Below, in pieces: positions 1 through 64,000 of a stretch of 64,000 nucleotides of DNA; the stretch's first letter is position 1, and each line of letters starts with the position of its first letter. The translations under genes and the position numbers were made by a program. The stretch comes from an uncultured Planctomycetales bacterium. GTDB lineage: Bacteria > Planctomycetota > Phycisphaerae > SM23-33 > FEN-1343. The notes under the pieces are model-generated. The model did not search any database and was not told where the DNA came from. It saw nothing but the letters and a program-made list of their open reading frames with translations. The stretch is from positions 4,300-68,299 of the forward strand of contig CAZHRW010000198.1 of the NCBI GenBank assembly GCA_964535025.1, in the 5' to 3' direction.

Positions 1-1023
1 CCGCACCGCGACGACCAGGTGATCACCGGGTGGAACGGGCTGATGATCGGCGCGCTGGCCTGCGCGGCCCGCCTCCTCGACGAGCCCCGCTACCTCGACG
101 CCGCCCGCCGGGCCGCGTCGTTCGCCCGGTCGACGCTCCGCCACGACCGGCGGCTGCACCGCGGCTGGCGCGCCGGCGTCGTGGGCGGCCCGGCGTTCCT
201 GGACGACTACGCCTTCCTGGCCGAGGGGCTGCTCGATCTGCACGACGCCACCGGCGAGGACCGCTGGCTCGCCCACGCCCGGTCGCTGGCGGCGGCGATG
301 ACCGAGGCGTTCGCCGACGCGGCCGGCGGGTTCTTCTACGTCGCCGCCGACCACGAAGCCCTGCTGGCGCGCGTGAAGAGCCCGCTGGACACGGCCCTGC
401 CGTCCGGCAACGGCGTGGCGGCCCGCGTGCTGATCCGCCTGGCCGAGCGGACCGGCGAGGGCGGCTACGACGGCCAGGCCGAGCAGGTCCTCCGGGCCTT
501 CTGGCCGACGATCCGCCATAGCGGCCATGCCGCGGCCACGCTGGTGCTGGCGGCGGTCGAGTGGGTGGACCGCCGCCGGGTCGAGCCGGGACGGCCGCGA
601 GCGGAGACCACCGCCGTGGCGGTCGAGGCGATCGGCCCCGACGCGCCGGCGGCGGCGGGCGGGCAGGCGGCGGTCACGCTGCGGCTGATGATCGAGGACG
701 GCTACCACGTCAATTCGGCGGCGCCCCGCCAGGACCACCTGCTGGCGACGGCGGTGGCGACGGCGGGCGAGGGGCCGGTGACGCTGGGGTCGGTCGACTC
801 CCCGCCCGGCGAAACGATCGACCTGCCCTTCGCCGACGAGCCACTGTCGGTCTATACGGGGACGGTGGACCTGTCCGTCCGTCTGGCCGTTGCCCCCGAC
901 GCCCCGCCGGGCCGCCACGCTGTCTCGCTGACGGTGCGGCTGCAGGCGTGCGACGCCGCCCGCTGCCTGCCGCCGACGGCGCTGCCGGTGACCGTCGGCG
1001 TGGATGTGGTCACGGCGACGTAG
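1..1023 (+). CDS. thioredoxin-domain protein of the YyaL/DUF255 family, C-terminal portion (5' end lies upstream of the window)
   Basis: Frame 1 is open from position 1 to the stop at 1021-1023. The ITGWNGLMIGALA segment and the N-acylglucosamine-2-epimerase-like region are typical of YyaL proteins. The C-terminal ~120 aa resemble a DsbD-alpha-like domain with a C..RC motif. Confidence 0.6.
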   Translation, partial: PHRDDQVITGWNGLMIGALACAARLLDEPRYLDAARRAASFARSTLRHDRRLHRGWRAGVVGGPAFLDDYAFLAEGLLDLHDATGEDRWLAHARSLAAAMTEAFADAAGGFFYVAADHEALLARVKSPLDTALPSGNGVAARVLIRLAERTGEGGYDGQAEQVLRAFWPTIRHSGHAAATLVLAAVEWVDRRRVEPGRPRAETTAVAVEAIGPDAPAAAGGQAAVTLRLMIEDGYHVNSAAPRQDHLLATAVATAGEGPVTLGSVDSPPGETIDLPFADEPLSVYTGTVDLSVRLAVAPDAPPGRHAVSLTVRLQACDAARCLPPTALPVTVGVDVVTAT

Positions 1024-1221
1024 GGGGCGGGCCCGTGGAAAGCGTGCCGATGCCTACCGCCGCCGTCTTGTCCCAATCGCCGTCCCATGCTATAGTATGC
1101 GTGAAGGCATCACGGCCGACATCGTGCTCGCCCACGACGATCCAGCCCTGCCAAGCCGTGCCATCCGGGCCTTGATTGCCTCCCAGCCCGCCACCCGAGA
1201 GGTCAGAGAAGGAGAGGACAG

Positions 1222-2607
1222 ATGATCAGTCGAGTCACCCGGTATGCCGTGTCGGCCGTCGCGGCCGCGATCCTTGCGCTGCCCGTCACCGCGGCCGCCC
1301 AGAGCCCCTACGCCCAGTGGTCCCGCGGACCGTCGACGGATCCGGACTACTTCCCCATCGGCGTGTGGCTGCAGTCGCCGAGCCGGGCGTCGCAGTATCT
1401 CGCGGCCGGGATCAACATCTACGTGGGGCTGTGGCAGGGCCCCACCGAGCAGCACCTGTCGCAACTGGCGGCGGCGGGGATGCAGACCATCTGCTCGCAG
1501 AACTCCGTCGGCCTGGCCCACATCAACGACCCGACCATCATCGGCTGGCTGCAGACCGACGAGCCGGACAACGCCCAGTCGAACCCGAGCGGCGGCTATT
1601 ACTCGCCGATCGCGCCGCTGCCGAGCACCACGTGGGACACCTATCCCGGCACGGACATCTACACCCGCTACCAGGGGATGAAGTCGAAGGACCTCTCCCG
1701 GCCGGTCCTGCTGAACCTCGGCCAGGGCGTGGCCTACGACAACTACATCGGTCGCGGCATCCGGCGAAACCACCCGGAGGACTACCCCGAGTACATCCAG
1801 GGCTGCGATATCGTCTCGTTCGACATCTACCCGGTCGCCTCGGACAACCCGGAGATCGACAACAAGATCTGGCTGCCCGCCTACGGCGTCGAGCGGCTGA
1901 TCGAATGGTCCGAGCCGAACCAGCCGGTGTGGAACTGGATCGAGTGCACCGACATCCACGGGTATGGCATGGCCACGCCCACGCAGGTCCGGGCCGAGGT
2001 GTGGATGTCGCTGATCAACGGGTCGATGGGCATCGGTTACTTTGTGCACGAATTCGAACCCTTCGTCGAGCCCGGCTTGCTGACCCACCCGGACATGCTC
2101 GCCGCCGTCACCGCGATGAACTGGCAGATCCACGCCCTCGCCCCGGTGCTCAACAGCCCGACGATCACGGGAAGCCTCTACGTGAGCACCTCCAGCCCGA
2201 TCGTGCCGATCGAAACCATGGTCAAGCGCCTCGACGGCGTGACCTACGTGTTCACCGTCGCGGCCCGCAACGGCGCGACGACGGGGACGTTCCTCAGCTT
2301 CGACCTGCCCCCGCTGGCCGTCGCCAAGGTGATCGGGGAGGATCGTGAGATCCCCGTCCTGGGCGGGCAGTTCGCCGATGCGTTCGATCCTTACGAGGTG
2401 CACCTGTACAAGATCCTCTCCCGCTGGCCCGGCGACGCCGACGGCGACAGCGACGTCGATCTCGACGACTTCGCCCTGCTCAAGCAGCACTTCGGCACCG
2501 GCAGCGGCGCGACGTGGGAGGATGGGGACTTCGACAAGGACGGGGATGTCGACCTCGACGACTTCGCCCTGCTCAAGCAGAACTTCGGCGTCGACCTGAC
2601 CGGCTGA
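1222..2607 (+). CDS. secreted TIM-barrel glycoside-hydrolase-like protein with C-terminal dockerin-type tandem repeat
   Basis: GAAGGAGAGG ribosome-binding site 6 nt upstream of the ATG. N-terminal signal peptide (AILALPVTAAAQSP). C-terminus carries two copies of D.DGD.DVDLDDFALLKQ.FG (dockerin type I pattern). The central region carries a WLQTDEPDN motif reminiscent of the NEP-type catalytic signature of clan GH-A hydrolases. Family assignment is not certain. Confidence 0.6.
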   Translation: MISRVTRYAVSAVAAAILALPVTAAAQSPYAQWSRGPSTDPDYFPIGVWLQSPSRASQYLAAGINIYVGLWQGPTEQHLSQLAAAGMQTICSQNSVGLAHINDPTIIGWLQTDEPDNAQSNPSGGYYSPIAPLPSTTWDTYPGTDIYTRYQGMKSKDLSRPVLLNLGQGVAYDNYIGRGIRRNHPEDYPEYIQGCDIVSFDIYPVASDNPEIDNKIWLPAYGVERLIEWSEPNQPVWNWIECTDIHGYGMATPTQVRAEVWMSLINGSMGIGYFVHEFEPFVEPGLLTHPDMLAAVTAMNWQIHALAPVLNSPTITGSLYVSTSSPIVPIETMVKRLDGVTYVFTVAARNGATTGTFLSFDLPPLAVAKVIGEDREIPVLGGQFADAFDPYEVHLYKILSRWPGDADGDSDVDLDDFALLKQHFGTGSGATWEDGDFDKDGDVDLDDFALLKQNFGVDLTG

Positions 2608-2777
2608 CGGTCGTCGCGTCCGACCGCCCCGGCGCCATGATGGGCGACGCGATCGCCCGCCGGCCGCTCCTGCGCCGATCGCCTTGACCCTTGCGTTGGG
2701 CGGGCCGCGCGTTACGATCCCGCTGGTGCCCGGCCGTACGGACCGACGCCGGCGGCGGGCGCGGGATCGGGAGGCGT

Positions 2778-4196
2778 ATGAGCGCGTACGACTGCGACTG
2801 CAAGCGGCGGCCGGCCCGTCGGACGCCCCGACATGTGGCGGTGGTGGTGCTGGCCGTCTGCGTGACAACGGCCGCGGCCGCCGACAGCGCGGTCCGCCGG
2901 CGGGTCGTCCAGGCCGCGGAGCGTCATGCCCGCGCGGCGCTGATGGAGCAGGTTTACGCCGAGCAACTCTCGCCGACGCTGACGGTCGGCTCACTGGTCA
3001 CGGCTCACCCGGCCGTCGGCGCGGAGCTGGCGTCGTGGGTGGCGTCGGTGGGGCCGGCCACCCCGCCACGCTGGGGCGAGGACGCGGCGTGCGAGGTGAC
3101 GGTGCAGGTGGCGGTGCAGTGGCTGCTGGCGCGCCTGCGGGATGCGTGCGGCGACCACGACGTCGCCGAGCTGCCCGCCGAGCGATGGGAGGCGCTGATC
3201 GACGCGGCGGGACGGCGCGTGCTCCGCGCGACGAGCGTCGCCTCGGCGCCGGCGGGCGGCGCGCCCGATCCGTCGCGGCTGCCGTCCATCTGGCGGCGGT
3301 ACGCCGATGCGGACGGCCGCGTTCGGGCCGCCGAAGCCGCCCGGGCGGATGCGGCCCGCACACTCGTGCGGCAATTCGAGCGCCATACCATCGCCAACGG
3401 TGTCACCGGCGGGGACCTGCTGGGCGAGACCCCGGCCGTGCGGGAGGCGTTCGAAGCCTTCTGCGCCCGCGCGCCGGCGATCGGGCGTCCCACCTACCGC
3501 GACGATGCGCTGATCGTGGAGGTCCGCCTGGAACTGACGGCCGCCGCGGTCGGGCGGTGGCTGACCGCCCACGCCCCGGCCCCGGCCACGGGCGACGAGG
3601 CCGCCGCCGGCGCGCTGCGGGCGTTGGCCGAGGCAACCGACACGCTCTTCGCCGCCGCCGGCAACGGCGTGCCGCCCGAGCACCTGGCGGCGGTCGCGTC
3701 GGCGCCCGCGCGGCCGGTCGTCGATGCGGCGCCGCCCTGGCCGCCGGTGCTTCAGGCTGCGGGACAGGCGGCGCCGGATGGGGCGTCGGCCCAGGCGAAG
3801 CTGCGGGCGATGCGGCGCGCCGAGGCGATCGCCCGGGCGGCGCTGGCCCGCCGGGTGGCGGCGCTGGAGGTCGCCCCGTCGGCGACGGTGGGATCGCTGG
3901 CCGAGGCGCACGGCGAGCTGCACGAGGCCGTCGGCGTTTGCGTGGCGGCGGCGCGGGTTCTGCGGTCGCCCTGGACCGCCGACGGTCGGGCGGAGGTGAT
4001 CGTCGAGCTGCCCACCGGACCGCTCGGCCGCGCCGTGGCCGTGTGGCGGTGCCGGGCGGCGGTCAGGCGAACGGCAACCCGCCCGGCATATCCTGCTGGG
4101 ACGAGTGGGGCGGCTGGAACCGCCGGGGGAAATGATCGTAGCCAGTCAGGTCGAATGGGTCGGTCCGCACCGCCCACGGCAGCTCCAGGTCGCTGA
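2778..4196 (+). CDS. hypothetical Ala/Arg-rich protein with an internal repeat
   Basis: Long ORF (2691..4196). ATG at 2778 chosen because the downstream N-terminus is hydrophobic (VAVVVLAVCVTTAAAA). Internal repeat PTLTVGSLVTAHPAVGAEL / PSATVGSLAEAHGELHEAV. The 3' end overlaps the convergent gene by about 130 nt, so boundaries are uncertain. Confidence 0.35.
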   Translation: MSAYDCDCKRRPARRTPRHVAVVVLAVCVTTAAAADSAVRRRVVQAAERHARAALMEQVYAEQLSPTLTVGSLVTAHPAVGAELASWVASVGPATPPRWGEDAACEVTVQVAVQWLLARLRDACGDHDVAELPAERWEALIDAAGRRVLRATSVASAPAGGAPDPSRLPSIWRRYADADGRVRAAEAARADAARTLVRQFERHTIANGVTGGDLLGETPAVREAFEAFCARAPAIGRPTYRDDALIVEVRLELTAAAVGRWLTAHAPAPATGDEAAAGALRALAEATDTLFAAAGNGVPPEHLAAVASAPARPVVDAAPPWPPVLQAAGQAAPDGASAQAKLRAMRRAEAIARAALARRVAALEVAPSATVGSLAEAHGELHEAVGVCVAAARVLRSPWTADGRAEVIVELPTGPLGRAVAVWRCRAAVRRTATRPAYPAGTSGAAGTAGGNDRSQSGRMGRSAPPTAAPGR

Positions 4197-5326
4197 ACAA
4201 CGCCGCTTCGCTGGCCGCCTGCGGGATGGCCGCGTCGATCCCGTCGATGATCGTCTTGGTCGACGGGCCCTCGCCCTGGATGCGGAGGAACTCCTTGCCG
4301 ATCCGGCGCACGGTCCCGGCCGACTCGAACGCGGCGTTGACCGTCAGGGTGTGCGGGCGGCACATCTCCAGCGAGCAGCGAAGCAGGGACGGATCATTCG
4401 CCTCGGCGGCGGCGATGAAGTTCTCGAACTTGGCCACGTCGAGCTGCGAGTCGTCCAGGGCCGGCTCCTCGATCCGCCCGTCGTTGGTCCGCAGGCTCGC
4501 CCGCCCCGGGCTGTGGAAGGCGACGCCCTCGCTGCCGTGCACGACGACCTCGGGGTTGAAATGCTGGTCGGCGCACAGCGTGGCCAGGAAGAAGCAGCGC
4601 GGCCCCTCGCGGGTGAGGATCTCGACGGCGGCGGTGTCCTCGCTGTCGATGGCGTGGCCGGCGTACAACTCGGCCCGCACCGCCACGGGCGTCGCCAGCG
4701 TGCGGCGGCGGGGCGAGGCGAGGTAGAGCATGTTCAGCAGGTAGTGCGCCAGCGGGTTGTTGATCGACCCGTCGAGGACCCACCGGTCGCCCAGGCGTAC
4801 CCGCCCGGCCCAGGCGGCCCGCTGGTAGTACTCCTGCTTGCGGATCCACCCGGCGGTGCAGGTGATGCGGTCGATCGTCCCCAGGGCGCCCTCGCCGACG
4901 CGGAGCTTCAGCAGCGCCATGCTGCGGCTGTGCAGCCATTGGAACCCCACCGCACAGAGACGCCCGGCGGCGCGGGCGGCGGCGACCATCTCGTCGAAGT
5001 CCTGGATGGTCGCGGCGGCGGGCTTCTCGAGGAAGACGTGGTAGCCGCTGCGGACCGCCGCGATCGTCAGCGGCGCGTGCGTGTGGATCGGCGTGGGGAT
5101 CGTCACCGCGTCCATCTTGCCGCGCATCGCGTCGAACATCACCTCCGCGTCGTTGAAGATCGCCACGCCCTGGCCACGCAACTCCTCCAGCCGCGCCGAG
5201 TGGTTCGCCGGATCGATCACCGCCGTGGCGACGATCCGGCAGGCCCCGCTGCGCTGCACCTCCTCCAACGCCCGCCAGTGATTGCTCGCGAAGCCCCCGA
5301 TCCCGAGGATCCCGATCCGCACCATG
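4063..5326 (-). CDS. Gfo/Idh/MocA family NAD(P)-dependent oxidoreductase
   Basis: MVRIGILGIGGFASNHW Rossmann N-terminus followed by the EKP motif. GGAAGGGAG ribosome-binding site upstream of the ATG at 5326. The longer ORF extension to 5649 is low-complexity and rejected. Confidence 0.8.
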
Positions 5327-5704
5327 GTCGACTCCCTTCCTGCAAGAGCTTTCTTTGCAGAACTATAGCGAACCGACCCGGCCGCGACAAGCCTGCGGTC
5401 GCCCCCGGGCGATCTGCCAGGCGACCCTTCGGGGCGGTCCCGTCGTATAATGCATGCAAGGCATGGAAAGCACGGTGGATGCGGACGGCGGATCCCCGTG
5501 CGGGTCACGAACTTACCCGGGACGGGGCCTGTTTTGGCGAACCTCATTGCCACACGAGTGGCGTTCCATTGCCACAAGTACTCGAAGCCCGCGGCCGCTA
5601 CAATCGAAGGACGGCCGCTGGCATCCGGGGGATTTTCGGGTATACTCAAGGGACTTCCCGCCGGGTCGGGATTCGGGTTGTGTGACGTAAGTGGAGACGA
5701 AGTA

Positions 5705-6535
5705 ATGTATAAGGTCGTCAGTACCGAAGTGATCGCCCCGTCGGTGCACCGGCTGGTGGTCCAGGCCCCCCGGGTTGCCGCGGCCCGCCGGCCGGGTCAG
5801 TTCGTGATCGTTCGCTCCGGCACGGATGCCGAGCGGATCCCGCTGACGATCGCCGACGCGGACGCCGAGGCGGGCACGATCACGCTGATCGTCCAGGCCA
5901 TCGGTCAGGGCACGCGGGAGATCGCCGCCGTCGGCGCCGGCGGCGCGCTGCGCGACGTGGCGGGCCCGCTGGGCCAGCCGACGGAGATTCGCAAGGTCGG
6001 TCGGGTCGCCTGTGTCGGCGGGGGGGTCGGCACGGCGGTGCTGTTCCCGCTGGCCAAGGCGCTGGCCGAGGCGGGCAACGCGGTGACCACGATCATCGGC
6101 GGGCGGAGCGAGCCGTTCGTGATCCTCCGCGACGAGCTGGCCGCCTTCAGTACCGAGGTGCTCACGGCGACCGAGGACGGCTCACTGGGGGTCAAGGGCT
6201 TTGTGACGGCGGTGCTGGCGGAGCTGCTGGACGATCCGGCCCGCGTGCCGGCGGCCGTCTACGCCGTCGGCCCCGTGCCGATGATGGCCGCGGTGGTCGA
6301 GCAGACGCGGCCGAGGCAGATCAAGACGATCGTCAGCCTCAACCCGATCATGATCGACGGGACGGGCATGTGCGGCGGCTGCCGCGTCACCGTCGGCGGG
6401 CAGACGAAGTTCGCCTGCGTGGACGGCCCGGAATTCGACGGCCACGAGGTCGACTTCGTCGAGCTGGCCGATCGCCAGCGAACCTACGCCGAGCACGAGT
6501 GCCGGCTCACCGCCGGTCCGCCGGAGCATGACTGA
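5705..6535 (+). CDS. NfnA/SudB-like FAD and [2Fe-2S] electron-transfer subunit (PyrK-like ferredoxin-NADP reductase fold)
   Basis: ATG at 5705 with a GGAGACG ribosome-binding site. PyrK-like sequence with the C-terminal Cys cluster CGGCRVTVGG..FACVDGPEF. Stop overlaps the start of the next gene (TGATG). Confidence 0.8.
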   Translation: MYKVVSTEVIAPSVHRLVVQAPRVAAARRPGQFVIVRSGTDAERIPLTIADADAEAGTITLIVQAIGQGTREIAAVGAGGALRDVAGPLGQPTEIRKVGRVACVGGGVGTAVLFPLAKALAEAGNAVTTIIGGRSEPFVILRDELAAFSTEVLTATEDGSLGVKGFVTAVLAELLDDPARVPAAVYAVGPVPMMAAVVEQTRPRQIKTIVSLNPIMIDGTGMCGGCRVTVGGQTKFACVDGPEFDGHEVDFVELADRQRTYAEHECRLTAGPPEHD

Positions 6536-7950
6536 TGAGTGACAATACCCTGACGGCCAAGCAGCGGATGGCCATCGAGCGGACGACCATGCCCGAGCAG
6601 GACGCCGCCGAACGGGCGCGGAACTTCGAGGAAGTGAACCTCGGGCTCGCCGAGGCCGCGGCCGTCCGGGAAGCCCAACGCTGCCTGATGTGCAAGCACC
6701 GCCCCTGCGTGGCGGGTTGCCCGGTGCGCGTGCGGATCCCCGAGTTCATCGCCAAGGTGGCCGAGGGCGACTTCGCCGCGGCGGCGAGAATCCTCCGCGC
6801 CGACAACGCTCTGCCGGCCACCACCGGCCGCGTCTGCCCCCAGGAGGTGCAGTGCGAGGCCCGGTGCGTCCGCGGGCGGACGGGTCAGCCGGTCGCCATC
6901 GGCTGGCTGGAGCGATTCGTGGCCGACTGGTCGGCCGGCCGGGTCGACCCCGAGCCGCCGGCGCCGCCGACGGGCAAGTCGGTGGCGGTGATCGGCTCGG
7001 GCCCCGGGGGGCTGACCGCCGCGGGCGAGCTGGCCCGGCGGGGCCACGCCGTGACGATCTTCGAGGCCCTGCACGCCCCCGGCGGCGTGCTGCGGTACGG
7101 CATTCCGGAGTTCCGGCTGCCCAAGCGGATCGTCGACGCCGAGGTCGCCGCCCTCGAGGCGATGGGCGTGACGGTCGAATACAACGTGATCGTGGGCAAG
7201 ACGCTCACCCTCGACGAGATCCGCCGGACGTTCGACGCCTGCTTCATCGCCAACGGCGCGGGGCTGCCAATGTTCCTGAACATCCCCGGCGAGAACCTCA
7301 AGGGCGTCTACTCGGCCAACGAGTACCTCACTCGCGTCAATCTGATGGGCGCCTGGCGCGGCGACCGCAGCCGCACGCCCGTCATCCGGGGCCGCCAGGT
7401 CGTCGTCTTCGGCGGCGGCAACACCGCCATGGACGCCGCTCGCACCGCTCGGCGGCTCGGCGCCGAGCGGGTCGTGCTGGCGTACCGGCGGACGGAGAAG
7501 GAAATGCCCGCCCGCGCCGAGGAGGTGGTCCACGCCCGCGCCGAAGGCATCGAGATGATGCTGCTGGTGTCCCCGCTGGAGATCCTCGCCGCCGAGGACG
7601 GCTGGGTTCGCGGCGTACGGCTGCAGCGGATGGAGTTGGGCGAGCCCGACGCGTCGGGGCGCCGTCGCCCGCTGCCGATCGACGGCAGCGACTTCGAGCT
7701 GGCCGCCGACGTCGCCGTCGTTGCGATCGGCACCCGCGCCAACCCGCTGCTGACCCGCACGTGCCCGGAGCTGGCGCTCAACCAGTGGGGCAACATCGAG
7801 ACGGACGAGCACCACCGGACCTCGCTGGACGGCGTCTTCGCCGGCGGCGACATCGTCCGCGGCGGCGCTACCGTCATCCTCGCCATGGGCGACGGGAAGG
7901 ACGCGGCCGCGGCGATCGACGCGTATCTCAGCGAAGGCGAGGCGTCGTAG
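6535..7950 (+). CDS. NfnB/SudA/GltD-like subunit (glutamate synthase small-chain homologue, NADPH-binding, Fe-S)
   Basis: CLMCKHRPCVAGCPV and C..VQCEARC Fe-S motifs. VAVIGSGPGGLTAAGELARRGH dinucleotide fold. Translationally coupled to the upstream PyrK-like gene, as in NfnAB/SudBA pairs. Confidence 0.85.
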   Translation: MSDNTLTAKQRMAIERTTMPEQDAAERARNFEEVNLGLAEAAAVREAQRCLMCKHRPCVAGCPVRVRIPEFIAKVAEGDFAAAARILRADNALPATTGRVCPQEVQCEARCVRGRTGQPVAIGWLERFVADWSAGRVDPEPPAPPTGKSVAVIGSGPGGLTAAGELARRGHAVTIFEALHAPGGVLRYGIPEFRLPKRIVDAEVAALEAMGVTVEYNVIVGKTLTLDEIRRTFDACFIANGAGLPMFLNIPGENLKGVYSANEYLTRVNLMGAWRGDRSRTPVIRGRQVVVFGGGNTAMDAARTARRLGAERVVLAYRRTEKEMPARAEEVVHARAEGIEMMLLVSPLEILAAEDGWVRGVRLQRMELGEPDASGRRRPLPIDGSDFELAADVAVVAIGTRANPLLTRTCPELALNQWGNIETDEHHRTSLDGVFAGGDIVRGGATVILAMGDGKDAAAAIDAYLSEGEAS

Positions 7951-7987
7951 GGCCGGAGCTTCCTTCATGCGCGAAAGGAGCGTGGCG

Positions 7988-8497
7988 ATGCAGAAGCACG
8001 TGGACTACCTCGACGCGATCAAGCTGAAGTACCCCGAGCAGGTCGTGATCGGCATCGCCCGTGACGCGGCGGGCAAGGCCAATCCGATCGCGCTGGGCTG
8101 GACGATGGTCACCTCGCACGACCCGCCCATGATGGCGGTGTCGATCGGGCTGACGCGGTACTCGCTGGAGGTGTTCCGGGCCGCCGAGGCGTTCACCGTC
8201 GCCATGCCCGCCGAAAACCAGGCCGACGAGACGATGCTGTTCGGCACCACCAGCGGACGGGACACGGACAAGTTTGCCGCGGCGGGCACGGCGTTGACGC
8301 CGGCGGCCGTGATCGACGGGGTGCTCATGAGCGACGCGGTGGCCAACTTCGAGTGCGTCAAGCGGGGGGAGATGACCACCGGCGACCACGTTATCTTCGT
8401 TGGGGAGGTTGTCGCGGCGCACCTGAACCCCGAGCGGCCCCGCCGCCTTTACACGGTCGGCGCCGGTCACGTCATGGGCGGGCTCGATCGGCGGTAG
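7988..8497 (+). CDS. flavin reductase-like (FMN-binding split-barrel) protein
   Basis: AAAGGAG ribosome-binding site 8 nt upstream of the ATG at 7988. Flavin_Reduct-type sequence (GIARDAAGKANPIALGWTMVTSHDPPMMAVSIG). Confidence 0.7.
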   Translation: MQKHVDYLDAIKLKYPEQVVIGIARDAAGKANPIALGWTMVTSHDPPMMAVSIGLTRYSLEVFRAAEAFTVAMPAENQADETMLFGTTSGRDTDKFAAAGTALTPAAVIDGVLMSDAVANFECVKRGEMTTGDHVIFVGEVVAAHLNPERPRRLYTVGAGHVMGGLDRR

Positions 8498-8501
8498 GCC
8501 G

Positions 8502-9578
<1,077 letters not shown>

Positions 9579-10043
9579 TTACGCCGGGCGGAGCGCGCCG
9601 GCCGGCGCGATCAGCGTGACCGTCGCGCGGCCGGTGTCCAGTTGAAGGTGCGCGGTCACCGGCGCGGTGTCGGTGTCGGCGTGGATCCGGCCGTCGGCGA
9701 GTATGTCCGGGGCCAGAACATCGAAAACCGCCGCCTGGCCGGCCCATTCGGGCAGGAGATTCCCGCAGATCACGTTGAGCAGCTCCTTGAGCCCGTCGTG
9801 CTGCTGGTCGGCCGTCAGTTCGTCGGGATCCATCACGCCCAGCATGTTGCCGGCCAGTTCGCCCAGCATCGCCTGCTCGACCGTCAGCAGGAGCATCCCG
9901 TCGACGGGCCCGGCGAACCGTACCGAGGCGGTGACCGTCGGCGCCTCGGCCGGCGGGTCGCCCTCGGCGGGCATGGGCAGCATGAAGGCCAGCGCCTCGA
10001 AGGTTTCCTCGGCGACGCGTCGGATCAGGTTATCCAGAGACAT
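9579..10043 (-). CDS. cheX: CheX-like chemotaxis phosphatase
   Basis: About 150 aa. CheC/CheX-family pattern (FMLPMPAEG.., GELAGNMLGV, LNVICGNL). Position between cheY and cheB. Confidence 0.6.
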   Translation of the reverse strand: MSLDNLIRRVAEETFEALAFMLPMPAEGDPPAEAPTVTASVRFAGPVDGMLLLTVEQAMLGELAGNMLGVMDPDELTADQQHDGLKELLNVICGNLLPEWAGQAAVFDVLAPDILADGRIHADTDTAPVTAHLQLDTGRATVTLIAPAGALRPA

Positions 10044-10419
10044 GGCCCACTCCCACGATGTCGCGGATCACGTCGCGAATCCCTTCCGGCGTGAACGGCT
10101 TGTGAATGAATCGCGCATCCTTGGCGACCAGCCGTTCGATACGGGTGCGGCTGCCTTCGGTCGAGATGACGATGATGGGCATCTCGCCGTAGGCGTCGTT
10201 GGCCCGGATGCGGTCGATCATCTCCTCGCCGTTCATGACGGGCATGTTGATGTCGGCGAACACCAGGTCCACCCAGTGCTGCTCGAGCGCCTCGAGCCCC
10301 TCGCGGCCGTTGGCGGCCTGGTGGACCTCGCCGAGGTCGACGCCGCTGAGGGTCAGCGCCTTGATGACCATGGCGCGGCCGACCATGCTGTCGTCGACGA
10401 CCAGTACGTTCAATGCCAT
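10030..10419 (-). CDS. cheY: chemotaxis response regulator CheY
   Basis: Single receiver domain ([26 protein letters not shown] near C-terminus). GGAGGTGAGG ribosome-binding site upstream of the ATG at 10419. The longer start at 10440 has no ribosome-binding site. Confidence 0.85.
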   Translation of the reverse strand: MALNVLVVDDSMVGRAMVIKALTLSGVDLGEVHQAANGREGLEALEQHWVDLVFADINMPVMNGEEMIDRIRANDAYGEMPIIVISTEGSRTRIERLVAKDARFIHKPFTPEGIRDVIRDIVGVGHVSG

Positions 10420-10471
10420 TGTCCTCACCTCCCACGACATGCGGCCGGGCCGTCCCGCCGGGGCGGGCCCG

Positions 10472-10948
10472 TCACAAGTGAATCGACGCCCCGGCGGTGC
10501 TCAGCGTGACGGCGCCCGTGTCGATGGCCAGCGACATCGTTCGCGGGTGCGATCCGCCGGTATCCTCGGCTTCGATCAGTACGTTGTTCTTCCACAGCAG
10601 CTTCTTGAGCACGGTGTAGTTCCGCTTGCCGATGGCGAAGCGGTCGTCGCCGTCGTGCACATTGGCCCCGCCGGCCACCTTGACCACCATGCGGCGCCGG
10701 TCGACGCCGGACGCGAACAGGGCCGTCATGAAGGCCGGCACGCCGGTGTCGACGAACATGAACGGATTGCTTTTGGCCTTGGCCGGATTGAGGTTCGACA
10801 GCGGCATCATCACGTGGAGCAGCCCGCCGACGCGGGCGACCGCATCGTAGACCGCCACCCCCAGGCAACTGCCCAGGGCGTGGGTGACGAGCACGTCGCC
10901 CGGCGCCGAAGCGATCGCCATCTCGGCGACACCCACAACATATTTCAC
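10472..10948 (-). CDS. cheD: chemoreceptor glutamine deamidase CheD
   Basis: GTG start preceded by a GGAGGG ribosome-binding site. CheD signature HALGSCLGVAVYD. Confidence 0.8.
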   Translation of the reverse strand: MKYVVGVAEMAIASAPGDVLVTHALGSCLGVAVYDAVARVGGLLHVMMPLSNLNPAKAKSNPFMFVDTGVPAFMTALFASGVDRRRMVVKVAGGANVHDGDDRFAIGKRNYTVLKKLLWKNNVLIEAEDTGGSHPRTMSLAIDTGAVTLSTAGASIHL

Positions 10949-10968
10949 AGTCCGCCCTCCGCCGGCGT

Positions 10969-11799
10969 CTACGGCTTGCGGTAGATCGTCGGCTGCACGT
11001 AACGGAAACAATGCCGGATGCCGGTCAGACTCTCGGAGTGACCGATGAACAGCAGACCGTCCGAGGTCAGCAGGTCGCTGAAGCGGTTCACCAGCGCACC
11101 CTGCGTGGCCTTATCGAAATAGATCATCACGTTGCGACAGAAGATCAGGTCGAACGGCCCGCGCATGGGCCACGGCTCCATCAGGTTCAGGCGGCCGAAG
11201 GTGATCATGCGGCGGATCGTGTCGTTCACCTGGAAGCAGCGCCGCCCCTCGTGCGTCACGGGCGTGAAGTACCGTTGGCGCAGGGCCGCCGAGAGGTTCT
11301 CCAGCCGTTCGGCCTCGTAGACGCCGCCGGCGGCCCGGGTGAGCACCCGTGTGGACAGATCGGTCGCGAGGATCTTCACATCCCGCCGGGCCGGCTGGGG
11401 CAGGTGCTCCTGCAGGCAGATCGCCAGCGAGTAGGCCTCCTCCCCGGACGAGCAGCCCGCGCTCCAGGCACGCAGCGGACGGCGGGAGGCGTTCCACCCC
11501 CCCAGCACCTCGGTGGCGAGGAACTCGAAATGAGCGTTCTCGCGGAAGAAACTCGTCAGGTTCGTCGAGATCGCGTCCAGCATCGCCGTCAGTTCCCCGG
11601 CGGTGGTATCGGCGGCCAGGTACTCGATGTACTCGTCGAAGTCCCGCATCCCCAAATGGCGAAGCCGCTTGGCCAGGCGGGATTTCACCAGCTCCCGCTT
11701 ACCCTCGTGCAGGTTGATGCCCGCGATGCGCTTGACGAGTTGACTCATCGACGCGAACTGCGCATCGGTCAACTCGGTGGTGAGAATCGAGAGGCTCAC
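10969..11799 (-). CDS. cheR: chemotaxis protein methyltransferase CheR
   Basis: GTG start with a GGAGGAGG ribosome-binding site at 11799. CheR N-terminal helical domain plus SAM-methyltransferase domain (RAWSAGCSSGEEAYSLA, FDLIFCRNVMIYF). The upstream 130 codons of the long ORF are low-complexity and overlap cheW. Confidence 0.9.
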   Translation of the reverse strand: MSLSILTTELTDAQFASMSQLVKRIAGINLHEGKRELVKSRLAKRLRHLGMRDFDEYIEYLAADTTAGELTAMLDAISTNLTSFFRENAHFEFLATEVLGGWNASRRPLRAWSAGCSSGEEAYSLAICLQEHLPQPARRDVKILATDLSTRVLTRAAGGVYEAERLENLSAALRQRYFTPVTHEGRRCFQVNDTIRRMITFGRLNLMEPWPMRGPFDLIFCRNVMIYFDKATQGALVNRFSDLLTSDGLLFIGHSESLTGIRHCFRYVQPTIYRKP

Positions 11800-11942
11800 G
11801 TACCCACTCCTCCTCCGTGCCGCCGGGGCGGCCCTTCGTCCGCGGACCGCGCGGGCGCCCGCGGCTGACGGACCGGGCGCCGGCCCACTCAGTGCCGGCG
11901 GCCGGTCCGATACAGATCGAACTGAAACGAACGGCCGAGGCC

Positions 11943-12449
11943 TTATTCGACTTCGTCGGCGGCCTGCGCGAGGACGGTCAGGTCGGCGGTGGAGATCACC
12001 TCGTCGATGTTCAACAGGATCGTCACCTGGCCGTTGGCCTTGCCCATGCCCAGGATGAAGTTGGTGTCGACGCTGCTGCCGAACTGCGGGGCTTCCTCGA
12101 TCTCCTCGCCGGTGATGTCGCGCACCTCGGAGACCTTGTCGACGATCACGCCCATCTCCAGGCTGCCGACCTGCACGACGATGATGCACGTCTCGTCGGT
12201 ATGGTCGACCTCGTCCATGGCGAATTTGAGCCTCAGGTCCATCACCGGGATCACCTTGCCGCGCAGGTTGATCACGCCCTTGACGAAGTCGGGCGTGCGC
12301 GGCACGGCGGTGATGCTCATCATGCCGATGATCTCGCGGACCTTGAGGATCTCCACGCCGTACGTCTCCTCGGCGAGCATGAAAGTCAGGTACTTGCCGC
12401 CCTTGTCGGTCAGGGTCGCGGCGCCGGTGTCGGTTGCGGGTTGCGTCAT
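11943..12449 (-). CDS. cheW: chemotaxis coupling protein CheW
   Basis: AAAGGAG ribosome-binding site upstream of the ATG at 12449. CheW domain (YLTFMLAEETYGVEILKVREI, INLRGKVIPVMDLR). Confidence 0.85.
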   Translation of the reverse strand: MTQPATDTGAATLTDKGGKYLTFMLAEETYGVEILKVREIIGMMSITAVPRTPDFVKGVINLRGKVIPVMDLRLKFAMDEVDHTDETCIIVVQVGSLEMGVIVDKVSEVRDITGEEIEEAPQFGSSVDTNFILGMGKANGQVTILLNIDEVISTADLTVLAQAADEVE

Positions 12450-12511
12450 GGTTGCTTGCTCCTTTACTCGAACAATTCGCTGTATGCCCATGGAAGTCAC
12501 GGTCGGCCGGC

Positions 12512-15112
12512 CTACCGGGGAGCCCCCGCGGGCTCGAGGCGGCCGGCTGGGTCGTCTGCGGTGGCCAGGTGGATCAGGCTGCCGGCGTCGAGGATCAACC
12601 CGACGTTCCCGTCGCCGAGGATGGCGGCGCCGGCCACGCCCGGGATGTCGGCGAACGACGCCCCGAGCGACTTGATGACGACCTGCTGCTGGCCCAGCAG
12701 TTCGTCGACCATCACGGCGCAGCGCTCGCCCTCGCCCTCCACGACGATCAGCAGCCCCTCGGTCAGTTTGCTCTGCGCGTCGGGCACGTCGAAGAGGCGG
12801 TGCAGGCGGAAGATTGGCAGCAGGTCACCCCGAAGCATAACCATCTCGCCGCGGCCCACGACGCTGGACAGGTCCTCCTTCCGCGGCCGCAGGCTCTGCT
12901 CGATGGCGATGGTCGGCAGCAGGTAGTGCTGGCGGCCCACCCGCACGAGCATCGCGTCAGTGATGGCCATCGTCAGCGGCAGGCGGAGGGTGAATGTGGT
13001 GCCTTCGGCGAAGGCCGACTGGACCTCGATCCGTCCGCGGAGGCTCTCGATGCTCCGCTTGACCACGTCCATCCCCACCCCCCGGCCGGAGACGTCGGTC
13101 ACCTGCTCGGCGGTCGAGAAGCCCGGATGCCAGATCAGCTTGAACGCGTCCGCGTCGCTCAACTCGTGCCCGTCGTCGATCAATCCGCGCTGGACGGCCT
13201 TGGCGATGATCTTCTCGCGGTCGAGGCCCTGCCCGTCGTCCTGCAGTTCGATGACGACGTTGCCCGCCGAGTGATAGGCCCGCAGCCAGACCGTCCCGGT
13301 CAGCGGCTTGCCCCGCTCGGTGCGGACCTCGGGCCGCTCCACGCCGTGATCGACCGCGTTGCGGATCATGTGCAGCAGCGGATCGTTGAGCGACTCGACC
13401 ATATTGCGGTCGATCTCGGTATCCTCGCCCTCGGTGATCAGCGTGATCGATTTGCCCGACTTGCGGGCCAGGTCGCGGACGAGGCGGTTCATCTTGTGGA
13501 AGACGCCCTTCAACGGGACCATCCGCAGGGACATCGTCAGGTCCTGCAGATCGCGGATGATCTTGCCGGCGTGGGCGACGTTCCGCGCCAGGCGCGGGGA
13601 GGTCGCCTCCCGTCCCGCAGCGTCCTCGGCGACCATCGACTGGGCGATGACCAGCTCGCCCATCATGTCGATCATGCCGTCCAACCGGTCGGTGGCGACG
13701 CGAATCGAGGTGTCGGAGCCGGCCGCCGCGGCCTGTTTCTGGACCCGCAGAGCCTTGGCGACCTCTTGGGCGGGCGCGACGTGCTCCCGCACGAGCTTCT
13801 CGCCCAGCTTGCCGGCGCCCGGCATCCCGGCGGCCGCCTCGATGTGGTCGCGATCGGCGACGCCCTGGGCGACGAGGATGTCGCCGACCCGCATCGGCTC
13901 GGCGCCGTCGTCCTCATCGATACCCGCGGCGGCCGGATCGGCCAGTTGGCGCAGCAGGTCCGCCAGGGCCGCCGGCAGCACAAGCCGCCCGCCGGGCTCG
14001 GCATCGCGCACGCCCTCGATCATCGAGCGCAGCATATCGCACGAGCGCAGCGCCAGGTCGGCGTAGCCGCCGGTGAGCTTGATCCGGCCGTTGCGGGCGC
14101 GGTCCAGCAGGGTCTCGGCGTGATGGGCCAGCTCCTGGTTGCGATCGAGCCCGAAGAACCCGCTGGTGCCCTTGATGGTGTGGAACGCGCGGAAGACCGT
14201 GTTGACCAGCTCGACGTTGTCCGGGTCGGTCTCCAGCTCCAGCAGAGCCGACTCGGAGGCGTCGATGTGATCGAGCGACTCGACGATGTAGTCCTTGAGG
14301 ATTTCCATGTCCGCGTCGGCCGGCAGCACGGCGGCGTCGCCGGCGTCGTCGACGGTGTCGGCCGAAGGGATGTCGGGGACAGGTTCGCAGCGCTGCGTTG
14401 CATCGGCCGGCGTCTGGTCGGCAACGTTTGGATCGTCTTGCTCGCCGTCGGGTCCCTCGGCGGCGTCCATCACGGACGGCTCGAGCCGTGCGACGGCCTC
14501 GGCCAGGACGGCCGTTGCCGACTGAAGCGACTTGTCGGCGTTGTCCGTGCTGCCCGCGAGGGCCTGCTCGATGAACGCCGCACTGACCCGCAGCGACTGG
14601 GCGGCCTCGGCGTCCATGTCCCGGCGATCCGCCCAGGCTTCCAGGTGCTCGACGATCTGGCGGAGAGGCGAGGCATCCTCGGCGGTGCAGCCGATCAGGC
14701 GGGCGGTAATCGCATCGAGGCCGGGCAGGTCGCCGTTCGCATCGCCCGCCTCGTCGGGCCGACCGAGGCTCCGGGCCAGGGCGTCGGTGGCGGCGGCGAG
14801 GTCCATTGGGTCGGGCGGGGCGGCGCCGCACGCCTCCACCGTCGCCGCGGCGTCGGCCGCGGCCGACAGCGTCGCCGCCGGATCAGCCGCCTCGTCGAGG
14901 ACAATAGCGCGCAGGGCCTCGGCCATGGCCTCCAACAGCGACGCGAGGGGCGCCTCGGCGACATCCGCCGTCGCGTCCTCGACCCGGGTGAGCCGGGCCA
15001 CCAGGCCGGGCAGATCCAGAACGTCCGTGGTGCGAAGCTCGGCGGCCAGACCGACCAGTCCCGCCGGCAGCGCCGTGCCCGATTCATGCTTCGGCTTGCC
15101 TGAGCCCTTCAT
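12512..15112 (-). CDS. cheA: chemotaxis histidine kinase CheA
   Basis: HPt domain (FRAFHTIKGTSGFFG), dimerisation and HATPase domains (NAVDHGVE, GRGVGMDVVK) and a C-terminal CheW-like domain. GAGGAAA ribosome-binding site. Confidence 0.9.
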   Translation of the reverse strand: MKGSGKPKHESGTALPAGLVGLAAELRTTDVLDLPGLVARLTRVEDATADVAEAPLASLLEAMAEALRAIVLDEAADPAATLSAAADAAATVEACGAAPPDPMDLAAATDALARSLGRPDEAGDANGDLPGLDAITARLIGCTAEDASPLRQIVEHLEAWADRRDMDAEAAQSLRVSAAFIEQALAGSTDNADKSLQSATAVLAEAVARLEPSVMDAAEGPDGEQDDPNVADQTPADATQRCEPVPDIPSADTVDDAGDAAVLPADADMEILKDYIVESLDHIDASESALLELETDPDNVELVNTVFRAFHTIKGTSGFFGLDRNQELAHHAETLLDRARNGRIKLTGGYADLALRSCDMLRSMIEGVRDAEPGGRLVLPAALADLLRQLADPAAAGIDEDDGAEPMRVGDILVAQGVADRDHIEAAAGMPGAGKLGEKLVREHVAPAQEVAKALRVQKQAAAAGSDTSIRVATDRLDGMIDMMGELVIAQSMVAEDAAGREATSPRLARNVAHAGKIIRDLQDLTMSLRMVPLKGVFHKMNRLVRDLARKSGKSITLITEGEDTEIDRNMVESLNDPLLHMIRNAVDHGVERPEVRTERGKPLTGTVWLRAYHSAGNVVIELQDDGQGLDREKIIAKAVQRGLIDDGHELSDADAFKLIWHPGFSTAEQVTDVSGRGVGMDVVKRSIESLRGRIEVQSAFAEGTTFTLRLPLTMAITDAMLVRVGRQHYLLPTIAIEQSLRPRKEDLSSVVGRGEMVMLRGDLLPIFRLHRLFDVPDAQSKLTEGLLIVVEGEGERCAVMVDELLGQQQVVIKSLGASFADIPGVAGAAILGDGNVGLILDAGSLIHLATADDPAGRLEPAGAPR

Positions 15113-15435
15113 CCGTTGGATTTCCTCTACGCGTCGCGGCCGCGACCTGGGCGGCTTGGTCGACAGATCTTTGATCGTCGAATCACGGGTTCACCGGACG
15201 TTGTCTCCGATGTGGGGCAGGTAGGTCCTGTATTTTAAATATGTTGCGCTCGACCAGCTTCAGCAACGGCCGGATGGCGCCACACCGGATCGTTCGGAGG
15301 CCCATCGCGGCGGCGGATGGGGCGGTCCCCGACCCGGCGCACCGGCCGCCCTGCCATCGCATGACGTGGATAGCTATCGGCATGTGATAAGGGGACTTTA
15401 GGCAAATCCGGCGCGGCGAGGCGGACCTGGCGGCC

Positions 15436-17589
15436 CTAAACGAACAGGAGCGATCCGATCTGGTAGACGACGAGGGTGATGATGTAGGCGACGACGGTCA
15501 TGCCGGTCAGTTGGGCGACGGCCCACCACCACGAGCCGCTCTCGCGACCGATGATGGCCACGGTGGCCATGCAGGGGGCCGTCAGGAGGCAGAACAGCAT
15601 GATGCAGTAGCCCACCAGGGGACTGTAGTCGTTCTGCAGTTCGCGCTGAAGCGAGTTCTTGTCCTCCTCGCCCACGGCGTAGAGGATGCCCATCTGCGCG
15701 ACGAACACCTCCTTGGCGCCCATCGCCCCGACCAGGGCGGTCCCGATCTTCCAGTCGAACCCCAGCGGCCGGATGGCCGGTTCCATCCATCGACCCAGCC
15801 GCCCGGCGACGGTGTAGGCAAGCCGCTCCCGGTGGTGCTGGCCCTCGAGCGCCTTGGCGGTCGCCGTATCACCGGCCTCGACAGCCTGGGCGGTCAGGGC
15901 CTCGTAGTCGCGGTCGAAGTGAGCCTTGCGCGGGAAGGTTGTCAGGGCCCACAACACGATGGAGAATGCCAGGATGACCGTGGCGGCCTTGCGGATGTAC
16001 ATGCGGGTGGGCTCCCACACGTGCACGGCCAGTCCGGCCGCCGTCGGGCGGCGGTAGGGGGGCAGTTCCATCACGAAGGGGGTGGACTCGCCTCTGAACA
16101 CCGTCAGGCGTAGCAGCTTGGCCAGGACGATCGCCACGAGGATCCCCACCACGTAGAGGCTCCACAGCACCGGCGCCCGCCAGGCCTTCGGAAAGAACGC
16201 CGGGATAAACAACCCGTAGATCGCCAGGCGGGCTCCGCAGCTCATGAACGGCAGGACCAGCATGGTCACGAGGCGGTCGCGTCGGCTCTCGAGCATCCGC
16301 GTGGCCATGATCGCCGGGACGCTGCAGCCGAAGCCGACCAGCATCGGGATAAAGCTCTTGCCGTGCAGGCCGATCTTGTGCATGAACCGGTCCATGATGA
16401 ACGCGGCCCGGGCCATGTACCCGGTGGTTTCGAGGACGGCGATGCCCAGGAACAGCAGCATGATGTTGGGCACGAACACCAGCACCCCCCCGACCCCGCT
16501 GATGATGCCGTCCACGATCAGCGATCGCAGCAGCGTCTCCCGGCCGCCCCACAGGCTGCCCACGCCGGCGGCCAGATGCTTGAAGCCCGCCTCGATCCAG
16601 TTCATGGGCGGCTCGCCGAGGGTGAACACGAGGTGGAACATCAGGTACATCAGGATCCCAAAAATAGGTAATCCCAGCACACGGTGGGTCAGCAGCGCGT
16701 CGATGCGGTCGCTGAAGGCCCGGCGGTTCTCGCCGGTCCGCCGGACCGCCTCCTTGCAGGCGCCGGCGATGTAGCCGTAGCGGCTGTCGGCGAGGATGAT
16801 GTCGGCGTCGTCGCCGAAGATGCGTTCGATGTGCCGTCGCTGGCGGGCCGCCTCAGTCGTCATGCGTTCCACGTCCGCCGGCGCCAGCGCCTGGAGGCGT
16901 TCGCCGGTCCGTTCATCGCCTTCCAGCAGCTTGATGGCGTACCAGCGGGCCCGCCCGCCGGGGCCGAGGACCGATTCGACCAGCGCGGTCATCTGCCGTA
17001 CGTGCGGCTCCAGCTCGCCGCCGTACTCGGGCAGGCGCTGGGCCCCGACCGCCGACGCCCCGCGCCGCGCCACGTCGATGGCCGCGTCGAGCAGGGCGTC
17101 GATCCCCTCGCCCCGCGTGCCGACCGTCGGGATGATGGGCACGCCCAGCAGGGCCGACAACGCCTCGACGTCGATCCGCAGCCCGAGTTGCTCGGCGACG
17201 TCGGCCATGTTCATGGCGATCACCAGCGGGGCGCCCAGCTCCAGCAGTTGCGTGGAGAGGTACAGGTGCCGCTGGAGGTTGGATGCGTCGACGATGTGGA
17301 CGACCACGTCGGGCTGCTGGTCGATGATATAGTCCCGTGCGACGACCTCCTCCATCGAGTTCGCCGTCAGGCTGTATGTGCCGGGCAGGTCGACGACCCG
17401 CACGTCGGCGCCGTTGTGGCGGACGGCGCCGGTCTTGATCTCGACGGTGACGCCGGGGTAGTTGGCAACGTGGGCGCGGGCGCCGGTCAGCGCGTTGAAG
17501 ACCGTGGTCTTGCCGCAGTTGGGATTGCCCGCCAACGCGATCGTCACGGCGGCCGGTTCAATGCTGGGGGTGGGGGGTGTCGCGCGCAT
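15436..17589 (-). CDS. feoB: ferrous iron transporter FeoB
   Basis: N-terminal G-domain (IALAGNPNCGKTTVFNALTG, VDLPGTYSL) followed by a polytopic membrane domain. Confidence 0.9.
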   Translation of the reverse strand: MRATPPTPSIEPAAVTIALAGNPNCGKTTVFNALTGARAHVANYPGVTVEIKTGAVRHNGADVRVVDLPGTYSLTANSMEEVVARDYIIDQQPDVVVHIVDASNLQRHLYLSTQLLELGAPLVIAMNMADVAEQLGLRIDVEALSALLGVPIIPTVGTRGEGIDALLDAAIDVARRGASAVGAQRLPEYGGELEPHVRQMTALVESVLGPGGRARWYAIKLLEGDERTGERLQALAPADVERMTTEAARQRRHIERIFGDDADIILADSRYGYIAGACKEAVRRTGENRRAFSDRIDALLTHRVLGLPIFGILMYLMFHLVFTLGEPPMNWIEAGFKHLAAGVGSLWGGRETLLRSLIVDGIISGVGGVLVFVPNIMLLFLGIAVLETTGYMARAAFIMDRFMHKIGLHGKSFIPMLVGFGCSVPAIMATRMLESRRDRLVTMLVLPFMSCGARLAIYGLFIPAFFPKAWRAPVLWSLYVVGILVAIVLAKLLRLTVFRGESTPFVMELPPYRRPTAAGLAVHVWEPTRMYIRKAATVILAFSIVLWALTTFPRKAHFDRDYEALTAQAVEAGDTATAKALEGQHHRERLAYTVAGRLGRWMEPAIRPLGFDWKIGTALVGAMGAKEVFVAQMGILYAVGEEDKNSLQRELQNDYSPLVGYCIMLFCLLTAPCMATVAIIGRESGSWWWAVAQLTGMTVVAYIITLVVYQIGSLLFV

Positions 17590-17593
17590 CGGT

Positions 17594-17866
17594 TTACACG
17601 GGGGCTACGAGAATCCGGTGAATCATCCCACGGCCCAGGACCAGCTTCGAGTCGCCCACCTGCACGATGAACGGTCCCGGACGGCCCTGGGCGACAATCC
17701 GCATCGGCGTGCCGGGCCTCAGGCCCATCTCCGCCAGACGCCGCGCCAGGCCCCGCCCGCCCAGGACGCCGACAAGGCGAACGTGTTGGCCTTCACCGGC
17801 CATCATCAATGGCATGGTCGGCGCCGGCGGCACGGGGCCGCCGCCGCCGTTTCGGTCGGCGGTCAT
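17594..17866 (-). CDS. feoA: ferrous iron transport protein FeoA
   Basis: Small SH3-like FeoA sequence (LAEMGLRPGTPMRIV..GPFIVQVGDSKLVLGRGMIHRILV). The annotated start overlaps the DtxR stop by 4 nt. An internal ATG at 17815 is an alternative. Confidence 0.7.
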   Translation of the reverse strand: MTADRNGGGGPVPPAPTMPLMMAGEGQHVRLVGVLGGRGLARRLAEMGLRPGTPMRIVAQGRPGPFIVQVGDSKLVLGRGMIHRILVAPV

Positions 17867-18363
17867 GAATCCGGCTCCTCCGGGTGGTGGCCATCGGCGA
17901 GGAAGCGATGGAACCCCTCGCAGACGGACAGCCCGTCCGGCAAATTCGTTTCCATAAACGTCACGAGCTGCTCCAGGCGCGAGAAGAGCTCATCGTCGGC
18001 GTGGTGCTCCAAGCGGCAGGCGTTGGAATCGGCCACCTCGTCATCGAGGGCGAGCACCCGCCGGCAGAACCGCCACAACGTCACGTGGCGGTCGATCACG
18101 CGCTCGGCCGCGGCCCGCCCCCGCTCGGTCAGGGTGATGAACTCGTAGGGGTCGTAATTCACCAACTTACGCTTCGACAACACTTTAAGCGCCGCCGTCA
18201 CCGCCGACTTGCCCACGCCCAGCCGCTTGGCGATATCGCGCACCCGCGCGACGTTCTCCTGGCGGATCAGCGTCAGGATCGCCTCGAGGTAATCTTCCTG
18301 GCTGGAGGTAAGCTTCTTGGCCTTAGGCGGCTTGGAAACCATCGCGCTCCGTCGGGTTCGCAC
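17863..18363 (-). CDS. DtxR/MntR-family metal-dependent transcriptional repressor
   Basis: Winged-helix N-terminus (SQEDYLEAILTL..ARVRDIAKRLGVGKSAVTAALKVL) followed by a metal-binding/dimerisation domain. Alternative start at 18342. Confidence 0.8.
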   Translation of the reverse strand: MRTRRSAMVSKPPKAKKLTSSQEDYLEAILTLIRQENVARVRDIAKRLGVGKSAVTAALKVLSKRKLVNYDPYEFITLTERGRAAAERVIDRHVTLWRFCRRVLALDDEVADSNACRLEHHADDELFSRLEQLVTFMETNLPDGLSVCEGFHRFLADGHHPEEPDS

Positions 18364-18389
18364 GGAAAAATCCTACTATGGTCAACAGT

Positions 18390-18405
18390 GTTCACTATAG
18401 TGAAC
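18390..18405. promoter_or_regulatory. perfect 16-bp palindrome GTTCACTATAGTGAAC upstream of the DtxR-feoAB genes (candidate operator)
   Basis: Exact inverted repeat read directly. Lies 27-48 bp upstream of the candidate repressor start codons. Confidence 0.4.
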
Positions 18406-18480
18406 TTCGTACCGTAAGGCAAGCAGGTTCATCTTCCTGAAGGAAAAAAGTTCGCCACCGACAGCGGGCGCGCGCAGGCG

Positions 18481-18526
18481 GGATGCCGGCGGAGGTCATC
18501 TGGCGACCTCGCACCGGCATCCCGCG
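18481..18526 (-). terminator. GC-rich nested stem-loop downstream of the ferritin-like gene (candidate terminator, no U-tract)
   Basis: GGGATGCCGGcGGAGGTCatctggcGACCTCgcaCCGGCATCCC. Sits about 30 nt 3' of the stop at 18558. Confidence 0.4.
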
Positions 18527-18557
18527 TCGCGACGACGGGTCGTGGTGACGGGCGATG

Positions 18558-19739
18558 CTACGCTTGGGCCGGCTGGGGGCCGAGCACCTCCAGGCGGTAC
18601 TCCCGCGGGTTGGCGGCGATGACCGCTTCGCTGGGGACGGTGCCGACGTTGACCCAGCTTTGGAACTGATCGTAGGTGCTCGGCTTGTCGGCGGGGCCGA
18701 CGATCTTCTCGCGGTTGGTCGTCCACGACTGCTGCTGGTTGAGAACGTCGCGGACGTACTCCTTGTTCGACTGGAAAATCATCAGCGGCTCGGGCAGCGC
18801 CGACGGCAGGATCGCCATCGGGTCGGTGTCGGTGAACTTGCGCATCATGTCGATCGCGCCGTGCAGGTGGGCGATCTCGCAGTCGAGGTGGAACTGCCAC
18901 CATTTGCGGATCCGCTCGTCCGGCTCGCTTTCCATGCACGAGTAATACAGCCAGCACTCGTTGTATTCGTGCAGGAGCGCCCGCTCGAACCAGCCGGTCG
19001 TCGGGGGGATCAGCGACTCGTAGTGCGTGACGTGCTGCTCCTCGATCTGGGCGATTTCCAGGTACAGCCCCCGCCCCAGCGTATCCACCGGCCGGTTGCC
19101 GATGTTCATGTAGAGGTTCATCGTCTGCTGCTCGGCCGCGACGATCGTCAGGATGTGCAGCTTGGTCAGCAGGTCGGCGTCGTCGCCGACGGGCTCGCGG
19201 ACGGTGTCGACCGGGTGTTGATGCTCAGTGGCGGTGGGGCGCCCGGGGATGACCTCCGTCAGGTCGTCGCCGATGATCTCGGCGGGGTCCTTGTTCTCGT
19301 CCATCTTGTAGAGGTTGGCGTAGCGGTACAGGTGGTCGAAGTCCTCCAGCAGGGCGAAGTCGAGCGCCTGTTTGACGTGGTCGTTCGGTTCGGTCTTGGC
19401 CAGCCAGGCCGTCAGGTCCACCGCGACCTGCTCGAAGCCCAGCGTCACCTCCAGGTTCGTCTGGGTGCCCGGAATCAGCCAGTTGACCATCTTCTGCTGC
19501 TGCTGCTCGACGCGGCGGGTAATCGCCAGGTCGCGTCGGACGTCCATGGTGTCGCAGTGGCGGGCCATCTGGTGCTTGAAGATCGCCGATTCCACCTCGA
19601 TGCCGTTCATGAGGATCACCCGCGTCCGCGTGTACGGATGCACCTCCCGGCGATCGAACGGCTCGACGTTCGCCTGGTCCCACTCGGCGATCTGCTTTTC
19701 CAGCGGCAGCCCCTTCTCATCCAGTGGATTGAATCCCAT
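18558..19739 (-). CDS. ferritin-like di-iron-carboxylate superfamily protein, uncharacterised (393 aa)
   Basis: Two E..H motifs (LLEDFDHLYRY and IAQIEEQHVTHYE) as in di-iron four-helix-bundle proteins. Located 46 nt downstream of the metallothionein-like gene. Confidence 0.5.
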   Translation of the reverse strand: MGFNPLDEKGLPLEKQIAEWDQANVEPFDRREVHPYTRTRVILMNGIEVESAIFKHQMARHCDTMDVRRDLAITRRVEQQQQKMVNWLIPGTQTNLEVTLGFEQVAVDLTAWLAKTEPNDHVKQALDFALLEDFDHLYRYANLYKMDENKDPAEIIGDDLTEVIPGRPTATEHQHPVDTVREPVGDDADLLTKLHILTIVAAEQQTMNLYMNIGNRPVDTLGRGLYLEIAQIEEQHVTHYESLIPPTTGWFERALLHEYNECWLYYSCMESEPDERIRKWWQFHLDCEIAHLHGAIDMMRKFTDTDPMAILPSALPEPLMIFQSNKEYVRDVLNQQQSWTTNREKIVGPADKPSTYDQFQSWVNVGTVPSEAVIAANPREYRLEVLGPQPAQA

Positions 19740-19784
19740 GGTCCTGCTCCCTTTCTGACGTGGTGGGTGTGATACCCTGCCTGT

Positions 19785-19976
19785 TCACAGCTCCCGATCG
19801 TGCCGATTCGGATCGCAGGTGCAGCCGGTCCCTTCGGCGCAGCCCTGGCAGCAGTAGACCTCGCCGCCCAGGGAGAATCCCCGCGGGTCCTGCCACTCGT
19901 CTTCCGGCTTGCCGCACCCCGGGCAGCGCATCTCGCCCTTGTCGTGTTGACGGGTTTCCTGGGTCGGGTTGGTCAT
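19785..19976 (-). CDS. bacterial metallothionein-like protein (SmtA/BmtA-type Cys pattern), 63 aa
   Basis: AAGGAG ribosome-binding site upstream of the ATG at 19976. Pattern CPGCGK..(20)..YCCQGCAEGTGCTCD resembles C.C...C..YYCSEACA.GH of SmtA. This is the only credible part of the 694-aa minus-strand ORF 19785..21869. Confidence 0.6.
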   Translation of the reverse strand: MTNPTQETRQHDKGEMRCPGCGKPEDEWQDPRGFSLGGEVYCCQGCAEGTGCTCDPNRHDREL

Positions 19977-20068
19977 GGCTGCTCCTTCGATCTCCTCGGC
20001 GCGCGATCCGCACCCGATGCGGATATACCAAATTCTAGACCGCGGCGGCGGCGGAGGTGGTCCGGCCG

Positions 20069-20130
20069 GAAAAATCCAAATCCGAAGCACGAAATACGAA
20101 GGATTTGTTTCGGATTTCGAGTTTCGTGGG
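20069..20130. repeat. AT-rich hairpin repeat, short copy (family AAATCCGAAGCACGAAAT / TTCGGATTT)
   Basis: AAATCCGAAGCACGAAATACGAA..GGATTTGTTTCGGATTTCGAGTTTCGTG in the divergent intergenic region between the metallothionein-like gene and GH38. Shares unit sequences with the copies at 47862-47978 and 54369-54547. Confidence 0.5.
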
Positions 20131-20282
20131 CCGTCCCATAGGGTCACGCTTTGGGGGAGCGGGCACACGTCGTTTCCCCTGTTGGCAGTTGGACCTCCGG
20201 CGGGTATACAACGGGCACTGAAACGGCCGGTGTGGGGACGTCCCCGGCGGCCCGCACAAGCGATACTCAGGGAGCATCCACG

Positions 20283-22400
20283 ATGATTACCGTTCACATG
20301 ATCGGCAACGCCCACCTTGATCCGGTCTGGCTGTGGCGGCGCAGCGATGGGGTCGACGCGGCCCTGGCGACGGCGCGGAGCGCGTGCGACCGGCTGGACG
20401 AGTTCGACGACTTCATCTTTACCTGCTCCACCGTGTGGTTCCACGAGCAGATCCGGCGGCTCGACCCGGCGCTGTTCGAGCGCGTGCGGGCGTTCGTCGC
20501 GGCCGGGCGGTGGCGGCTCGTCGGGCCGATGGTCGTCCAGCCCGACTGCAACCTGCCCTCGGCGGCGTCGTACCCCCGGCACTTCCAGCGGGGCAAGACG
20601 TGGTTCCGCGAGGCGTTCGGCGTCGACGTCACCGTCGGCTACAACGTCGACTCCTTCGGCCACAACGCCTATCTGCCGCGGCTGCTGCGGGAGGCGGGGC
20701 TCGACAGCTACGTCTTCATGCGCCCGGCGGCCGGCGAGATGACACTGCCGACGAACCTGTTCCGCTGGCGAAGCCCGGACGGCCACGAGGTGACGACATT
20801 CCGCATCACCGGGGCCTACTGCACGCGAACCGACGATCTGAAAGACCACGTCCGCGCCGCGCTGGAGGCGACGCCCGACGGCGCCGAGCACACGATGTGC
20901 TTCTTCGGCGTCGGCGACCACGGCGGCGGGCCGACGCGGGCGCAGATCCGATGGGTCCGGGACAACGCGTCGGCCATCGACGGCGCGCGGCTGATCTTCA
21001 GCCACCCGCGGGCCTTCTTCGACGCGGTCGCCGAGACCGCCGGCGACCTGCCGGTCGTCGACACCGAGCTGCAGCACCACGCCATCGGCTCCTACAGCGT
21101 CGAGCGACGGCTGAAGGTGGGTGTCCGGCGGGCCGAGGCGCGCCTCGTCCAGACCGAGCAGGTATTGCGACTGCTTGCCAAGCATGTGACGGCCGACGAC
21201 GAGGCCGTGCTGCGGGCGGCGTGGGACCGCGTGCTGTTCAACCAGTTTCACGACATTCTCGGCGGCACCAGCGTCGACGAGGCCTCCCGCATCGCCGCCG
21301 GCGAGTGCGTCGCCGCCGAGGCCGACGCCGTGGCCGTGGCGACCGCCGTCACCCGACGGGCCTTCCGCGACCACGCCGCGCCCGGCGAGCATCGGATCGT
21401 GGTGTTTAACCCGGGCGACGACGATTTCGACGGGTGGGTGGAGCACGAATCGTTCCTCAACGCCTTCGACCTGCCGGCCGCCACGCTGACCGGTCCCGAC
21501 GGGGCGCTGGTGCCGTTCCAGGAGGTTCCCACCCGGTCGCTGATCGGCCACATGCGGGGCCTGGTTGCGCGGGTGGCGTTGGAGGCGGGCCGGCACAAGG
21601 TGCTCCGGCTGAATCCGCCGGCGGTCGGCGCGGCGGGGGGCGAGCCGCCGCGCACCAAACATCCCGCGGCCGCGACGCCGGACGAGTTGGGCAACGGCCT
21701 GGTCACGGCTCGGCTGGCGGACGGCGGCCTGCGCGTCGGGGCGTGGAGGATCGGCCTGGAGATCTGCGACGACCCGACCGACACGTGGGGTCACGAGGCC
21801 GGGGCCGCGTTCGACGGCGAGGTCGTGGCGCCTATCGCCTTGCCGTCCGCCGGCGAGCCGATCGAGCATGGAGCGGCGCGGGCGACGTGGCGGCTGAGCG
21901 GGAAGGCGGCCGGGGCGTCGCTGTGGGGGTGGGCTTCGGTTTACGCCGACGTGCCGGCCGTCCGGCTGCGGCTGGCAGTCACCTGGCCGCTCGTTCGCCG
22001 CCGCCTGCGCTGCCGGATCGCCGCCGGCGGGCCGATCAGCGAACGCGTGGACCTCGTCAGCGGCGGCCCGCTGGCCCGCGCGGCCAACGGCGAGGAGTAC
22101 CCCCTCAACGGCGGCATGCAGGTGGCCACGGCGGGCGAGCGGCTGGCCATCGTCGCGCCGGAGATCTTCTCGGCGAGCGTCACGCCCGAGGCGGTGGACC
22201 TGACGCTGCTACGCAGCCCGTTCGCCGCGCACAACCACGGCCGGCGGGCCGAAGACCACCCCGACCGGCCGGCGACCGATCAGGGTCGTCACGCGTTCGA
22301 GCTGCTGCTGCTGCCGGGCTTCGCCGGCCCGCCGAGCGCGTTGGAGCGGGCCGCACGGCAGATGCTCGCGCCGCCGCTGGTGTGGGATCTGACGGGTTGA
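20283..22400 (+). CDS. GH38 family alpha-mannosidase
   Basis: MITVHMIGNAHLDPVWLW N-terminus and DSFGH motif typical of GH38. GGGAG ribosome-binding site. The upstream 44 codons of the ORF are Gly/Thr-rich and rejected. Confidence 0.85.
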   Translation: MITVHMIGNAHLDPVWLWRRSDGVDAALATARSACDRLDEFDDFIFTCSTVWFHEQIRRLDPALFERVRAFVAAGRWRLVGPMVVQPDCNLPSAASYPRHFQRGKTWFREAFGVDVTVGYNVDSFGHNAYLPRLLREAGLDSYVFMRPAAGEMTLPTNLFRWRSPDGHEVTTFRITGAYCTRTDDLKDHVRAALEATPDGAEHTMCFFGVGDHGGGPTRAQIRWVRDNASAIDGARLIFSHPRAFFDAVAETAGDLPVVDTELQHHAIGSYSVERRLKVGVRRAEARLVQTEQVLRLLAKHVTADDEAVLRAAWDRVLFNQFHDILGGTSVDEASRIAAGECVAAEADAVAVATAVTRRAFRDHAAPGEHRIVVFNPGDDDFDGWVEHESFLNAFDLPAATLTGPDGALVPFQEVPTRSLIGHMRGLVARVALEAGRHKVLRLNPPAVGAAGGEPPRTKHPAAATPDELGNGLVTARLADGGLRVGAWRIGLEICDDPTDTWGHEAGAAFDGEVVAPIALPSAGEPIEHGAARATWRLSGKAAGASLWGWASVYADVPAVRLRLAVTWPLVRRRLRCRIAAGGPISERVDLVSGGPLARAANGEEYPLNGGMQVATAGERLAIVAPEIFSASVTPEAVDLTLLRSPFAAHNHGRRAEDHPDRPATDQGRHAFELLLLPGFAGPPSALERAARQMLAPPLVWDLTG

Positions 22401-22421
22401 CCGGGGGCGGGAGGCCTGGGC

Positions 22422-23375
22422 ATGGCGATCGTCGGCTTGGACATCGGCGGCACGAAATGCGAGGCGGTCCTCGGCGATGACGCCGGCGGCGTCGTCGACG
22501 CGGTGCGGATCGAAACCGGACCGCCCGAACCCACGCTCGAGCGGCTCCTGGCCGCCGTGGCGGGCTTCGGCCTGGACGGGCCGCCGCCGGTGGGGATCAG
22601 TTGCGGCGGCCCGCTCGACGCGGCGGGGGGGCTGGTCCTTTCGCCGCCGAACCTGCCCGGCTGGGACCGCGTGCCCATCGTCGAGCTCGTCCGACAACGC
22701 CTCGGCGGGCCGGCGTGGCTGATGAACGACGCCAACGCCGGGGCCCTGGCCGAGTGGACCTTCGGCGGCGGCCGCGGGGCGCGGACGATGATCTTTCTCA
22801 CGCACGGCACGGGGATGGGCGCGGGGCTGATCGTCGACGGGCGCCTCCACGAAGGCGCCACCGGCGACGCCGGCGAGGTCGGCCACGCCCGCCTCAGCGA
22901 CGACGGCCCGGTCGGCTACGGCAAGGCCGGCTCGTTCGAGGGCTGGTGCTCCGGCGGCGGCATCGCCCGCCTGGCCCGCCAGTGGGCCGGCGAAGGCCGT
23001 CTCGCCCCGACCGGCCCCGACGGACGCCCCTGGACCGCCCGCACCCTCGCCGAAGCCGCCGGTGACGGCGACGCCGCCGCCGCGGCCCTCCTGGCCGAGA
23101 GCGGCCGCCGCCTCGGGCAGGGCCTGAGCCTCCTGATCGACATCCTCAACCCCGACGTCATCGTCCTCGGCAGCCTCTTCGTTCGCGCCCGCCAATGCCT
23201 CGAGCCCGCCATGCGTGATACCCTCGGGCGCGAAGCGCTCGGCCGTCCGCTGCGGGCCTGCGCGATCCGCCCGGCCGAGCTGGGTGAGGAGATCGGCCGC
23301 GTCGCCGCGCTCAGCGTGGCGCTGTACCGCAGCGGGCGGATGCCCGGCAGGACGTCTTCGCGCCGATCGGAATAG
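22422..23375 (+). CDS. ROK family sugar kinase (glucokinase / N-acetylglucosamine kinase-like)
   Basis: IVGLDIGGTKCEAVLG ATPase N-terminus. ROK signature region GEVGHARLSDDG..C.CG. Confidence 0.85.
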   Translation: MAIVGLDIGGTKCEAVLGDDAGGVVDAVRIETGPPEPTLERLLAAVAGFGLDGPPPVGISCGGPLDAAGGLVLSPPNLPGWDRVPIVELVRQRLGGPAWLMNDANAGALAEWTFGGGRGARTMIFLTHGTGMGAGLIVDGRLHEGATGDAGEVGHARLSDDGPVGYGKAGSFEGWCSGGGIARLARQWAGEGRLAPTGPDGRPWTARTLAEAAGDGDAAAAALLAESGRRLGQGLSLLIDILNPDVIVLGSLFVRARQCLEPAMRDTLGREALGRPLRACAIRPAELGEEIGRVAALSVALYRSGRMPGRTSSRRSE

Positions 23376-23535
23376 TTGTTTCTCGGCGACGACGGAGGAT
23401 GCGGTTTCTGGGAGTGACCCGATTCCCGAAGGGCGTCCCGCGGCGCGGGGGTAAGAGCGCCCGCTCGGGAGGGACTGGACATCGGCGGCGGCGGCCGATA
23501 CAACCGTCGGGCAGACCGCCTGGAGGAGAGACCCC

Positions 23536-24444
23536 ATGGCCGAGACGATTCCCATCATTCTCGACACCGACATCGGCGGCGACATCGACGACACCTGGGC
23601 GCTGATCTTCATGCTCCGCTGCCCGGAACTCGACGTTCGCCTGATCACCAGCGCCGCCGGCAACACCCCGCTCCGCGCCCGCATCATCGCCCGCCTGCTC
23701 CAGGTGGCCGGGCGGACGGATATTCCCATCGGCATCGGCCCGGCCGCCCCGGGCAGCGAGAAACACCTCGCCAACCAGCACGAGTGGGTCAAGGACTACG
23801 ACCTCGCCACTTACCCGGGCACCGTCCACGCCGACGGCGCCGCCGCGATCGCCGAGACGATCCGCGCCGCCGACCGCCCCGTCACCGTCGTCGCCACGGG
23901 GCCGCTACCCACCGTCGCCGAGGCCCTCCGCCGCGACCCGACCCTCACCGCCCGCTCCCGCTTCGTCGGCATGCACGGCTCCATCCGCCAGGGCTACGGC
24001 GGCTCGCTCACCCCGTGCGCCGAGTCGAACGTCAAGAACTTCACCGCCGATTGCCAGTACGTCTTCGCCGCCGACTGGCCCAAAACCATCACCCCCCTCG
24101 ACACGTGCGGCCACGTCGTCCTCGACGGCGAGCCTTACCAGCGGATCCGCAACGCCGACGACCCCCTGTTGCGGGCCCTGCGGACCAACAACGACCTGTT
24201 CGCCCGCCACGTCCGGTGGACCACCTACGACCCGACCGAGCGATCGAGCACGCTGTTCGACACCGTCGCCGTCTACCTCGCGTTCAGCGAGGACCTCGTC
24301 GAGATCGAACAGTTGCCACTCGTCGTCACTGACGACGGCTACACCCGCCTCGACGACGCCGGCACCCCCGTCCGCTGCGCCACCGCCTGGCGCGACCTCG
24401 ACGCGTTCAAGCACCTGCTGGCCGAGCGGCTGTTGCAAGCCTGA
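23536..24444 (+). CDS. nucleoside hydrolase (inosine-uridine-preferring family)
   Basis: IILDTDIGGDIDDTWAL (DxDxxxDD Ca-binding motif). GGAGGAGAG ribosome-binding site. Confidence 0.85.
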   Translation: MAETIPIILDTDIGGDIDDTWALIFMLRCPELDVRLITSAAGNTPLRARIIARLLQVAGRTDIPIGIGPAAPGSEKHLANQHEWVKDYDLATYPGTVHADGAAAIAETIRAADRPVTVVATGPLPTVAEALRRDPTLTARSRFVGMHGSIRQGYGGSLTPCAESNVKNFTADCQYVFAADWPKTITPLDTCGHVVLDGEPYQRIRNADDPLLRALRTNNDLFARHVRWTTYDPTERSSTLFDTVAVYLAFSEDLVEIEQLPLVVTDDGYTRLDDAGTPVRCATAWRDLDAFKHLLAERLLQA

Positions 24445-24604
24445 GCGGGGGTGGAGATGGACAAAATGGACACGATGGACGGCTGACGCGTTTTTCGGGT
24501 GCCCTTCCCGGGCAAGCGCGATCGACGGGCGGAGCCTGTTTCGCGAATCCACGGCCGTGCGAGCGTCAGTCGTCCATGCCGTCCATCGCCGCCACCGCCA
24601 CCGC

Positions 24605-26383
24605 TCACTCCCGCTCGATCGCCGCTGTCCGCGCCTGGACGGCCCGGAGGCGGTCGATGTCGAACTTGGCCGAGCGGTCGAAGCGGTATAGGCCGTTCTG
24701 CTCCTGGAACACGTCGGTCAGTTGCGTGTAGCAGTAGCCGAACATCGCCGCATCGTCCAGCAGGGCGGTGCAGAGGCCTTCGAAGCGGGTGTAGAATGCC
24801 TCGAGCGTCTCGGGCGCCTCGCCGTAGCCCCAGCCGTCCGGCTCGTCGGTCCAGCGGATGCCGCCGAACTCACTGCAGAAGTATGGCTGGCCGCCGTAGG
24901 CGATGGAGATCTCGCGGCGGTTGTAGAACGGCTCGCCGGTCCCGACGCCGCCCTGCCGCTTGCGGAACTCCTCGACGTCCTGGCTGTAGTCGTGGCTGTC
25001 CCACACATCCGTCGCGGCGACGCGATGGGCGTACCCGGACGCATCCAGGACCGGACGGGTGCGGTCGGCGTGCTTGGTCATCGCGAACAGGCCGCCGGTG
25101 AGGTCGTCGAGCATGTCGATATGATCGCCGATCTCGGCGCTGGTCTCGTTCAGCGGGCACCAGCCGATGATGCACGGGTGGGAGTAGTCCCGCTCGAGCG
25201 CCTCGGCCCACTGGGCCATCATCGACACCATCGGATCATGCCGCGACAGGTCCTCGATCGACGCACCGCGCCATCGGCACGAGCAGCCCCAGTCGCCGAA
25301 CTCGCCCCAAACGAGATACCCCAGCCGATCCGCATGATAGAGGAAGCGTTCTTCAAACACCTTCTGGTGCAGGCGGGCGCCGTTGAATCCCGCGGCCATC
25401 GCCAGCTCGATATCCCGCCGCAGCGCCGCATCGCTCGGGGCGGTCATGATCCCGTCGGGGTAGTAGCCCTGGTCGAGGACCAGCCGCTGGAAGAGGCTTC
25501 GGCCGTTGATCCGCACCGTCTTGCCGTCGATCACGATGCTCCGCATCCCCGCATACGTCGACGCGGCGTCCAGGACGGCGCCGTCAGGGCCGAGAAGCTC
25601 CAGCGCAATGTCATAGAGGTGCGGCTCGCCCGGCCCCCACAGTTTCAGCCGCTCGTGCGGGACCAGCAGGTCGAGCGCGGGCGTAAAGGCCTGATCGGCG
25701 GCAACCTCGGCGCGGGCGATCTCGCCGTCGCCGTCGCTGAGAACCGCGCGGACGGTCAGCCCCGCCCGCGGGCCGTCCAGCGGCAGCTCGAGGCGGAAAC
25801 GCCGGGCGGGCACGTCCGGCGTGATCCGCGGCCGCCTGAAGCGGCTGGCGGGGACGGGTTCGAGCCAGACGGTCTGCCAGATGCCCGTGGTGCGGGTGTA
25901 GACGCAGCCGTGATTGTCGTAGCGCTCGGACTGCTTGCCCCGCGCTTTCGCCTCGCGCATCGCGTCGCGGGCGCGGACGACGATCACGGCCGTCTCGCCG
26001 GGTCCGGCGGCGCCGGCGAGGGTGCAGGTGAACGGCGTGAACCCCCCGCGATGGCGGCCGACTTCGCGGCCGTTCACCCACACGGTCGCGTCGTAATCGA
26101 CCGCCCCGAAATGCAGCAGCACCTCGCGGCCCTCCCACGCGACGGGGATCTCAACGGCCTTGCGGTACCACACCGCGTTCATGAAATCGACGTGCTCGAC
26201 GCCCGACCGTGTCGACTCGGGGCAGAACGGCACGGTGATCGTGCCGGTCAACTCGCGCTCCCGCAGGCCGCGCTGGCCACCGCTGTCGCCGTAGTCGATC
26301 TCGAACTGCCACGTGCCGTTGAGGCACAGCCAGTCGCGGCGGACGAACTGGGGACGTGGATACTCGTTTCGGGGCTGAGCCAT
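24605..26383 (-). CDS. GH2 family glycoside hydrolase (beta-galactosidase / beta-mannosidase / beta-glucuronidase-like)
   Basis: N-terminal sugar-binding domain (RPQFVRRDW.LNGTWQF), WYRK, and a TIM-barrel region with NE/E catalytic context. Confidence 0.8.
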   Translation of the reverse strand: MAQPRNEYPRPQFVRRDWLCLNGTWQFEIDYGDSGGQRGLRERELTGTITVPFCPESTRSGVEHVDFMNAVWYRKAVEIPVAWEGREVLLHFGAVDYDATVWVNGREVGRHRGGFTPFTCTLAGAAGPGETAVIVVRARDAMREAKARGKQSERYDNHGCVYTRTTGIWQTVWLEPVPASRFRRPRITPDVPARRFRLELPLDGPRAGLTVRAVLSDGDGEIARAEVAADQAFTPALDLLVPHERLKLWGPGEPHLYDIALELLGPDGAVLDAASTYAGMRSIVIDGKTVRINGRSLFQRLVLDQGYYPDGIMTAPSDAALRRDIELAMAAGFNGARLHQKVFEERFLYHADRLGYLVWGEFGDWGCSCRWRGASIEDLSRHDPMVSMMAQWAEALERDYSHPCIIGWCPLNETSAEIGDHIDMLDDLTGGLFAMTKHADRTRPVLDASGYAHRVAATDVWDSHDYSQDVEEFRKRQGGVGTGEPFYNRREISIAYGGQPYFCSEFGGIRWTDEPDGWGYGEAPETLEAFYTRFEGLCTALLDDAAMFGYCYTQLTDVFQEQNGLYRFDRSAKFDIDRLRAVQARTAAIERE

Positions 26384-26561
26384 GGCCTCACCGTGTCAGA
26401 ACCGACTGGCCGCCGGCGGCCGCTCCGCCGGCGCGGCGGCATTCTACAGGGGCCGAACCGCCACGGCAACCACAAGCGGTACGCGCGTGCGGTTGCAGGA
26501 TAGGGCGGAGGCCTGGGTCGTCGCGCTTTGGGCCGCGTGGCATCAACGGCCCCGGGAAAAA

Positions 26562-26596
26562 GGGCCCGCCGTCCCCGGGACAGGGGCGGCGGGCCC
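26562..26596 (-). terminator. intrinsic terminator of the MFS transporter gene
   Basis: 10-bp perfect stem GGGCCCGCCG / CGGCGGGCCC. On the minus strand a UUUUUCCC tract follows immediately. About 25 nt 3' of the stop at 26620. Confidence 0.5.
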
Positions 26597-26619
26597 GAGA
26601 CCCTCTGTGATAAGGTGGC

Positions 26620-27957
26620 CTAGGCGGCCTGTTCCGCCTCGGCCATCGCGACGGCCTTCGGCGGGCGGACGATCGCGGCCAGAGCGGCGGCGACCAGACA
26701 GGCGACCCCGGCGATGATGAACGGAGCCAGCCAGGCGCCCACCTGGCCGGCGGCGGTGTCCTTGAAATAGCCGGCGACCTGCGGGCCGGCGATCCCCGCG
26801 ATGCCGTACGCCAGGAAAACCCAGCCGTAATTGGCGCCCAGGTGCTTGGTGCCGAAGAAGTCGGCCGTCGCCACCGGGAACAGGGCGAAGTTGCCGCCGA
26901 AGTTGAAGCCGATGATGCACGCGCCGACGATCAGACCCAGTTCGGTGCGTCCCAGGTAGAAGAACAGCAGCATGATGACGCCCTGCAGGGCGCACATCAG
27001 CAGCAGCGACAGGCGCGTCCCAATCTTGTCCGAGACGCTGCCCCACACAATCCGTCCCAGACCGTTGAGGATCGCATACAGCGCCATCGCCGTGCCGGCG
27101 ATCCGCCCGGCGGCGGCCTCGTTGGCGACGGCCTTGGAGGCCTGCAGCGCGTCGATGCCGAACAACTTGATACAGCCGATGACCATCAGCCCGGCCAGGG
27201 CCGAGCCGACGAACATGAGCAGCAACCCGTAGTACTGGGGCGTCCTGAGCATCTGATTGGCGGTGTAATCGACCAGCTTGGCGCGGCCGCCGGTATCGAC
27301 GGCCTCGGGCGGCACGTAACCTTTGGGCCTGTACCCGTCCGGCGGGTTGATCATCACGATGCTGCCCAGCAACACCAGGACGGCGAAGACGATGCCGTAG
27401 ACGATGAACACGCCTTGTACGCTCGGCAGGCCGAACAACTCGACGGTATTCAACAGCCCTCCGAACCAACTGCCGGCCAGCTTGACCCACAGGGTCGCGC
27501 CGAAGCCGAATCCGGCGACGGCCAGACCGCTGACCATGCCCTTCTTGTCGGGGAACCATTTAACGCCCACGGCAATGGGGACCACATAGCCCAGACCGAT
27601 CCCGGCCCCGCCGATGACGCCGATGCAGATGAACTGGGCCGCGAAGGAACTGCCCAAAAACCCGCCCAGGATGTACCCGAGCCCGAGGACCAGCCCGCCC
27701 GCCACGGCCAGGGCGCGTGGTCCCGTGCGGGGCATCATGCGTCCGGCGATGACCATGACCACGGCGAACGTGGCCAGGCCGGCCGAGAAGATCCACATGG
27801 TCTGGCCCGTGGTGAAGCCGTACGGGCCATCGGCGGCGACGAGGCGATCCGTGAACACGCTCCAGGCGTAGATGGCGCCCAGGCAGAGCTGGATGAGGAT
27901 GGCTCCCACGACGACCAGCCAGCGATTCAGAACGGCGGGGTTGTCTTGATCATTCAT
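26620..27957 (-). CDS. MFS transporter, oxalate/formate antiporter (OFA) family-like
   Basis: 12-TM profile. AAGGAG ribosome-binding site. Sequence typical of OFA/MCT-type MFS (WLVVVGAILIQLCLGAIYAWSVF). Confidence 0.85.
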   Translation of the reverse strand: MNDQDNPAVLNRWLVVVGAILIQLCLGAIYAWSVFTDRLVAADGPYGFTTGQTMWIFSAGLATFAVVMVIAGRMMPRTGPRALAVAGGLVLGLGYILGGFLGSSFAAQFICIGVIGGAGIGLGYVVPIAVGVKWFPDKKGMVSGLAVAGFGFGATLWVKLAGSWFGGLLNTVELFGLPSVQGVFIVYGIVFAVLVLLGSIVMINPPDGYRPKGYVPPEAVDTGGRAKLVDYTANQMLRTPQYYGLLLMFVGSALAGLMVIGCIKLFGIDALQASKAVANEAAAGRIAGTAMALYAILNGLGRIVWGSVSDKIGTRLSLLLMCALQGVIMLLFFYLGRTELGLIVGACIIGFNFGGNFALFPVATADFFGTKHLGANYGWVFLAYGIAGIAGPQVAGYFKDTAAGQVGAWLAPFIIAGVACLVAAALAAIVRPPKAVAMAEAEQAA

Positions 27958-28072
27958 CGATGTGTGCTCCTTGCATAATGGACCGGCGGCCCCCGTCCGG
28001 CAGATCGGATGCCGAACGGGGGCCGCGGTCGTCGGCGGACCGGCGCCCGCGGGGTGTCCCGGGCGCCGGCCG

Positions 28073-30067
<1,995 letters not shown>

Positions 30068-30088
30068 CTATCCTTTCTTTGACCATGG

Positions 30089-30102
30089 GGCACGAACGTG
30101 CC
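30089..30102. promoter_or_regulatory. palindrome GGCACGAACGTGCC just upstream of the acs start
   Basis: Perfect 6-2-6 inverted repeat 22-35 bp upstream of the acs ATG (minus strand). Confidence 0.3.
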
Positions 30103-30254
30103 TGCCCTCGAACGATAAACCCTCCGTCCAGGCACCCCGCCGTGGCGGAGGCCTGCCGGGGGTGTCCGGCGCCTGGGACGGAACGTACAGGTTCCAGCCA
30201 TTGTGCGGCAGGGGTTGGGGTTGTGCAAACAGAAAACGCTAAAATGAGGTAAAC

Positions 30255-30270
30255 TGTGAAACGATTCACA
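30255..30270. promoter_or_regulatory. CRP/FNR-type binding site consensus TGTGA-N6-TCACA
   Basis: Exact TGTGAaacgatTCACA, extended to CTGTGAAacgaTTCACAG, in the acs/acuC divergent intergenic region. Confidence 0.4.
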
Positions 30271-30306
30271 GCAAACGGCGACCCGGCGGGCCGACAAGGC
30301 GCGATT

Positions 30307-30362
30307 TCGCAACTTTGCGACTTCGATTCCCAAGGCTGCAAATTGAATTCGCAAGCTTGCGA
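30307..30362. promoter_or_regulatory. two copies of the palindrome TCGCAA-N2-TTGCGA, 42 bp centre-to-centre (candidate operator pair)
   Basis: TCGCAActTTGCGA (30307-30320) and GAATTCGCAAgcTTGCGAATTC (30345-30366, core 30349-30362), in a locally AT-rich stretch. Confidence 0.35.
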
Positions 30363-30717
30363 ATTCGAAGAAGGGACAGAAGCACAAAGACGCCGAGCTA
30401 TCTCGGTATTGCAACTCCGAAATTGTAACCCCTTGCCATTACTCACCTGCCACCCGGCATGCCCGCCCCAAAGACGGCATCTCTTTCGGCCGCTCAATGA
30501 ACCGTTCTCCCAACCGCTTCGGCGCGGCCGGGTGTGCGAGCGGCGGGCCCGGTGACAGACCGCCTCGCACGCCCCGCGCCCCGGCGGGCAAAAACCCTTG
30601 TTCCCAGCGGGGCTGGGCGTTAAGGTTCGGGCATGTGTGGGCGGTCGGCCGGGAACCCCTTCTGTGCTGGAGAGTGAAGTGGCTGCCACATACCCAACGC
30701 GGCCTCGGGCCGCTTTC

Positions 30718-31866
30718 ATGTGGGATGAGCGTTTCGATCGCAACGCGTACCCGACCACGATCCCCTTCCGGACGGATCGGGCCGCGATGGCCCGTCGAAC
30801 GTTGAGGTCGATGGGGATGCTCTCGGCGCGCGACGAGGCCCCGGTGGTTCCGGCGACCCGCGAGCAGATCGAGCGGTTCCACGACGGGCACTACCTTGAC
30901 GTGATGCTCGCCGCCGAGCGGGGCGACATGGGCGTCGAGGGTCTGCGCATGGGGTTCGGGACGGGCGATTGCCCCGTGTTCCGGGGCATGTACGCCCACG
31001 GCGCCCTGGCCGCCGGGGCCACGCTGGGCGCCGCCGAGCTGATCCTGTCGGGCGAGGTGACCGTGGCGTTCAACCCGCACGGGGGGTTCCACCACGCCGG
31101 GCCCGACTATGCCGCGGGGTTCTGCTATATCAATGATGTGGTCCTCGGCTGCCTGGCCCTGGTGGAGGCGGGGCGGCGGGTGCTGTTCCTGGATATCGAC
31201 GTCCACCACAGCGACGGCGTCCAGAACGCCTTCTACCACCGCGCGGACGTCTGCGTCATCTCCATGCACGAGACCGGACGGCGGCTGTTCCCCGGGACCG
31301 GCTTCGTCCACGAGACCGGCGTCGAGGCCGGCGCCGGCTACAGCGTTAACGTCCCGCTGCCGCCGGGCACGTACGACGACGCCTACCTGCGGGCCTACCG
31401 GTCGGTGGTGGCGCCGGTTATCGATCGCTATGAGCCGGACGTGCTCGTCGTGGAAGTGGGGATGGACGGGCTCGTCGGCGATCCCCTGGCGGAGTTGGCG
31501 TTGACCAACAACACCCACGCGGCGATCCTGACCGACCTGCTGGAGCGCCACAAGCCCCTGCTGGCCCTCGGCGGCGGCGGGTATCATCCGGAAAACAGCG
31601 CCCGCGGGTGGGCGCTGGCCTGGGGCGTGATGACCGGCCAGGACGTCGACGCCGACGCCGCCGTCGGGCTCGGCGGGGTCATGCTCTCCAGCACCGATTG
31701 GCACGGCGGCCTGCGGGACCGCGTCCACGAGCCGCTCCCGGATCAGCGCGAGGCCGTGGACCGCCAGGTCGATCGCGTGATCGACGATGTCATCGAGCGG
31801 GTCTTCCCGCGACTGGGCCTGACGGACGGGCGGTCGGCCGGCGGAAAGGACAGCATCGGCGCATGA
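30718..31866 (+). CDS. acuC: AcuC/HDAC-family (arginase-deacetylase fold) protein deacetylase or acetoin utilisation protein
   Basis: Histone-deacetylase-family motifs (GGFHHAGPDYAAGFCYINDV, FLDIDVHHSDGVQNAF, GGGGYHPEN). The ATG at 30718 is preferred over the upstream TTG. Confidence 0.85.
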   Translation: MWDERFDRNAYPTTIPFRTDRAAMARRTLRSMGMLSARDEAPVVPATREQIERFHDGHYLDVMLAAERGDMGVEGLRMGFGTGDCPVFRGMYAHGALAAGATLGAAELILSGEVTVAFNPHGGFHHAGPDYAAGFCYINDVVLGCLALVEAGRRVLFLDIDVHHSDGVQNAFYHRADVCVISMHETGRRLFPGTGFVHETGVEAGAGYSVNVPLPPGTYDDAYLRAYRSVVAPVIDRYEPDVLVVEVGMDGLVGDPLAELALTNNTHAAILTDLLERHKPLLALGGGGYHPENSARGWALAWGVMTGQDVDADAAVGLGGVMLSSTDWHGGLRDRVHEPLPDQREAVDRQVDRVIDDVIERVFPRLGLTDGRSAGGKDSIGA

Positions 31867-33968
31867 GTGTCAAGGCGTTGTTCAATCCGAACTCCGTGGC
31901 GGTGGTGGGCGCCTCGGCCGGTCGAGGCAAGGTGGGCAACGAGGTGCTGCGCAGCCTGATCCGGGGCGGGTTCGACGGGCCCATCTACCCGGTCAACCCC
32001 AAGGGCGGCGAGGTGGAAGGCCTGACGTGCTACGTCGATCTGGCCGCGATCGGCGAAACGCCCGACCTGGTCGTGATCGTCGTGCCCGCCAAGGCCGTGC
32101 CGGAGGTGATGCGACAGTGTGCGTCCCTGAAGGTCACCTCCGTCGTGGTCCTCTCGGCGGGCTTCCGCGAGTCCGGCCGCGAAGGCGAGCAGCTCGAGCG
32201 GGAGATCGTCCAGATCGCCCGCCGGGCCGGCATCCGCATGGTGGGGCCCAACTGCGTGGGCCTGATGTCCGTGCACAACAAGCTCAACGCCTCCTTCGGG
32301 GGCGACCTGCCCGTGCCCGGCTCGATCGGCTACTTCTCCCAGTCCGGCTCCCTGCTGGCGGCGATCCTGGACATGGCCAACGCCGGCGGCGTGGGGTTCA
32401 GCAAGCTGATCAGCATCGGCAACAAGGCCGACGTCGACGAGCTGGACGTGCTGAAGGCGTTCGCCGAGGACGAGCAGACCAAGGTCATCGCCGGCTACCT
32501 CGAAACGATCGCCGACGGCGACGCCTTCATGCGCGAGGCCGAGGCCGTCAGCCGTCACAAGCCCATCCTGTTGATGAAGGCCGGCGAGACCGGCTCGGGC
32601 ACCGTGGCCGCCAGCAGCCACACCGGGTCGCTGGTGTCGCGTCAGGCGGCGTTCGAGAGCATTTTCGCCCGCGCGGGGATCGTGCGCTGCCAGTCGATCA
32701 AGGCCCAGTTCGACTACGCCTGCGCCCTGGCCAGCCAGCCGCTGCCGGCGGGCAAGCGCGTGGCGGTCGTCGCCAACGCCGGGGGCGCCGGGATCATGGC
32801 GGTCGACGCCATCGAGCGCGAGGGGCTGGAACTGGCGCCGCTGACCGACGCGACCCGGTCGCGCCTCGCCGAGAGCCTGCCGCCCTCGGCGAACGTGAAC
32901 AACCCCGTCGACGTCCTCGGCGACGCCCTGGCCGACCGCTACCAGGTGGCCGTCGAGGCGGTGATGGAGGACCCCCATGTCGACGTTGTTCTGACGTTGT
33001 TGACGCCCCACGCGATGACCGAGTGCGCGCCGACGGCGCGGATGGTCGTCGAGGCGGCGGCGCGGACGGACAAGCCGGTGCTGGCGTGTTTCCTCGGCGC
33101 CCGGCGGATGGCCGAGGCGGTCGACGTGCTCCGCGCGGGGGGCGTGCCCCGCTACGACTCCCCCGAGGCCGCCGTCGCCACGATCGCGGCGATGGCCAAC
33201 TACGCGACGTTCCTCAAGCGGCCCGAACGGGTCGTGCGGCTGTTCCCGGTCAACCGCCGCAAGGTCGAGACGATCATCGATCGCCACCTCCAGCGCGACG
33301 CGCTGGAGATCGGCGAGATGGAGGCCCAGGAGATCCTCCAGGCCTACGGATTCGTCACGCCCCGCGGGGCGGTGGCCACCTCGCCCGAGCAGGCCGTCAA
33401 CATCGCCCGGCAGATCGGCTACCCCGTCGTGCTGAAGATCTGGTCGCCCGATATCCTCCACAAGACCGACGTCGGGGGCGTACGGCTCGGGCTCAACAGC
33501 GACGACGACGTCATGGACGCGTTCGACCTGATGATGTACCGCATCCCCCGCAAGCGTCCCGACGCCGACATCCTCGGCGTCCTGGTCCAGCAGATGGTCT
33601 CGGGGGGCACCGAGGTCATTCTCGGCATGCACCGCGACGAACGCTTCGGCCCGCTGATGATGTTCGGCATGGGCGGGAGGATGGTCGAGGTGCTCAAGGA
33701 CGTGGCGTTCTACCTTGCCCCCATTACCGCCGAGGAGGCCAAGCAGATGCTCCTGAGCACCCAGACCTACCAGTTGCTCACCGGCGGCGGCGGGCGGGAG
33801 GGCGTGGACCTCGACGCCCTCGCCGAGGGTCTGCAGCGGCTCAGCCAGTTGGTCACCGAATTCCCCCAGATTCAGGAAATGGACATCAACCCCTACGTCG
33901 CCGGCCCCGAGGGCACTTCCCCGATCGCCGTCGACGCCTTTATCCGTCTGCGCAACAACGCGGACTGA
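31863..33968 (+). CDS. acetate--CoA ligase (ADP-forming) family protein: fused alpha (CoA-binding, succinyl-CoA-synthetase-like) and beta (ATP-grasp) domains, 701 aa
   Basis: SVAVVGAS..GKVG CoA-binding N-terminus, ligase-CoA domain, C-terminal ATP-grasp. Start overlaps the acuC stop (ATGA). Confidence 0.85.
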   Translation: MSVKALFNPNSVAVVGASAGRGKVGNEVLRSLIRGGFDGPIYPVNPKGGEVEGLTCYVDLAAIGETPDLVVIVVPAKAVPEVMRQCASLKVTSVVVLSAGFRESGREGEQLEREIVQIARRAGIRMVGPNCVGLMSVHNKLNASFGGDLPVPGSIGYFSQSGSLLAAILDMANAGGVGFSKLISIGNKADVDELDVLKAFAEDEQTKVIAGYLETIADGDAFMREAEAVSRHKPILLMKAGETGSGTVAASSHTGSLVSRQAAFESIFARAGIVRCQSIKAQFDYACALASQPLPAGKRVAVVANAGGAGIMAVDAIEREGLELAPLTDATRSRLAESLPPSANVNNPVDVLGDALADRYQVAVEAVMEDPHVDVVLTLLTPHAMTECAPTARMVVEAAARTDKPVLACFLGARRMAEAVDVLRAGGVPRYDSPEAAVATIAAMANYATFLKRPERVVRLFPVNRRKVETIIDRHLQRDALEIGEMEAQEILQAYGFVTPRGAVATSPEQAVNIARQIGYPVVLKIWSPDILHKTDVGGVRLGLNSDDDVMDAFDLMMYRIPRKRPDADILGVLVQQMVSGGTEVILGMHRDERFGPLMMFGMGGRMVEVLKDVAFYLAPITAEEAKQMLLSTQTYQLLTGGGGREGVDLDALAEGLQRLSQLVTEFPQIQEMDINPYVAGPEGTSPIAVDAFIRLRNNAD

Positions 33969-34011
33969 CAGGGGCGCCTCCCGGTGCAATAATACCCGGG
34001 AGGCCGCCACC

Positions 34012-35889
34012 ATGACACGGGCAGATATCATGCAGCAGTTCGACTGGAAAACCAAGTACGCCAAGCGAATCCGCAACGCCGTCAGCGCGATGAAACTCAT
34101 CCAGGCCGGCGACTCGATCTTCATCGGCACCGGGTGCGGCCAGCCGCAACATCTGGTCGACGCCCTGGTGACCCATTCCGGCCACATCGCCGACGCCCAC
34201 GTCATCCACCTGCTGACCATGGGCGCGGCCCCCTACGCCGACGAGAAGTTCCGCGACAAGTTCAAGATGAACAGCTTCTTCGTCGCCGCCAACGTCCGCG
34301 AGGCCCTCGAGCGCGGGGTCGGCGACTACACCCCGATCTTCCTTTCGGAGATCCCCAACGAGTTCGAATCCGGGCGGATCCCCATCGACGTCGCCCTCGT
34401 CACCGTCACGCCCCCCGACGTCAACGGGCTGTGCAGCCTCGGGGTCTCCGTCGACATCGTCAAGTCCGCCGCCGCCAACGCCAAGCGGGTCATCGCCCAG
34501 GTCAACACCCGCATGCCCCGGACCCTCGGCGACAGTTTCCTCCACGTCAACAACATCGATGCCCTTGTCCCCCACGACGAGGAACTGATCGAATCGCCCA
34601 ACGCCGAACTCGACGAAACCATGCAGCGGATCGGGCACAACCTCGCACGCCTGGTCGAAGACGGCTCCACCATCGAGTGCGGGATCGGCCGCATCCCCCA
34701 GGCCATGGCCGAGGCACTCAAGGGCAAGAAGGAACTCGGCATCCACACCGAGATGATCGGCGACTGGATCATCAACCTGATCGAGTGCGGCGCGGTCACC
34801 TGCTCCAAGAAAACCATTAACCGCGGCAAGGTCGTCCTGAGCTTCTGCATGGGCACGCGTCGGCTCTACGACTACATCGACAACAACCCGTTCTTCGAGT
34901 TCCACCCCACCGAGTACGTCAACGACCCGTTCGTGATCAGCCAGCACGACAAGATGGTCGCCATCAACGTGGGGCTCGAAGTGGATCTGACCGGCCAGGT
35001 GTGCGCCGATTCGCTGGGCTACAAGATCTACTCCGGCATCGGCGGCCAGGTCGACTTCATCCGCGGCGCCGCGCGGAGCCGCGGCGGCAAGCCCATCATC
35101 GCCATGCAGTCGACGGCCCGCGACGGGACCGTCTCGCGCATCGTGCCCCACCTGACCGAGGGCGCCGGCGTGGTCACCACCCGCGGGGACGTCCACTACG
35201 TCGTCACCGAGTACGGCATCGCGTACCTGCACGGCAAGTCCATCCGTCAGCGGGCGCTGTCGCTGATCAATATCGCCCACCCCAAGTTCCGCAACGGGTT
35301 GATCCAGGCCGCCAAACGCCAGAAGTACCTCTACGAGGACCAGATCGAGCTGGACTGGGAGGAACTGACCTACCCGGAGGAGCTGGAGCATTACGAGACG
35401 CTCCGCGACGGGACGCAGATCTTCTTCCGCCCCGTCAAGCCCACCGACGAACCGGCCCTGGCCGAGATGCTCTACTCGCTCAGCCGCGAATCGGTCCGCA
35501 CGCGGTACTTCACCGCCACCATGACCTTCCCCCACAAGGATGTCCAGCGGCTGACCAACATCGACTACCAGCAGGACCTCGCCATCGTCGGCTGCGTGCC
35601 GAGTCCGGCCGGGGAGGAGATCGTCGCCATCAGCCAGTACTTCCTCGACCCCAAGACCGGCGTCGCCGAGGTCGCCTTCATCGTTCAGGACGAGTGGCAG
35701 CAGCGCGGCATGGGCAGTTTCCTGCTGAGCTACATCACCCAGATTGCCCGCCAGCGCGGGGTCAAACGCTTCTTCGCCAAGGTCCTGCCGTCCAACAAGG
35801 CCATGCTCAACATCTTCCATAACAGCGGCTACCCCGTCCATACGGAGTTCGACGGGGAGGCGTATTCGATCTACTACGACATCAACTGA
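34012..35889 (+). CDS. acetyl-CoA hydrolase/transferase-family domain fused to a C-terminal GNAT N-acetyltransferase domain
   Basis: N-terminal ~430 aa acetyl-CoA hydrolase / 4-hydroxybutyrate-CoA-transferase-like. C-terminal ~170 aa GNAT fold (VAEVAFIVQDEWQQRGMGSFLL, RFFAKVLPSNKAML). GGGAGG ribosome-binding site. Confidence 0.85.
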   Translation: MTRADIMQQFDWKTKYAKRIRNAVSAMKLIQAGDSIFIGTGCGQPQHLVDALVTHSGHIADAHVIHLLTMGAAPYADEKFRDKFKMNSFFVAANVREALERGVGDYTPIFLSEIPNEFESGRIPIDVALVTVTPPDVNGLCSLGVSVDIVKSAAANAKRVIAQVNTRMPRTLGDSFLHVNNIDALVPHDEELIESPNAELDETMQRIGHNLARLVEDGSTIECGIGRIPQAMAEALKGKKELGIHTEMIGDWIINLIECGAVTCSKKTINRGKVVLSFCMGTRRLYDYIDNNPFFEFHPTEYVNDPFVISQHDKMVAINVGLEVDLTGQVCADSLGYKIYSGIGGQVDFIRGAARSRGGKPIIAMQSTARDGTVSRIVPHLTEGAGVVTTRGDVHYVVTEYGIAYLHGKSIRQRALSLINIAHPKFRNGLIQAAKRQKYLYEDQIELDWEELTYPEELEHYETLRDGTQIFFRPVKPTDEPALAEMLYSLSRESVRTRYFTATMTFPHKDVQRLTNIDYQQDLAIVGCVPSPAGEEIVAISQYFLDPKTGVAEVAFIVQDEWQQRGMGSFLLSYITQIARQRGVKRFFAKVLPSNKAMLNIFHNSGYPVHTEFDGEAYSIYYDIN

Positions 35890-35966
35890 TCCGCCGCCGG
35901 CACGGCCGCCGACGGGCCCGAGGCGCAAACCAGGTGTCTTGTAGGGTCGCGGGCCGGAGCGTCGGT

Positions 35967-37376
35967 TCACCCCTTGTAGTCCTCCTTGCGGAGGGCGTGG
36001 CGTTTCATCTTCTCGTAGAGTGTCCGGGTCTCGATGCCGGCGGCGCGGGCGGTCTGGTCGACGCGGCCGTCGGTGCGGGCCAGCCAGGCGTGGAGGTAGG
36101 CGCGTTCGAGTGCGTCGGTGATCTCGCGGCGGATCTCCCCGAGCGGCCGCTCCAGCCACGCGGCGGGGATGGCGCCGTCGGCCAGGTCCCCCAGGTGCGT
36201 CGGGCCCGTCGTCGTCGCCAGGCCCGGCGGGAGGCAGTCGACGTCGATGAAGCCGTCCTCGCCCAGCAGCAGGGCCCGCTCGAGGATGTTGTGCAGCTCG
36301 CGGATATTGCCCGGCCAGTCGTAGCGGACCAGCGCTTCGCCGGCCGCGTCGCTGATCCGCGCATTGTGCACGCCCAGGCGGGGGGCGACCCGCGCCAGGG
36401 CCCGCTCGATCAGATGCGGCAGGTCGGCGCGCCGTTCCCGCAGCGGCGGGAGGGTGAGCGTAACGACGCTGAGGCGGTAGTACAGGTCCCGCCGGAAGTT
36501 GCCCTCGGCCACCTCCTCGGCCAGGTCCCGGTTGGTCGCGGCGATGACGCGGACATCCACGCGGAGCGACCGCTCGGAGCCGAGCCGCCGGACCTGGTGG
36601 TCGTGGAGGACCCGCAGGAGCTTGACCTGCAGGTGGCGGGGCATCTCGCCGATTTCGTCGAGGAAGATCGTGCCGGCGTGGGCCAGCTCGAAGCAGCCCC
36701 GACGGCCGCGATTGGCGCCGGTGAACGCGCCGGCCTCGTGGCCGAACAGTTCGCTCTCCATCAGCGACTCGGGCAGCCCCCCGCAGTTGATCGCCACGAA
36801 CGGCCCGGCCCGTCGGGGCCCGGCGGCGTGGATCGCCCGGGCGAGGTGCTCCTTGCCCACGCCCGTCTCGCCCTGGATCAGCACCGCGCTGCCGGTCCGG
36901 GCGACGCGGTCGGCCATGTGCAGCAGCGACTGCATCGACGGGACCACCGATTGGAAGTCCGACAACAGGGGCGGCTGGGTCGGCGCCTCGGCGTCGTAGC
37001 CCCGCTGTCGCCGTGCGATTTCCGCCTGAATCGCCCCGGCGAGGACCTCGTCGCGCAGGCCCGTGTAGAGGATCCGATCCGCCCCGGCGGCCAGGAAGCC
37101 CGACTGCTCGGCCGCGCGGTCCTCCTCGACCATCAGCACGACCGAGGGGTTTTCCGGCAGGTTTCGCACCAGCGCGATGCTGTCGGCCAGGGTGTCGGCG
37201 ACCGTCGATTCGTGGGCGATCAATACGTCGAAGCTCCGACGGGCCGCCCGCTCCCACAGGTGCTTCTCCCCGCGCAGCAGGTCGACCACCGTGTCCTGAC
37301 GGGGCAGCATCGCCCGGACGCGTCGTCGCAGGTCCGTGTCGGGGATCACCAGCATGATCCGGATCAGCATGGCCAT
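35967..37376 (-). CDS. sigma-54-dependent transcriptional activator (NtrC-family enhancer-binding protein) with N-terminal receiver-like domain
   Basis: AAA+ sigma-54 interaction domain (GETGVGKE, GAFTGA, ESELFGHE) and C-terminal Fis-type HTH. GGAGGTGAA ribosome-binding site. The phospho-acceptor position of the receiver appears to be HES instead of D. Confidence 0.85.
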   Translation of the reverse strand: MAMLIRIMLVIPDTDLRRRVRAMLPRQDTVVDLLRGEKHLWERAARRSFDVLIAHESTVADTLADSIALVRNLPENPSVVLMVEEDRAAEQSGFLAAGADRILYTGLRDEVLAGAIQAEIARRQRGYDAEAPTQPPLLSDFQSVVPSMQSLLHMADRVARTGSAVLIQGETGVGKEHLARAIHAAGPRRAGPFVAINCGGLPESLMESELFGHEAGAFTGANRGRRGCFELAHAGTIFLDEIGEMPRHLQVKLLRVLHDHQVRRLGSERSLRVDVRVIAATNRDLAEEVAEGNFRRDLYYRLSVVTLTLPPLRERRADLPHLIERALARVAPRLGVHNARISDAAGEALVRYDWPGNIRELHNILERALLLGEDGFIDVDCLPPGLATTTGPTHLGDLADGAIPAAWLERPLGEIRREITDALERAYLHAWLARTDGRVDQTARAAGIETRTLYEKMKRHALRKEDYKG

Positions 37377-37538
37377 TCACCTCCGCCACATGATAGGAAG
37401 TGTAATTCCGATTGTTTCGGAAGCAAGCAACATTTTTCCAAGGAAAAGCCTTCCGGCGCGGGATGGGCTCCCGGAGGAAGCTGTTTACAAATGCATGTGA
37501 AATAGTCGGTTAGAAAAACATATGATCAGGAACTCCCC

Positions 37539-37553
37539 TGGCACACCCTTTGC
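37539..37553 (+). promoter_or_regulatory. sigma-54 (-24/-12) promoter TGGCACacccTTTGC upstream of rubredoxin
   Basis: Exact TGGCAC-N5-TTGC, about 75 nt upstream of the rubredoxin ATG, in the intergenic region shared with the divergent sigma-54 activator gene. Confidence 0.5.
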
Positions 37554-37626
37554 CTCTCTTGGCGCGGCAGCGCCGCGGTGAGGACCGCGGCCACACGGTC
37601 CGGATGCTACGGAGAAAGGAAGCGCC

Positions 37627-37854
37627 ATGGACGTGTATGCGTGCGACGTTTGCGGGTATTACTACGACCCGGAGTACGGCGACGAGGAGAACAACATCAA
37701 GGCGGGGACGGCCTTCGGGAAGCTGCCCAAGAGCTGGACGTGCCCCGAGTGCGGCGCCGACAAGAGCGAGTTCTACCGTCTCGATCCCGACGACTGGGAG
37801 TACGACGACGACAAAGAAGAGGACGAGGACGAGGACGATTTCGAAGACTCATAG
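37627..37854 (+). CDS. rubredoxin with acidic C-terminal tail
   Basis: CDVCGYYYDPEYGD ... WTCPECGADKSEF (two C..CG knuckles). GGAGAAAGGAAG ribosome-binding site. Tail DDWEYDDDKEEDEDEDDFEDS. Confidence 0.9.
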   Translation: MDVYACDVCGYYYDPEYGDEENNIKAGTAFGKLPKSWTCPECGADKSEFYRLDPDDWEYDDDKEEDEDEDDFEDS

Positions 37855-37866
37855 CCTTTGACGCCG

Positions 37867-37913
37867 ACACACGACGTCCGCCACCGGCCCCCATCTGGGG
37901 GCCGGTGTCGTGT
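37867..37913 (+). terminator. stem-loop after rubredoxin (GC-rich, no U-tract)
   Basis: CACCGGCCCCCatctGGGGGCCGGTG perfect 11-bp stem, extended by ACACGA/TCGTGT. Confidence 0.45.
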
Positions 37914-37973
37914 AGGCAAGGGGAGCTCCCGCCAGTATAATGCCCGCTCCTGAGTGAATACACCGGAGTGCGG

Positions 37974-38636
37974 ATGATCATCACCATCGACGGACCGGCC
38001 GGCAGCGGCAAGAGCACCGTCGCCCGAGGTCTGGCCGGACGGCTGGGTCTGGCCTATCTCGACACCGGGGCGATGTACCGGGCCGTGACCCTGCGCGCCC
38101 TGCGGGGCGGAGTCGACCTCACCGACGCCGACGCCCTCACCCGCTGCGCCGCCGAGGCGGACCTGGCCCTGGAGGCCGACGGGGGCCGGCTGCGGGTGAT
38201 GCTCGACGGGCGGGACGTCTCCGAGGCGATCCGGTCGATCGAGGTCACCGAAGCCAGCGGCTACCTTGCTTCGGCGCCCGGCGTGCGGGAGGTGCTGGTG
38301 GCGCTCCAGCGGCGCGTGGCCGGCCAATTGGACGGCGTGGTCACCGAGGGGCGCGACCAGGGGTCGGTGGTCTTCCCCGACGCGACGGTGAAGGTCTTCC
38401 TCGTTGCCGACGCGGCCGTCCGCGCCCGCCGGCGCTATGACGAGCTGCGTGCCAAGGGCGAAACCGTCGATTACGACGGGATTTACAGTGCGATAGTCGC
38501 CCGCGACCACCGCGACGCCGCCCGCGACATCGGGCCGCTGGTCAAGCCCGCCGGCGCGATCGAGGTCGACACGACCGACCTGACGGTCGAGCAGGTGATC
38601 GACGTCCTCGCCCGCCACGTGGAGGCGGCGCGATGA
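37974..38636 (+). CDS. cmk: cytidylate kinase
   Basis: IITIDGPAGSGKST P-loop and GAMYRAVT motif. TATAAT hexamer at 37936-37941 upstream. Confidence 0.85.
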   Translation: MIITIDGPAGSGKSTVARGLAGRLGLAYLDTGAMYRAVTLRALRGGVDLTDADALTRCAAEADLALEADGGRLRVMLDGRDVSEAIRSIEVTEASGYLASAPGVREVLVALQRRVAGQLDGVVTEGRDQGSVVFPDATVKVFLVADAAVRARRRYDELRAKGETVDYDGIYSAIVARDHRDAARDIGPLVKPAGAIEVDTTDLTVEQVIDVLARHVEAAR

Positions 38637-39343
38637 CGGCCCGCCCGCTGGCCAGCCACGTCAACCCCGCCCTGGCGCACTACCGCCTGCCGGCCGGGAC
38701 GCCCGCGCCGAGCCTGTGGTACCGGGCCAATCGCCGGCTGCTCCGGGCGTGGGTGCCGCTGGTGTGGCGGATGCGGGGGTTCAACCGCCACTACGAGCCG
38801 TCCGCCGGCGGGGCGGTGTACATGTGTAACCATCAGAGCTTCATGGACCCGGTGCTCATGTCGCTGGCCCTGCAGCGCCCGATGAACTACATGGCACGCG
38901 ACTCGCTGTTCCGCCACCGGCTGTTCCGACTGTTGATCGAGTCGCTCAACGCCTTTCCCGTCCGTCGGGGCACGGCCGACACCGCGGCGCTGAAGGAGGC
39001 GCTGCGGCGGGTGAGGCGCGGCGAGCAGGTGGTGCTGTTCCCCGAGGGCACCCGCACCCGCGACGGGCGGATCGGGCCGTTCCTGCCCGGTGTCGCCTTT
39101 GTCGCTCAGCGGACCGGGGCGATCACCGTGCCGGTCGTCATCGACGGGGCGTACGAGTGCTGGCCCCGCACCCGCCGGCTGCCCCGGCGGGGGGAGATCA
39201 TCGTGCGCTACGGACGACCCTACCGCCCCGAGGAGGCGCGGGCGATGAGCGCGGAGGCCTTTGTCGCCCGGGTCCGGGCCGATATGATCGCCATTCAGGC
39301 CGACATCCGCCGCCGGGTGGGACGCCCGCCATTGGTGTATTAG
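38633..39343 (+). CDS. plsC: 1-acyl-sn-glycerol-3-phosphate acyltransferase
   Basis: HxxxxD acyltransferase motif (NHQSFMD) and FPEGTR motif. Overlaps the cmk stop (ATGA). Confidence 0.8.
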   Translation: MTARPLASHVNPALAHYRLPAGTPAPSLWYRANRRLLRAWVPLVWRMRGFNRHYEPSAGGAVYMCNHQSFMDPVLMSLALQRPMNYMARDSLFRHRLFRLLIESLNAFPVRRGTADTAALKEALRRVRRGEQVVLFPEGTRTRDGRIGPFLPGVAFVAQRTGAITVPVVIDGAYECWPRTRRLPRRGEIIVRYGRPYRPEEARAMSAEAFVARVRADMIAIQADIRRRVGRPPLVY

Positions 39344-39438
39344 GCCGTTTGCCGATGCTCCCTGCGCCGTGAACGTTGACCGACACGGCGGAAATTCGAA
39401 CGGTTTGATCGACTGATTGGATAAACGAGAGTGGAGCG

Positions 39439-40278
39439 ATGGAGGTAAGACTGGCCACCAAGAGCGGGTTCTGTCACGGCGTTGAGAACGCCATCGACCA
39501 GGCCGCGCGCGTGCTGGAAGAAGGTCGTCCGGGGGCGATCTACAGCCTCGGCGAGGTCATCCACAATCGCCAGGTCGTCGATCGCCTCGCCGAAGGCGGG
39601 CTGAAGGTGCTCGATCGCCCCGAGGATGCCTCGCCGGGCGACACGGTGCTGATCCGCAGCCACGGCGCGCCGCCGGAGGTCATCGAGACCCTCCGCCGGC
39701 GCGGCGCGCACATCGTCGATGCCACCTGCGTGCTGGTGACGCGGGCACAGGATATCGTTCGCGAGCTGGACCGCGAGGGCTACCAGGTCGTCGTGATCGG
39801 CGATGAGAACCACCCCGAGGTCCGCGGCGTGGTCGGGTACGGGCACAACGTCATCTGCGTCGATTCGCCCGAGCAGCTCGACCGCCTGCCCGATGGGGGC
39901 AGGCTGGGGATCATCTCCCAGACGACCCATTCGCCCGAGCGGTTCGGCGAGATGGTCGGCCGGATCGCCGCTCGGGGCTACGCGGAGCTGAAGGTGATCA
40001 ATACCCTGTGCCTGGAGACTCGCCGCCGCCAGGCCGCCGCGGTGGAACTGGCCCGGCAGGTCGACGTGATGTTCGTCCTGGGCGGACGGCAGTCCGCGAA
40101 CACCCGCCAGTTGGCCCGGCTGTGTGAGAACGCCGGCGTCAGGACCTACCATTTGGAGAGCTGGGACGATTTCCGTCCCGCCATGGTCGCCGGCGCCACC
40201 ATCGCCGGCGTGACGGCCGGGGCGTCGACGCCGGAGTGGATCATCCAGGAGTTTGTCGACCGTCTCCAGGAGGCATGA
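39439..40278 (+). CDS. ispH: 4-hydroxy-3-methylbut-2-enyl diphosphate reductase
   Basis: GFCHGVENAI, ISQTTHS, GGRQSANT IspH/LytB motifs. Confidence 0.9.
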   Translation: MEVRLATKSGFCHGVENAIDQAARVLEEGRPGAIYSLGEVIHNRQVVDRLAEGGLKVLDRPEDASPGDTVLIRSHGAPPEVIETLRRRGAHIVDATCVLVTRAQDIVRELDREGYQVVVIGDENHPEVRGVVGYGHNVICVDSPEQLDRLPDGGRLGIISQTTHSPERFGEMVGRIAARGYAELKVINTLCLETRRRQAAAVELARQVDVMFVLGGRQSANTRQLARLCENAGVRTYHLESWDDFRPAMVAGATIAGVTAGASTPEWIIQEFVDRLQEA

Positions 40279-40285
40279 GACCGCC

Positions 40286-40624
40286 ATGACCGCGTCAGCC
40301 GAGCAGTTCATCTGCGAACCGTTGACCCCCGTGGCCGGCACGGGTGACGCCGCGGCGATGGCCACCGGCGCGCCGGGCCTGCCGGCGCGGTTCATCTGGC
40401 GGGGGACGGAATACCGCGTCGTCGGCGTGGTCCAGGCGTGGAAGTCCACCGGGTCCTGCCGTCACGGCTCCGGCGAGGTCTATCTCCGCCGCCACTGGTA
40501 TACGATCGTCACCGACCCCCCGGCCGAGATGACCGTCTACTGCGATCGCCAGGCGCGCGACCGCCGCCACCGCAAGGCCCGCTGGTGGGTGTATACCGTC
40601 GCGGAGGGCCCTGCGCGGCAGTGA
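40286..40624 (+). CDS. hypothetical protein (112 aa)
   Basis: AGGAGG ribosome-binding site 13 nt upstream of the ATG at 40286. No recognisable domain. Trp/Tyr/Arg-rich C-terminus. Confidence 0.4.
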   Translation: MTASAEQFICEPLTPVAGTGDAAAMATGAPGLPARFIWRGTEYRVVGVVQAWKSTGSCRHGSGEVYLRRHWYTIVTDPPAEMTVYCDRQARDRRHRKARWWVYTVAEGPARQ

Positions 40625-40712
40625 TGGACCCGCGACGACCTGATCGCACCTCAAGCCGGCCCGCCCGTCGGCCGACGTTCCCTCCGTGCAACCGTGACAG
40701 AGGGGGGACACG

Positions 40713-41318
40713 ATGGCCAGAGAACTGACGGCGGGGCAGTTGCGCAACAGCGGCGACTGGTCGATCGCGATGGGCGGGCTGATCGCGATCTGCGGGCTGG
40801 GGGCGTGGCTGGCGCCGGTGATCGGCGGGGGGGCGAGCGACGCGATCGTCGGCGTCCTGCTCGGCGCCGCCGGCGTCGTGCAGTTGATCCAATCCCAGGA
40901 GATCATCGCCTGGCCGAGCCGGCTGGGGCTGTTTTTCCTGGGCCTGCTGAGCTTGATCTGCGGCGCGCTGCTCATCGCGCAACAGTTGGCGGGGCTGAGG
41001 TTCATGACGGTTCTGCTGGCGGGCTATTTCGTCCTGAGCGGGAGCCTGGCGGCGGTGCTGTCGGTGCGGCTCCGTCGTCTGGCGGGCTGGCCGTGGCTGT
41101 TGGCGGCCGGGGTCGTGACGATGATGCTGGCGGTGCTGATCCTTCTCCAGTGGCCCCTGGCCGGCCGGTGGGCCGTTGGCATCTTCATTGGGATCAACCT
41201 GCTGCTGATCGGATGGGGGTCCGTCCGCATCGGGATCGGCGAGGTGCTGCAGGCGCGGCGGATCGACCGATCGCCCGAAGCGGCCGTCCGCGGGACACGA
41301 CATTTTCCGCCGGCCTGA
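40713..41318 (+). CDS. HdeD-family (DUF308) membrane protein
   Basis: Six predicted TM helices with a pattern typical of HdeD-like acid-resistance membrane proteins. AGAGGGGGG ribosome-binding site. Confidence 0.7.
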   Translation: MARELTAGQLRNSGDWSIAMGGLIAICGLGAWLAPVIGGGASDAIVGVLLGAAGVVQLIQSQEIIAWPSRLGLFFLGLLSLICGALLIAQQLAGLRFMTVLLAGYFVLSGSLAAVLSVRLRRLAGWPWLLAAGVVTMMLAVLILLQWPLAGRWAVGIFIGINLLLIGWGSVRIGIGEVLQARRIDRSPEAAVRGTRHFPPA

Positions 41319-41323
41319 GGCCG

Positions 41324-41411
41324 CCAGTCAACTCGGAGAGGGTGGGATTCGAACCCACGGTACGGATAAACCGTACACGGCACTTCCAATGCCGCTCCTT
41401 CGGCCACTCGG
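41324..41411 (-). tRNA. tRNA-Ser (anticodon GGA)
   Basis: 88-nt cloverleaf read on the minus strand: GGAGAGG acceptor, anticodon loop TTGGAAG, long variable arm, GGTTCGAATCC T-loop. Confidence 0.85.
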
Positions 41412-41651
41412 ACACCTCTCCCGGGTTCGCTCGGGCCTGGGCCCGGCATGTGGGGGATTCTACGGGCGTCGGCGGGAGGGGGCAAGCAAGATTCGCGACG
41501 AGCACTTGTTAGGAGGCGCAGGGTCGTTCACTTGAATGACTTGGGCCCGCGAAGTAAGGTGTACGCCTGGGGCCGGACCGCCGCGGGTGTCGAATCGCTG
41601 CCGCGGCGGCAGGGGCTCCTGTTCACCGGCGTGAACGAGGGCCGAACCGTG

Positions 41652-43532
41652 ATGAACGACCATCCCAACAGGGTCATCGCCGACCTGAACGCCGTGCGGG
41701 ACGGGACGGCCGCGGCCCTGCCGGAAGGTCAATCCCTGCGGGAGCAACTGGAGTCCGAACTGGACCGGATGGCCGGGGCCGTTGAGGCGGCGGCCGAGCC
41801 GCCCGTCAGGAGCGCGCGCCGCCGGCGAATCCCCCTGTGGATGAAGGTGCTGGCGGCGACGACGGCGGTGCTGTCGCTACTGGTGCTGGCCGGTGTGGCC
41901 CTGGCCTGGACGTTCCTGTCGCACCATACCGAGCGACGCCGCGCGGCCGCCGAGGCGTTCGATGCTGCCATGGAGGTCTACCACGATGCCCGGCGGGACT
42001 ACCATCGCACCGGCGAGGTGGAGCTGGCGCTGGCGGGCTTTCGCGACGCCAAGGCCCGTCTGCGGCAGTGGGCCGACCGGCATGGGGATCTGCCCGACGG
42101 GGCCGTCCGCGCCCGGGCGTGGGAACGGATGAGCCGGGCCTACGAGGCGATGATCGTCGGGGACTTCGAGGAGGCCGACGAGCACCTGGAGGCGGCATCC
42201 CGGCTCGGCGCGCTCGACCGGGAGGCGGTCATCAACCCGTTCGCCACGGCGCTGAATACGCGGCGAGCGGCGGTGACCGATCTCGAAGCGATGGCCCGCG
42301 CCATCGGCGAGGAGGATTTCGAGAGGGCCGATCTGATCGCCGGGCGACTGGCGGGCCTCAGGGCGCCGCCGGATCAGCAGGATCGCTTCGCCCGTCTGAC
42401 CGAGCAGATGGCCGCGCGGCGCAGGGCCTACGAGTTTCGCCGGTTGCTGGCCGCCGGGGACGCGGCCATGGCGAACGCGGAGGCGGCCATCGCGGCCGAT
42501 CGAAACGCCGAGCTCGCCGAAGCCATCGCCCACCTGGACGAGGCCCGGCGGCACTACAGGCTGGCCGAGAGCCGCGCCGGCACGCCCGAGGTCCGCCGGC
42601 GGCTGGAGGCGGTACGGCTGGCTGAGGCATTCGTCGAGGCCAGGCTGGCGTACCTCGACACCGTCGCCGGCGACGCGCCGGCGGCCGAGCGGATCGAGGC
42701 GCTCCAGGCGGTCGTGGACGCCCGCCCGCCGACCGAGGCGCTGCAGGACGAGCTGGCTACCGCCCGGGCCGAGGAGGCCTGGCAGCGGGCGGCGCCGCTG
42801 CTGGAATCCCAGCTCACCAGCGACCTGGAGACGGCCCGGGAGGTCCTGGCCGAATCCATCGGCCACAAGCGCCGGCCCAAGGCCGTGACCGCCCTGGCAC
42901 AGGTCGAAACCACCCTCCAGCACGACAAGCTCGTCGCCGAGGCCCGGACCGCCATGGACGAGGGCCGCTGGGCGGAGGCGGTCGAGCGGCTCCAGCAGGC
43001 CCAGACCCTCGAACAGCGGGCCGCCGCCGAGTCGATCCGCCAGGCCAGTCCCGTTGCCGACCTGTTGTCCGACGCGCGGGTGGGGCTGCACCTGTCGGCC
43101 GGCCACGAGGCGCGGCTCGAGCATCGCTGGGCGGAGGCCCGAGCCCAGTACGAAAAGGCCGGCCTGGTTCGCCCCCACGATGCAGCGCTGGCGGCGCAGG
43201 TCGGTCAGTACACCAACCAGACGGATCGGGAAGAGCAGATCTACGCTTGGGTGGACGAGGGCCGACGGCACCTGGCGGCCAAGGACTACAAGCGGGCCGT
43301 CGCGGTGTTGAACAGGGCCTATCGGGCGGCCGAAGGGCTGGACACGCCGCGGGAGGCCGTCCGGGAGGTCCGGCAACTGGCCCATTATCGCTGGGAGATC
43401 GCCAAGGGCCAGGCCGCCGAGGCCCAGGGCCACGTCCGCATGGCCCTGGGCTGCTATCGCGTTGCCGAGCAACTGATGCCTACCGACGAGGTCCGCGCGT
43501 TGATCCGCGGCTTGGCCGCGCGACGGGAATAG
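41652..43532 (+). CDS. hypothetical single-pass membrane protein with long Ala/Arg/Glu-rich helical (TPR-like) repeats
   Basis: TM segment (VLAATTAVLSLLVLAGVALAWTF) then ~500 aa of helical repeat. Upstream ATG at 41448 is an alternative start. Confidence 0.5.
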   Translation: MNDHPNRVIADLNAVRDGTAAALPEGQSLREQLESELDRMAGAVEAAAEPPVRSARRRRIPLWMKVLAATTAVLSLLVLAGVALAWTFLSHHTERRRAAAEAFDAAMEVYHDARRDYHRTGEVELALAGFRDAKARLRQWADRHGDLPDGAVRARAWERMSRAYEAMIVGDFEEADEHLEAASRLGALDREAVINPFATALNTRRAAVTDLEAMARAIGEEDFERADLIAGRLAGLRAPPDQQDRFARLTEQMAARRRAYEFRRLLAAGDAAMANAEAAIAADRNAELAEAIAHLDEARRHYRLAESRAGTPEVRRRLEAVRLAEAFVEARLAYLDTVAGDAPAAERIEALQAVVDARPPTEALQDELATARAEEAWQRAAPLLESQLTSDLETAREVLAESIGHKRRPKAVTALAQVETTLQHDKLVAEARTAMDEGRWAEAVERLQQAQTLEQRAAAESIRQASPVADLLSDARVGLHLSAGHEARLEHRWAEARAQYEKAGLVRPHDAALAAQVGQYTNQTDREEQIYAWVDEGRRHLAAKDYKRAVAVLNRAYRAAEGLDTPREAVREVRQLAHYRWEIAKGQAAEAQGHVRMALGCYRVAEQLMPTDEVRALIRGLAARRE

Positions 43533-43540
43533 GCGCGCGG

Positions 43541-44497
43541 TTATTCGCCGCTGAGATACCGCTCGTCGTCCTCGGTAAACACGGTGGGCTTGGTGGGCAG
43601 ACGTTCGACAACGAACGCATCGATCAATTCGCGCATGCTGATAGGCCGGCGGCGGGGCACCTGGCCGGACCAATAGGCCAGCAGGCCCAGGATGCGTTCG
43701 GGCGTCACGCCGCGGTCGCGGTAGCGGGCCAGGCGGGTGTCGCCGTGGCGTTTGGCGAGACGGCGGCCGTCGGGGCCGATCACCAGGGGCAGATGCCAGT
43801 AGGTGGGGATCGGCGACAGGTCCAGGGCCTGCTGGAGGAGCCGTTGGCGTGGCGTCGAATCGAGCAGGTCGTCGCCGCGGACGACGTCGGTGACGCCGCC
43901 GGCGGCATCGTCGAGGACGACGGCCAACTGGTACGCGGCCGTGCCGTCGGCCTTGCGGATGACGAAATCCCCGCAGGTCGTCGCCAAGTCGAACCGCTGG
44001 GCCCCGGCGAGGCGGTCGTCGAAGGCGATGACCGCCTCACCGACCGCCATGCGGATCGCCGGCGGTCTGCCGGCGGCTCGCCGGGCTTCTTCCTCGTCGG
44101 CCCAGCGGCCGCGACAGGTGCCCGGGTAGACGACGATCCCGTCTTCGCGGTGGGGGGCGCTGGCGGCGCGCTGGACATCTTTGCGGCTGCAGATGCACGG
44201 GTAAGCCCGCCCGGCGGCCTGCAGCATCCGCACCGCCTCGGCGTAGACCTCCCCGCGCTGCGACTGGTCCGCCATCCGCTCATCCCACGTCAAGCCCAGC
44301 CACTGCAGATCCTCGACGGCCGCCGCCGCGGCCCCGGCTTTCACCCGCGGTCCGTCCAGGTCCTCGATGCGCAGCAGGATCCGCCACCGGCGTCTCCGCC
44401 CGAGCAGATAATTGACCAGGAACGTTCGCGCGTTGCCCAGGTGCAGCGCGCCCGTCGGCGACGGGGCCAGGCGGGTGATGTGTTGCGATTCGTCCAT
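43541..44497 (-). CDS. gluQ: glutamyl-Q tRNA(Asp) synthetase (truncated GluRS catalytic-domain paralogue)
   Basis: Class I HIGH-type N-terminus (RLAPSPTGALHLGNARTFLVNYL) and KMSKS-like (RLAKRHG). About 318 aa with no anticodon-binding domain. Confidence 0.8.
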   Translation of the reverse strand: MDESQHITRLAPSPTGALHLGNARTFLVNYLLGRRRRWRILLRIEDLDGPRVKAGAAAAAVEDLQWLGLTWDERMADQSQRGEVYAEAVRMLQAAGRAYPCICSRKDVQRAASAPHREDGIVVYPGTCRGRWADEEEARRAAGRPPAIRMAVGEAVIAFDDRLAGAQRFDLATTCGDFVIRKADGTAAYQLAVVLDDAAGGVTDVVRGDDLLDSTPRQRLLQQALDLSPIPTYWHLPLVIGPDGRRLAKRHGDTRLARYRDRGVTPERILGLLAYWSGQVPRRRPISMRELIDAFVVERLPTKPTVFTEDDERYLSGE

Positions 44498-44656
44498 ACA
44501 GGAGGCCTATCCTATCACACTGGCGGACGGCAGGCACCTTGCCGAACCTCCGGGCCGAAAGCCTGCCGTTGAGTTGGTCCCGCGGTCTGTTACAATGCCC
44601 GTTCACCGTCGGAGTGGCGAAGACCACTAACCCTCAAGCAGGAAAGAGGTTCTTTG

Positions 44657-45832
44657 ATGAACGTGCCGACAGCCGAACGTCTGAACAAACTGCCGCCGTA
44701 CCTGTTTGCGGACCTGCGCCGCAAGATGGCCGACGCCCGCCAACGGGGGATCAAGGTCATCCGAATCGACATCGGCGACCCGGACCAGCCGACGCCCGAC
44801 CCGGTCGTCGACGAGCTGTGCCGCGCCGTGACCGATACCGACGACCCCGCACGCCACCGGTATGGCTGCGACGTGCCCTACGAGGGGCTCGCGGCCGCCA
44901 TCGGCGACTTCTACAAGCGCCGCTGGGGCGTGACGCTGGGCGACGGGCACCTGGTCACCACCATGGGTTCGAAGGACGCGATCGTCAAGTTCGCCCTGGC
45001 CCTGCTCAACCCGGGCGACCTGGCGATCGCCCCGGTGCCGGGCTACCCCACGTACAACATCGGCCACGTGTTCGCCGGGGCCGTCACCTACCAGGTGCCG
45101 CTGCCGGCATCCAACGGCTTCCTGGTCGATTTCGACGCGATCCCCAACGAGGTGCGCCGCCTGGCGAAGATCCTCTGGCTGAACTACCCCAACAACCCCA
45201 CCACCGCCACGGCGCCGTTGTCGTTCTTCGAGGAGGCCGTGGCCTTCGGGCGCGAGCACAACATCCTGATCGCCCACGACAGCGCCTACAGCGAGAACAC
45301 CTACGACGGCTACACCGCCCCCAGCATCCTGCAGGTCGACGGGGCCGAGGAGGTGGCCGTCGAGTTCTTCAGCCTCTCCAAGGGGTTCAATATGACCGGG
45401 TGGCGGGTTGGCTCGCTGGCGGGCAACACCGAGGCGGTCGCGGCGATCAACGCCGTCAAGGAGAACGTCGACAACGGCACGATGCGCCCGATCCAGTTCG
45501 CCGCCGCCAGGGCCCTGGAGGCCTCCGAGGAACTGACCCCCGCGATCAACGCCGTCTACAGGCGACGTCGCGATCTCGTCGTCGACGCCCTCAATGCCAA
45601 GGGCTGGTCGCTGGACAAACCGGCGGCGACGATCTACGTTTGGGCGCCGGTGCCGGCGAAGTACAACGGCTCCAGCGGGGCCTTTGTGGCCGATCTGCTC
45701 GAGAAGACCGGCGTGATGGTCACCCCCGGCGCCGGGTACGGCCAGTGGGGCGAAGGGTTTTTCCGCATCTCGCTGACCTATCCGGATGATGTGCTGGCCG
45801 AAGCCATGGACCGCATCGCCCAAATGAAGTGA
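44657..45832 (+). CDS. dapL: LL-diaminopimelate aminotransferase
   Basis: ERLNKLPPYLFADL N-terminus and SLSKGFNMTGWRVG PLP-lysine region typical of DapL. GGAAAGAGG ribosome-binding site. Confidence 0.85.
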   Translation: MNVPTAERLNKLPPYLFADLRRKMADARQRGIKVIRIDIGDPDQPTPDPVVDELCRAVTDTDDPARHRYGCDVPYEGLAAAIGDFYKRRWGVTLGDGHLVTTMGSKDAIVKFALALLNPGDLAIAPVPGYPTYNIGHVFAGAVTYQVPLPASNGFLVDFDAIPNEVRRLAKILWLNYPNNPTTATAPLSFFEEAVAFGREHNILIAHDSAYSENTYDGYTAPSILQVDGAEEVAVEFFSLSKGFNMTGWRVGSLAGNTEAVAAINAVKENVDNGTMRPIQFAAARALEASEELTPAINAVYRRRRDLVVDALNAKGWSLDKPAATIYVWAPVPAKYNGSSGAFVADLLEKTGVMVTPGAGYGQWGEGFFRISLTYPDDVLAEAMDRIAQMK

Positions 45833-45848
45833 CCGAGGTGATGTCCGC

Positions 45849-46322
45849 ATGATACACACCGCCTATATCGGTCTGGGCAGCAACGTCGGCGACCGGCGCG
45901 ACACCCTCTTTCGCGCGCTGAAGATGCTCGACGAGGCCGAAGGCATCGAGGTGGTGCGCGTGAGCCGGTTCATCGTCACCGACCCGGTCGGTCCGCCGCA
46001 GGCACGCTATCTCAACGCCGCGGCCGAGTTGCGCACGACACTGTCCCCCGAGGCCCTGTTGGCCGAACTGCACCGGATCGAGGCGGCCCTCGGGCGGGAT
46101 CGCTCGCGCGAGGTCCATTGGGGGCCTCGCACGTGCGACCTGGACATGGAGTTGTATGATGACCGGGTGATGGATACCCCGGCGCTGACGCTTCCGCACC
46201 CGAACCTGCACGAGCGGGACTTCGTCCTTCGCCCGCTGGCGGAGATCGCCGGCGGCGTCGTCCATCCCGTGCTGGGTAAAACCCTTGCGCAACTGCGGGA
46301 TGAACGGGAGACCCGGGCGTGA
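45849..46322 (+). CDS. folK: 2-amino-4-hydroxy-6-hydroxymethyldihydropteridine pyrophosphokinase (HPPK)
   Basis: AYIGLGSNVGD..L N-terminus, WGPRTCDLDM and HPNLHERDFVL motifs. Confidence 0.85.
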   Translation: MIHTAYIGLGSNVGDRRDTLFRALKMLDEAEGIEVVRVSRFIVTDPVGPPQARYLNAAAELRTTLSPEALLAELHRIEAALGRDRSREVHWGPRTCDLDMELYDDRVMDTPALTLPHPNLHERDFVLRPLAEIAGGVVHPVLGKTLAQLRDERETRA

Positions 46323-46948
46323 CCGGCGCGCTGATCAGCTTGGTCGGCGCGCCCGGCAGCGGCAAAACGACCGTAGCGCGGTGGTTGGCGCCCGCGCTGG
46401 GCGGACGGCTCGTCCTGGAGGACTATGCCGGCAACCCCTTCCTGGCGGCGTCCTACGAAGGCGCCGACAGCCTGCGCCTGCCGGGCCAACTGTGGTTCCT
46501 CCTCTCCCGCGTCGACCAGCTCGCCGGCGGCCGCGTCGCCGAGGGCGAAGTGGTCGTCACCGACTATGGTTATCTGCAGGACCGCATCTACGCGGAGATC
46601 TGGCTGACCGGCGCGGACCTCGAGACGTACCGTCGCGTCGCCGCCCGCGTCGCCCCGCTGGTCCGGCCGGCCGACGTGCTGGTGCTGCTGGATGGGCCGG
46701 TCGGACTGCTGATGGAGCGGATCACCCGGCGCGGGCGGGGATACGAGCGGCGTTTCAGCGAGGCGTTCATCCGCCGCCTGCGCGACACCTATCGCGAACG
46801 GTTGGCCGACGTGACGACGGCGGTCGTCCGCGTCGACGTCGCCCAACGCGACCTGCGACGCCCGGGCGACCGGCGGTGGCTCGTCGACAGGATCGGCGAG
46901 GCGCTCGCCGCGCAACCGGTGATGGATGAGGACCATGGAGCACTTTGA
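46319..46948 (+). CDS. deoxynucleoside kinase family protein
   Basis: GTG start overlapping the folK stop. P-loop LVGAPGSGKTT and dNK-fold features (DYGYLQDRIYAE, LLDGP). Confidence 0.7.
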   Translation: MTGALISLVGAPGSGKTTVARWLAPALGGRLVLEDYAGNPFLAASYEGADSLRLPGQLWFLLSRVDQLAGGRVAEGEVVVTDYGYLQDRIYAEIWLTGADLETYRRVAARVAPLVRPADVLVLLDGPVGLLMERITRRGRGYERRFSEAFIRRLRDTYRERLADVTTAVVRVDVAQRDLRRPGDRRWLVDRIGEALAAQPVMDEDHGAL

Positions 46949-47798
46949 CACCCTCGAAGCGATTCGCCGAGCGGTCCGGACGGCCCGTGCGGCGGGGCGG
47001 TCGATCGCGATCGTGCCGACGATGGGCAACCTGCACGCCGGCCATGCGTCGCTGATCGACGCGCCCGTTGGCGACGGGCACTTCACCGTGGTGACGATCT
47101 TCGTCAACCCCACGCAGTTCGGCCCCAACGAAGACCTGGCCGCCTACCCGCGGACGCCCGAGGAGGACCTGGCCCTGTGCGCCCGGCGGGGGGTCGACGC
47201 GGTGTTCCTGCCGTCCGTGGAGACGATGTACCCGCGGGGGGCGCGGACGAGCGTCCACGTGGCGGGCCTGAGCGAGGTGCTGTGCGGGGCCTCGCGCCCG
47301 GGGCATTTTGACGGCGTGTGCACCGTCGTGGCCAAGCTGTTCAACATCGTCGATCCCGACGACGCATACTTCGGTCGCAAGGATGCTCAGCAGGCCATCG
47401 TTCTGCAGCGGATGGTCCGGGACCTGAATTTCCCCGTCAGCCTGCACGTGTGCCCCACGGTCCGCGAGGCCGACGGGCTGGCGATGTCGTCGCGGAACCG
47501 GTACCTCACGGCCGATCAGCGACGCCAGGCGACGGCGCTGTACGGCGCCCTGCGAATGGCCGCCGAGCGGATCGGCCAAGGCGAGACCGACGCCGCGACG
47601 GTCGCCGCGGCCATCCGGGAGCACCTGGCGGCGCACGCGCCCGACGGGGCCGTTGATTACATCGCCCTGGTCAACCCGGAGGACCTGTCGGACGTACAAG
47701 ACCTGACCGGCCCCGTGCTCATCGCCCTGGCGGTGCGGCTCGGGCGGGCGCGATTGATCGACAACCTCATGGTGGACCCGGAGGGGGAGATGACATAA
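46935..47798 (+). CDS. panC: pantoate--beta-alanine ligase
   Basis: PTMGNLHAGHASLI (HIGH-like) and FGRKDAQQ motifs. Alternative start at 46926. Confidence 0.85.
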   Translation: MEHFDTLEAIRRAVRTARAAGRSIAIVPTMGNLHAGHASLIDAPVGDGHFTVVTIFVNPTQFGPNEDLAAYPRTPEEDLALCARRGVDAVFLPSVETMYPRGARTSVHVAGLSEVLCGASRPGHFDGVCTVVAKLFNIVDPDDAYFGRKDAQQAIVLQRMVRDLNFPVSLHVCPTVREADGLAMSSRNRYLTADQRRQATALYGALRMAAERIGQGETDAATVAAAIREHLAAHAPDGAVDYIALVNPEDLSDVQDLTGPVLIALAVRLGRARLIDNLMVDPEGEMT

Positions 47799-47861
47799 CA
47801 TGCTGTTGTCGGGTTGCTTGGCTGGTCTTTGTACCCTGGACTCCAGGGGCGATTTGACAAA

Positions 47862-47978
47862 CCCGAAATCCGAAGCACGAAATATGAAACAAACGAAAAA
47901 ACAGATAAGACGGCGAGGACCCAAACGGGCGGATTCACGCGTTTGTTTCATGTTTTGTGCTTCGAGCTTCGGATTTGA
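47862..47978. repeat. AT-rich composite hairpin repeat (about 30-bp arms, 45-nt loop) between panC and panD
   Basis: Left arm AAATCCGAAGCACGAAATATGAAACAAACG. Right arm CGTTTGTTTCATGTTTTGTGCTTCGAGCTTCGGATTT is a near-exact reverse complement. Preceded by the small palindrome CCCTGGAcTCCAGGG (47834-47848). Confidence 0.6.
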
Positions 47979-48029
47979 GGGCTGAGGCCGGTCGCCAGGC
48001 AAGAGGCCTTAGCGAAGATCTGAGGGATC

Positions 48030-48389
48030 ATGGTGTTGCGTCACATGCTGCGAGCGAAGATCCACCGGGCGACGGTGACCGAGTCCCGGCTCGACTACAT
48101 CGGCTCGATTACGATCGACCGGACGGTGATGGAGGCCGCGGGGATCGTCGAGAACGAGCGCGTCCTCGTGGCCGACCTGGCCAACGGGTCGCGCCACGAG
48201 ACGTACGTCATCGCCGGACAGCCCGGCAGCGGCACGATTTGCGTCAACGGCGCCGCCGCCCACCTGGTGCACCCGGGCGAGAAGGTCATCATCATGTGTT
48301 ACGGCCTGGTCGACGAACGGGAACTGGCCGACCATCGGCCGGTGATCGTGCTGATGGGCGAGAACAACACCATCGACGAGATCCGATAG
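48030..48389 (+). CDS. panD: aspartate 1-decarboxylase
   Basis: MVLRHMLRAKIHRATVTE aligns with the PanD N-terminus. GSIT pro-enzyme cleavage-site context (YIGSITID). GAGGGA ribosome-binding site. Confidence 0.85.
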   Translation: MVLRHMLRAKIHRATVTESRLDYIGSITIDRTVMEAAGIVENERVLVADLANGSRHETYVIAGQPGSGTICVNGAAAHLVHPGEKVIIMCYGLVDERELADHRPVIVLMGENNTIDEIR

Positions 48390-48396
48390 GAGTCCC

Positions 48397-49635
48397 ATGC
48401 ACCCGCTGTTGGTGGACTTGTCACAGTTCAAGCCGTTCGGCCTCTCGCCGGAGTCGATGGCCGTCCGCGTGGCCGTGTTCGTCCTCGTCGCCATCGGTGC
48501 ACACCTGCTGACGACCGGCTTGGTCCGCCGTACGCGAGGACGGCCGCGCTGGTGGACCGATCCGGCGGCGTGGGCCATGGTCGCGGGTCTGGCGGTCATG
48601 GTGGCGGCGCTGGTGTGGGTCGTCTCCCGCGTGCACAGCTATGGGCTGATGCTTGCGCTGGGGTTCCTCACCGCCATGGCGCTGACCCGCCGGCGCCTGC
48701 GGCGCTGCGGGGAAGACCCTGACTGGGTCAACCCCCTGGCGATTCTCGCCCTGACCGCCGGCGTCATCGGGGCGCGCCTGGCGTACGTGATCCAGTTTTC
48801 CGATCGGTTCAGGCCGCTCGGCGAGGGGGGGCTGGTGGACGTGCTCAAGCTCACCAGCGGCGGGCTGGTCTTCGACGGCGGCCTGATCCTCGCCGTCGTG
48901 ACCGTGTTGGTCTTCCTGCGGGTCAAGAAGCTGCCCGTGCGTCGATTCATGGATATCCTGGCCATCAGCGCCATGGTGGGCCTGGCGTTCGGGCGGGTGG
49001 GCTGCTTTCTCAACGGGTGCTGCTTCGGCGGCAGAGTCCACGCGGAATTCCCCCTGGCAGTTCAGTTTCCCTACGCGAGTTCGCCACTGATCTATCCGCA
49101 CGACGAGGGCGAAAACCCCTATCCGCCCAGCGCGAGGATCTCCCTGGTCTACGCCCACCAGTTTGAGCACGACGCGGATCTGGTCGTGCCGTCGGAACTG
49201 ACGGCCGGGCGGCTGCTCAAAGCGCCCCGCGACCTGGCCACGCCGGCCGAGTGGAAGGTCGCCCGCGAGACCAGGTCGCTGCCGGTGCATCCGGCCCAGG
49301 TGTATGCCATCGTCAACGCGTTGATCCTGGCGTCGCTGCTGGCGGCGATCTTCCGTCTGCGCACCCGCGAGGGGCAGGTCTTCGCCTGGCTGCTGATCCT
49401 CTACCCGATCACCCGCTTCATGCTGGAAATCATTCGCGACGATACCCCCAATGGGTTGATGACCCTGACCGTGGCGCAGATGAAGTGCGTCGGCCTGGTG
49501 GCCCTCGGCGCAGCACTGCTGGTGGCGCTGCGACGTCTGCCGGCGCGGAGCGGACCGCTGGGGCTCGAACGCGCCGCCGCCGAGGCCGCCGACGGGCCGC
49601 AGGCCCCGCGGCCGGGCCAAAGGAAACGAATGTGA
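48397..49635 (+). CDS. lgt: prolipoprotein diacylglyceryl transferase with N- and C-terminal extensions
   Basis: Lgt signature GRVGCFLNGCCFG. 412 aa versus about 290 typical. Confidence 0.8.
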   Translation: MHPLLVDLSQFKPFGLSPESMAVRVAVFVLVAIGAHLLTTGLVRRTRGRPRWWTDPAAWAMVAGLAVMVAALVWVVSRVHSYGLMLALGFLTAMALTRRRLRRCGEDPDWVNPLAILALTAGVIGARLAYVIQFSDRFRPLGEGGLVDVLKLTSGGLVFDGGLILAVVTVLVFLRVKKLPVRRFMDILAISAMVGLAFGRVGCFLNGCCFGGRVHAEFPLAVQFPYASSPLIYPHDEGENPYPPSARISLVYAHQFEHDADLVVPSELTAGRLLKAPRDLATPAEWKVARETRSLPVHPAQVYAIVNALILASLLAAIFRLRTREGQVFAWLLILYPITRFMLEIIRDDTPNGLMTLTVAQMKCVGLVALGAALLVALRRLPARSGPLGLERAAAEAADGPQAPRPGQRKRM

Positions 49636-50567
49636 GCGAACGGTTCGGCTTGATCCAGGATGTCCCGACGACCGCCGAGACGGCCGACCCGGTGGCGGTC
49701 GCCGAGGCGCCCGTCGCACTGAGCGAACCTCAGGTCCGCGCGTGGATCGTCCGCTCGCGGTCCCGCTCGGGGCGAACGTGGTGGTGGCGGCGGTGGGGCC
49801 TCCTGGTTGCGATGATCGCCGCCGTCGTGCTGGTCGTCAACACCGACGAAGACGCCTCGCTCGCCCGCCATCTGCTGCCGGTGGGCATCATGGTCGCCGT
49901 GCTGGCCGTCAGTGCGCTGTTCGCCCGCCAGGTGCGCCGGCTTCAGCGGTTGTACGGCCGGGCCCTCATGCAGATGCAGTTGCGACAATGGCCGGCGGCG
50001 CTGGCGGCGATGGAGCAGTTGATGCGGCGGCCGATCGACGCGCCCGACGTGCGGTCGGCGGCGCTGCTGTGGGCGGCCGAACTGGCCACGCGGGCCGGCC
50101 AGCACGACGCGGCCGTCGCGGCCCTGGACGAGGTGCTGGCCCTCGACGCCAATGAGCACCATCGCCAGAGCGCCCAGACCGAAAAGGCCCTGGCGCTGCT
50201 CCGCGCCGGGCGCCTGGCCGAGGCGGCCGAACTGCTGGACACCTTCCGGACGGTCGTCTTCCACGAACCGATGGCCTCGGTCGCCGAGGTGGGGCACCTG
50301 TACCATCTGATCCGCACTCGCGCCTTCGACGCCGCGGTCGCCCGGGCTGACGCGCTCGGCCGCCGGGCCCGCAAGGTGTTTCAGCGCCAGGCGGGCTACG
50401 TGTACGGGCTGATCGCCCTGGCCCTCGAACAGGCCGGCTACGGCGACCGGGCCCAGGCCTACTACGAGTGCGCGACACGCCTGATGAGCCCCGATGAACT
50501 GGCCCGCCGGTTCGCCGAGTTGGCCCCGTTGGCCCAGCGTCTGACCCCCGCCAGGAGCCCCCTATGA
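49632..50567 (+). CDS. hypothetical membrane-anchored TPR-like protein
   Basis: GTG start with an AAGGAAA ribosome-binding site, overlapping the lgt stop (GTGA). One TM helix then an Ala-rich helical repeat. Confidence 0.4.
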   Translation: MSERFGLIQDVPTTAETADPVAVAEAPVALSEPQVRAWIVRSRSRSGRTWWWRRWGLLVAMIAAVVLVVNTDEDASLARHLLPVGIMVAVLAVSALFARQVRRLQRLYGRALMQMQLRQWPAALAAMEQLMRRPIDAPDVRSAALLWAAELATRAGQHDAAVAALDEVLALDANEHHRQSAQTEKALALLRAGRLAEAAELLDTFRTVVFHEPMASVAEVGHLYHLIRTRAFDAAVARADALGRRARKVFQRQAGYVYGLIALALEQAGYGDRAQAYYECATRLMSPDELARRFAELAPLAQRLTPARSPL

Positions 50568-51439
50568 CCGGTGCGCAGGCTCAGGCTTTCACCGAGCAGC
50601 TCGCCCGCCAGTTGACCCTGGCCCGCGCGGTCCGCGCGGGGCTGATCGCCCTGGCGGTCGGGGCGGTGCTCCAGACGTTCAGCATCTTGCTGCCGCTGAG
50701 CGAGGGGGCCAACATGGTGGTCCTGTTGGCGGCGGGGGGCGCCTGGATCCTCCTGTCGGGCTCGGGGGCCGTGGCGACGAAGCTGCTGCAGGCCGCGTCG
50801 GCCCACGTCGCGGCCGAACGGTACGATCTCGCCCAGCGGGCGCTGGTGGCGGCGGCAATGCGATTCAACTTCCAGCCGGCGCCGCGCCTGACGGCGGTGC
50901 AGCATCTGGCGACGCTGCTGCACGAGGCCCGCCAGTACGCCTCGGCGGCCCAGCTCAGCCGCTTCCTGATCAGCCACGCTGTCCGCGTTCGCAACCTCCG
51001 CCGTTCGTTTGACCGGGCCGGACGGCTCCTGCTGGCCGACTGCGAGGTGATGCAGGGCCGTTTGCATGAGGCGTACGAGCAGTTGTCGATCCTCTACCAG
51101 TCCGGCCGAACGCTCAGCGAACAGTTGGCGCTGCTGCCGGTGGAATGCTATTACGAGGTCTCGGTCGGCGCCTGGGACGGCCTGGCGGACGAGGCGCCGC
51201 GTCGCGCGCGGTTGACCGAGCTGATGGGGCCGATGCAGGCGGCCTCGACGCTGGCGTGCCTGGCGTTGGGCTGCGATCGGACGGGACGCGTTGACCAGCG
51301 GGACTGGCTCTGGCGCCAGGCCACCTTGCTGGTGGACCGTCACGTTCTCGTCGACCGCCTGCCGCGGCTGGAGGCGCTGCCGGCCTCGGCGGCGATGGTG
51401 CTGCCGTGGGAACGGACCGAAAGCGGAGAAACGCCATGA
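50564..51439 (+). CDS. hypothetical membrane protein
   Basis: ATGA overlap with the upstream gene. Two N-terminal TM helices. Confidence 0.4.
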   Translation: MTGAQAQAFTEQLARQLTLARAVRAGLIALAVGAVLQTFSILLPLSEGANMVVLLAAGGAWILLSGSGAVATKLLQAASAHVAAERYDLAQRALVAAAMRFNFQPAPRLTAVQHLATLLHEARQYASAAQLSRFLISHAVRVRNLRRSFDRAGRLLLADCEVMQGRLHEAYEQLSILYQSGRTLSEQLALLPVECYYEVSVGAWDGLADEAPRRARLTELMGPMQAASTLACLALGCDRTGRVDQRDWLWRQATLLVDRHVLVDRLPRLEALPASAAMVLPWERTESGETP

Positions 51440-53787
51440 TGGTACGGATACTGACCGTGTCGGCTCTGCTGGCGGCGCCGCTGACGGCGGCGACCCGGCC
51501 GGCCGGCGACCCGGCCGCCGAGTCCCCGGCGGCGGCCCGCGCGCTGGCCGACGGGCTTGTCGGCGCGGCGGCGCCGGGCTACTTGCCCGAGGACGTGGCC
51601 GCCTCCCTGCGCCGGGCCGTCGTCCTGACCGCCTTGGCGGTCCGCCTGGACCGCGACCACGCCCGCGCCTGGCGGGTCCGCGCCGAGGCGCTGAACGCCC
51701 TGGACGACTATGCCGCCGCCGCCGAGGCCGAGGCGCACCTGCTTCGCCTGGGCAAGGGGCGCGATTACGGCGCCGGCGCCCGCCACATCCGCTACCGGCT
51801 GGCGGCGCTGGACACCGCCGAGCAGCGCGTGTCGATGCTCGAGCGGCTCGCCGCGGATCCGTCGTGGTCCGAGGCCTTGCGCGCGTTGGCGGTGGCGAAT
51901 CTCGGCGCCGTCGCCGAAGGCCGCGGGCGGATGGACGAGGCCCTGGCGCTCTACCGCCGCGCGCTGACGCTGGACGCCACGCAGCAGGCGGCCCTGGGGG
52001 GGCAGGCACGGCTGTCGGGCGAGACGGGGGCGACGGCGCGGACCGAGGTGTCGCTGGGGCTGTTGCGGGGCAATCCGCTGGCGATCAACGTGGCGTGGGA
52101 GACCGGCCAGATCTGTCGCGACGTGGGCCTGCATGCCCAGGCGGTGGGTTTCTACGATTACGCCGCCGCCGTCGCCGGCGCCACGGGCCGGTCGGTCAGC
52201 CGCGTCTTTCAGCGGGACCACCTCGACGCCCTCATCGACGCCGGGGCCTACCGCCGCGCCACGAGCGAGTTCACCGCCATCATCGGCGAGCAGCTCACCG
52301 ACGTGACGATGGCGACACTGCTGCTCGAAGCCCACCGCAAGCTCGGCGACGCCGAGCAGGTTCAATCGCTCTTGGAGCGGCTCAAGGACGCCTACGAACC
52401 CCTCGAGGCGGCGGCCCGGGCCGACGGGACGATGGCGGCGGAGGCGGCGTGGTACCACCGAATCTGCCGTCAGCGGCACCGCACGGCGATGAACTGGGCG
52501 GCCCTCGCACTGAGGGCGGCGCCGGACGATCCGCTGGTTCGGCGGGTGTGGGCGGTAACGCACCTGCGAAGTGACCAGGCCGATCGGGCGCGGGAGATGC
52601 TCAAAACGCTCGCCGCCCACGATCTCGATGCGGTGACGGCCCTGCTCGACGATGCCCTGCTCCGCGGGGACCGCGACGCCGCGGCACGCTGGCTGGAGAC
52701 GGCCGGGACCTTCAGCCGGCGCGGGGCGGCGTGGCGCCGCCTGCTGGAGGTCGTCGACAAGCATAAGAGCTCACCGCCGCCGCCGATGCCCGCCGCCGAC
52801 GAAGTCCAGGCCCGCGTCGAGACCTTCCTCGATGGGCCCACCCTGGCGATAGGCCGCGCGCCGCACAAGGCACTGGGCGTAACGGTCGAGCCGGTCGCCG
52901 CCCGGATCCACCCCGGCACCGATCCGGCGGTCGTCGTTACGCTGACCAACCTGACCTCGGCGCCGGTGCCGATCGGCGAGTGGGGGCTGCTGGAGAGCCG
53001 GGCGATGCTCACGGTGCGGATGACCGCCCCGGACGAAGGGCGGCAGTGGACCCAGCAGGTTCCCGTCGCCTGGCCGGCGCCCCGCTGGCTGGCCGGCGGC
53101 GAGTCGGTCCGCCAGGTGGTCTCGCTCAACACCGGCGAGGTCCGCCGGGCGATGAGCTACCGCCCCCTCAGCCGTCTGACGTTCTCGGTCGAGACGATCC
53201 TCGAACCCGTGCGACGCAACGACCAGCTCGTCTCGGGTCTGCCGGCCCTGACGGTCGAGCCGGCGACGATTGTCCGACAGCCGCTGCTGGACGACCAGAC
53301 GCCCACGGCTTACTACGAGGCGCTCAAGGAGCTCGTCGGCCGGTTGACGGGCGAGGATCCCGTCGAGGCGATGCGGGCGGCCGAGACGACGGTGTCGCTG
53401 CTGGCGCTGGCCGAGAAAACCCGCGGCGGCGAAACCGGTCCGGCCGGCAAGCTGGGCAGCCACCTCCAGGAGTCGCACCTCCTGGCGATGCTCCGCTACG
53501 CTCTCCAGGAGGCCCACCCCGCCGTCCGCGCCCGCACGCTGGCGGCGATGGAACGCCTGACCCTCACGCCCCTGATGACCCGACTGGTCAGCCCCTGCCT
53601 GGGGCAGTCGTCCGGCACCGTCCGCGCCCTGGCCCTCCAGCGCCTCGTCGACGTCGCCGACGGCCAACCCACCCCCGCCCTGAAGGCCTTCGCCGAGAAA
53701 GACCCCGATCCGCTGGTCGGCCAAATGGCCGAGGCGCTGATGGGGACGACGGCCGAGGCCGAGGACACGACGGCGGACGGCGACTGA
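51436..53787 (+). CDS. secreted TPR / HEAT-repeat protein (784 aa)
   Basis: ATGA overlap with the upstream gene. Signal peptide MMVRILTVSALLAAPLTAAT. TPR-like repeats (RALTLDATQQAALGG). HEAT-like C-terminal region. Confidence 0.5.
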   Translation: MMVRILTVSALLAAPLTAATRPAGDPAAESPAAARALADGLVGAAAPGYLPEDVAASLRRAVVLTALAVRLDRDHARAWRVRAEALNALDDYAAAAEAEAHLLRLGKGRDYGAGARHIRYRLAALDTAEQRVSMLERLAADPSWSEALRALAVANLGAVAEGRGRMDEALALYRRALTLDATQQAALGGQARLSGETGATARTEVSLGLLRGNPLAINVAWETGQICRDVGLHAQAVGFYDYAAAVAGATGRSVSRVFQRDHLDALIDAGAYRRATSEFTAIIGEQLTDVTMATLLLEAHRKLGDAEQVQSLLERLKDAYEPLEAAARADGTMAAEAAWYHRICRQRHRTAMNWAALALRAAPDDPLVRRVWAVTHLRSDQADRAREMLKTLAAHDLDAVTALLDDALLRGDRDAAARWLETAGTFSRRGAAWRRLLEVVDKHKSSPPPPMPAADEVQARVETFLDGPTLAIGRAPHKALGVTVEPVAARIHPGTDPAVVVTLTNLTSAPVPIGEWGLLESRAMLTVRMTAPDEGRQWTQQVPVAWPAPRWLAGGESVRQVVSLNTGEVRRAMSYRPLSRLTFSVETILEPVRRNDQLVSGLPALTVEPATIVRQPLLDDQTPTAYYEALKELVGRLTGEDPVEAMRAAETTVSLLALAEKTRGGETGPAGKLGSHLQESHLLAMLRYALQEAHPAVRARTLAAMERLTLTPLMTRLVSPCLGQSSGTVRALALQRLVDVADGQPTPALKAFAEKDPDPLVGQMAEALMGTTAEAEDTTADGD

Positions 53788-53797
53788 GGCGTCATCG

Positions 53798-54319
53798 TCA
53801 GAAGTCTTTCGAACAGCCGATCTGCCGTGCGGGAACGCCGGCCATGACGGCGTAGTCGGGCGTGTCGGTGGTGACGACGGCGTTGGCGGCGATGAGGTTG
53901 GCACGGCCGATGCGGACGCCGGCGGTGACGGTAACGCCCGAGGCCAGCCACGTGCCGTGGGCGATGACGATGGGGCCCCGCTTGTGGGGCGCGCTGAAGT
54001 CGTCGCGTTCGGGGTTGAAGCGGTGGTCGCCGCCGGTGACGGTGCAGTGCGGGCCGATCAGGACGAGATCCTCCAGCGTGATGTGCCCGCCGCCGATGTA
54101 GGTCCACAGGCCGACGTAGACGTCGTCGCCGATGACGAGGTTGTCCGGGTAGGGTAGCGTCGCCCCCGGCGCCAGCCGCAGCCGCTTGCCGCACGACTTG
54201 GTGTACGGCGCGACCAGCGCCCCGCGGCGGAGGTTGTCCTCGTCCTTGTTGCTCAGCAGAATGTAACGATCGAACTGGTCGCGGATCGCCGGGTCCAGCT
54301 CGTGGTGGGGCAGGGGCAT
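53798..54319 (-). CDS. hexapeptide-repeat (LbH) sugar O-acetyltransferase, maltose/galactoside acetyltransferase-like
   Basis: Left-handed beta-helix repeats (IGDDVYVG, IGPHCTV, IAHGTWLASGVTVTAGVRIGRANLIAANAVV). Confidence 0.75.
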   Translation of the reverse strand: MPLPHHELDPAIRDQFDRYILLSNKDEDNLRRGALVAPYTKSCGKRLRLAPGATLPYPDNLVIGDDVYVGLWTYIGGGHITLEDLVLIGPHCTVTGGDHRFNPERDDFSAPHKRGPIVIAHGTWLASGVTVTAGVRIGRANLIAANAVVTTDTPDYAVMAGVPARQIGCSKDF

Positions 54320-54368
54320 CGTTCTACCTCGTTGGTTCGCCCGGGAAGCTCAAAGCCAAGGCCCAGTC

Positions 54369-54547
54369 TAAAGCACGAAATCCGAAGCACGAAATCCGAA
54401 ACAAACGGAAAAACGGACAAGACGGCAAGGCCCCGAACGGGCAAGCCGGAACGCAGCTTTTCGTCTGTCTGCCGTTTGTCTTGTCGTTTGTCCGTTTTGC
54501 TGTTTCGGATTTGTTTCGTATTTCGAGCTTCGAATTTCGGATTTCTA
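54369..54547. repeat. AT-rich composite hairpin repeat, longest copy with a nested inner palindrome
   Basis: AAAGCACGAAATCCGAAGCACGAAATCCGAAACAAACGG ... CGGATTTGTTTCGTATTTCGAGCTTCGAATTTCGGATTT. Inner palindrome AAACGGACAAGACGGCA / TGCCGTTTGTCTTGTCGTTTGTCCGTTT. Abuts the stop codon at 54545-54547. Confidence 0.6.
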
Positions 54548-55663
54548 TCCACCACGCGCGGCGCGCACCAGGATGAGCGCCAGGTCGCTGATCGCCCAGA
54601 TCTGGCGCAGCTCGTCGGCGACGGCGCCGTCCTCGTTGAGCAGCAGCCCCGTGTCCGGATCGGCGAGCCGCTCGGCGACGAACCGCAGCCGTCGCAGGCC
54701 CGCGGCGGTCGCGTCGGCGACGTCGGCGAGGGCGGCGGCGGCCGAGGGGAGCATCAGCAGTTGCGTCCCGACGAAATCCCTGCGGGCCTCGTGCGACCAG
54801 TCGAGCCGTCCGTCCTCGTCGGTGACGGCCGCCAGGGTCGCCATCGCGTCGGCCAGCAGCGCCGCCGGCATCGCGGCGGGGCGGGCACGGTAGAGCGGCT
54901 CCATGTACAGGGCCGTCATCGCCTGGTAGAGGATCGACTCGGCCGCCAGCCGCGAGCGGTCGTCGAGTTTCTCGTTGTAGACCCACCAGCCGTCGACGTG
55001 GGCGCCGAAGCGTGCGGCAAGGTTCCCCACGAACATCGCGGCCTGGTCGATCAGGACCGGTTCGCCGAGGATCGTCGCCCCGCGGCAGTAGGCGGTGATG
55101 GCCAGGGCGTTGCCGTTGAGGATGTCGACGGTCTGGTAATCGGCGGTCCGTCGCGCGCCGGGATGGTCGGGGTCGGCGGCGCGTTTCTGGATGATCCCGG
55201 GGTGGTCCGGCTGGTGCATCGTGTCGAGGAAGGCGATCGCCCGCCGCGTCGAGCGGAGGATCCCGTCGCGGACGTCGGCGGGGAGGGCGTCGCCGCCGAG
55301 GGCCAGGGCGTAGCTGTAGGTATCGAGCACGGTCCCCAGGTCGACCTGGTCGGTCTCCCACTGGCCGTAGTTCCATACGAACCGCCCGTCGTCGCCCTGG
55401 CGGTCCAGCGCGTGGCGCAGCAGCGCGGCGGCCACGTCGAGCCGCCCGGCCACGAGGAACCCCATCGCCACGTCGCACGTCAGGCGGCTCGACGGGGGCG
55501 TGTCGGCCGTCACCGTCAGCCGTTCGATCGCCGGGAACGTTCCGTAGGGCAGCCACGCCCGGTCGCCCTCCCAGGCCAGTCGCGGCTGGACGTAACCGAT
55601 CAGCCCGTCCAGCAGCGGGCGGGCCAGGGGCGTCATCTCGCGGAGGTCGTCGGTGGCGGTCAT
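54545..55663 (-). CDS. hypothetical protein (372 aa), translationally coupled to the upstream Gfo/Idh/MocA gene
   Basis: ATGA overlap at 55660-55663. No recognised motif; Ala/Leu-rich. Confidence 0.5.
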   Translation of the reverse strand: MTATDDLREMTPLARPLLDGLIGYVQPRLAWEGDRAWLPYGTFPAIERLTVTADTPPSSRLTCDVAMGFLVAGRLDVAAALLRHALDRQGDDGRFVWNYGQWETDQVDLGTVLDTYSYALALGGDALPADVRDGILRSTRRAIAFLDTMHQPDHPGIIQKRAADPDHPGARRTADYQTVDILNGNALAITAYCRGATILGEPVLIDQAAMFVGNLAARFGAHVDGWWVYNEKLDDRSRLAAESILYQAMTALYMEPLYRARPAAMPAALLADAMATLAAVTDEDGRLDWSHEARRDFVGTQLLMLPSAAAALADVADATAAGLRRLRFVAERLADPDTGLLLNEDGAVADELRQIWAISDLALILVRAARGG

Positions 55664-56808
55664 GGTGCGATGCCTGCCTTCTCCCACAGGGGCCGGACGT
55701 CCACGACCCGCCCGGTGTCGGTCGCCTCGTCGATGGCGAAGCACGTGATCGCCGAGCGGAGGCCCTCTTCCAGCGACGCGGCCGGGACGCCGCCGTCGCG
55801 CATGGCGGCGAGCAGTTCGTTGATGAGCACCGTGTCCCCGCCGCCATGGCCGCCGCCGGGGTTGTCGTAGAGGTGGCTCGGCTCGTTCCAGCCGATCCGT
55901 CGGACCTCGAGCTTGCCGGTGATCACGTCGGCGCGGATCGCCCCCTCGGTGCCGAGGAGGTACATCCGCCGTTCGGGCAGGCCGGCCAGGGCGCTGGCGT
56001 GGAACGTGGCGCGGACGCCGTTGGCGAACTGCATGATCGCCACCTGGTTGTCGAGGATGTCCTTGTCGGAGGTGAACGGGTCGGTGCAGTCGGTGTAGCG
56101 CTGCCAGAGGCTGAAGGCGGGAACGCCGGCGGGGTTGGGGCCGATCCGGTCGACCTCGCCGACGTGGGCCGGGACGAAGTAGTCCAGGCCGCCGAACCCC
56201 GCCACCGTCAGCGGCAGCGACCCGACCATCCAGATCGCCAGGTCGATGTCGTGGCAGCATTTCTCCAGCAGGTGCGAGCCGGCGTACTTCGTCAGCCGTC
56301 GCCAGTCCTGGTGGATGAACCCGCCGTGGTTGAATTCGAGCGTCTCGTTGAACTCGAAGCTGAGGATCCGCCCGATCGCCCCCTCGTCCAGCAGGCGTCG
56401 GATCGTGCGGTAGTGGGGGGCGTGGCGGAGCGTGAAGCCCATGTAGAACGTCCGGCCGGTGCGGTCGCGGGCGGCCTTCATGGCCAGGCAGTCGTCCAGC
56501 GTCGTCGCCAGCGGCTTTTCGCAGAAGACGTCCTTGCCCGCCTCCATCGCCGCGACGGCGTGCTCGCGGTGGAAGCAGTTGTACGACCCGATCATCACCC
56601 AATCCACGTCCGGCGCCGCGACCAGCTCGCGGTAATCCTCGTACACCCTGGCCTGCGGGTTCAACGCCTGCTTCGACGCCTCGATCGACCGCGGCTGCGT
56701 GTCGCACAGGGCCGTGACGGTCACGTTCGGATCCCGCTGGATCAGCAGCCGCGCCAGCCCGCGCACGCGCCCGCCGCACCCGATGATGCCCACACCGACT
56801 GTACTCAT
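55660..56808 (-). CDS. Gfo/Idh/MocA family oxidoreductase
   Basis: VGVGIIGCGG Rossmann N-terminus, EKP motif. AAGGAG ribosome-binding site upstream of the ATG at 56808. Confidence 0.8.
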   Translation of the reverse strand: MSTVGVGIIGCGGRVRGLARLLIQRDPNVTVTALCDTQPRSIEASKQALNPQARVYEDYRELVAAPDVDWVMIGSYNCFHREHAVAAMEAGKDVFCEKPLATTLDDCLAMKAARDRTGRTFYMGFTLRHAPHYRTIRRLLDEGAIGRILSFEFNETLEFNHGGFIHQDWRRLTKYAGSHLLEKCCHDIDLAIWMVGSLPLTVAGFGGLDYFVPAHVGEVDRIGPNPAGVPAFSLWQRYTDCTDPFTSDKDILDNQVAIMQFANGVRATFHASALAGLPERRMYLLGTEGAIRADVITGKLEVRRIGWNEPSHLYDNPGGGHGGGDTVLINELLAAMRDGGVPAASLEEGLRSAITCFAIDEATDTGRVVDVRPLWEKAGIAP

Positions 56809-56952
56809 GGGTCACTCCTTGGCTTGGTGAAGGATGCGTCGAGCATACGTGCCGCGCCGACGGAGGGCAACCCCCTTCAGGCCGGAGGTGTCAGACCTTG
56901 CGGTGCGGCGGCGGGGTACGGCGGGTCGGCCGCGTCCCATGAGCGTCGCCGC

Positions 56953-57333
56953 TCAGTTTTCCGCTTCCCACGCGTCCTCGTCCCACGCCTCGTCGTCGTC
57001 CTCGTCGTCTTCGGGGAACTCGACGGGCATCCAGTCGATGACGGTGCCGCCGCTGAGGGGGTAGTACGGGCTCACCAGCCAGTTGTGGCCGTCTTCCCAG
57101 GTGACGCGGAATTCGCGGACGATGAACGTCTTGTCCTCGTGGATGTCGTACAGTTCGTCGTCGAGGTCCGGCACGGGGTCGAACAGGTAGAGTTGTTCGA
57201 GGACCTCGGCCTTCTTGTCCTCCGGGATGATGTACTCCTCGACGACCGCGTCGTGGACCTTCAGCGGCCGCGTGGGAAAGGGGAGCTTGGCGTCGGCGTT
57301 GAACCCGGCATGGCCATCAGCGGCTCGGATCAT
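56953..57333 (-). CDS. hypothetical acidic protein (126 aa)
   Basis: AGGGAGACACCC ribosome-binding site. C-terminal tail EFPEDDEDDDEAWDEDAWEAEN. Confidence 0.45.
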   Translation of the reverse strand: MIRAADGHAGFNADAKLPFPTRPLKVHDAVVEEYIIPEDKKAEVLEQLYLFDPVPDLDDELYDIHEDKTFIVREFRVTWEDGHNWLVSPYYPLSGGTVIDWMPVEFPEDDEDDDEAWDEDAWEAEN

Positions 57334-57534
57334 GGGTGTCTCCCTGTGTCGGTCGATGTGCTGCCTCCCGTCGTGAATAGGATCGAGTGGGGATTGTCCG
57401 CCCTTGTCGCCACGGCGTCAAGGGGTTCGGCGGCGTGGCGCGGGGGCGGGTGGGCGACCTCGTCAACCGCGTCGAGGCCTTAGCGAGACCTGCAGCGTTG
57501 CGATCATCATGAGGCGTCGAGCCTGTCCGCGGGT

Positions 57535-57711
57535 TCACAACCCGAGCTGCTTCTCGATGAGTCGGACCAGGCTCTCTTTGATCTCGGAGTGGCGAGGCAC
57601 GGGCGCACGTCGGCCTGTGGAGGGATTGGCGTAGATGTCGTGCCGCTTGCCATGACGATGGAGATAGCAGCCGCGCTTAACAAGCGAGCGGATGAAGCTG
57701 CCTCGTTTCAC
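57535..57711 (-). CDS. hicA: HicA-family mRNA interferase toxin (58 aa; below the ORF-track cutoff)
   Basis: Hand translation: (GTG)KRGSFIRSLVKRGCYLHRHGKRHDIYANPSTGRRAPVPRHSEIKESLVRLIEKQLGL. GTG start overlaps the hicB stop (GTGTGA). Confidence 0.65.
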   Translation of the reverse strand: MKRGSFIRSLVKRGCYLHRHGKRHDIYANPSTGRRAPVPRHSEIKESLVRLIEKQLGL

Positions 57712-57914
57712 ACTTCGACCCCAAGCTCCAGCGTCTGTGCACCGGCGTGGGCAGGCTCGGACTCGGTTTCGAGCATCATTCGATAGGCATCGGCAATGTT
57801 CTCTTTCAGCTCATCCAGGGTCTCTCCCTGGCTGAACACGCCAGGCACTTCCCGGAACCTGCCGACGAACCAGTCATCGTCCTGCCAGTACTCCAGCGTG
57901 AAAACGCGTTTCAT
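57708..57914 (-). CDS. hicB: HicB-family antitoxin (N-terminal UPF0150 domain only, 68 aa)
   Basis: MKRVFTLEYWQDDDWFVGRFREVPGVFSQGETLDELKENIADAYRMMLE matches the HicB N-terminal domain pattern. Confidence 0.6.
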   Translation of the reverse strand: MKRVFTLEYWQDDDWFVGRFREVPGVFSQGETLDELKENIADAYRMMLETESEPAHAGAQTLELGVEV

Positions 57915-58167
57915 TGTGCCGTCACCTCGCCAAGTGCTCTACCATAATGTTCGCCATGGCTCGAATCGATGTCCCGACGTCCGCAGCGGAAGGAGCCGGA
58001 CACGCCACTCGGGCCGCGAAACGGCTTGAAGAAGAGAACAGGTGAGCACCCTTCGACTCGCTGGGCTCGCTCAGGGCTCAGGAGACCGCAGGTGAGGCGA
58101 GATAGAAGCAGCTTTCGCGAATGCCGTTGCCGTTATCCGTTCTCTCCTGCTCTCCTGATCGACTGCT

Positions 58168-58200
58168 CAGCTGCTCTAGTCAGAAGGCCCGTCAGAGACG
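58168..58200 (-). terminator. perfect hairpin immediately 3' of tRNA-Pro
   Basis: TCAGAAGGCCCGTCagaGACGGGCCTTCTGA (15-bp stem, 3-nt loop). Confidence 0.4.
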
Positions 58201-58201
58201 G

Positions 58202-58276
58202 GCCTTCTGACTCGGGGCGACTGGATTTGAACCAGCGACCTCCTGACCCCCAGTCAGGCACGCTAACCAAGCTGCG
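58202..58276 (-). tRNA. tRNA-Pro (anticodon GGG)
   Basis: Minus-strand cloverleaf CGGGGCGTGGCGCAGCTTGGTTAGCGTGCCTGACTGGGGGTCAGGAGGTCGCTGGTTCAAATCCAGTCGCCCCGA. Confidence 0.85.
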
Positions 58277-58388
58277 CCACGCCCCGTGGGTGTCGGCGGC
58301 AGGCCGACGACCCACTATTGTACCGGCGGGGCGGCCGGGCTGCAAGATGGGGCGGTGGGCGAAAATGATGGGTTTTTTTCGCGGTCGC

Positions 58389-58763
58389 CTACGCCTCCGT
58401 GGGGGCCGGACGGCCGGTGGCGTCGGTGTAGTACCAGCGGCCGGTGTCGAAGTCGAAGTTGTAATGCTGGCGGCACTTGAAGACGGCGACCGATTCGGGC
58501 AGGTGCTGGTAGTAGTGGTCGCTGTCGTCGAAGAGGACCTCGATGCCGCGGTCGAGGATGTAGTTGTGCTTGTCGGGCGTGATCGCCAGGTGGTGGTAGC
58601 GGATGCCCAGGTCCGCCAGCAGCTTGCGTGTCGCCTCGTCGAGGGCGGGGTGGCGGTCGGTGAGGATGTGGATCTCGTGGTCGTCGACCAGCGCCGCGGT
58701 CAGTACGCGGAAGAAGACCGGGTAAGCGGTGATCGTGGCGTCGATATCGATGGCGATCCGCAT
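58389..58763 (-). CDS. HAD-superfamily hydrolase-like small protein
   Basis: Starts MRIAIDIDATI (HAD motif I DxDxT). 124 aa. Confidence 0.5.
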   Translation of the reverse strand: MRIAIDIDATITAYPVFFRVLTAALVDDHEIHILTDRHPALDEATRKLLADLGIRYHHLAITPDKHNYILDRGIEVLFDDSDHYYQHLPESVAVFKCRQHYNFDFDTGRWYYTDATGRPAPTEA

Positions 58764-58940
58764 GGGTTGCGTCTCCCTTGCCCGGCCCCCCTATTGTAGG
58801 CCGCCCGTGCGGCGCGGGCCGCGCAGGGGCACAAGGAACGTTGAACCTTGCGTTCGCTGATGATACGATGAATGACGCCCGCGACGGCCGCGGCGCGGTC
58901 CGCGCCGGCGGCGGGTGCCTCTGACGAAAACGGGAAGGCG

Positions 58941-59204
58941 ATGCGGATACAGGCATTCCAGGAGTTCATCCGGGCCAGGTACGGGCAGCGCGACGCGGAG
59001 CGCGGCACGCCGGCGACGTTTCTGTGGTTCGTCGAGGAGGTCGGCGAGCTGGCCAGTGCGCTGGCCGGGGACGACCAGGCCAACAAGGTCGAGGAATTCG
59101 CCGATGTCCTGGCATGGCTGTGCACGCTGGCGAACATCAACGGCGTGGACCTGACCGAAGCGGTCGAGAAGTACACCGTCAAGGGCGTGGAGGGGTACAA
59201 GTAG
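58941..59204 (+). CDS. MazG-like nucleotide pyrophosphohydrolase domain protein
   Basis: EFQEFIRARYGQRD...LWFVEEVGELASAL...EEFADVLAWL matches the MazG/HisE-type fold. GGGAAGG ribosome-binding site upstream of the ATG at 58941. Confidence 0.6.
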   Translation: MRIQAFQEFIRARYGQRDAERGTPATFLWFVEEVGELASALAGDDQANKVEEFADVLAWLCTLANINGVDLTEAVEKYTVKGVEGYK

Positions 59205-59275
59205 TGAAGGCATGACCCGCACCGCCGGCCGGATCGCCGCCGTCGCGGTCGCCGGGCCGGATGAGGGGAGACGTC

Positions 59276-62200
59276 GTGAACGATGAAACCTATGGAGCCG
59301 ACCTGAACGAACGGGCCACCTTCGCCGAGGCGCCCCGCCGCCGTCGCCGGTGGCTGCTGCCGGCGGTCGCGGTGCTCGTCGCGGCGGCGGTGGGAATCGG
59401 CGGCTGGTGGTACGCCGCCACGCCGCACTCGGCGGCCGAGCAGCTCGAGGCGGCCGCGGCGGCGAAGGCCGATTACCTCGGGCGGGCGGGGCAACTGGCG
59501 GCGGACGAGGCGGCGGCCGAGCGCGAGAAGGTGGTCGAGGCCTACAGGCGGGTCTTCACGGCCTTCGAGGCCACCGACGAGCAGGCCGCGACGGCCCATG
59601 AGCAACTCGCTCAGCTCCACGACCACGCCGGCGACACCGCCGCCGCCCGCCGGTGGTGGACGCAATTGATCGACCGCTACGGCGAGACGGCCCAGGCCCG
59701 CGACGCCTACGAGGCGCTCATCGACAGCTACCTCGCCGAGGCCAAGTCGCTGCTCGCGGCCGACCCGGACGCCGCCGGGGAACGGCTCGACCAGGCCGTC
59801 GACGTCTGCCGGGGATTCGTCGACCGTTACGGGACCGACGACCCCGACGCGCCGGCGGTGGCCATGCGCCGCTGCCGTATCCTCGACGACCTGATCGGCG
59901 AGCCCGCCGAGGCGATCCAGGCGGCGCTGGAGGACTTCGTCGCCACCTACGGCGACAGCGACCTGGTCGATGAGGCCCTCTGGCGGCTGGGCCGCCTCCA
60001 CGAGCGGATCGCCGAGCCGCGAGCGGCGGCGGCGTATTACGAACGACTCATCAACGACTACCCCGACTCGCCCTGGCTGAAGCAGGCCGAGATCGGCCGC
60101 GCCCGTGCCGTCAGCGAGTTCGACAGCGAACGGGGCGAGGCGCTCTGGCGGGAGCTGGCGGCCAAGTACGCCGACGACCCCGAGATCGAGCACGAAGCGC
60201 GGCGTGAAGCCGAGCGGCTCGAAGCGCAACAGCAGGCCGAGGCCGATCGCGAGCAGGCCGAGACGGCCCAGCGGGACGCCCGGGACTACCGCCGCCGGCG
60301 CTACGGCGGCGGCGGGGGCGCCGGCGGGGGCGGGCCCGTTGACAGCGGCTGGGGCAAGCCCATCCCGCCCAGCGAGATGCTCCGCGACTTCATCGACCAG
60401 AAGGTCGACGCCGAGCACTATCGCCTGGAGCTCACGGTCGACCCGGACGCCCACGCGCTGGAGATCACCGGTTCGGTCGTCCTGGTCAACGGCGGCCAGG
60501 CGAAGGAGGATTTCCTCCTCATGCTCGGGCCGCTGTTCGAGCCGGGCGCGTTCGCCCTGGACGGCCGTCCGGTCGAGGTCGTCCGCCCCTCGGGCAAGGC
60601 CGAGGTGATCCAGGTGCGCCTGGACGAGCCCTGGGCGGCCGGCGCGCGAGCGACGCTGACGTTCGCCTACACCGCCACCGTTGAGCCGCTCGAATGGCCC
60701 GAGACGCTCGATGAGCAACTGCTCGATCAGCTATCGGCCCGGCGTCCGGCAGGGCTCTTGGTGGCGTCCCCGGTTCCGTCAGCCCCGCAGGGGCGGCCTG
60801 ATTCTGCCGGGGGCGTCAGCCCCCGGTGTCAGGGCTTCTTCCGCGCTGAGCCCCGGAGAGGCGACCTGATGCTCCCGGGGGCGTCAGCCCCCCGGGCCAT
60901 CGCGTCAGGATGCCGCATGGGCAAACTGAAGCCCCCGCGCCCGTCGCGCGCCCACGGCCGCACGGGGGCGCGCCTGTGGGCGGCGCAGGTGTCTGACGAC
61001 GGCGACGAGACGCCGCCCGCGCCCGAGACGATCGCCGGGCTTCTGCGGAACCCGGGTCTGCAACTGCAGATCAACGACAGCGGCTACGCCCTCAGCGGGG
61101 CGGCGTGGTATCCGGTGACGATCTTCGGCGACCTGTTCACCGCCGAGATCGCCGTGACGCTGCCGGAGGATCTGACGGTCCTGTGCAGCGGCGCCGCGGC
61201 CGGCGAGCGGACCGCCGACGGCCGGCGGACGACGACGTGGCGGTGCGAAGAGCCCTATTTCGGCCTGTATTTCGCCTACGGCCCCTACGAAAGCGCCTCG
61301 CGTGACGTGGACGGCCTGACCATCAGCGTCCACTTTTTAGCCCAACGGCGGGCCGAACAGCGGGCCGAACAGCAGGCTGATCAAGCCGCTCGCATGGAGG
61401 CGTATCTTGACGTCGCCGAGGCGATCCTCACCGAGTACATTGCGCACTTCGGCCCGTTCCCGTTCGAGAAGCTGGCGATGGCGGAGGTCAAGCTGCCGCC
61501 GATCCTCGGCGGCGTCGGCCCGGCGAGCCTGACGTTCCTGCACCACGGTGTCGTCGCGGGGCGCGAGGCGGTGCCGGTCAACCTGTTGGCCCACGAGCTC
61601 AGCCACCAGTGGTGGGGCAACCAGGTGCCGATCAACCTCATCGACGAGCGCTACAGCCAGTGGCTCTCGGAGGGCTTCGCCACCTACAGCGACGCGCTGT
61701 ACACCGAATGGAGCGAGGGCGCCGGGCCGTTCCGCGAGCACATCCGCGAGCTGGGGGGGCTTTATCTGGAGCAGTCCGCCCACGTCCGCGAGGAGGCCAT
61801 CGTCGAGACCTTCATGGGCCAGAGCCCGCTGTACCGCCCGGTCGTCTACGAGAAGGGCGCCCTGGTCCTGCACGCCCTGCGCTACGTGCTCGGCGACGAG
61901 ACCTTTTTCGAGGTGCTGCGGGAGTACGTGCGGACGTATGCGTTCACGCCGTCCACGGTGGACGATTTCCGCCGCCTGGCCGCCGAGCGGGCGGGCGAGA
62001 ATCTCGACTGGTTCTTCGACGAGTGGCTCGACCGGCCGGGCTGCCCGCACATCGAGCTGGCCGACGTCACGGTCGAGCCGGGCGACGGGGAGGGCGTCTG
62101 GACGGTCGTCGTCTCACTCGCCCAGCCGGCCCACCTCAGCCGCATGCCGATCGACGTGGTGGTCCTCGGCGACGACGGCCGCGCCCGCCGCGTGCGAACG

Positions 62201-62335
62201 GCCCTGGACCGCAAGGCCCACACGGTGAAGATCGAGGTGGCGTTCCCCGTCAAGCGCGTCGTCCTCGACCCCGACGACTGGGTCCTCCGCCGCACGGCGC
62301 CGGACGAGTGGCCGCCGGACGAGGCAGCGCGGTAA
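59276..62335 (+). CDS. TPR-repeat domain fused to an M1-family zinc aminopeptidase domain
   Basis: GTG at 59276 with a GAGGGGAG ribosome-binding site (ATG at 59261 is an alternative). TM helix then TPR repeats (about 380 aa). M1 domain with HELSHQWWGN...E gluzincin motif and GAMEN-position segment KLAMAEV. Confidence 0.7.
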   Translation: MNDETYGADLNERATFAEAPRRRRRWLLPAVAVLVAAAVGIGGWWYAATPHSAAEQLEAAAAAKADYLGRAGQLAADEAAAEREKVVEAYRRVFTAFEATDEQAATAHEQLAQLHDHAGDTAAARRWWTQLIDRYGETAQARDAYEALIDSYLAEAKSLLAADPDAAGERLDQAVDVCRGFVDRYGTDDPDAPAVAMRRCRILDDLIGEPAEAIQAALEDFVATYGDSDLVDEALWRLGRLHERIAEPRAAAAYYERLINDYPDSPWLKQAEIGRARAVSEFDSERGEALWRELAAKYADDPEIEHEARREAERLEAQQQAEADREQAETAQRDARDYRRRRYGGGGGAGGGGPVDSGWGKPIPPSEMLRDFIDQKVDAEHYRLELTVDPDAHALEITGSVVLVNGGQAKEDFLLMLGPLFEPGAFALDGRPVEVVRPSGKAEVIQVRLDEPWAAGARATLTFAYTATVEPLEWPETLDEQLLDQLSARRPAGLLVASPVPSAPQGRPDSAGGVSPRCQGFFRAEPRRGDLMLPGASAPRAIASGCRMGKLKPPRPSRAHGRTGARLWAAQVSDDGDETPPAPETIAGLLRNPGLQLQINDSGYALSGAAWYPVTIFGDLFTAEIAVTLPEDLTVLCSGAAAGERTADGRRTTTWRCEEPYFGLYFAYGPYESASRDVDGLTISVHFLAQRRAEQRAEQQADQAARMEAYLDVAEAILTEYIAHFGPFPFEKLAMAEVKLPPILGGVGPASLTFLHHGVVAGREAVPVNLLAHELSHQWWGNQVPINLIDERYSQWLSEGFATYSDALYTEWSEGAGPFREHIRELGGLYLEQSAHVREEAIVETFMGQSPLYRPVVYEKGALVLHALRYVLGDETFFEVLREYVRTYAFTPSTVDDFRRLAAERAGENLDWFFDEWLDRPGCPHIELADVTVEPGDGEGVWTVVVSLAQPAHLSRMPIDVVVLGDDGRARRVRTALDRKAHTVKIEVAFPVKRVVLDPDDWVLRRTAPDEWPPDEAAR

Positions 62336-62415
62336 GGGGACACGCATGCACGACCACATGACAACGCGTGGAACGTTGTCCGAGGGAGGCTTGTGATGAA
62401 CCTGGAGAATCCAGC

Positions 62416-64000
62416 ATGATGGACGAAGGCCAGGAGTTGGATCGGAAATCCATCCGTTGCGTGCTGGGCAAGAAGCAGGATGTGTCTGCGCTGGCGGCGG
62501 ATTGCGTCGGCTTCGCCAATGGAACGGGTGGCGTGATCCAGGTCGGCATCGAAGATGGTGATGATTTGCCGCCGGTCGGACAGACAGTGGATTCAGGGCT
62601 GGCCGAACAACTGCGCAAGCGCATCTCTCAGGTCACGGTGAACGTGGCTGTGGTGACCTCAATAGAAACGGCTTCGAATGGAGCCCAGTATGTGGAGATT
62701 CGCGTACACGGTAACCAACAGAGCGTGGCATCGACGTCTGATGGTCGTTTCTTCATTCGGGTGTCGGATGAAACCCAGCCGATCCGGGGTGATGACTTGA
62801 CGCGTCTAATGGCGGACCGCGGCTCGTTCATGTGGGAATTGCAGCCGCTCCGTCGTCTGCCGGTGGGAAGTCATGATTCAGAGAAAGCGCATGCGTTTTG
62901 CGATCAGATCCGGGCATCCGATCGGGTGACCGAGTTCGTGAAGCAGAAGTCGGATATCGAGCTTCTGGAACACTACTTCATGGTTCGTAATGGCGTGCTT
63001 ACGCAATTGGGCGTGCTGTGGATCGGCCGGCGCGAAGATCGTGCGGCGTTGCTGTATGCTCCGTCGCTCCAATGCGTCAAGTATGACGAACAAAGCCGAA
63101 AGGTTCGTAAGCAGACGTGGGACGATTACGCCTTGAACCCCATGGAGATGATCTCCGCAGTCTGGAACGATGTTCCGGAATGGCGCGAGAGCTACGAGAT
63201 GCCCGCAGGCCTCTTCCGCACGACCGTTCCACACTATGAAGAGGTCGTCGTTCGCGAGTTGCTCGCCAATGCGCTGGTCCATCGGCCCTATACGCAGCGA
63301 GGCGACGTTTTCGTTAATCTATTTCCGGATCGAATGGAAGTTCACAATCCGGGTCTTCTGCCAGTGGGCGTCACGCCTCGGAACATTCTGCATGTGACTA
63401 GTCAAAGGAATCCACATCTTGCGAAGGTCTTCTATGACCTGAAACTGATGGAACGGGAAGGTAGTGGGTTCGACCGGATGTACGAGGCGCTGGTCACAAC
63501 GGGACGGCCCGTGCCGGATGTAAAGGAAGGTGATGATCGCGTTGTGATTACCGTTCGCAAGCAGATGCTGAAGCCCGAGATCGTGGACTTCATGGCCAAG
63601 GTGGACCAGACGTTCCAACCCACACAGAGGGAACTCATCTGTCTGGGCTTGGTGGCCCAACACGGCGCGGTTACCGCACTCGACCTGGAGAAAGAACTTG
63701 CGCTGCGAAATGCGCAGGAGTTGAAGCACTGGCTGGGTCACCTGCGCGATTGGGCCTTGGTCAGCACCCGAGGCAAGACGAAGGGTATGGAGTATTTCGT
63801 TGAGCCCGCCGTGCTCCGGAAATTGGAGTTCAAGGGCACCACGACACTGCGTGGCATCGAGAAACATCGCCTGCAGGAGCTGATCCTGCAGGATCTGAGC
63901 ATCTATCGCGAGGGAGCGATCAGTGAGATTCATGAACGAATAGGCGCGGAAATCGCCCGCCGGAAGGTCCAACGTGCCTTGGCCGACTTGGTGATCGATG
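62416..64000 (+). CDS. AlbA_2 (Schlafen-like) DNA-binding domain plus HATPase_c_4 domain protein (RecG-C-terminal-like transcriptional-regulator ATPase family), 3' partial
   Basis: Hand translation from ATGATGGAC: MMDEGQELDRKSIRCVLGKKQDVSALAADCVGFANGTGGVIQVGIEDG... (AlbA_2-type N-terminus). Then ..RELLANALVHRPY..NPG.L..G.....L..TSQRNPHLAKVFYDLKLMEREGSGFDRMY (HATPase_c_4-type). Open to the window end, which is why it is absent from the complete-ORF track. Confidence 0.6.
   Translation, partial: MMDEGQELDRKSIRCVLGKKQDVSALAADCVGFANGTGGVIQVGIEDGDDLPPVGQTVDSGLAEQLRKRISQVTVNVAVVTSIETASNGAQYVEIRVHGNQQSVASTSDGRFFIRVSDETQPIRGDDLTRLMADRGSFMWELQPLRRLPVGSHDSEKAHAFCDQIRASDRVTEFVKQKSDIELLEHYFMVRNGVLTQLGVLWIGRREDRAALLYAPSLQCVKYDEQSRKVRKQTWDDYALNPMEMISAVWNDVPEWRESYEMPAGLFRTTVPHYEEVVVRELLANALVHRPYTQRGDVFVNLFPDRMEVHNPGLLPVGVTPRNILHVTSQRNPHLAKVFYDLKLMEREGSGFDRMYEALVTTGRPVPDVKEGDDRVVITVRKQMLKPEIVDFMAKVDQTFQPTQRELICLGLVAQHGAVTALDLEKELALRNAQELKHWLGHLRDWALVSTRGKTKGMEYFVEPAVLRKLEFKGTTTLRGIEKHRLQELILQDLSIYREGAISEIHERIGAEIARRKVQRALADLVID

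Follow-up and report, generated by a model that had tools for sequence, protein, structure and literature searches.

The DNA that we analysed is a stretch of 64 kb, referred to as the window, from an uncultured Planctomycetales bacterium (GCA_964535025.1 CAZHRW010000198.1:4300-68299). An initial annotation had described in it a stand-alone protein resembling ADP-forming acyl-CoA synthetases (Acd), followed by a CoA-transferase (CoAT) domain fused to a GNAT acetyltransferase domain. Indeed, both open reading frames sit exactly where it had placed them; they lie on the same strand with a gap of 43 nt, have a coding-type GC3 of 0.90 to 0.93, and match the respective Pfam families with E-values far beyond chance. 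A gene of the HDAC family and a divergent acs gene had escaped that annotation. The gene cluster is a conserved planctomycete acetate-metabolism neighbourhood with the following genes:

26620-27957, minus strand: MFS monocarboxylate transporter of the SfMCT type, downstream of acs (Pfam MFS_1, 6.5e-40)
28073-30067, minus strand: AMP-forming Acs, with the catalytic Lys624 encoded by codon 28196-28198
30598-31866, plus strand: class I HDAC-family lysine deacetylase, AcuC-like (Pfam Hist_deacetyl, 9e-78)
31863-33968, plus strand: ADP-forming acyl-CoA synthetase (Acd), fused alpha-beta, 701 aa (Pfam domain set)
34012-35889, plus strand: CoAT-GNAT fusion protein, 625 aa (Pfam, NCBIfam and structure matches)

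The stop codon of the HDAC gene overlaps the start codon of the Acd gene (ATGA at 31863-31866), and the true HDAC start is likely the GTG at 30679, behind GGAGAG. The start of the fusion gene at 34012 is supported by a GGGAGG Shine-Dalgarno sequence 8 nt upstream; orthologues hint at an alternative start at Met7 (34030). A convergent gene for a sigma-54 activator (35967-37376) was rejected as a member of the system, since a homologue was found near the fusion gene in only 2 of 80 loci.

Catalytic residues of the encoded proteins

By its sequence, the product of the acs gene is a bona fide Acs, with 994 bits against TIGR02188 (cut-off, 725 bits) and 1038 bits against NF001208. Its motif PKTRSGK624IMRR was invariant in 34 orthologues and is the sole occurrence of the pattern PxTx[ST]GK in the window. 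The transporter scored above the cut-off of the NCBIfam L-lactate MFS transporter model NF049980 (339.5 bits; cut-off, 320 bits), and a homologue adjoins acs in many related loci. The deacetylase matched no NCBIfam model; its best solved relatives are Rpd3, Clr6, HDLP and HDAC8 (about 1e-60 to 1e-56). The signature stretches GGFHHA, DIDVHHSDG, GMDGLVGD and GGGGY are intact and align with Rpd3, and the His-His dyad, the Asp-His-Asp zinc ligands and the catalytic Tyr of a class I Zn-dependent HDAC are all present in the sequence alignment.

The domains and catalytic residues of Acd and the fusion protein are as follows:

32619-32621, plus strand: catalytic His253 of Acd, in the phospho-His loop ASSH253TGS
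33459-33461, plus strand: catalytic His533 of Acd, the beta-domain His, in H533KTD
34036-35322, plus strand: CoAT domain (aa 9-437), 4-hydroxybutyrate CoA-transferase family (450 bits to 9VAG)
34750-34752, plus strand: catalytic Glu247 of CoAT, aligned with E238 of AbfT in 3gk7
35368-35886, plus strand: Pat-type GNAT domain (aa 453-625), aligned with the GNAT domains of PatZ and Streptomyces lividans PatA
35668-35670, plus strand: catalytic Glu553 of GNAT, aligned with E809 of PatZ

The Pfam domains of Acd are CoA_binding_2 (3e-28), Succ_CoA_lig (6e-47), Ligase_CoA_2 (3e-11) and ATP-grasp_5 (4.5e-81), and the set confirms a protein of 701 aa without a GNAT domain. Thus, the CoA-binding, CoA-ligase and ATP-grasp subdomains of ADP-forming synthetases (ACDs) are present together with both catalytic histidines. 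The motifs SHTG and HK[ST] predominate across 73 aligned Acd sequences, and both histidines are kept in every lineage examined. The synthetase-like domain of Pat, in contrast, is described as inactive, with the phospho-His missing (PMC8556138), and a BLAST comparison with E. coli patZ revealed a 4-residue deletion and no His at this site. Because both histidines that PatZ lacks are kept, Acd looks like a genuine enzyme, and the module next to the fusion gene is not the catalytically dead one of a type I Pat. The idea that Acd is a detached regulatory pseudo-enzyme of Pat was not supported; an intact active-site His was the in silico half of what the initial annotation had itself named as speaking against a split Pat, and the alternative that it offered, a genuine acetate-forming enzyme, is favoured. 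In line with this, Acd matched the genuine ADP-forming ligase 8wzu with 525 bits and chains A and B of 4xyl with 310 and 182 bits, versus 316 bits and 29% identity for PatZ. The score against TIGR02717 was slightly below the cut-off (538.3 versus 567.15 bits) and those against NF045493, NF045492 and NF045494 were all far under theirs. Since TIGR02717 was missed and the best full-length match is a 4-hydroxybutyrate ligase, the substrates of Acd need not be acetate and acetyl-CoA.

The N-terminal 437 aa of the fusion protein are made up of AcetylCoA_hydro (4e-29, aa 9-192) and AcetylCoA_hyd_C (6.5e-69, aa 281-434) and not of the NDP-forming synthetase-like domain that is fused N-terminally in type I Pat. 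The two Pfam domains scored 231 and 102 bits (cut-offs, about 24 bits), as in class I CoA-transferases, whereas the score against the butyryl-CoA:acetate CoA-transferase equivalog TIGR03948 was only 285.6 bits (cut-off, 674.8 bits). The closest solved relative is TtCoAT of Thermus (9VAG; 450 bits, E = 1e-133). We take the catalytic Glu of class I CoA-transferases to be E238 in AbfT and E249 in RipA and the oxyanion motif to be GxGG(Q/F); in the window protein the oxyanion motif GGQ (aa 344-346) is intact, and HTEM and GGQ.DF are conserved in about 80 orthologues of the fusion. A 4-hydroxybutyrate pathway, suggested by the names of both best structural matches, was rejected as a coincidence of naming, since TtCoAT is a broad short-chain fatty acid (SCFA) transferase and 8wzu merely has the same fused alpha-beta domain order as Acd.

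The GNAT domain (Pfam Acetyltransf_1, 3e-8, aa 507-607) aligned with residues 709-869 of E. coli PatZ (84 bits), including E809, the RYF region and the YP..LE extension, and its predicted fold superimposed on the GNAT domain of S. lividans PatA with a TM score of 0.92 and an rmsd of 1.8 Å (4U5Y, a structure solved in complex with the C-terminal domain of Acs). Both results bear out its assignment to the Pat type. The nearest NCBIfam model was that of mycobacterial Pat (ActPatMycb56, 85 bits, below the equivalog cut-off of 460 bits). The acetyl-CoA loop reads Q563-x-x-G566-x-G568; AEVAF and Q..G.G are conserved family-wide, and the catalytic Glu and the loop are kept in 82 aligned sequences. 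A Pat-clade GNAT with its catalytic Glu and acetyl-CoA loop, as expected of the Pat family, is therefore present. The residues to which the initial annotation had drawn attention, namely the phospho-His of the Acd alpha domain (H253), the catalytic Glu of CoAT (Glu247) and the Q/R..G.G/A loop of GNAT, are all intact. An AlphaFold2 model of the fusion protein built on a diverse alignment of 41 sequences had a pLDDT of 89.8, a pTM of 0.85 and an ordered linker, and its CoAT part matched the fold of 4-hydroxybutyrate CoA-transferases with TM scores of 0.93 to 0.96. From this model, we propose that CoAT and GNAT form one rigid unit. A model built from 30 close orthologues was unusable (pLDDT, 57).

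Regulatory DNA and conservation of the cluster

The following elements were found in the noncoding DNA of the cluster:

30068-30678, no strand: divergent region between acs and the HDAC-Acd-fusion operon, with inverted repeats
30255-30270: putative CRP-like site TGTGA-N6-TCACA (sequence match)
30307-30320: putative site TCGCAA-N2-TTGCGA (sequence match)
30345-30366: perfect 22-bp palindrome GAATTCGCAAGCTTGCGAATTC
33969-34014, plus strand: stable RNA hairpin in the Acd-fusion spacer (predicted folding)

The pattern TCGCAA-N2-TTGCGA occurs at only two places in the window, both in the divergent acs-HDAC region, and is absent from the 80 related loci. The predicted hairpin has a minimum free energy of -28.4 kcal/mol (z = -4.2; 0 of 200 shuffles folded as well), its 3' arm holds the Shine-Dalgarno sequence of the fusion gene, and a sigma-70-like hexamer pair (33965-33993, a promoter-like match in 10 of 12 positions) overlaps it. 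The hairpin is not conserved: Acd-fusion spacers in related loci are very short or the genes overlap (median spacer, 17 nt in 71 loci). The intergenic palindromes and the hairpin are lineage-specific and were rejected as conserved regulatory elements.

The neighbourhood survey covered 80 reference-genome loci, mostly from Planctomycetota. Among the 72 informative loci, 68 have Acd as the gene directly before the fusion and 71 have it within 2.3 kb. In 36 loci the fusion is flanked by 6 kb or more on either side; HDAC was present in 30 of these and Acs in 24, and Acs was not found within 10 kb in the other 12. Two gene orders occur across the 80 loci, and both keep the acs, acetyltransferase and HDAC genes together. 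In the window's clade, no part of the cluster is better conserved than CoAT, with about 78% identity to the window protein versus 64% for Acd. The phylogenetic distribution, a question raised by the initial annotation, is broad: a close relative of the fusion is encoded in at least 161 reference-genome stretches, and the best 120 matches to the window protein were all full-length fusions. The CoAT-GNAT architecture was found in 68 of the 150 nearest GNAT clusters at 50% identity, a census biased towards relatives of the query.

Across lineages, the catalytic residues of CoAT and GNAT decay asymmetrically. Among the 68 CoAT-GNAT representatives at 50% identity, 66 have E or D as the GNAT catalytic residue and 63 have G566. 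The position of the catalytic Glu of CoAT is covered by 41 representatives, of which only 20 retain this Glu and 12 have both the Glu and the GG motif. The neighbour-joining tree of GNAT representatives carries no support values. The Acd-fusion pairing recurs in two distant lineages (L083 and L091), one of which has a catalytically dead CoAT, and L091 repeats the order AMP-ligase (with PKTRTGK), Acd and fusion. In six of eight informative divergent lineages sampled, no Acd, Acs or separate HDAC gene was found nearby; one of the six, P0249, carries a fused HDAC domain.

A possible acetylation switch and its alternatives

We propose, with moderate confidence, that the locus encodes a reversible lysine-acetylation switch around acetate and acyl-CoA metabolism and that the fusion protein is a Pat-family acetyltransferase with a CoAT module. 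The support for this switch comes from homology and gene context throughout. The CoAT domain would bind acyl-CoA, which in the window's clade it probably still turns over, and would report the acyl-CoA state to the rigidly joined GNAT. GNAT would then acetylate the catalytic Lys624 of the neighbouring Acs, which lies in the PX4GK motif that Pat-family enzymes target in AMP-forming acyl-CoA synthetases, and thereby switch Acs off, and the class I HDAC-type enzyme would take the acetyl group off again. Acd, presumably co-transcribed and translationally coupled, would convert acetyl-CoA to acetate and ATP as a genuine ADP-forming synthetase, and its coexpression with the acetyltransferase that inactivates Acs would prevent an ATP-wasting Acs/Acd futile cycle; Acd may also be a physical partner of the fusion protein. 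Planctomycetota are Acd-containing fermenters whose acetate formation is poorly understood (PMC5673643), and the cluster suggests how they might avoid such a cycle. Since Acd, Acs and a separate HDAC gene are missing from the surroundings of the fusion in most of the divergent lineages sampled, the acetylation target may differ between lineages.

The switch would resemble the action of Pat/PatZ (YfiQ) and CobB on Acs in Salmonella enterica and E. coli. The two proteins have homologous GNAT domains, in which the Glu, the loop and the N-terminal extension align, each protein has a large N-terminal acyl-CoA-binding module derived from a CoA-thioester enzyme, and the presumed target is, by analogy, an Acs with the PKTRSGK motif. 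Unlike in PatZ, the module belongs to the 4-hydroxybutyrate family of class I CoA-transferases and keeps its catalytic Glu in the clade, a catalytically intact Acd is encoded separately and immediately upstream, and the adjacent eraser is a Zn-dependent class I HDAC and not a sirtuin. The fused CoA-transferase appears to replace the dead Acd domain of Pat. In Bacillus subtilis (acsA/acuABC), acs is likewise divergent from an operon with an acetyltransferase and a class I HDAC-type deacetylase, and the logic, feedback control of Acs, may be the same. However, AcuA is a single-domain (type IV) GNAT and not a Pat-type GNAT fused to CoAT, the Bacillus operon has no Acd or CoA-transferase, and no AcuB-type CBS/ACT gene was found in the planctomycete cluster. 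A precedent for the link between CoAT and acetylation is TtCoAT of Thermus, an acetyl-CoA:short-chain-acid transferase that is functionally connected with a GNAT acetyltransferase (KAT) and a deacetylase (KDAC). The window Acd shares the five-subdomain set and both histidines with the ACDs of "Ca. Korarchaeum" (4XYL) and Nitrosopumilus (4-hydroxybutyrate-CoA ligase, 8WZU), and with the latter also the fused alpha-beta order. Judged from adjacency, the Acd genes of the window's family nearly always share a transcript with a protein acetyltransferase gene, an arrangement that to our knowledge is not described for characterised ACDs.

A more specific version of the switch, which we regard as rather improbable, makes CoAT-GNAT a sixth, so far unrecognised class of bacterial lysine acetyltransferase with a ping-pong CoAT as covalent ratio sensor. 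The fraction of Glu247-CoA thioester would follow the ratio of acyl-CoA to carboxylate (acetyl-CoA to acetate), its state would gate the attached GNAT, and Acs would be switched off by this ratio and not just by the concentration of acetyl-CoA. Acd, always adjacent and with its catalytic residues intact, may be part of this complex too, and where CoAT is dead, the lineage would have gone further along the enzyme-to-sensor path that gave the dead Acd of Pat.

The nearly obligate adjacency of Acd and fusion, the short or absent spacers and the recurrence of the pair in L083 and L091 would also suit a split Pat, in which the stand-alone Acd binds CoAT-GNAT noncovalently, senses acetyl-CoA and shapes the substrate pocket in trans; it could be an enzyme at the same time. 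In type I Pat, the Acd domain likewise comes before GNAT, as in the gene order Acd, (CoAT), GNAT of the cluster, and PatZ depends on its regulatory domain both for the activity of its GNAT and for the shape of the Acs pocket (PMC12184503). We nevertheless consider a split Pat unlikely: the histidines of Acd are kept in every lineage examined, Acd resembles genuine ACDs more than PatZ, most of the divergent CoAT-GNAT lineages sampled have no Acd nearby, and metabolic logic explains co-transcription equally well.

CoAT may be a metabolic enzyme first and not a sensor, since it is catalytically intact and the most conserved part of the cluster in the window's clade. As part of a bifunctional metabolic enzyme, it would activate short-chain acids imported by the MFS transporter with acetyl-CoA made by Acs, and GNAT would act in cis or on Acd, acetylating CoAT or Acd to tune this pathway, and would not control Acs. 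The Glu and GGQ are essentially invariant in this clade, the identity of CoAT to the window protein stays at about 78% across planctomycete classes, and TtCoAT (TT_C1083) of Thermus thermophilus is a real acetyl-CoA:SCFA transferase required for growth on butyrate and the major substrate of the GNAT KAT TT_C1711 and the KDAC TT_C0104. There, however, CoAT, KAT and KDAC are three proteins, regulation is via an alanine-dehydrogenase-like NAD+ sensor, and the activity of CoAT itself is unchanged by acetylation; in the window, CoAT and GNAT are on one polypeptide and the likely target is Acs. The acetylated Lys5 of TtCoAT aligns with K18 of the window protein, but the family consensus at this position is K17-D18-K19, and this Lys, which is not conserved, was rejected as a conserved auto-acetylation site. 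Moreover, roughly half of the divergent lineages lost the Glu of CoAT but kept GNAT, so that the fusion cannot owe its conservation to CoAT catalysis, and the conserved neighbour is the canonical Pat target. This makes a primarily metabolic role doubtful as well. That GNAT is instead a small-molecule (or N-terminal) acetyltransferase fed with acetyl-CoA by CoAT, with no role in protein lysine acetylation, is very improbable: many GNATs acetylate small molecules, the fusion could serve substrate supply and there are weak NCBIfam matches to ArsN1 and RimI models, but the small-molecule models score far under their cut-offs, sequence and fold, including Pat-specific N-terminal elements, put the domain in the Pat clade, and a protein-type class I HDAC is a conserved neighbour that in one lineage is even fused to the protein.

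The fusion protein is thus most likely, judged by homology, an unclassified Pat-family lysine acetyltransferase with CoAT as its acyl-CoA-sensing module that would switch Acs off. The current scheme divides bacterial protein acetyltransferases into five types according to the regulatory domain (PMC8556138), and a structure-based survey of 2025 looked for those five types only (PMC12184503). The CoAT-GNAT architecture is common, yet it is absent from this scheme, and, as the initial annotation had assumed, we found no description of the fusion in the literature searched, which comprised papers available without subscription. The decay of CoAT follows the pattern known from the dead Acd domain of Pat (PMC8556138; PMC12184503), and CoAT-GNAT would be a second, independent case of an acyl-CoA-metabolising enzyme recruited as a Pat-type sensor domain. 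Since the CoAT-GNAT lineages alive today span the whole range between full catalysis and its clear loss, the evolution of pseudo-enzyme sensors is directly testable in them. In one divergent lineage, CoAT, GNAT and HDAC form a single protein of 1013 aa, which would put writer and eraser on one chain.

Domain content and catalytic residues of the Acd and CoAT-GNAT proteins

Because the G+C content of the window is ~69%, genes were called by third-position GC. The two open reading frames reported in the initial annotation were indeed present, with exactly the same coordinates:

31863-33968, + strand: Acd (ADP-forming acyl-CoA synthetase), 701 aa, with the domains CoA_binding_2, Succ_CoA_lig, Ligase_CoA_2 and ATP-grasp_5
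34012-35889, + strand: fusion of a 4-hydroxybutyrate-type CoA-transferase (CoAT) and a Pat-type acetyltransferase (GNAT), 625 aa, with the domains AcetylCoA_hydro, AcetylCoA_hyd_C and a C-terminal GNAT

As had been claimed, a domain search found no GNAT domain in the 701-aa Acd, and the GNAT is fused to a CoA-transferase-family domain, all three domains lying on one 625-aa protein. The top NCBIfam match of this GNAT was mycobacterial Pat. Acd scored 538 bits against the acetate-CoA ligase alpha model (TIGR02717), which is below the cut-off of 567.

The phospho-His loop of Acd was intact (ASSH253TGS) and aligned with the same motif in solved ACDs, and the His of the beta domain was also present (H533KTD). 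Direct comparison with E. coli PatZ, to which the window Acd is only 29% identical, revealed a 4-residue deletion in PatZ at the first site, where the His is absent; the synthetase-like domain of Pat is described as inactive owing to the missing phospho-His (PMC8556138). In the fusion, Glu247 aligned with the catalytic E238 of C. aminobutyricum AbfT, the GGQ.DF motif was found in CoAT, the acetyl-CoA loop Q563-x-x-G566-x-G568 was found in GNAT, and E553 aligned with E809 of PatZ. The residues checked in Acd, CoAT and GNAT were all conserved across the extracted orthologues (n = 72 to 81).

An AlphaFold2 model of the fusion, built with a diverse alignment, reached a pLDDT of 89.8 and a pTM of 0.85; because the linker was ordered, the two domains are predicted to form a rigid unit. 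The CoAT half superposed on 4HB-CoA-transferases with TM scores of 0.93 to 0.96 and the GNAT half on the GNAT of S. lividans PatA with a TM score of 0.92, the latter structure having been solved in complex with the C-terminal domain of Acs. A fold search found no solved chain spanning both halves.

The gene neighbourhood and a proposed role in Acs control

The following genes flank the pair, of which the deacetylase gene and the divergent acs were absent from the initial annotation:

28073-30067, - strand: acs, AMP-forming acetate-CoA ligase (Acs), divergent and upstream; 994 bits, cut-off 725
next after acs: SfMCT-type monocarboxylate MFS transporter (NCBIfam/domain match)
30598 or 30679 to 31866, + strand: Hist_deacetyl gene (HDAC), directly upstream of Acd
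35967-37376, - strand: sigma-54-dependent activator (NtrC/AtoC-like), converging on the fusion gene

HDAC and Acd overlap by their stop and start codons (ATGA). The deacetylase belongs to class I, with Rpd3, HDLP and HDAC8 as nearest solved relatives, and its His-His dyad, zinc ligands and catalytic Tyr are all present. From the gene positions, the layout is therefore acs divergent from an operon of deacetylase, Acd and acetyltransferase fusion, which is reminiscent of acsA/acuABC in Bacillus. The sigma-54 activator is probably not a member of the system, because only 2 of 80 related loci have a homologue in the vicinity of the fusion.

The 120 best database matches of the fusion were all ~620 aa long, contained both domains and were 77 to 88% identical; their source names were Planctomycetota, Phycisphaerae, Sedimentisphaerales and Latescibacteria. 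Relatives were encoded in at least 161 stretches of the species-representative genomes scanned; 80 loci were retained. Most are from Planctomycetota; a few are labelled Lentisphaerae, Verrucomicrobiota or Aminicenantes, and some of these labels may be binning errors. Of the 72 loci that extend far enough upstream, 68 have Acd as the gene immediately preceding the fusion and three more have it less than 2.3 kb away; the median spacer between Acd and the fusion is 17 nt. Where at least 6 kb was available on both sides, HDAC was found in 30/36 loci and Acs in 24/36. Two gene orders recurred, one with Acd, fusion and HDAC followed by MFS and Acs in the opposite orientation, the other, that of the window, with opposite-strand MFS and Acs followed by HDAC, Acd and fusion. 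When the four proteins were compared over the same genome pairs, the fusion showed the highest median pairwise identity (75%), ahead of Acs (74%), Acd (64%) and HDAC (55%). The neighbouring Acs in orthologous loci always carried the motif of the catalytic Lys624 (PKTRSGK), of which there is no second copy anywhere in the 64-kb window. In one Phycisphaerae MAG (L069, 7902-17168), a tandem duplication gives the order Acd-fusion-Acd-fusion-HDAC, and the second fusion copy is 71% identical to the window protein.

The best-supported reading is that the fusion would be a lysine acetyltransferase of the Pat family with CoAT as its regulatory module, a domain probably still catalytic in the window clade. 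The fusion would control Acs through Lys624, its putative target, with CoAT as the likely sensor, and the co-encoded class I HDAC would reverse the acetylation. Acd would be a genuine ADP-forming synthetase, and its coexpression with an Acs-inactivating enzyme could avoid an ATP-wasting Acs/Acd cycle. The initial annotation had suggested that the pair may be a split Pat, or alternatively that Acd may be a genuine acetate-forming enzyme; with the catalytic His residues retained in Acd, the split-Pat reading is left only as a weaker version, with Acd binding the fusion non-covalently.

The five-type classification of acetyltransferases does not include the CoAT-GNAT architecture (PMC8556138), a structure-based survey of 2025 is limited to six known architectures (PMC12184503), and a full-text literature search found no description of the fusion. 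The locus differs from known Pat-type acetyltransferase systems in having a regulatory domain derived from another enzyme and a conserved operon partnership with Acd that had not been described before.

Divergent CoAT-GNAT lineages

The GNAT domain alone was searched against 1.84 billion 50%-identity representatives, which gave 13,409 relatives at E <= 0.001.

Architectures among the best 150 of the 13,409 GNAT matches, a census skewed towards the query's own relatives
CoAT-GNAT: 68 (one also with a C-terminal HDAC domain)
GNAT only or fragments: 67
GNAT-Acd (type II): 9
Acd-GNAT (type I): 6

Pfam searches of sampled proteins confirmed these architectures. A rough neighbour-joining tree (no support values) grouped type I and type II each by themselves, with the CoAT-fused GNATs as the largest group.

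Possibly, CoAT is primarily metabolic and GNAT regulates in cis; the closest solved CoAT by sequence, TtCoAT of Thermus (9VAG), has broad specificity as an acetyl-CoA:short-chain-acid transferase and is the protein on which a KAT/KDAC pair mainly acts. Among the CoAT-GNAT representatives, the GNAT catalytic residue was E or D in 66/68 and G566 was retained in 63/68. The catalytic Glu of CoAT was found in only 20 of the 41 that cover the site (Asp in 11, other residues in 10), and Glu plus the GG motif in only 12 of the 41. What is conserved in the fusion is therefore the chemistry of GNAT, and on these alignments CoAT catalysis is dispensable across fusion lineages, like the dead Acd domain of Pat.

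In divergent locus L083, Acd lies immediately upstream of a fusion whose CoAT is dead (Glu to Ala). In locus L091, an AMP-ligase with PKTRTGK is followed by a small ORF, Acd and the fusion. Both Acds have kept both histidines, and wherever Acd is present beside divergent fusions it looks catalytically competent. No Acd, Acs or separate HDAC gene was found nearby in six other divergent lineages, and a further locus did not extend far enough for a judgement. Pairing with Acd is thus recurrent but not universal. One of the six includes P0249, a metagenomic triple fusion of CoAT, GNAT and HDAC (1013 aa; L082, 8001-11042; no Acd or Acs nearby), in which the CoAT site is degenerate (HTD, GG absent) and one polypeptide carries both the Pat-type acetyltransferase and the class I deacetylase. 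The 960-aa P0172, whose cluster member RJO65015.1 comes from a Myxococcales MAG, has a 4Fe-4S dicluster ferredoxin domain ahead of CoAT-GNAT and a degenerate CoAT site (Glu to Gln), which suggests redox input to CoAT-GNAT acetyltransferases in some lineages.

Regulatory elements and other features

The divergent acs/HDAC intergenic region contains three palindromic sites, and a hairpin fills the Acd-fusion spacer:

30255-30270: perfect CRP/FNR-type TGTGA-N6-TCACA site
30307-30320: TCGCAA-N2-TTGCGA site
30345-30366: perfect 22-bp palindrome GAATTCGCAAGCTTGCGAATTC, containing a second TCGCAA-N2-TTGCGA
33969-34014: hairpin, -28.4 kcal/mol, z = -4.2

No further copy of TCGCAA-N2-TTGCGA exists in the 64-kb window, and the 80 related loci lack it altogether; the motif probably serves as an operator specific to this lineage. 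A TGTGA-N6-TCACA site also occurs ~84 nt upstream of acs in a Phycisphaerae locus with window-like gene order (L008, ~5195). The Shine-Dalgarno sequence of the fusion gene (GGGAGG) is buried in the hairpin, which is overlapped by a sigma-70-like hexamer pair (10/12 matches) and may uncouple or tune acetyltransferase translation in the window organism. The hairpin is not conserved, because most related loci have a spacer no longer than 20 nt.

Two RNA features were matched by Rfam:

58212-58286, - strand: tRNA
60781-60826, - strand: Acido-Lenti-1 sRNA motif, 44.3 bits (gathering score, 37)

The Acido-Lenti-1 match sits within a long + strand open reading frame (59261-62335). The G+C content falls to 0.60 across the final 2 kb of the window.

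Follow-up and report, generated by a model that had tools for sequence, protein, structure and literature searches.

What kind of element is the AT-rich hairpin that separates panC from panD in this 64-kb stretch of DNA (hereafter, the window), and does it serve its host? Its neighbors, both on the plus strand, are panC upstream (pantoate-beta-alanine ligase, 46926–47798; PF02569, E = 2.8e-105) and panD downstream (aspartate 1-decarboxylase, 48030–48389; PF02261, E = 8.6e-47). The spacer between them contains, at positions 47858–47977, a 120-nt imperfect inverted repeat without an ORF, whose GC content was 45.8%, compared with 69.1% for the whole window. Two arms of 38 nt each (47858–47895 and 47940–47977), which are 84% complementary, enclose 44 nt, and the RNA fold of 47830–47985 had a free energy of −60.1 kcal/mol (z = −5.97), a stability equaled by none of 200 shuffled sequences. 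The left arm, on the plus strand, is an A-rich array of heptamers (CAAACCCG AAATCCG AAGCACG AAATATG AAACAAACG) that includes an 18-mer characteristic of the family at 47866–47883 and matched the nhmmer arm profile at 47866–47894. The right arm, also given on the plus strand, is the T-rich inverted heptamer array (…GTGCTTCGAGCTTCGGATTTG), in which the reverse 18-mer occurs with three mismatches at 47959–47976. The variable center, or apex (47896–47939, no strand assigned), is richer in GC than the arms (0.52), and a terminator scan detected there a weak terminator-like stem (47923–47948) followed by CATGTTTTGT. A small perfect hairpin on the plus strand, CCCTGG-ACT-CCAGGG (47835–47849), lies upstream of the element; no counterpart of it was found at the other two copies in the window or in the spacers of relatives. 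The original prediction had described a conspicuously AT-rich element of approximately 120 bp preceded by a second small perfect hairpin, and both features were recovered; the long imperfect hairpin that it proposed was also present, but the repeated unit is a 7-nt module and not the CGAAAT/ATTTCG hexamer.

The 18-mer AAATCCGAAGCACGAAAT occurs exactly at 20078, 47866, and 54378, where 0.01 chance matches would be expected, and degenerate reverse copies were located at 47959 and 54520. The second copy of the element (54371–54540, no strand assigned) is a 170-nt hairpin (dG −77.4, z = −5.4) situated between two minus-strand genes, with a stop codon at 54545–54547 and the next start at 54319 according to GC3 frame analysis. 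The left arm and interior of the two long copies (47859–47930 and 54371–54442) share 86% identity. The third copy (20078–20125, no strand assigned) is a short or internally deleted form of approximately 50 nt (z = −2.6) located in a divergent intergenic region, flanked on one side by a small minus-strand ORF (start 19976) and on the other by a plus-strand GH38 gene. Related copies had been predicted near 20069–20130 and 54369–54547, all in intergenic positions; all three copies proved intergenic, and the panC and panD identities were confirmed by Pfam. No further copies were found in the 64-kb window, where clusters of CGAAAT at 61.2 and 63.7 kb and other AT-rich islands were considered as candidates and found to be unrelated to the family.

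The gene order aminotransferase–HPPK–dNK–panC–panD–lgt is kept in relatives L121–L124, whose panC–panD spacers are 39–85 nt long and lack the element, compared with a spacer of 231 nt in the window. The last 50 nt of the window spacer could be aligned to the spacers of the relatives; this ancestral part (47979–48029, plus strand, …CGCCAGGCAAG…) is homologous to their short spacers and delimits the inserted DNA on its right-hand side. The element is an insertion, the syntenic panC–panD spacers of the relatives being short and without it; this comparison of filled and empty sites, made at 68–83% PanC identity, is too distant to fix the exact junctions. The panC–panD copy is shown to have been inserted after its lineage split from relatives with 81–83% PanC identity. 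A search for target-site duplications, which had been suggested as a check, revealed no consistent duplication among approximately 75 elements inspected, and the ends were ragged runs of AAATYCG.

The family extends far beyond the window. The exact 18-mer was present in more than 119 genome contigs, which represent at least 12 phylum-level groups; by our own arithmetic, a random 18-mer would match approximately 17 times in 596 Gb. The comparison sequences were nearly all MAGs or metagenome contigs, in which repeats can be misassembled. Among the matches listed, the hosts included Desulfobacterota, Planctomycetota, many CPR/Patescibacteria, Aminicenantes, Omnitrophota, Chloroflexi, Verrucomicrobia, Victivallales, Hydrogenedentes, Binatia, Auribacterota, and Gammaproteobacteria, and nearly all of the listed matches extended into a common arm consensus and had an inverted partner. 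A search with a core motif selected without reference to the 18-mer matched more than 120 metagenome contigs. The idea of a dispersed MITE- or REP-like family was right in kind, since the element is a multi-copy inverted-repeat insertion absent from the relatives' spacer, and the family turned out to be far larger than had been guessed, reaching well beyond one genome.

With elements delimited by arm matching (delimitation based on the minimum free energy overshot the boundaries), 459 arm matches were found in 245 sequences comprising the window and the collected loci. Copy density was approximately 25–50 per Mb, and most members lay outside rRNA genes, in ordinary intergenic or operon spacers, and contained no ORF. 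Orientation relative to genes was random, with members found in either direction; 5 of 42 classifiable copies, and likewise the window copy at 20078, were positioned between divergent genes. A BLAST search for carriage by phages or plasmids returned only 12 viral contigs and no plasmids, a count from which the low-complexity filter may have hidden matches. In a Desulfobacterota lineage (L012, L021, L048, and L058), the hairpin was observed inside a composite repeat of 250–300 nt, from which no insertion-sequence boundaries or junction information emerged. No published description of the family was found by sequence or keyword (the literal sequence gave a single coincidental primer match), nor was any found in the literature on MITE, heptamer, or hairpin families in the host phyla.

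Across the family, two inverted arms of approximately 30–55 nt consist of heptamers, then AAACAAAT, then YCAAA-type units, and they enclose either a short variable apex, as in the hairpin-only copies including all three in the window, or a gene of approximately 120 aa. Each arm is an array of 7-nt modules (AAATYCG, AAGCACG, AATATCG, and others) in which CGAA recurs invariantly every 7 nt, at alignment columns 6–9, 13–16, and 20–23, while the units themselves differ and the array is inverted. The GC content of the arms was approximately 35% and nearly independent of that of the host (slope 0.23), whereas that of the apex tracked it (slope 0.9). Arm pairing held in 81.3% of cells, compared with 83.1 ± 0.5% when partners were shuffled between elements, and all 500 shuffles gave values at least as high. 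Cells changed on both sides numbered 13 against 32.8 expected, indicating no compensatory excess, with which a separate column test agreed, and the RNAalifold consensus did not recover the stem. Transition mismatches between arms that could be read as G-U wobble were about equally frequent on the sense and antisense strands (89 and 84, respectively). The two arms of an element also tended to differ at one module, with AAGCACG opposite AATATCG, and same-class pairs were fewer than expected (7 versus approximately 17). The arms are thus conserved as sequence and not as pairing partners, and the constant CGAA, host-independent GC content, lack of covariation, and lack of a G-U strand bias together form the pattern of protein-read terminal inverted repeats, as opposed to that of a terminator or a structured RNA. 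Half-elements were also considered as 5'-UTR motifs and were rejected, as their orientation relative to genes was random and many were simply decayed hairpins.

Some long members carry, between their arms, a gene of approximately 120 aa encoding a four-helix-bundle protein of PF05635/TIGR02436. This is the family of the '23S rRNA IVS protein' S23p, and PF05635 resembles Avd, the protein of diversity-generating retroelements (DGRs) (PMC10053308). ORFs of this family flanked by the arms were identified in L178, L202, L064, and L195, and also in Binatia; the 13 Binatia contigs cover one orthologous locus and do not count as independent events. Gene-bearing copies were rare, with 6 PF05635-like ORFs (4 of them directly flanked by arms) compared with approximately 230 hairpins in 1.7 Mb of DNA selected for hairpins, and no PF05635 gene was found in the 64-kb window. 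The only genes seen between arms were PF05635, in several unrelated hosts, and a single NOV_C ORF; other widely spaced arm pairs enclosed non-coding DNA. PF05635/TIGR02436 proteins are themselves very abundant, each homology search returning thousands of cluster representatives, and most PF05635 homologues were located on contigs of 0.5–3 kb. All-against-all clustering of 857 neighboring ORFs from 119 loci yielded only generic families, such as ABC ATPases, and no linked mobilizing gene. The four-helix-bundle superfamily is shared with Avd, but no reverse transcriptase or template/variable-repeat pair was present near the family elements.

The nearest solved structure was 2RLD, whose deposited model comprises five chains. 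In Bacteroides, PF05635 genes that encode close homologues of this protein occupy two spacers, araD|araA and aminotransferase|DAHP-synthase, where they are flanked by 31-nt inverted repeats, 94–97% complementary, composed of tandem AATTGAC heptamers (×4). The presence of heptamer inverted repeats around these distant genes shows that the architecture is general. True tandem heptamers of this kind recall STRR-type arrays. The arms of the present family differ from the cyanobacterial STRR and the TAACTGA repeats (Beggiatoaceae, Cyanobacteria, and Bacteroidetes) in that their heptamers are degenerate, arranged in a fixed order, and inverted, whereas repeats of the STRR and TAACTGA type are tandem identical direct repeats before start codons. 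Any connection of PF05635 genes with the STRR or TAACTGA repeats is conjecture.

Bacterial rRNA intervening sequences (IVSs) have been known for over 30 years. Those of Leptospira, Coxiella burnetii (23S helix 45), and CPR resemble the family in having a terminal-repeat stem around a PF05635 ORF of approximately 120 aa, in being AT-rich relative to the host, and in their sporadic occurrence and presumed horizontal transfer (PMC4990558, PMC11270868). In Coxiella, the 23S IVS is bounded by 28-bp terminal inverted repeats, whose stem is cut by RNase III, and it contains an S23p ORF; where it came from is unclear, and derivation from a mobile element has been suggested (PMC4990558). Excision by RNase III is known for the IVSs of Coxiella, Salmonella, and Leptospira, and a 2016 study stated that IVS 'functionality and origin ... 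remain unclear' (PMC4990558). ORFs of the 23S_rRNA_IVP type occur in both 16S and 23S insertions of CPR (PMC11270868). Some members of the present family likewise reside at the tips of rRNA helices, and some carry the PF05635 ORF. In L025, the tip of a 16S helix carries a 138-nt insertion that contains one element, and in L022, 4 of 5 elements lie inside the 23S gene; in the part of the 23S alignment examined, three of the latter corresponded to insertions, one of them in the helix 25 loop. The panC–panD copy has the long-stem terminal inverted repeats typical of IVSs (38-nt arms, z = −5.97), but its 44-nt center holds no ORF and therefore no PF05635/S23p gene, and the window copies are found in panC|panD, operon, and divergent spacers and not at a 16S or 23S helix tip. 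Homology to the classical IVSs would rest on the shared ORF family and architecture and not on a comparison of arm sequences with the repeats of Coxiella or Leptospira. The literature searched yielded no account of IVS-type elements dispersed outside rRNA genes, or of arms built from heptamer modules.

We consider it likely that the panC–panD hairpin is a non-coding, MITE-like member of a cross-phylum selfish inverted-repeat family whose complete members have the architecture of IVSs. An ordinary MITE would instead have its arms read by a transposase encoded elsewhere, with the four-helix-bundle gene carried as passenger cargo in a few copies. Bacterial MITEs (Correia/NEMIS of Neisseria, ERIC/IRU, and RUP) are 50–200-nt non-coding inverted repeats that are multi-copy, intergenic, often co-transcribed, and variably present among relatives, and RNA hairpins of Correia elements are substrates of RNase III. 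The family is similarly small, AT-rich, and numerous (three copies in 64 kb), with inverted-repeat arms conserved without covariation and genome-specific subfamilies, and it is present in the window lineage and absent from the L121–L124 spacers. However, no transposase-bearing parent with the same terminal repeats was found among the 857 neighboring ORFs, and no transposase was encoded beside any of approximately 230 elements; no consistent target-site duplication was seen in the elements inspected either. No gene other than PF05635, in several unrelated hosts, and the one NOV_C ORF ever appeared between the arms, and the distant Bacteroides PF05635 lineage has its own, different heptamers, which looks like co-evolution of protein and repeat rather than cargo. 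To our knowledge, individual MITE families do not extend beyond one genus or family, whereas the arm sequence here is common to at least 12 phyla and the gene-bearing relatives encode the four-helix-bundle protein only. An ordinary MITE thus appears unlikely. REP/RAYT pairs are vertically inherited, which is unlike the identical arms seen across at least 12 phyla, and mobilization of a REP/REPIN-type element by a RAYT (Y1 HUH) transposase acting on a single-stranded DNA hairpin seems very improbable to us. REP, BIME, and REPIN sequences are, as is the family, intergenic, palindromic, multi-copy, and often located inside operons, and the recurrent asymmetric 3×3 mismatch (GCA opposite ATA) could provide strand choice on folded single-stranded DNA; but no Y1 transposase or RAYT gene clustered near family members. 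The arms are moreover AT-rich (approximately 35–42% GC), one A-rich and the other T-rich, with the single arm not palindromic, in contrast to GC-rich palindromes of 20–40 nt, and they lack the GTAG or CGTC tag by which the REP superfamilies are defined (PMC3733652).

Two further readings, both raised in the original prediction, would place the hairpin under host selection or selection for its shape, and both fared poorly against the family-wide data. Bidirectional terminators likewise consist of an A-rich arm, a stem, and a T-rich arm in succession, and this layout, together with the weak site at the apex, would suit an intrinsic terminator or attenuator acting in both directions between panC and panD and kept by host selection. 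However, a terminator-like apex satisfying the scan on either strand was present in only 9 of 90 family members, and the divergent contexts of 5 of 42 copies and of the window copy at 20078, together with copies inside rRNA genes, where termination would be lethal, argue against such a role. The relatives, furthermore, run their panC–panD operon without the element, and identical arm sequences across phyla are not needed for termination; we regard this reading as having very little probability. A structured ncRNA or cis-regulatory RNA selected for its hairpin shape would account for the very stable fold (z about −6) and the conservation of sequence across phyla. Against it, scans of the window and of 15 loci gave no Rfam family at gathering score, and sensitive scans of two elements gave only generic miRNA-hairpin noise at E < 10; the stem was not returned by RNAalifold, pairing was no better than with shuffled partners (81.3 versus 83.1%) and was unaccompanied by compensatory changes, G-U wobble was equal on both strands, and orientation relative to genes was random. 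Such an RNA is, in our judgment, very improbable.

Returning to the selfish inverted-repeat family, the arms would act as putative recognition sites for a protein, and their reader would most plausibly be the pentameric four-helix-bundle protein that the element itself encodes, which would serve copies without the gene in trans. The hairpin-only copies may have arisen by internal deletion of the gene. In a read-through transcript, the arms would pair into a long, imperfect stem. RNase III probably cleaves this stem, by analogy with the rRNA IVSs, and such cutting would account for the tolerance of insertions in operons and rRNA. Apart from a possible uncoupling or modulation of the two mRNAs, the panC–panD copy probably does nothing for its host; within the pantothenate operon, it is most likely a neutral passenger.

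A broader proposal, which we hold only tentatively and consider possible but doubtful, is that the rRNA IVSs are only those members of a very large, cross-phylum selfish class that reside in rRNA. Its sole protein would be an Avd-like four-helix-bundle pentamer recognizing lineage-specific heptamer-array stems (CGAAATY-type here and AATTGAC-type in Bacteroides), and the gene-less hairpins would be its non-autonomous progeny; spread would be transposase-free, for example if RNase III cut out the stem-bounded RNA and the protein then assisted in its copying or re-insertion. If true, this would offer a source for the unexplained heptamer arrays (STRR and TAACTGA) of distant bacteria. The evidence links three things, namely IVS-type stems, the function-less PF05635/TIGR02436 proteins, and the dispersed AT-rich heptamer hairpins of at least 12 phyla, a connection that was not found in Rfam 15 or the searchable literature. 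In practical terms, repeats of the family break metagenome assemblies, and insertions in rRNA genes can affect rRNA-based profiling. If the link holds, the origin of IVSs would become directly testable, through binding of the protein to the flanking heptamers and release by RNase III, and Bacteroides thetaiotaomicron, which carries the PF05635–heptamer architecture, would provide a culturable system for such tests.

Pfam confirmed panC (46926-47798) and panD (48030-48389), and the spacer between them contains an imperfect inverted repeat of 120 nt (47858-47977), identified by repeat search, whose arms (47858-47895 and 47940-47977) show 84% complementarity with 44 nt in between. The GC content of the element was 45.8% vs 69.1% in the window, and the RNA fold of 47830-47985 reached -60.1 kcal/mol (z = -5.97), with 0 of 200 shuffles as stable. 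The AT-rich hairpin of the original prediction is therefore real, and the small perfect hairpin said to precede it is present at 47835-47849 (CCCTGG-ACT-CCAGGG). The related copies predicted near 20 and 54 kb were also recovered, since the 18-mer AAATCCGAAGCACGAAAT matched exactly at 20078, 47866, and 54378 (chance expectation in the window, 0.01). The hairpin at 54371-54540 spans 170 nt (z -5.4) and has 86% identity to the panC-panD copy across 72 nt; the third copy, a short form, covers ~50 nt at 20078-20125. Neither a profile search nor examination of the remaining AT-rich islands revealed additional copies within the window. The flanking genes are co-directional for the panC-panD copy (both plus strand) and for the 54371-54540 copy (minus strand; stop codon 54545, next start 54319, frames by GC3). 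The genes around the 20078 copy are divergent: a small ORF on the minus strand, starting at 19976, and a GH38 gene. This small ORF (19788-19976, minus strand; 62 aa), directly left of the hairpin, is Cys-rich (…CPGCGKPEDEW…CCQGCAEGTGCTC…), has a GC3 of 0.86 and a GGAG ribosome-binding site, and may encode a metal-binding peptide.

The gene order aminotransferase-HPPK-dNK-panC-panD-lgt is kept in relatives with PanC identities of 83, 81, and 68%, where the panC-panD spacer is 39-85 nt long vs 231 nt in the window. In the spacer alignment, 47979-48029 matched the short spacers of the relatives and ~47800 to 47978 was extra in the window, which marks the panC-panD element as an insertion on comparative grounds. 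The closest PanC homologues carry the labels Planctomycetota or Phycisphaerae, and the panD product is also encoded, in the same gene order, on the JGI metagenome contig 3300001533 MLSed_10000114.

Several other features of the window were noted. A match to the Rfam sRNA Acido-Lenti-1 was found at 60781-60826 on the minus strand (44.3 bits vs a gathering score of 37), and a second, 81% identical copy lies 68 nt downstream (60849-60906), forming a tandem pair on this Planctomycetota-like contig. An operator-like, AT-rich intergenic stretch at 30304-30391 includes two perfect palindromes, TTCGCAAGCTTGCGAA and GCAACTTTGC, and bears no relation to the hairpin family. A direct repeat at 2431-2496 and 2524-2589 (83% identical) codes for a dockerin-like motif (…DLDDFALLKQ.FG), pointing to a secreted repeat protein.

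In a scan of one genome per species, the 18-mer occurred in at least 119 contigs, vs ~17 matches expected by our own arithmetic for a random 18-mer in 596 Gb. The hosts, among the matches listed, included Desulfobacterota, many Planctomycetota, many CPR/Patescibacteria lineages, Aminicenantes, Omnitrophota, Chloroflexi, Verrucomicrobia, Victivallales, Hydrogenedentes, Binatia, Auribacterota, and Gammaproteobacteria. Nearly all matches extended into common arm sequence and had an inverted partner at 2-373 nt. The core motif CGAAATYCGAAACAAATYCAAA, chosen to avoid the 18-mer, was found in at least 120 metagenome contigs and only 12 viral contigs; plasmids gave no BLAST match to the family, although the low-complexity filter may hide matches. 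Breadth and copy numbers from both scans are lower bounds from non-random samples, and the comparison data are almost all MAGs or metagenome contigs. These matches place the element in a cross-phylum sequence family, which reaches beyond the single genome for which dispersal was originally predicted. No Rfam family matched at any threshold in the window, in 15 family loci, or in sensitive scans of two elements, and no description of the hairpin family was found in the searchable literature; the element is in no curated RNA or repeat family.

The consensus arm reads …AAATYCG-AAnnnCG-AAATYCG-AAACAAAT-YCAAA…, with a 7-nt period: CGAA never varies at columns 6-9, 13-16, and 20-23 of the profile, after which come CAA and then AA every 7-8 nt. 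The first sample was ascertained on the AAGCACG module, which biased columns 5 and 10-12, and the key tests were redone on columns outside the seed and on a second, differently seeded sample. The covariation analysis proposed with the original prediction, run on 44 elements, detected no covariation between the arms: 81.3% of cells paired vs 83.1 ± 0.5% with partners shuffled between elements, both-sided changes were rarer than in the shuffles, and RNAalifold did not recover the stem. The two arms thus pair only because each fits the consensus. Arm-to-arm transition mismatches readable as G-U wobble were also about equally frequent on the sense and antisense strands (89 vs 84), and together with the lack of an Rfam family these results do not support a structured ncRNA or a selected RNA fold. 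The other predicted role, a bidirectional terminator, fared no better, since a terminator-like apex was present in only 9 of 90 elements and divergent contexts accounted for 5 of the 42 classifiable copies (31 co-directional and 6 convergent; ORFs called by a simple longest-ORF heuristic in loci of 62% GC or less). Many copies occupy nearly the whole spacer, ending 9-20 nt from the flanking ORFs.

Arm GC was ~0.35 regardless of host GC (slope 0.23), and that of the apex, the variable centre, followed the host (slope 0.9). The module two units outside AAAC tended to differ between the arms (typically AAGCACG on one, AATATCG opposite) in the sample free of the 18-mer bias, with 7 same-class pairs vs ~17 expected, which makes a 3x3 internal loop a recurrent feature. 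The arms are conserved as sequence, and the lack of covariation, strand preference, and context preference, the host-independent arm GC, the recurrent asymmetry, and the few terminator-like apices are, taken together, the signature of terminal inverted repeats putatively read as sequence by a protein.

Other repeats accompany some copies. Small GC-rich REP-like hairpins (e.g., CCCCGTGGCTTGCCGCGGGG) are nested in the arms of L048 (where ~136 nt are inserted in the right arm), L097 (2693-2719), and L109 (5451-5480); a second small repeat family, unrelated to the AT-rich element, thus targets these sites or tolerates them. In five Desulfobacterota MAG loci (L012, L021, L048, L058, and L051), the hairpin lies inside a larger repeat of 250-300 nt, whose conserved flanks hold their own small hairpins (ACCTGGTC…GGCCAGGT and ACCGGGCCC…GGGTCCGGGT).

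All-against-all clustering of 857 neighbouring ORFs revealed no recurrent gene family near the hairpins. In the few cases with arms 358-786 nt apart, a ~120-aa ORF was enclosed that matched PF05635 (23S_rRNA_IVP) and TIGR02436 (four helix bundle protein) over curated cut-offs. Family members with a PF05635 ORF thus exist: L178, L202 (with an additional NOV_C ORF), L064 (from a Patescibacteria MAG), and L195 (a partial copy). In L064 the ORF begins within the A-rich arm and stops shortly ahead of the T-rich arm, and the predicted transcript is therefore arm-ORF-arm, the layout of rRNA intervening sequences (IVSs). Many PF05635 homologues have an N-terminus resembling a translated arm (e.g., KFETxxKFQTKQ), consistent with hairpin-only copies being internal deletions. 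At a Binatia locus, close homologues were flanked by whole hairpins or arms, its 13 contigs representing one orthologous site. The nearest solved structure, 2RLD, belongs to the same family and was deposited with five chains, and the DGR accessory protein Avd is also a PF05635 member (PMC10053308). The 64-kb window contains no PF05635 gene. L195 (1-3505; metagenome contig Ga0209536_100109683), which encodes a PepSY-domain protein among other ORFs, has a 53-nt terminal direct repeat inside the PF05635 gene and is therefore either a ~3.45-kb circular element or a contig whose assembly broke at a repeated gene. Very short contigs (0.5-3 kb) held most PF05635 homologues in the set P0121-P0360, and several proteins recurred in identical form on 18-35 contigs; these genes and repeats thus commonly break metagenome assemblies.

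Family members were also located, by alignment, inside rRNA helices. In L025 (MAG WY2.bin82; 7457-8000), the 16S gene has two insertions: one of 138 nt, at a helix tip of the 5' domain, holds an element, and the other, in an earlier helix (7537-7639), is a separate 103-nt GC-richer hairpin outside the family. Within 8 kb, L022 (2946-6350; a Saccharibacteria MAG) holds five elements, four of them inside the 23S gene (3425-6545) and the fifth (2946-3063) upstream of it. In the part of the cmscan alignment read, three fall in insertions: one of 179 nt near model position 165, one of 211 nt near position 283, and one in the loop of helix 25, a classical IVS site (PMC4990558). Its rRNA would be heavily fragmented if all elements were excised. 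The Coxiella IVS is described as a selfish element that has terminal inverted repeats of 28 bp, an RNase III-cut stem, an S23p ORF, a GC content below that of the host, and an origin given as unknown; an old proposal that the IVS ORF is a mobility factor is cited in the same paper (PMC4990558). A 2024 survey of CPR rRNA insertions reported 23S_rRNA_IVP ORFs in 16S and 23S insertions, and 'hairpin' and 'palindrom' never occur in its text (PMC11270868). The likeness of the hairpin family to Coxiella-type IVSs lies in the common ORF family and architecture.

With the 2RLD sequence as query, the genomic contexts of two close Bacteroides homologues were fetched. Both genes sit in operon spacers (araD|araA and aminotransferase|DAHP-synthase/chorismate-mutase) and are bounded by 31-nt inverted repeats with 94-97% complementarity, built of four tandem heptamers (AATTGAC … ATTGTCA) that the arm profile of the hairpin family did not match. 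The Bacteroides-type contigs L270-L275 show PF05635 insertions in these two spacers; L271, for example, has repeats at 936-999 and 1393-1423, the upstream one by itself a complete small hairpin. The Bacteroides loci and the hairpin family thus have in common a heptamer-array stem, a PF05635 gene, and an operon spacer but differ in heptamer 'vocabulary', which is what co-evolution of the protein with its putative binding repeats would produce.

Overall, the element is a multi-copy inverted-repeat insertion, and the MITE- or REP-like dispersed family originally proposed was right in kind. The four-helix-bundle protein would recognise the arms, the gene-less hairpins would be non-autonomous derivatives, and transcripts that run through the element may be substrates of RNase III, from which its tolerance in operons and rRNA would follow. 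The best classification is a new variant of the IVS-type selfish element, one that is dispersed and gene-less. The element is probably a passenger in the pantothenate operon, and the wider interest lies in the family rather than in that operon.

Follow-up and report, generated by a model that had tools for sequence, protein, structure and literature searches.

A low-GC single-gene islet in a Planctomycetota genome encodes a stand-alone Schlatpase-wHTH protein of putative tRNase function

The 64,000-nucleotide stretch of DNA from an uncultured Planctomycetales bacterium that was analysed here (the window) ends in a gene-bearing segment visibly poorer in GC than everything around it. The question raised by this locus is whether that segment marks the border of a larger acquired island, as the initial annotation had proposed, or is a smaller insertion, and what its protein may do for the cell. 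The explanation preferred here, to which we assign a probability of roughly 0.6 as a whole, is that of a single-gene islet carrying a Schlatpase-wHTH gene, inserted long ago, derived from a clade associated with restriction-modification (R-M) systems and acting as a tRNase in abortive infection. Its structural and evolutionary part, namely the single-gene islet, the identity of the protein, the age of the insertion and the R-M-derived clade, is very probably right.

The GC content of positions 62336-64000 was 0.572, as against 0.693 +/- 0.029 (z = -4.2) for all other 1,665-nt segments of the window and its 7-kb extension (71 kb), and it is the lowest value in these 71 kb, the next lowest being 0.626. 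The transition is sharp in 100-nt bins, from 0.72-0.75 at 62101-62300 to 0.51-0.64 from 62301 onwards, and GC3 of the gene is 0.67 compared with 0.88-0.96 for five neighbouring genes; the abrupt drop and the less GC-rich codons noticed earlier from about 62340 are thus confirmed. The segment had also been said to continue beyond the window. On the parent contig (L081), whose sequence agrees with that of the window at every position of an 11,585-nt stretch, it does so for about 300 nt and no further: low GC stops near window-equivalent position 64300, and within some 300 nt of the window end the GC content is back at 0.72-0.78.

Read directly from the sequence, the left edge is an 80-nt intergenic spacer (62336..62415, plus strand) behind the stop codon of an M1-peptidase gene (TAA, 62333-62335), with a GGAG Shine-Dalgarno-like motif 9 nt upstream of the ATG at 62416. 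The tract of foreign composition consists of one gene with its intergenic tails and is a single-gene islet of about 2 kb, from 62336 to approximately 64300. The ends of the islet showed no repeats beyond brief, imperfect matches, direct or inverted, of the kind expected by chance, its tails held no detectable remnants of hsdS or hsdR, and a search of the islet and its junctions with Rfam gave nothing credible. Scans for sigma-70 promoters and for terminators, both uninformative for a Planctomycete, returned no promoter-like site and only as many terminator-like sites as expected from shuffled sequence. A 50-aa open reading frame in the low-GC tail on L081 was considered as a hidden partner gene and rejected, as it is not conserved in a second Planctomycetota genome (L084).

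Behind the islet, L081 carries genes for a DUF4350-like protein and for the ATPase and the ABC-2 permease of an ABC exporter. This operon fills the next 5 kb, is conserved in many genomes, and is co-oriented with the Schlatpase-wHTH gene directly upstream of it. No integrase or recombinase was found among the genes called 10 kb upstream and 7 kb downstream, a PADLOC check of the 10 flanking proteins was empty except for generic ABC-ATPase similarity, and no hsd homologue, nor any R-M or BREX partner, was found in the 71 kb. No known defence gene lies within 10 kb of the window copy, the only conflict-type module near it being hicBA, about 4.5 kb upstream.

The tRNA-Pro(GGG) gene beside hicBA (58212-58286, minus strand) lies 4.05 kb upstream, and the placement of both at about 4 kb in the initial annotation holds, with hicA confirmed by Pfam (E 3e-11) and hicB a weak, sub-threshold match (E 7e-5). 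The link then drawn between them and the low-GC segment is not supported. The intervening 4 kb hold a MazG-like gene and the M1-peptidase gene, which are of host composition (GC3 0.91) and syntenic in the second genome, and a search of the 71 kb for repeats of the 3' or 5' end of tRNA-Pro, allowing up to 2 mismatches, found none. The edge of a larger, recent genomic or defence island near tRNA-Pro, with further defence genes beyond the window, would accord with the foreign composition of the gene, with the occurrence of its family in defence loci and on conjugative plasmids, with the variation between genomes of hicBA beside the real tRNA-Pro, and with a degenerate tRNA-Pro(GGG)-like relic abutting the right end of the islet. 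That relic, however, is without a good acceptor or T stem and receives no score from the Rfam tRNA model; it has the opposite orientation to the real tRNA gene, and host-composition genes lie between the two. Nor is tRNA adjacency enriched beside relatives of the gene. The low GC gives way so soon to a conserved high-GC operon, with integrase, mobility and defence genes absent among the called flanking genes, hsd genes absent from the 71 kb and the insertion old and syntenic in a second genome, that the island reading is largely refuted by the downstream sequence and is very improbable. This is in essence the outcome that the initial annotation had itself named as counting against an island.

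The Schlatpase-wHTH gene (pSlfn, HisKinase-HTH class) occupies 62416..64000 on the plus strand, where it is cut by the window end after a single open frame of 528 aa without a stop. The full gene, at 10001-11695 of L081, encodes 564 aa (protein P0001, 100% identical to the window ORF) and ends at window-equivalent 64110; most of the 73 homologues begin at the same M1/M2. An AlbA_2 domain followed by an HATPase_c_4-type domain had been noticed in the initial annotation, and both were recovered by Pfam. The Schlafen (AlbA_2) nuclease domain (62416..62805, plus strand; aa 1-130) matches SLFN_AlbA_2 (PF04326) at aa 4-123 above the gathering threshold (E 1e-9), while the GHKL (Bergerat-fold) ATPase domain (62986..63570, plus strand; approximately aa 191-385) matches HATPase_c_4 (PF13749) at aa 297-379 (E 4e-20). 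Pfam returned no HTH family at E < 0.05. In the AlphaFold2 model (pLDDT 83.8), the C-terminal region (63571..64000, plus strand) is predicted to form two winged helices in tandem, at about aa 386-470 and aa 471-547, the second being truncated at aa 528, where the window ends, and a disordered 17-aa tail follows outside the window; the C-terminal HTH that had been put forward for checking is therefore present in the model.

Structural comparison by Foldseek agrees with this assignment for each part. The nuclease domain matches the SLFN13 N'-domain, SLFN11, SLFN14 and SLFN5, which supports the Schlafen relationship suggested earlier; the central region matches the VanS CA domain and PDK4/PDK2; and the C-terminal region matches winged helices of AlkX/YcaQ, RPC62, cullin WH, SelB, ScpB and ESCRT-II. 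Among solved structures, the full-length architecture is shared by one alone, DIP2311 of Corynebacterium diphtheriae (PDB 3LMM; 20% identity, Foldseek E 3e-27, and a profile match at E 1e-17 across the GHKL core), a functionally unassigned structural-genomics entry that is distantly related to the window protein. Family members go by the name "ATP-dependent DNA helicase RecG" at JGI and in several GenBank records, and PF13749 itself is described as "Putative ATP-dependent DNA helicase recG C-terminal". An ATP-dependent helicase of the RecG kind is nevertheless a practically negligible alternative, as Pfam finds no DEAD, Helicase_C or RecA-like domain and the central fold is GHKL/Bergerat and not RecA-like; the helicase name is a legacy annotation artefact.

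SLFN (PF04326) followed by GHKL (PF13749) in one polypeptide is the order of the Schlatpase supradomain (Kuzmenko et al., bioRxiv 10.64898/2026.05.29.728809), and the protein is a stand-alone Schlatpase-wHTH, made up of a Schlafen nuclease, a GHKL ATPase and two winged helices. The same kind has been described as the pSlfn "HisKinase-HTH" class (Perez Taboada et al., Nat Microbiol 2026, PMC13056530), so that the epithet "uncharacterised" given to the system in the initial annotation no longer fits its protein class. NCBIfam holds no family for the protein, and PADLOC, in a 2023 database older than the pSlfn papers, gave only weak local matches to pAgo-associated models over the GHKL region, because the GHKL module is shared.

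Both predicted active sites are intact when the sequence is compared with 73 homologues spanning many phyla, using the nuclease and Schlafen-box motif definitions of PMC13056530 and bioRxiv 10.64898/2026.05.29.728809. The nuclease motif E4-x4-D9-x-K11 (E4-GQEL-D9-R-K11) fits Ex4(E/D)xK, with E4 kept in 71/73 homologues, D or E at position 9 in 72/73 and K11 in 72/73. It is followed by the FAN box V31-G-F-A-N35 (C30-V-G-F-A-N35; F33 66/73, A34 69/73, N35 72/73) and, behind it, by a Gly/hydrophobic core, G38-G39-VIQV-G44-I-E46-D47, whose E46 is kept in all 73. The GHKL domain, the most conserved of the protein across these homologues, carries an N-box E281-LLA-N285 (E281-x3-N285) together with D297, H310-N-P-G313 and E346-x-E348-G-S-G351; E281, N285, H289, D297, P312, G313, E346, E348, G349 and G351 are invariant (73/73). 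Judging from motif spacing, E281 and N285 probably correspond to E314 and N318 of RzAgo.

The age of the insertion can be deciphered from the second Planctomycetota genome, in which an orthologue of 87% amino-acid identity occupies the same slot. Nucleotide homology between the two genomes is continuous at 80% through the gene, its tail and the right junction, and it breaks between window-equivalent positions 62366 and 62396, where L084 has about 225 extra nucleotides. The two genes differ at 16% of nucleotide positions with a dN/dS of 0.108, lowest in the GHKL domain (0.053). The shared slot, the identity and the low dN/dS together indicate an old insertion under purifying selection, and the gene, acquired horizontally, was inserted between the M1-peptidase gene and the DUF4350-like/ABC operon before the two Planctomycetota lineages split. 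The dS of the gene (0.71) exceeds that of its flanks (0.15-0.40), which may reflect allele replacement by recombination. Of 80 loci retrieved in a metagenome scan that used the ABC ATPase as anchor, none was a true empty site: the M1 peptidase occurs among them only in L081 and L084, more distant genomes have MazG-DUF4350-like-ABC without the M1 peptidase or the Schlatpase-wHTH gene, and L088 (88% identity in the ABC protein) has a different upstream context.

The position of the window copy is unlike that of most of its relatives. Among 47 well-flanked relatives, 26 lie with hsd genes in type I R-M operons, 23 of them with M, S and R in the order hsdM-hsdS-X-hsdR, where X is the Schlatpase-wHTH gene; others are found in loci of the Pgl/BREX-like or type IIG kind. 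The nearest relative outside the syntenic slot (80% identity) stands between hsdS and hsdR, and a relative of 72% identity (L087) overlaps a PglX-like methyltransferase gene beside a NERD-Ser/Thr kinase in a Pgl/BREX type 2-like locus. On an annotated IncU plasmid (NZ_CP121836) the order is X-hsdM-hsdS-hsdR. A position embedded in R-M or BREX genes is thus found in L086, L087 and NZ_CP121836 besides the 26 loci, and not in the window copy. The earlier statement that the family recurs in defence islands and mobile elements agrees with these relatives, and the gene derives from their clade, whose members are housed in type I R-M and BREX/Pgl-like operons.

Such an origin would also allow the gene to be a stranded accessory gene without current function, left to decay after the loss of the R-M or BREX operon to which it once belonged. 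The embedding of its closest relatives in type I R-M or Pgl-like operons, a relative of 77% identity (L001) with only an HsdR fragment downstream, and the lack of partner genes within 71 kb would all suit such a remnant. A 564-codon frame that has stayed intact in two lineages despite their nucleotide divergence and at so low a dN/dS, the retention of all catalytic residues and islet tails free of detectable hsdS or hsdR remnants speak against it and make it quite improbable.

The class of this protein has come into view only recently. The Schlatpase/pSlfn class numbers about 60,000 proteins, and Slfn-GHKL-wHTH is its commonest prokaryotic architecture in the 2026 literature. With the stand-alone Schlatpase-HTH (pSlfn HisKinase-HTH) proteins, the window protein shares domain order, Pfam families, nuclease motif, FAN box, the GHKL E...N ATP/Mg site and a wide, HGT-prone phyletic pattern with exchange with type I R-M systems, while differing as an orphan kept vertically at one chromosomal site. 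pSlfn proteins cleave tRNA and defend against phage, and 69.6% of them have a known defence gene no more than 10 kb away, the remaining 30.4% having no defence neighbour (PMC13056530). Its architecture is identical to that of the Schlafen-minimal HK-wHTH "backup suicidal effectors", whose association with BREX loci extends over at least 1,017 taxa (PMC12839542); with no BREX or R-M gene within 71 kb, the window copy has no linked primary system for which it could stand in. In SLFN-pAgo RzAgo of Runella zeae, which has the Schlatpase module in common with the window protein, the ATP-bound GHKL domain assembles the protein into tetramers and restores an SLFN nuclease that cleaves tRNA (bioRxiv 10.64898/2026.05.29.728809). 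RzAgo, with its ATP-driven tetramerisation, SLFN dimers and tRNA cleavage, can serve as the mechanistic template, although the window protein has two C-terminal winged helices in place of a PAZ/MID/PIWI core and guide-dependent sensing. The nuclease-lobe fold and catalytic acidic motif are also common to the mammalian tRNases SLFN11 and SLFN13 (Foldseek 5yd0, 7zel; weak SLFN12 profile match); these carry two lobes per chain, and SLFN11 a C-terminal helicase, whereas the bacterial domain is single-lobed and joined to a GHKL ATPase. The PrrC anticodon nuclease, a latent tRNase whose gene belongs to the type I R-M operon EcoprrI, resembles these proteins by analogy only: its place in that operon matches that of most relatives (hsdS-X-hsdR), but the folds are unrelated, PrrC consisting of an ABC-type NTPase with its own nuclease domain, and the window copy is without an Hsd partner. 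PMC13056530 cites PrrC as the founding example of antiviral tRNA cleavage.

From homology to the characterised Schlafen systems, an ATP-gated, trigger-activated tRNase for abortive infection is the most likely function, a mechanism which, for the window copy, is given somewhat better than even odds. Binding of ATP to the GHKL domain would drive the formation of a dimer or tetramer, in which single-lobed Schlafen domains would be paired into an active, two-lobed nuclease. A trigger, probably acting through the winged-helix region or a protein partner, would then license metal-dependent cleavage of tRNA, with translation shutdown and an aborted phage infection as the outcome. Relatives embedded in R-M or BREX loci could act as second-line effectors once the primary system has been evaded, and the orphan copy would need to detect its trigger unaided. 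The published activities belong to pAgo, Ig-like, DUF262 and Csx15 fusions, with none published for the stand-alone HTH class; and in PMC13056530, where the HisKinase-fusion class was among those chosen for testing, only the DUF262 and Ig-like fusions of the seven systems tested defended, which weighs against a defence mechanism. So do the absence of a defence neighbour (PADLOC on 10 flanking proteins; hsd in 71 kb) and the long vertical retention at a fixed site, which is less typical of defence genes and fits a housekeeping or regulatory role as well.

Such a regulatory role corresponds to an older annotation of COG2865 type, "predicted transcriptional regulator with HTH". An operator would be bound by the winged helices, and the ATPase and AlbA_2 domains would form a ligand- or nucleic-acid-sensing module without nuclease activity, controlling R-M or BREX expression in the operons and, at this locus, the adjacent exporter operon or other genes. 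The two modelled winged helices, whose structural neighbours include the DNA-binding AlkX/YcaQ and ScpB, point this way, as do the co-oriented position directly upstream of the DUF4350-like/ABC operon, the long-term vertical retention and the proportion of pSlfn genes without a defence neighbour (30.4%; PMC13056530). Against this, the near-invariance of E-x4-(D/E)-x-K and E46 across phyla is unexpected for a mere binding module, homologous Schlafen domains are demonstrated tRNases, and the linkage to the exporter operon is not conserved, as distant genomes have the operon without the gene and relatives have other neighbours. A DNA-binding regulator is accordingly considered unlikely, and the tRNase remains the preferred reading. 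More tentatively, and with rather less weight than the tRNase mechanism itself, orphan Schlatpase-wHTH genes might be autonomous single-gene systems, long inherited away from defence loci under strong purifying selection, with a winged-helix sensor of, for example, foreign or damaged nucleic acid, or might have been domesticated for a non-immune part in tRNA turnover or stress-induced translational shutdown. More weakly still, the tRNA-Pro(GGG)-like relic might mark the escape of a lone accessory gene from an R-M operon and its capture at a tRNA locus.

Overall, a plausible "island edge" has been corrected to one long-retained foreign gene, and that gene is placed in the very abundant Schlatpase/pSlfn class. 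Within its clade, the gene is most at home in type I R-M operons, where it stands between hsdS and hsdR; PrrC has this position in EcoprrI, which suggests a guard or backup relationship. Neither this position nor the persistence of orphans is a major surprise given the 2026 literature. Orphan copies can persist under strong purifying selection with no R-M or BREX system linked to them, an indication that the protein can work, or be useful, alone.

GC content over window positions 62336-64000 was 0.572, the lowest of all 1,665-nt windows drawn across the window and 7 kb of recovered downstream sequence, against 0.693 ± 0.029 for the others (z = -4.2), and the compositional change at 62336 recorded in the initial annotation is both real and sharp. 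The tract is occupied by a Schlafen-GHKL ATPase-winged-helix gene (here termed X), whose stop-free frame of 528 codons starts on the forward strand at an ATG at 62416 and is still open where the window ends. This ATG is preceded, at a distance of 9 nt, by a GGAG motif, and because M1/M2 of X is the start in most of 73 homologues, the alternative in-frame GTG upstream at 62368 (+) is an unlikely start. Both domains that had been named from the sequence were recovered by Pfam, SLFN_AlbA_2 at residues 4-123 (E 1e-9) and HATPase_c_4 at residues 297-379 (E 4e-20). Other dips in GC were seen near 28.9 kb (0.626 over 1.7 kb, window ~28851-30500), in the intergenic sequence 3' of the downstream ABC-2 permease gene (0.52; window-equivalent 69315-69765, or 16900-17350 on the parent contig L081) and locally at 54376-54539 (0.585), where an imperfect intergenic hairpin of ~170 nt has arms of 30 nt (complementarity 90%) and nested arms of 18 nt (89%), together with two tandem copies of the 14-mer AAGCACGAAATCCG.

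A protein search retrieved the full-length product of X, the 564-aa P0001, with 100% identity across the 528 residues encoded in the window, from a 75,321-bp JGI metagenome contig (3300001533, MLSed_10000114; L081) that is identical to the window throughout their 11,585-base overlap (adding 52,415 to an L081 coordinate gives the window coordinate). X ends at window-equivalent 64110 and low GC goes on for ~190 nt more, to near 64300, past which GC is back at 0.72-0.78. The genes that follow encode a DUF4350-like protein (732 aa, signal peptide), an ABC ATPase and an ABC-2 permease, an exporter module found in many genomes. Around X, no integrase or mobility gene was present among the genes beyond the window on L081 and in the flanks, and PADLOC returned nothing for the ten X-flanking proteins except a partial, generic ABC-ATPase similarity of the transporter ATPase. 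Given the GC recovery, the lack of mobility genes and the nearly empty PADLOC result, the tract is a single-gene islet of ~2 kb, and its earlier reading as the edge of a larger acquired island reaching beyond the window is essentially overturned by the GC profile and gene content of L081. Across X a second assembly, Logan SRR1179191, is identical to L081; from ~3.85 kb past the start of X, inside the DUF4350-like gene, the two diverge, with 350 mismatches over the final ~490 nt of the comparison, either through strain-level variation or through an assembly join.

The nearest relative of X, P0002 (87-88% amino acid identity), lies in the same slot of another Planctomycetota genome (MAG GCA_048622735.1, locus L084), where the gene order is tRNA-Pro, a 121-124-aa gene, MazG-like, M1 peptidase, X, DUF4350-like, ABC and permease. 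Proteins flanking X are 68-94% identical between the two loci, a range that brackets X itself, and nucleotide homology (80% across 2,327 nt) begins 20 nt 5' of the initiation codon of X, spans all of X with its low-GC tail and reaches without a break into the DUF4350-like gene. Such continuity across X, the tail and the right side shows a single insertion that is older than the split of the two lineages; no empty site was found in the searched genomes with the downstream operon. The dN/dS between X and its L084 orthologue was 0.108, and 0.053 in the ATPase domain, values of a gene that is kept by purifying selection and is not decaying. The dS of X (0.71, against 0.15-0.40 in the flanks) may be raised by weaker codon bias or by allele replacement through recombination, and GC3 of X is 0.67 in L081 and L084 alike, compared with 0.88-0.97 in neighbouring genes. 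Within the shared segment, a conserved 124-aa protein encoded at 58389-58763 (-) has no Pfam match, is 91% identical in L084 and forms a divergent gene pair with the MazG-like pyrophosphohydrolase gene at 58872-59204 (+). In more distant genomes MazG stands directly 5' of the DUF4350-like/ABC operon, and the M1-peptidase gene and X are both missing there.

The islet had also been linked to the tRNA-Pro(GGG) gene upstream at 58212-58286 (-), a link that fails as stated: the intervening 4 kb is of host composition and syntenic in L084, and no repeat of the tRNA-Pro ends was found. The neighbouring hicA and hicB (57535-57914; hicA solid at E 3e-11, hicB weak and sub-threshold at E 7e-5) are represented in L084 by a 68-nt hicA remnant only (91% identity), and they form a small separate variable spot at tRNA-Pro, independent of the Schlafen islet. 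GC dips to 0.60-0.65 on the 3' side of this tRNA gene, with hicBA, and also at 56953-57333. Directly right of the islet, just past the window end and before the DUF4350-like gene, relaxed ARAGORN alone drew a degenerate Pro(GGG) cloverleaf (L081 11939-12008, window-equivalent 64354-64423, +), a decayed tRNA-like sequence with a D-arm remnant, an intact-looking anticodon arm and a T-loop. Its L084 counterpart (9963-9997), 35 nt long, is 91% identical to positions 29-63 of tRNA-Pro (E 1.3e-8). Rfam gave no score for the relic, it runs opposite to the real tRNA-Pro gene lying 6 kb upstream, and tRNA genes were not enriched beside X in other genomes; it may be the footprint of an old tRNA-associated event.

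An AlphaFold2 model of X was built from 54 homologues (mean pLDDT 83.8). The one PDB entry that Foldseek matched over the full length was 3LMM (E 3e-27), the uncharacterised DIP2311, also recovered by the sequence profile (E 1e-17). By segment, the N-terminus matched the SLFN13 N'-domain, SLFN11, SLFN14 and SLFN5, the centre matched the GHKL/Bergerat ATPases VanS (CA domain), PDK4 and PDK2, and the C-terminus matched the winged-helix proteins AlkX/YcaQ, RPC62, cullin WH, SelB and ScpB; two winged helices were modelled (residues ~386-470 and ~471-547), with a disordered tail after the second. In 73 homologues from many phyla (roughly 45-88% identity), the nuclease motif is intact, with E4 in 71/73, D/E at position 9 in 72/73, K11 in 72/73 and E46 in 73/73, and F33-A34-N35, G38-G39 and G44 near-invariant, while E281, N285, H289, D297, P312-G313, E346, E348-G349 and G351 of the ATPase domain are each present in 73/73. 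These residues match the published definitions, namely the catalytic Ex4(E/D)xK motif of prokaryotic Schlafens (PMC13056530), the 'SAFAN' box of the Schlafen domain with a Gly/hydrophobic core, and the GHKL Glu/Asn pair coordinating Mg and the gamma-phosphate (bioRxiv 10.64898/2026.05.29.728809). Pfam found no helicase domain, and the name 'ATP-dependent DNA helicase RecG' in the source annotation of X is thus a misnomer carried over from older annotation.

Clustering the ORFs that lie up to 6 kb from X at 80 loci of GTDB genomes gave three partner families, all same-strand and identified by Pfam as HsdM (N6_Mtase/HsdM_N), HsdS (Methylase_S) and HsdR (HSDR_N/ResIII/EcoEI_R_C), usually in the order hsdM-hsdS-X-hsdR. 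With at least 3 kb available on both sides, hsd genes occurred in 26/47 loci and all three in 23/47; other copies adjoin type IIG Eco57I/MmeI-like enzymes or ResIII proteins. In the closest non-syntenic relative (80%; L086), the order is hsdS, X, a helicase/DprA-like pair and hsdR; the pair (2541-6012; a 715-aa DEAD/ResIII/Helicase_C protein and a 440-aa DNA_processg_A + LDcluster4 protein), inserted with X between hsdS and hsdR of a type I restriction-modification operon, is possibly a further accessory module. In a 72% relative (L087) the context is Pgl/BREX type 2-like: a NERD + tandem Ser/Thr-kinase protein (>1,400 aa, PglW-like), an 89-aa ORF and a PglX-like methyltransferase gene (Eco57I/MmeI_Mtase/DUF7008) lie 5' of X (1-8004), the last overlapping the X start by 4 nt. 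An annotated IncU conjugative plasmid of Aeromonas carries X-hsdM-hsdS-hsdR, Sinorhizobium pSinB holds an orphan copy amid transporter genes, and in GC X usually falls below its flanks, by a median of 0.024 and by as much as 0.17. From the hsd context and low GC of its relatives, window X descends from a restriction-modification-embedded, horizontally mobile clade; the 71 kb around it contain no hsd homologue, nor do the islet tails hold hsd remnants.

The protein belongs to a described, recently characterised class. In the catalogue of Perez Taboada et al., which covers 5,930 prokaryotic Schlafen (pSlfn) proteins, the commonest architectures are Slfn-HisKinase (34%) and Slfn-HisKinase-HTH (19.2%), with a defence gene within 10 kb for 69.6%; 2/7 tested systems protected E. 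coli, these being DUF262 and Ig-like fusions and not of the HisKinase class (PMC13056530). Kuzmenko et al. named the SLFN + GHKL unit 'Schlatpase', found it in 60,692/103,533 prokaryotic SLFN proteins, mostly small and with or without a C-terminal HTH, and reported its exchange with type I restriction-modification systems; in a pAgo fusion, ATP binding drives tetramerisation, and the single-lobed SLFN domains thus paired form a mammalian-like nuclease that cleaves tRNA (bioRxiv 10.64898/2026.05.29.728809).

X is most likely an ATP-gated, trigger-activated tRNase. ATP bound by the GHKL domain would lead to dimers or tetramers, in which paired Schlafen domains would make the active site and RNA-binding cleft, and a trigger would license tRNA cleavage leading to abortive infection. 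The main rival takes the winged helices as those of a DNA-binding regulator, a reading made less likely by a nuclease motif that is invariant among homologues and by an adjacent operon to which X has no conserved linkage. As a tRNase, X would form a second line of defence in the relatives embedded in restriction-modification or BREX loci, and in the orphan window copy the tandem winged helices would be the only candidate sensor. PrrC is encoded in the EcoprrI locus, and the restriction-modification-embedded relatives resemble it in position and logic, by analogy only because the folds are unrelated. The orphan, long-retained state of X is mildly interesting and in line with published counts placing ~30% of pSlfn genes away from defence neighbourhoods.
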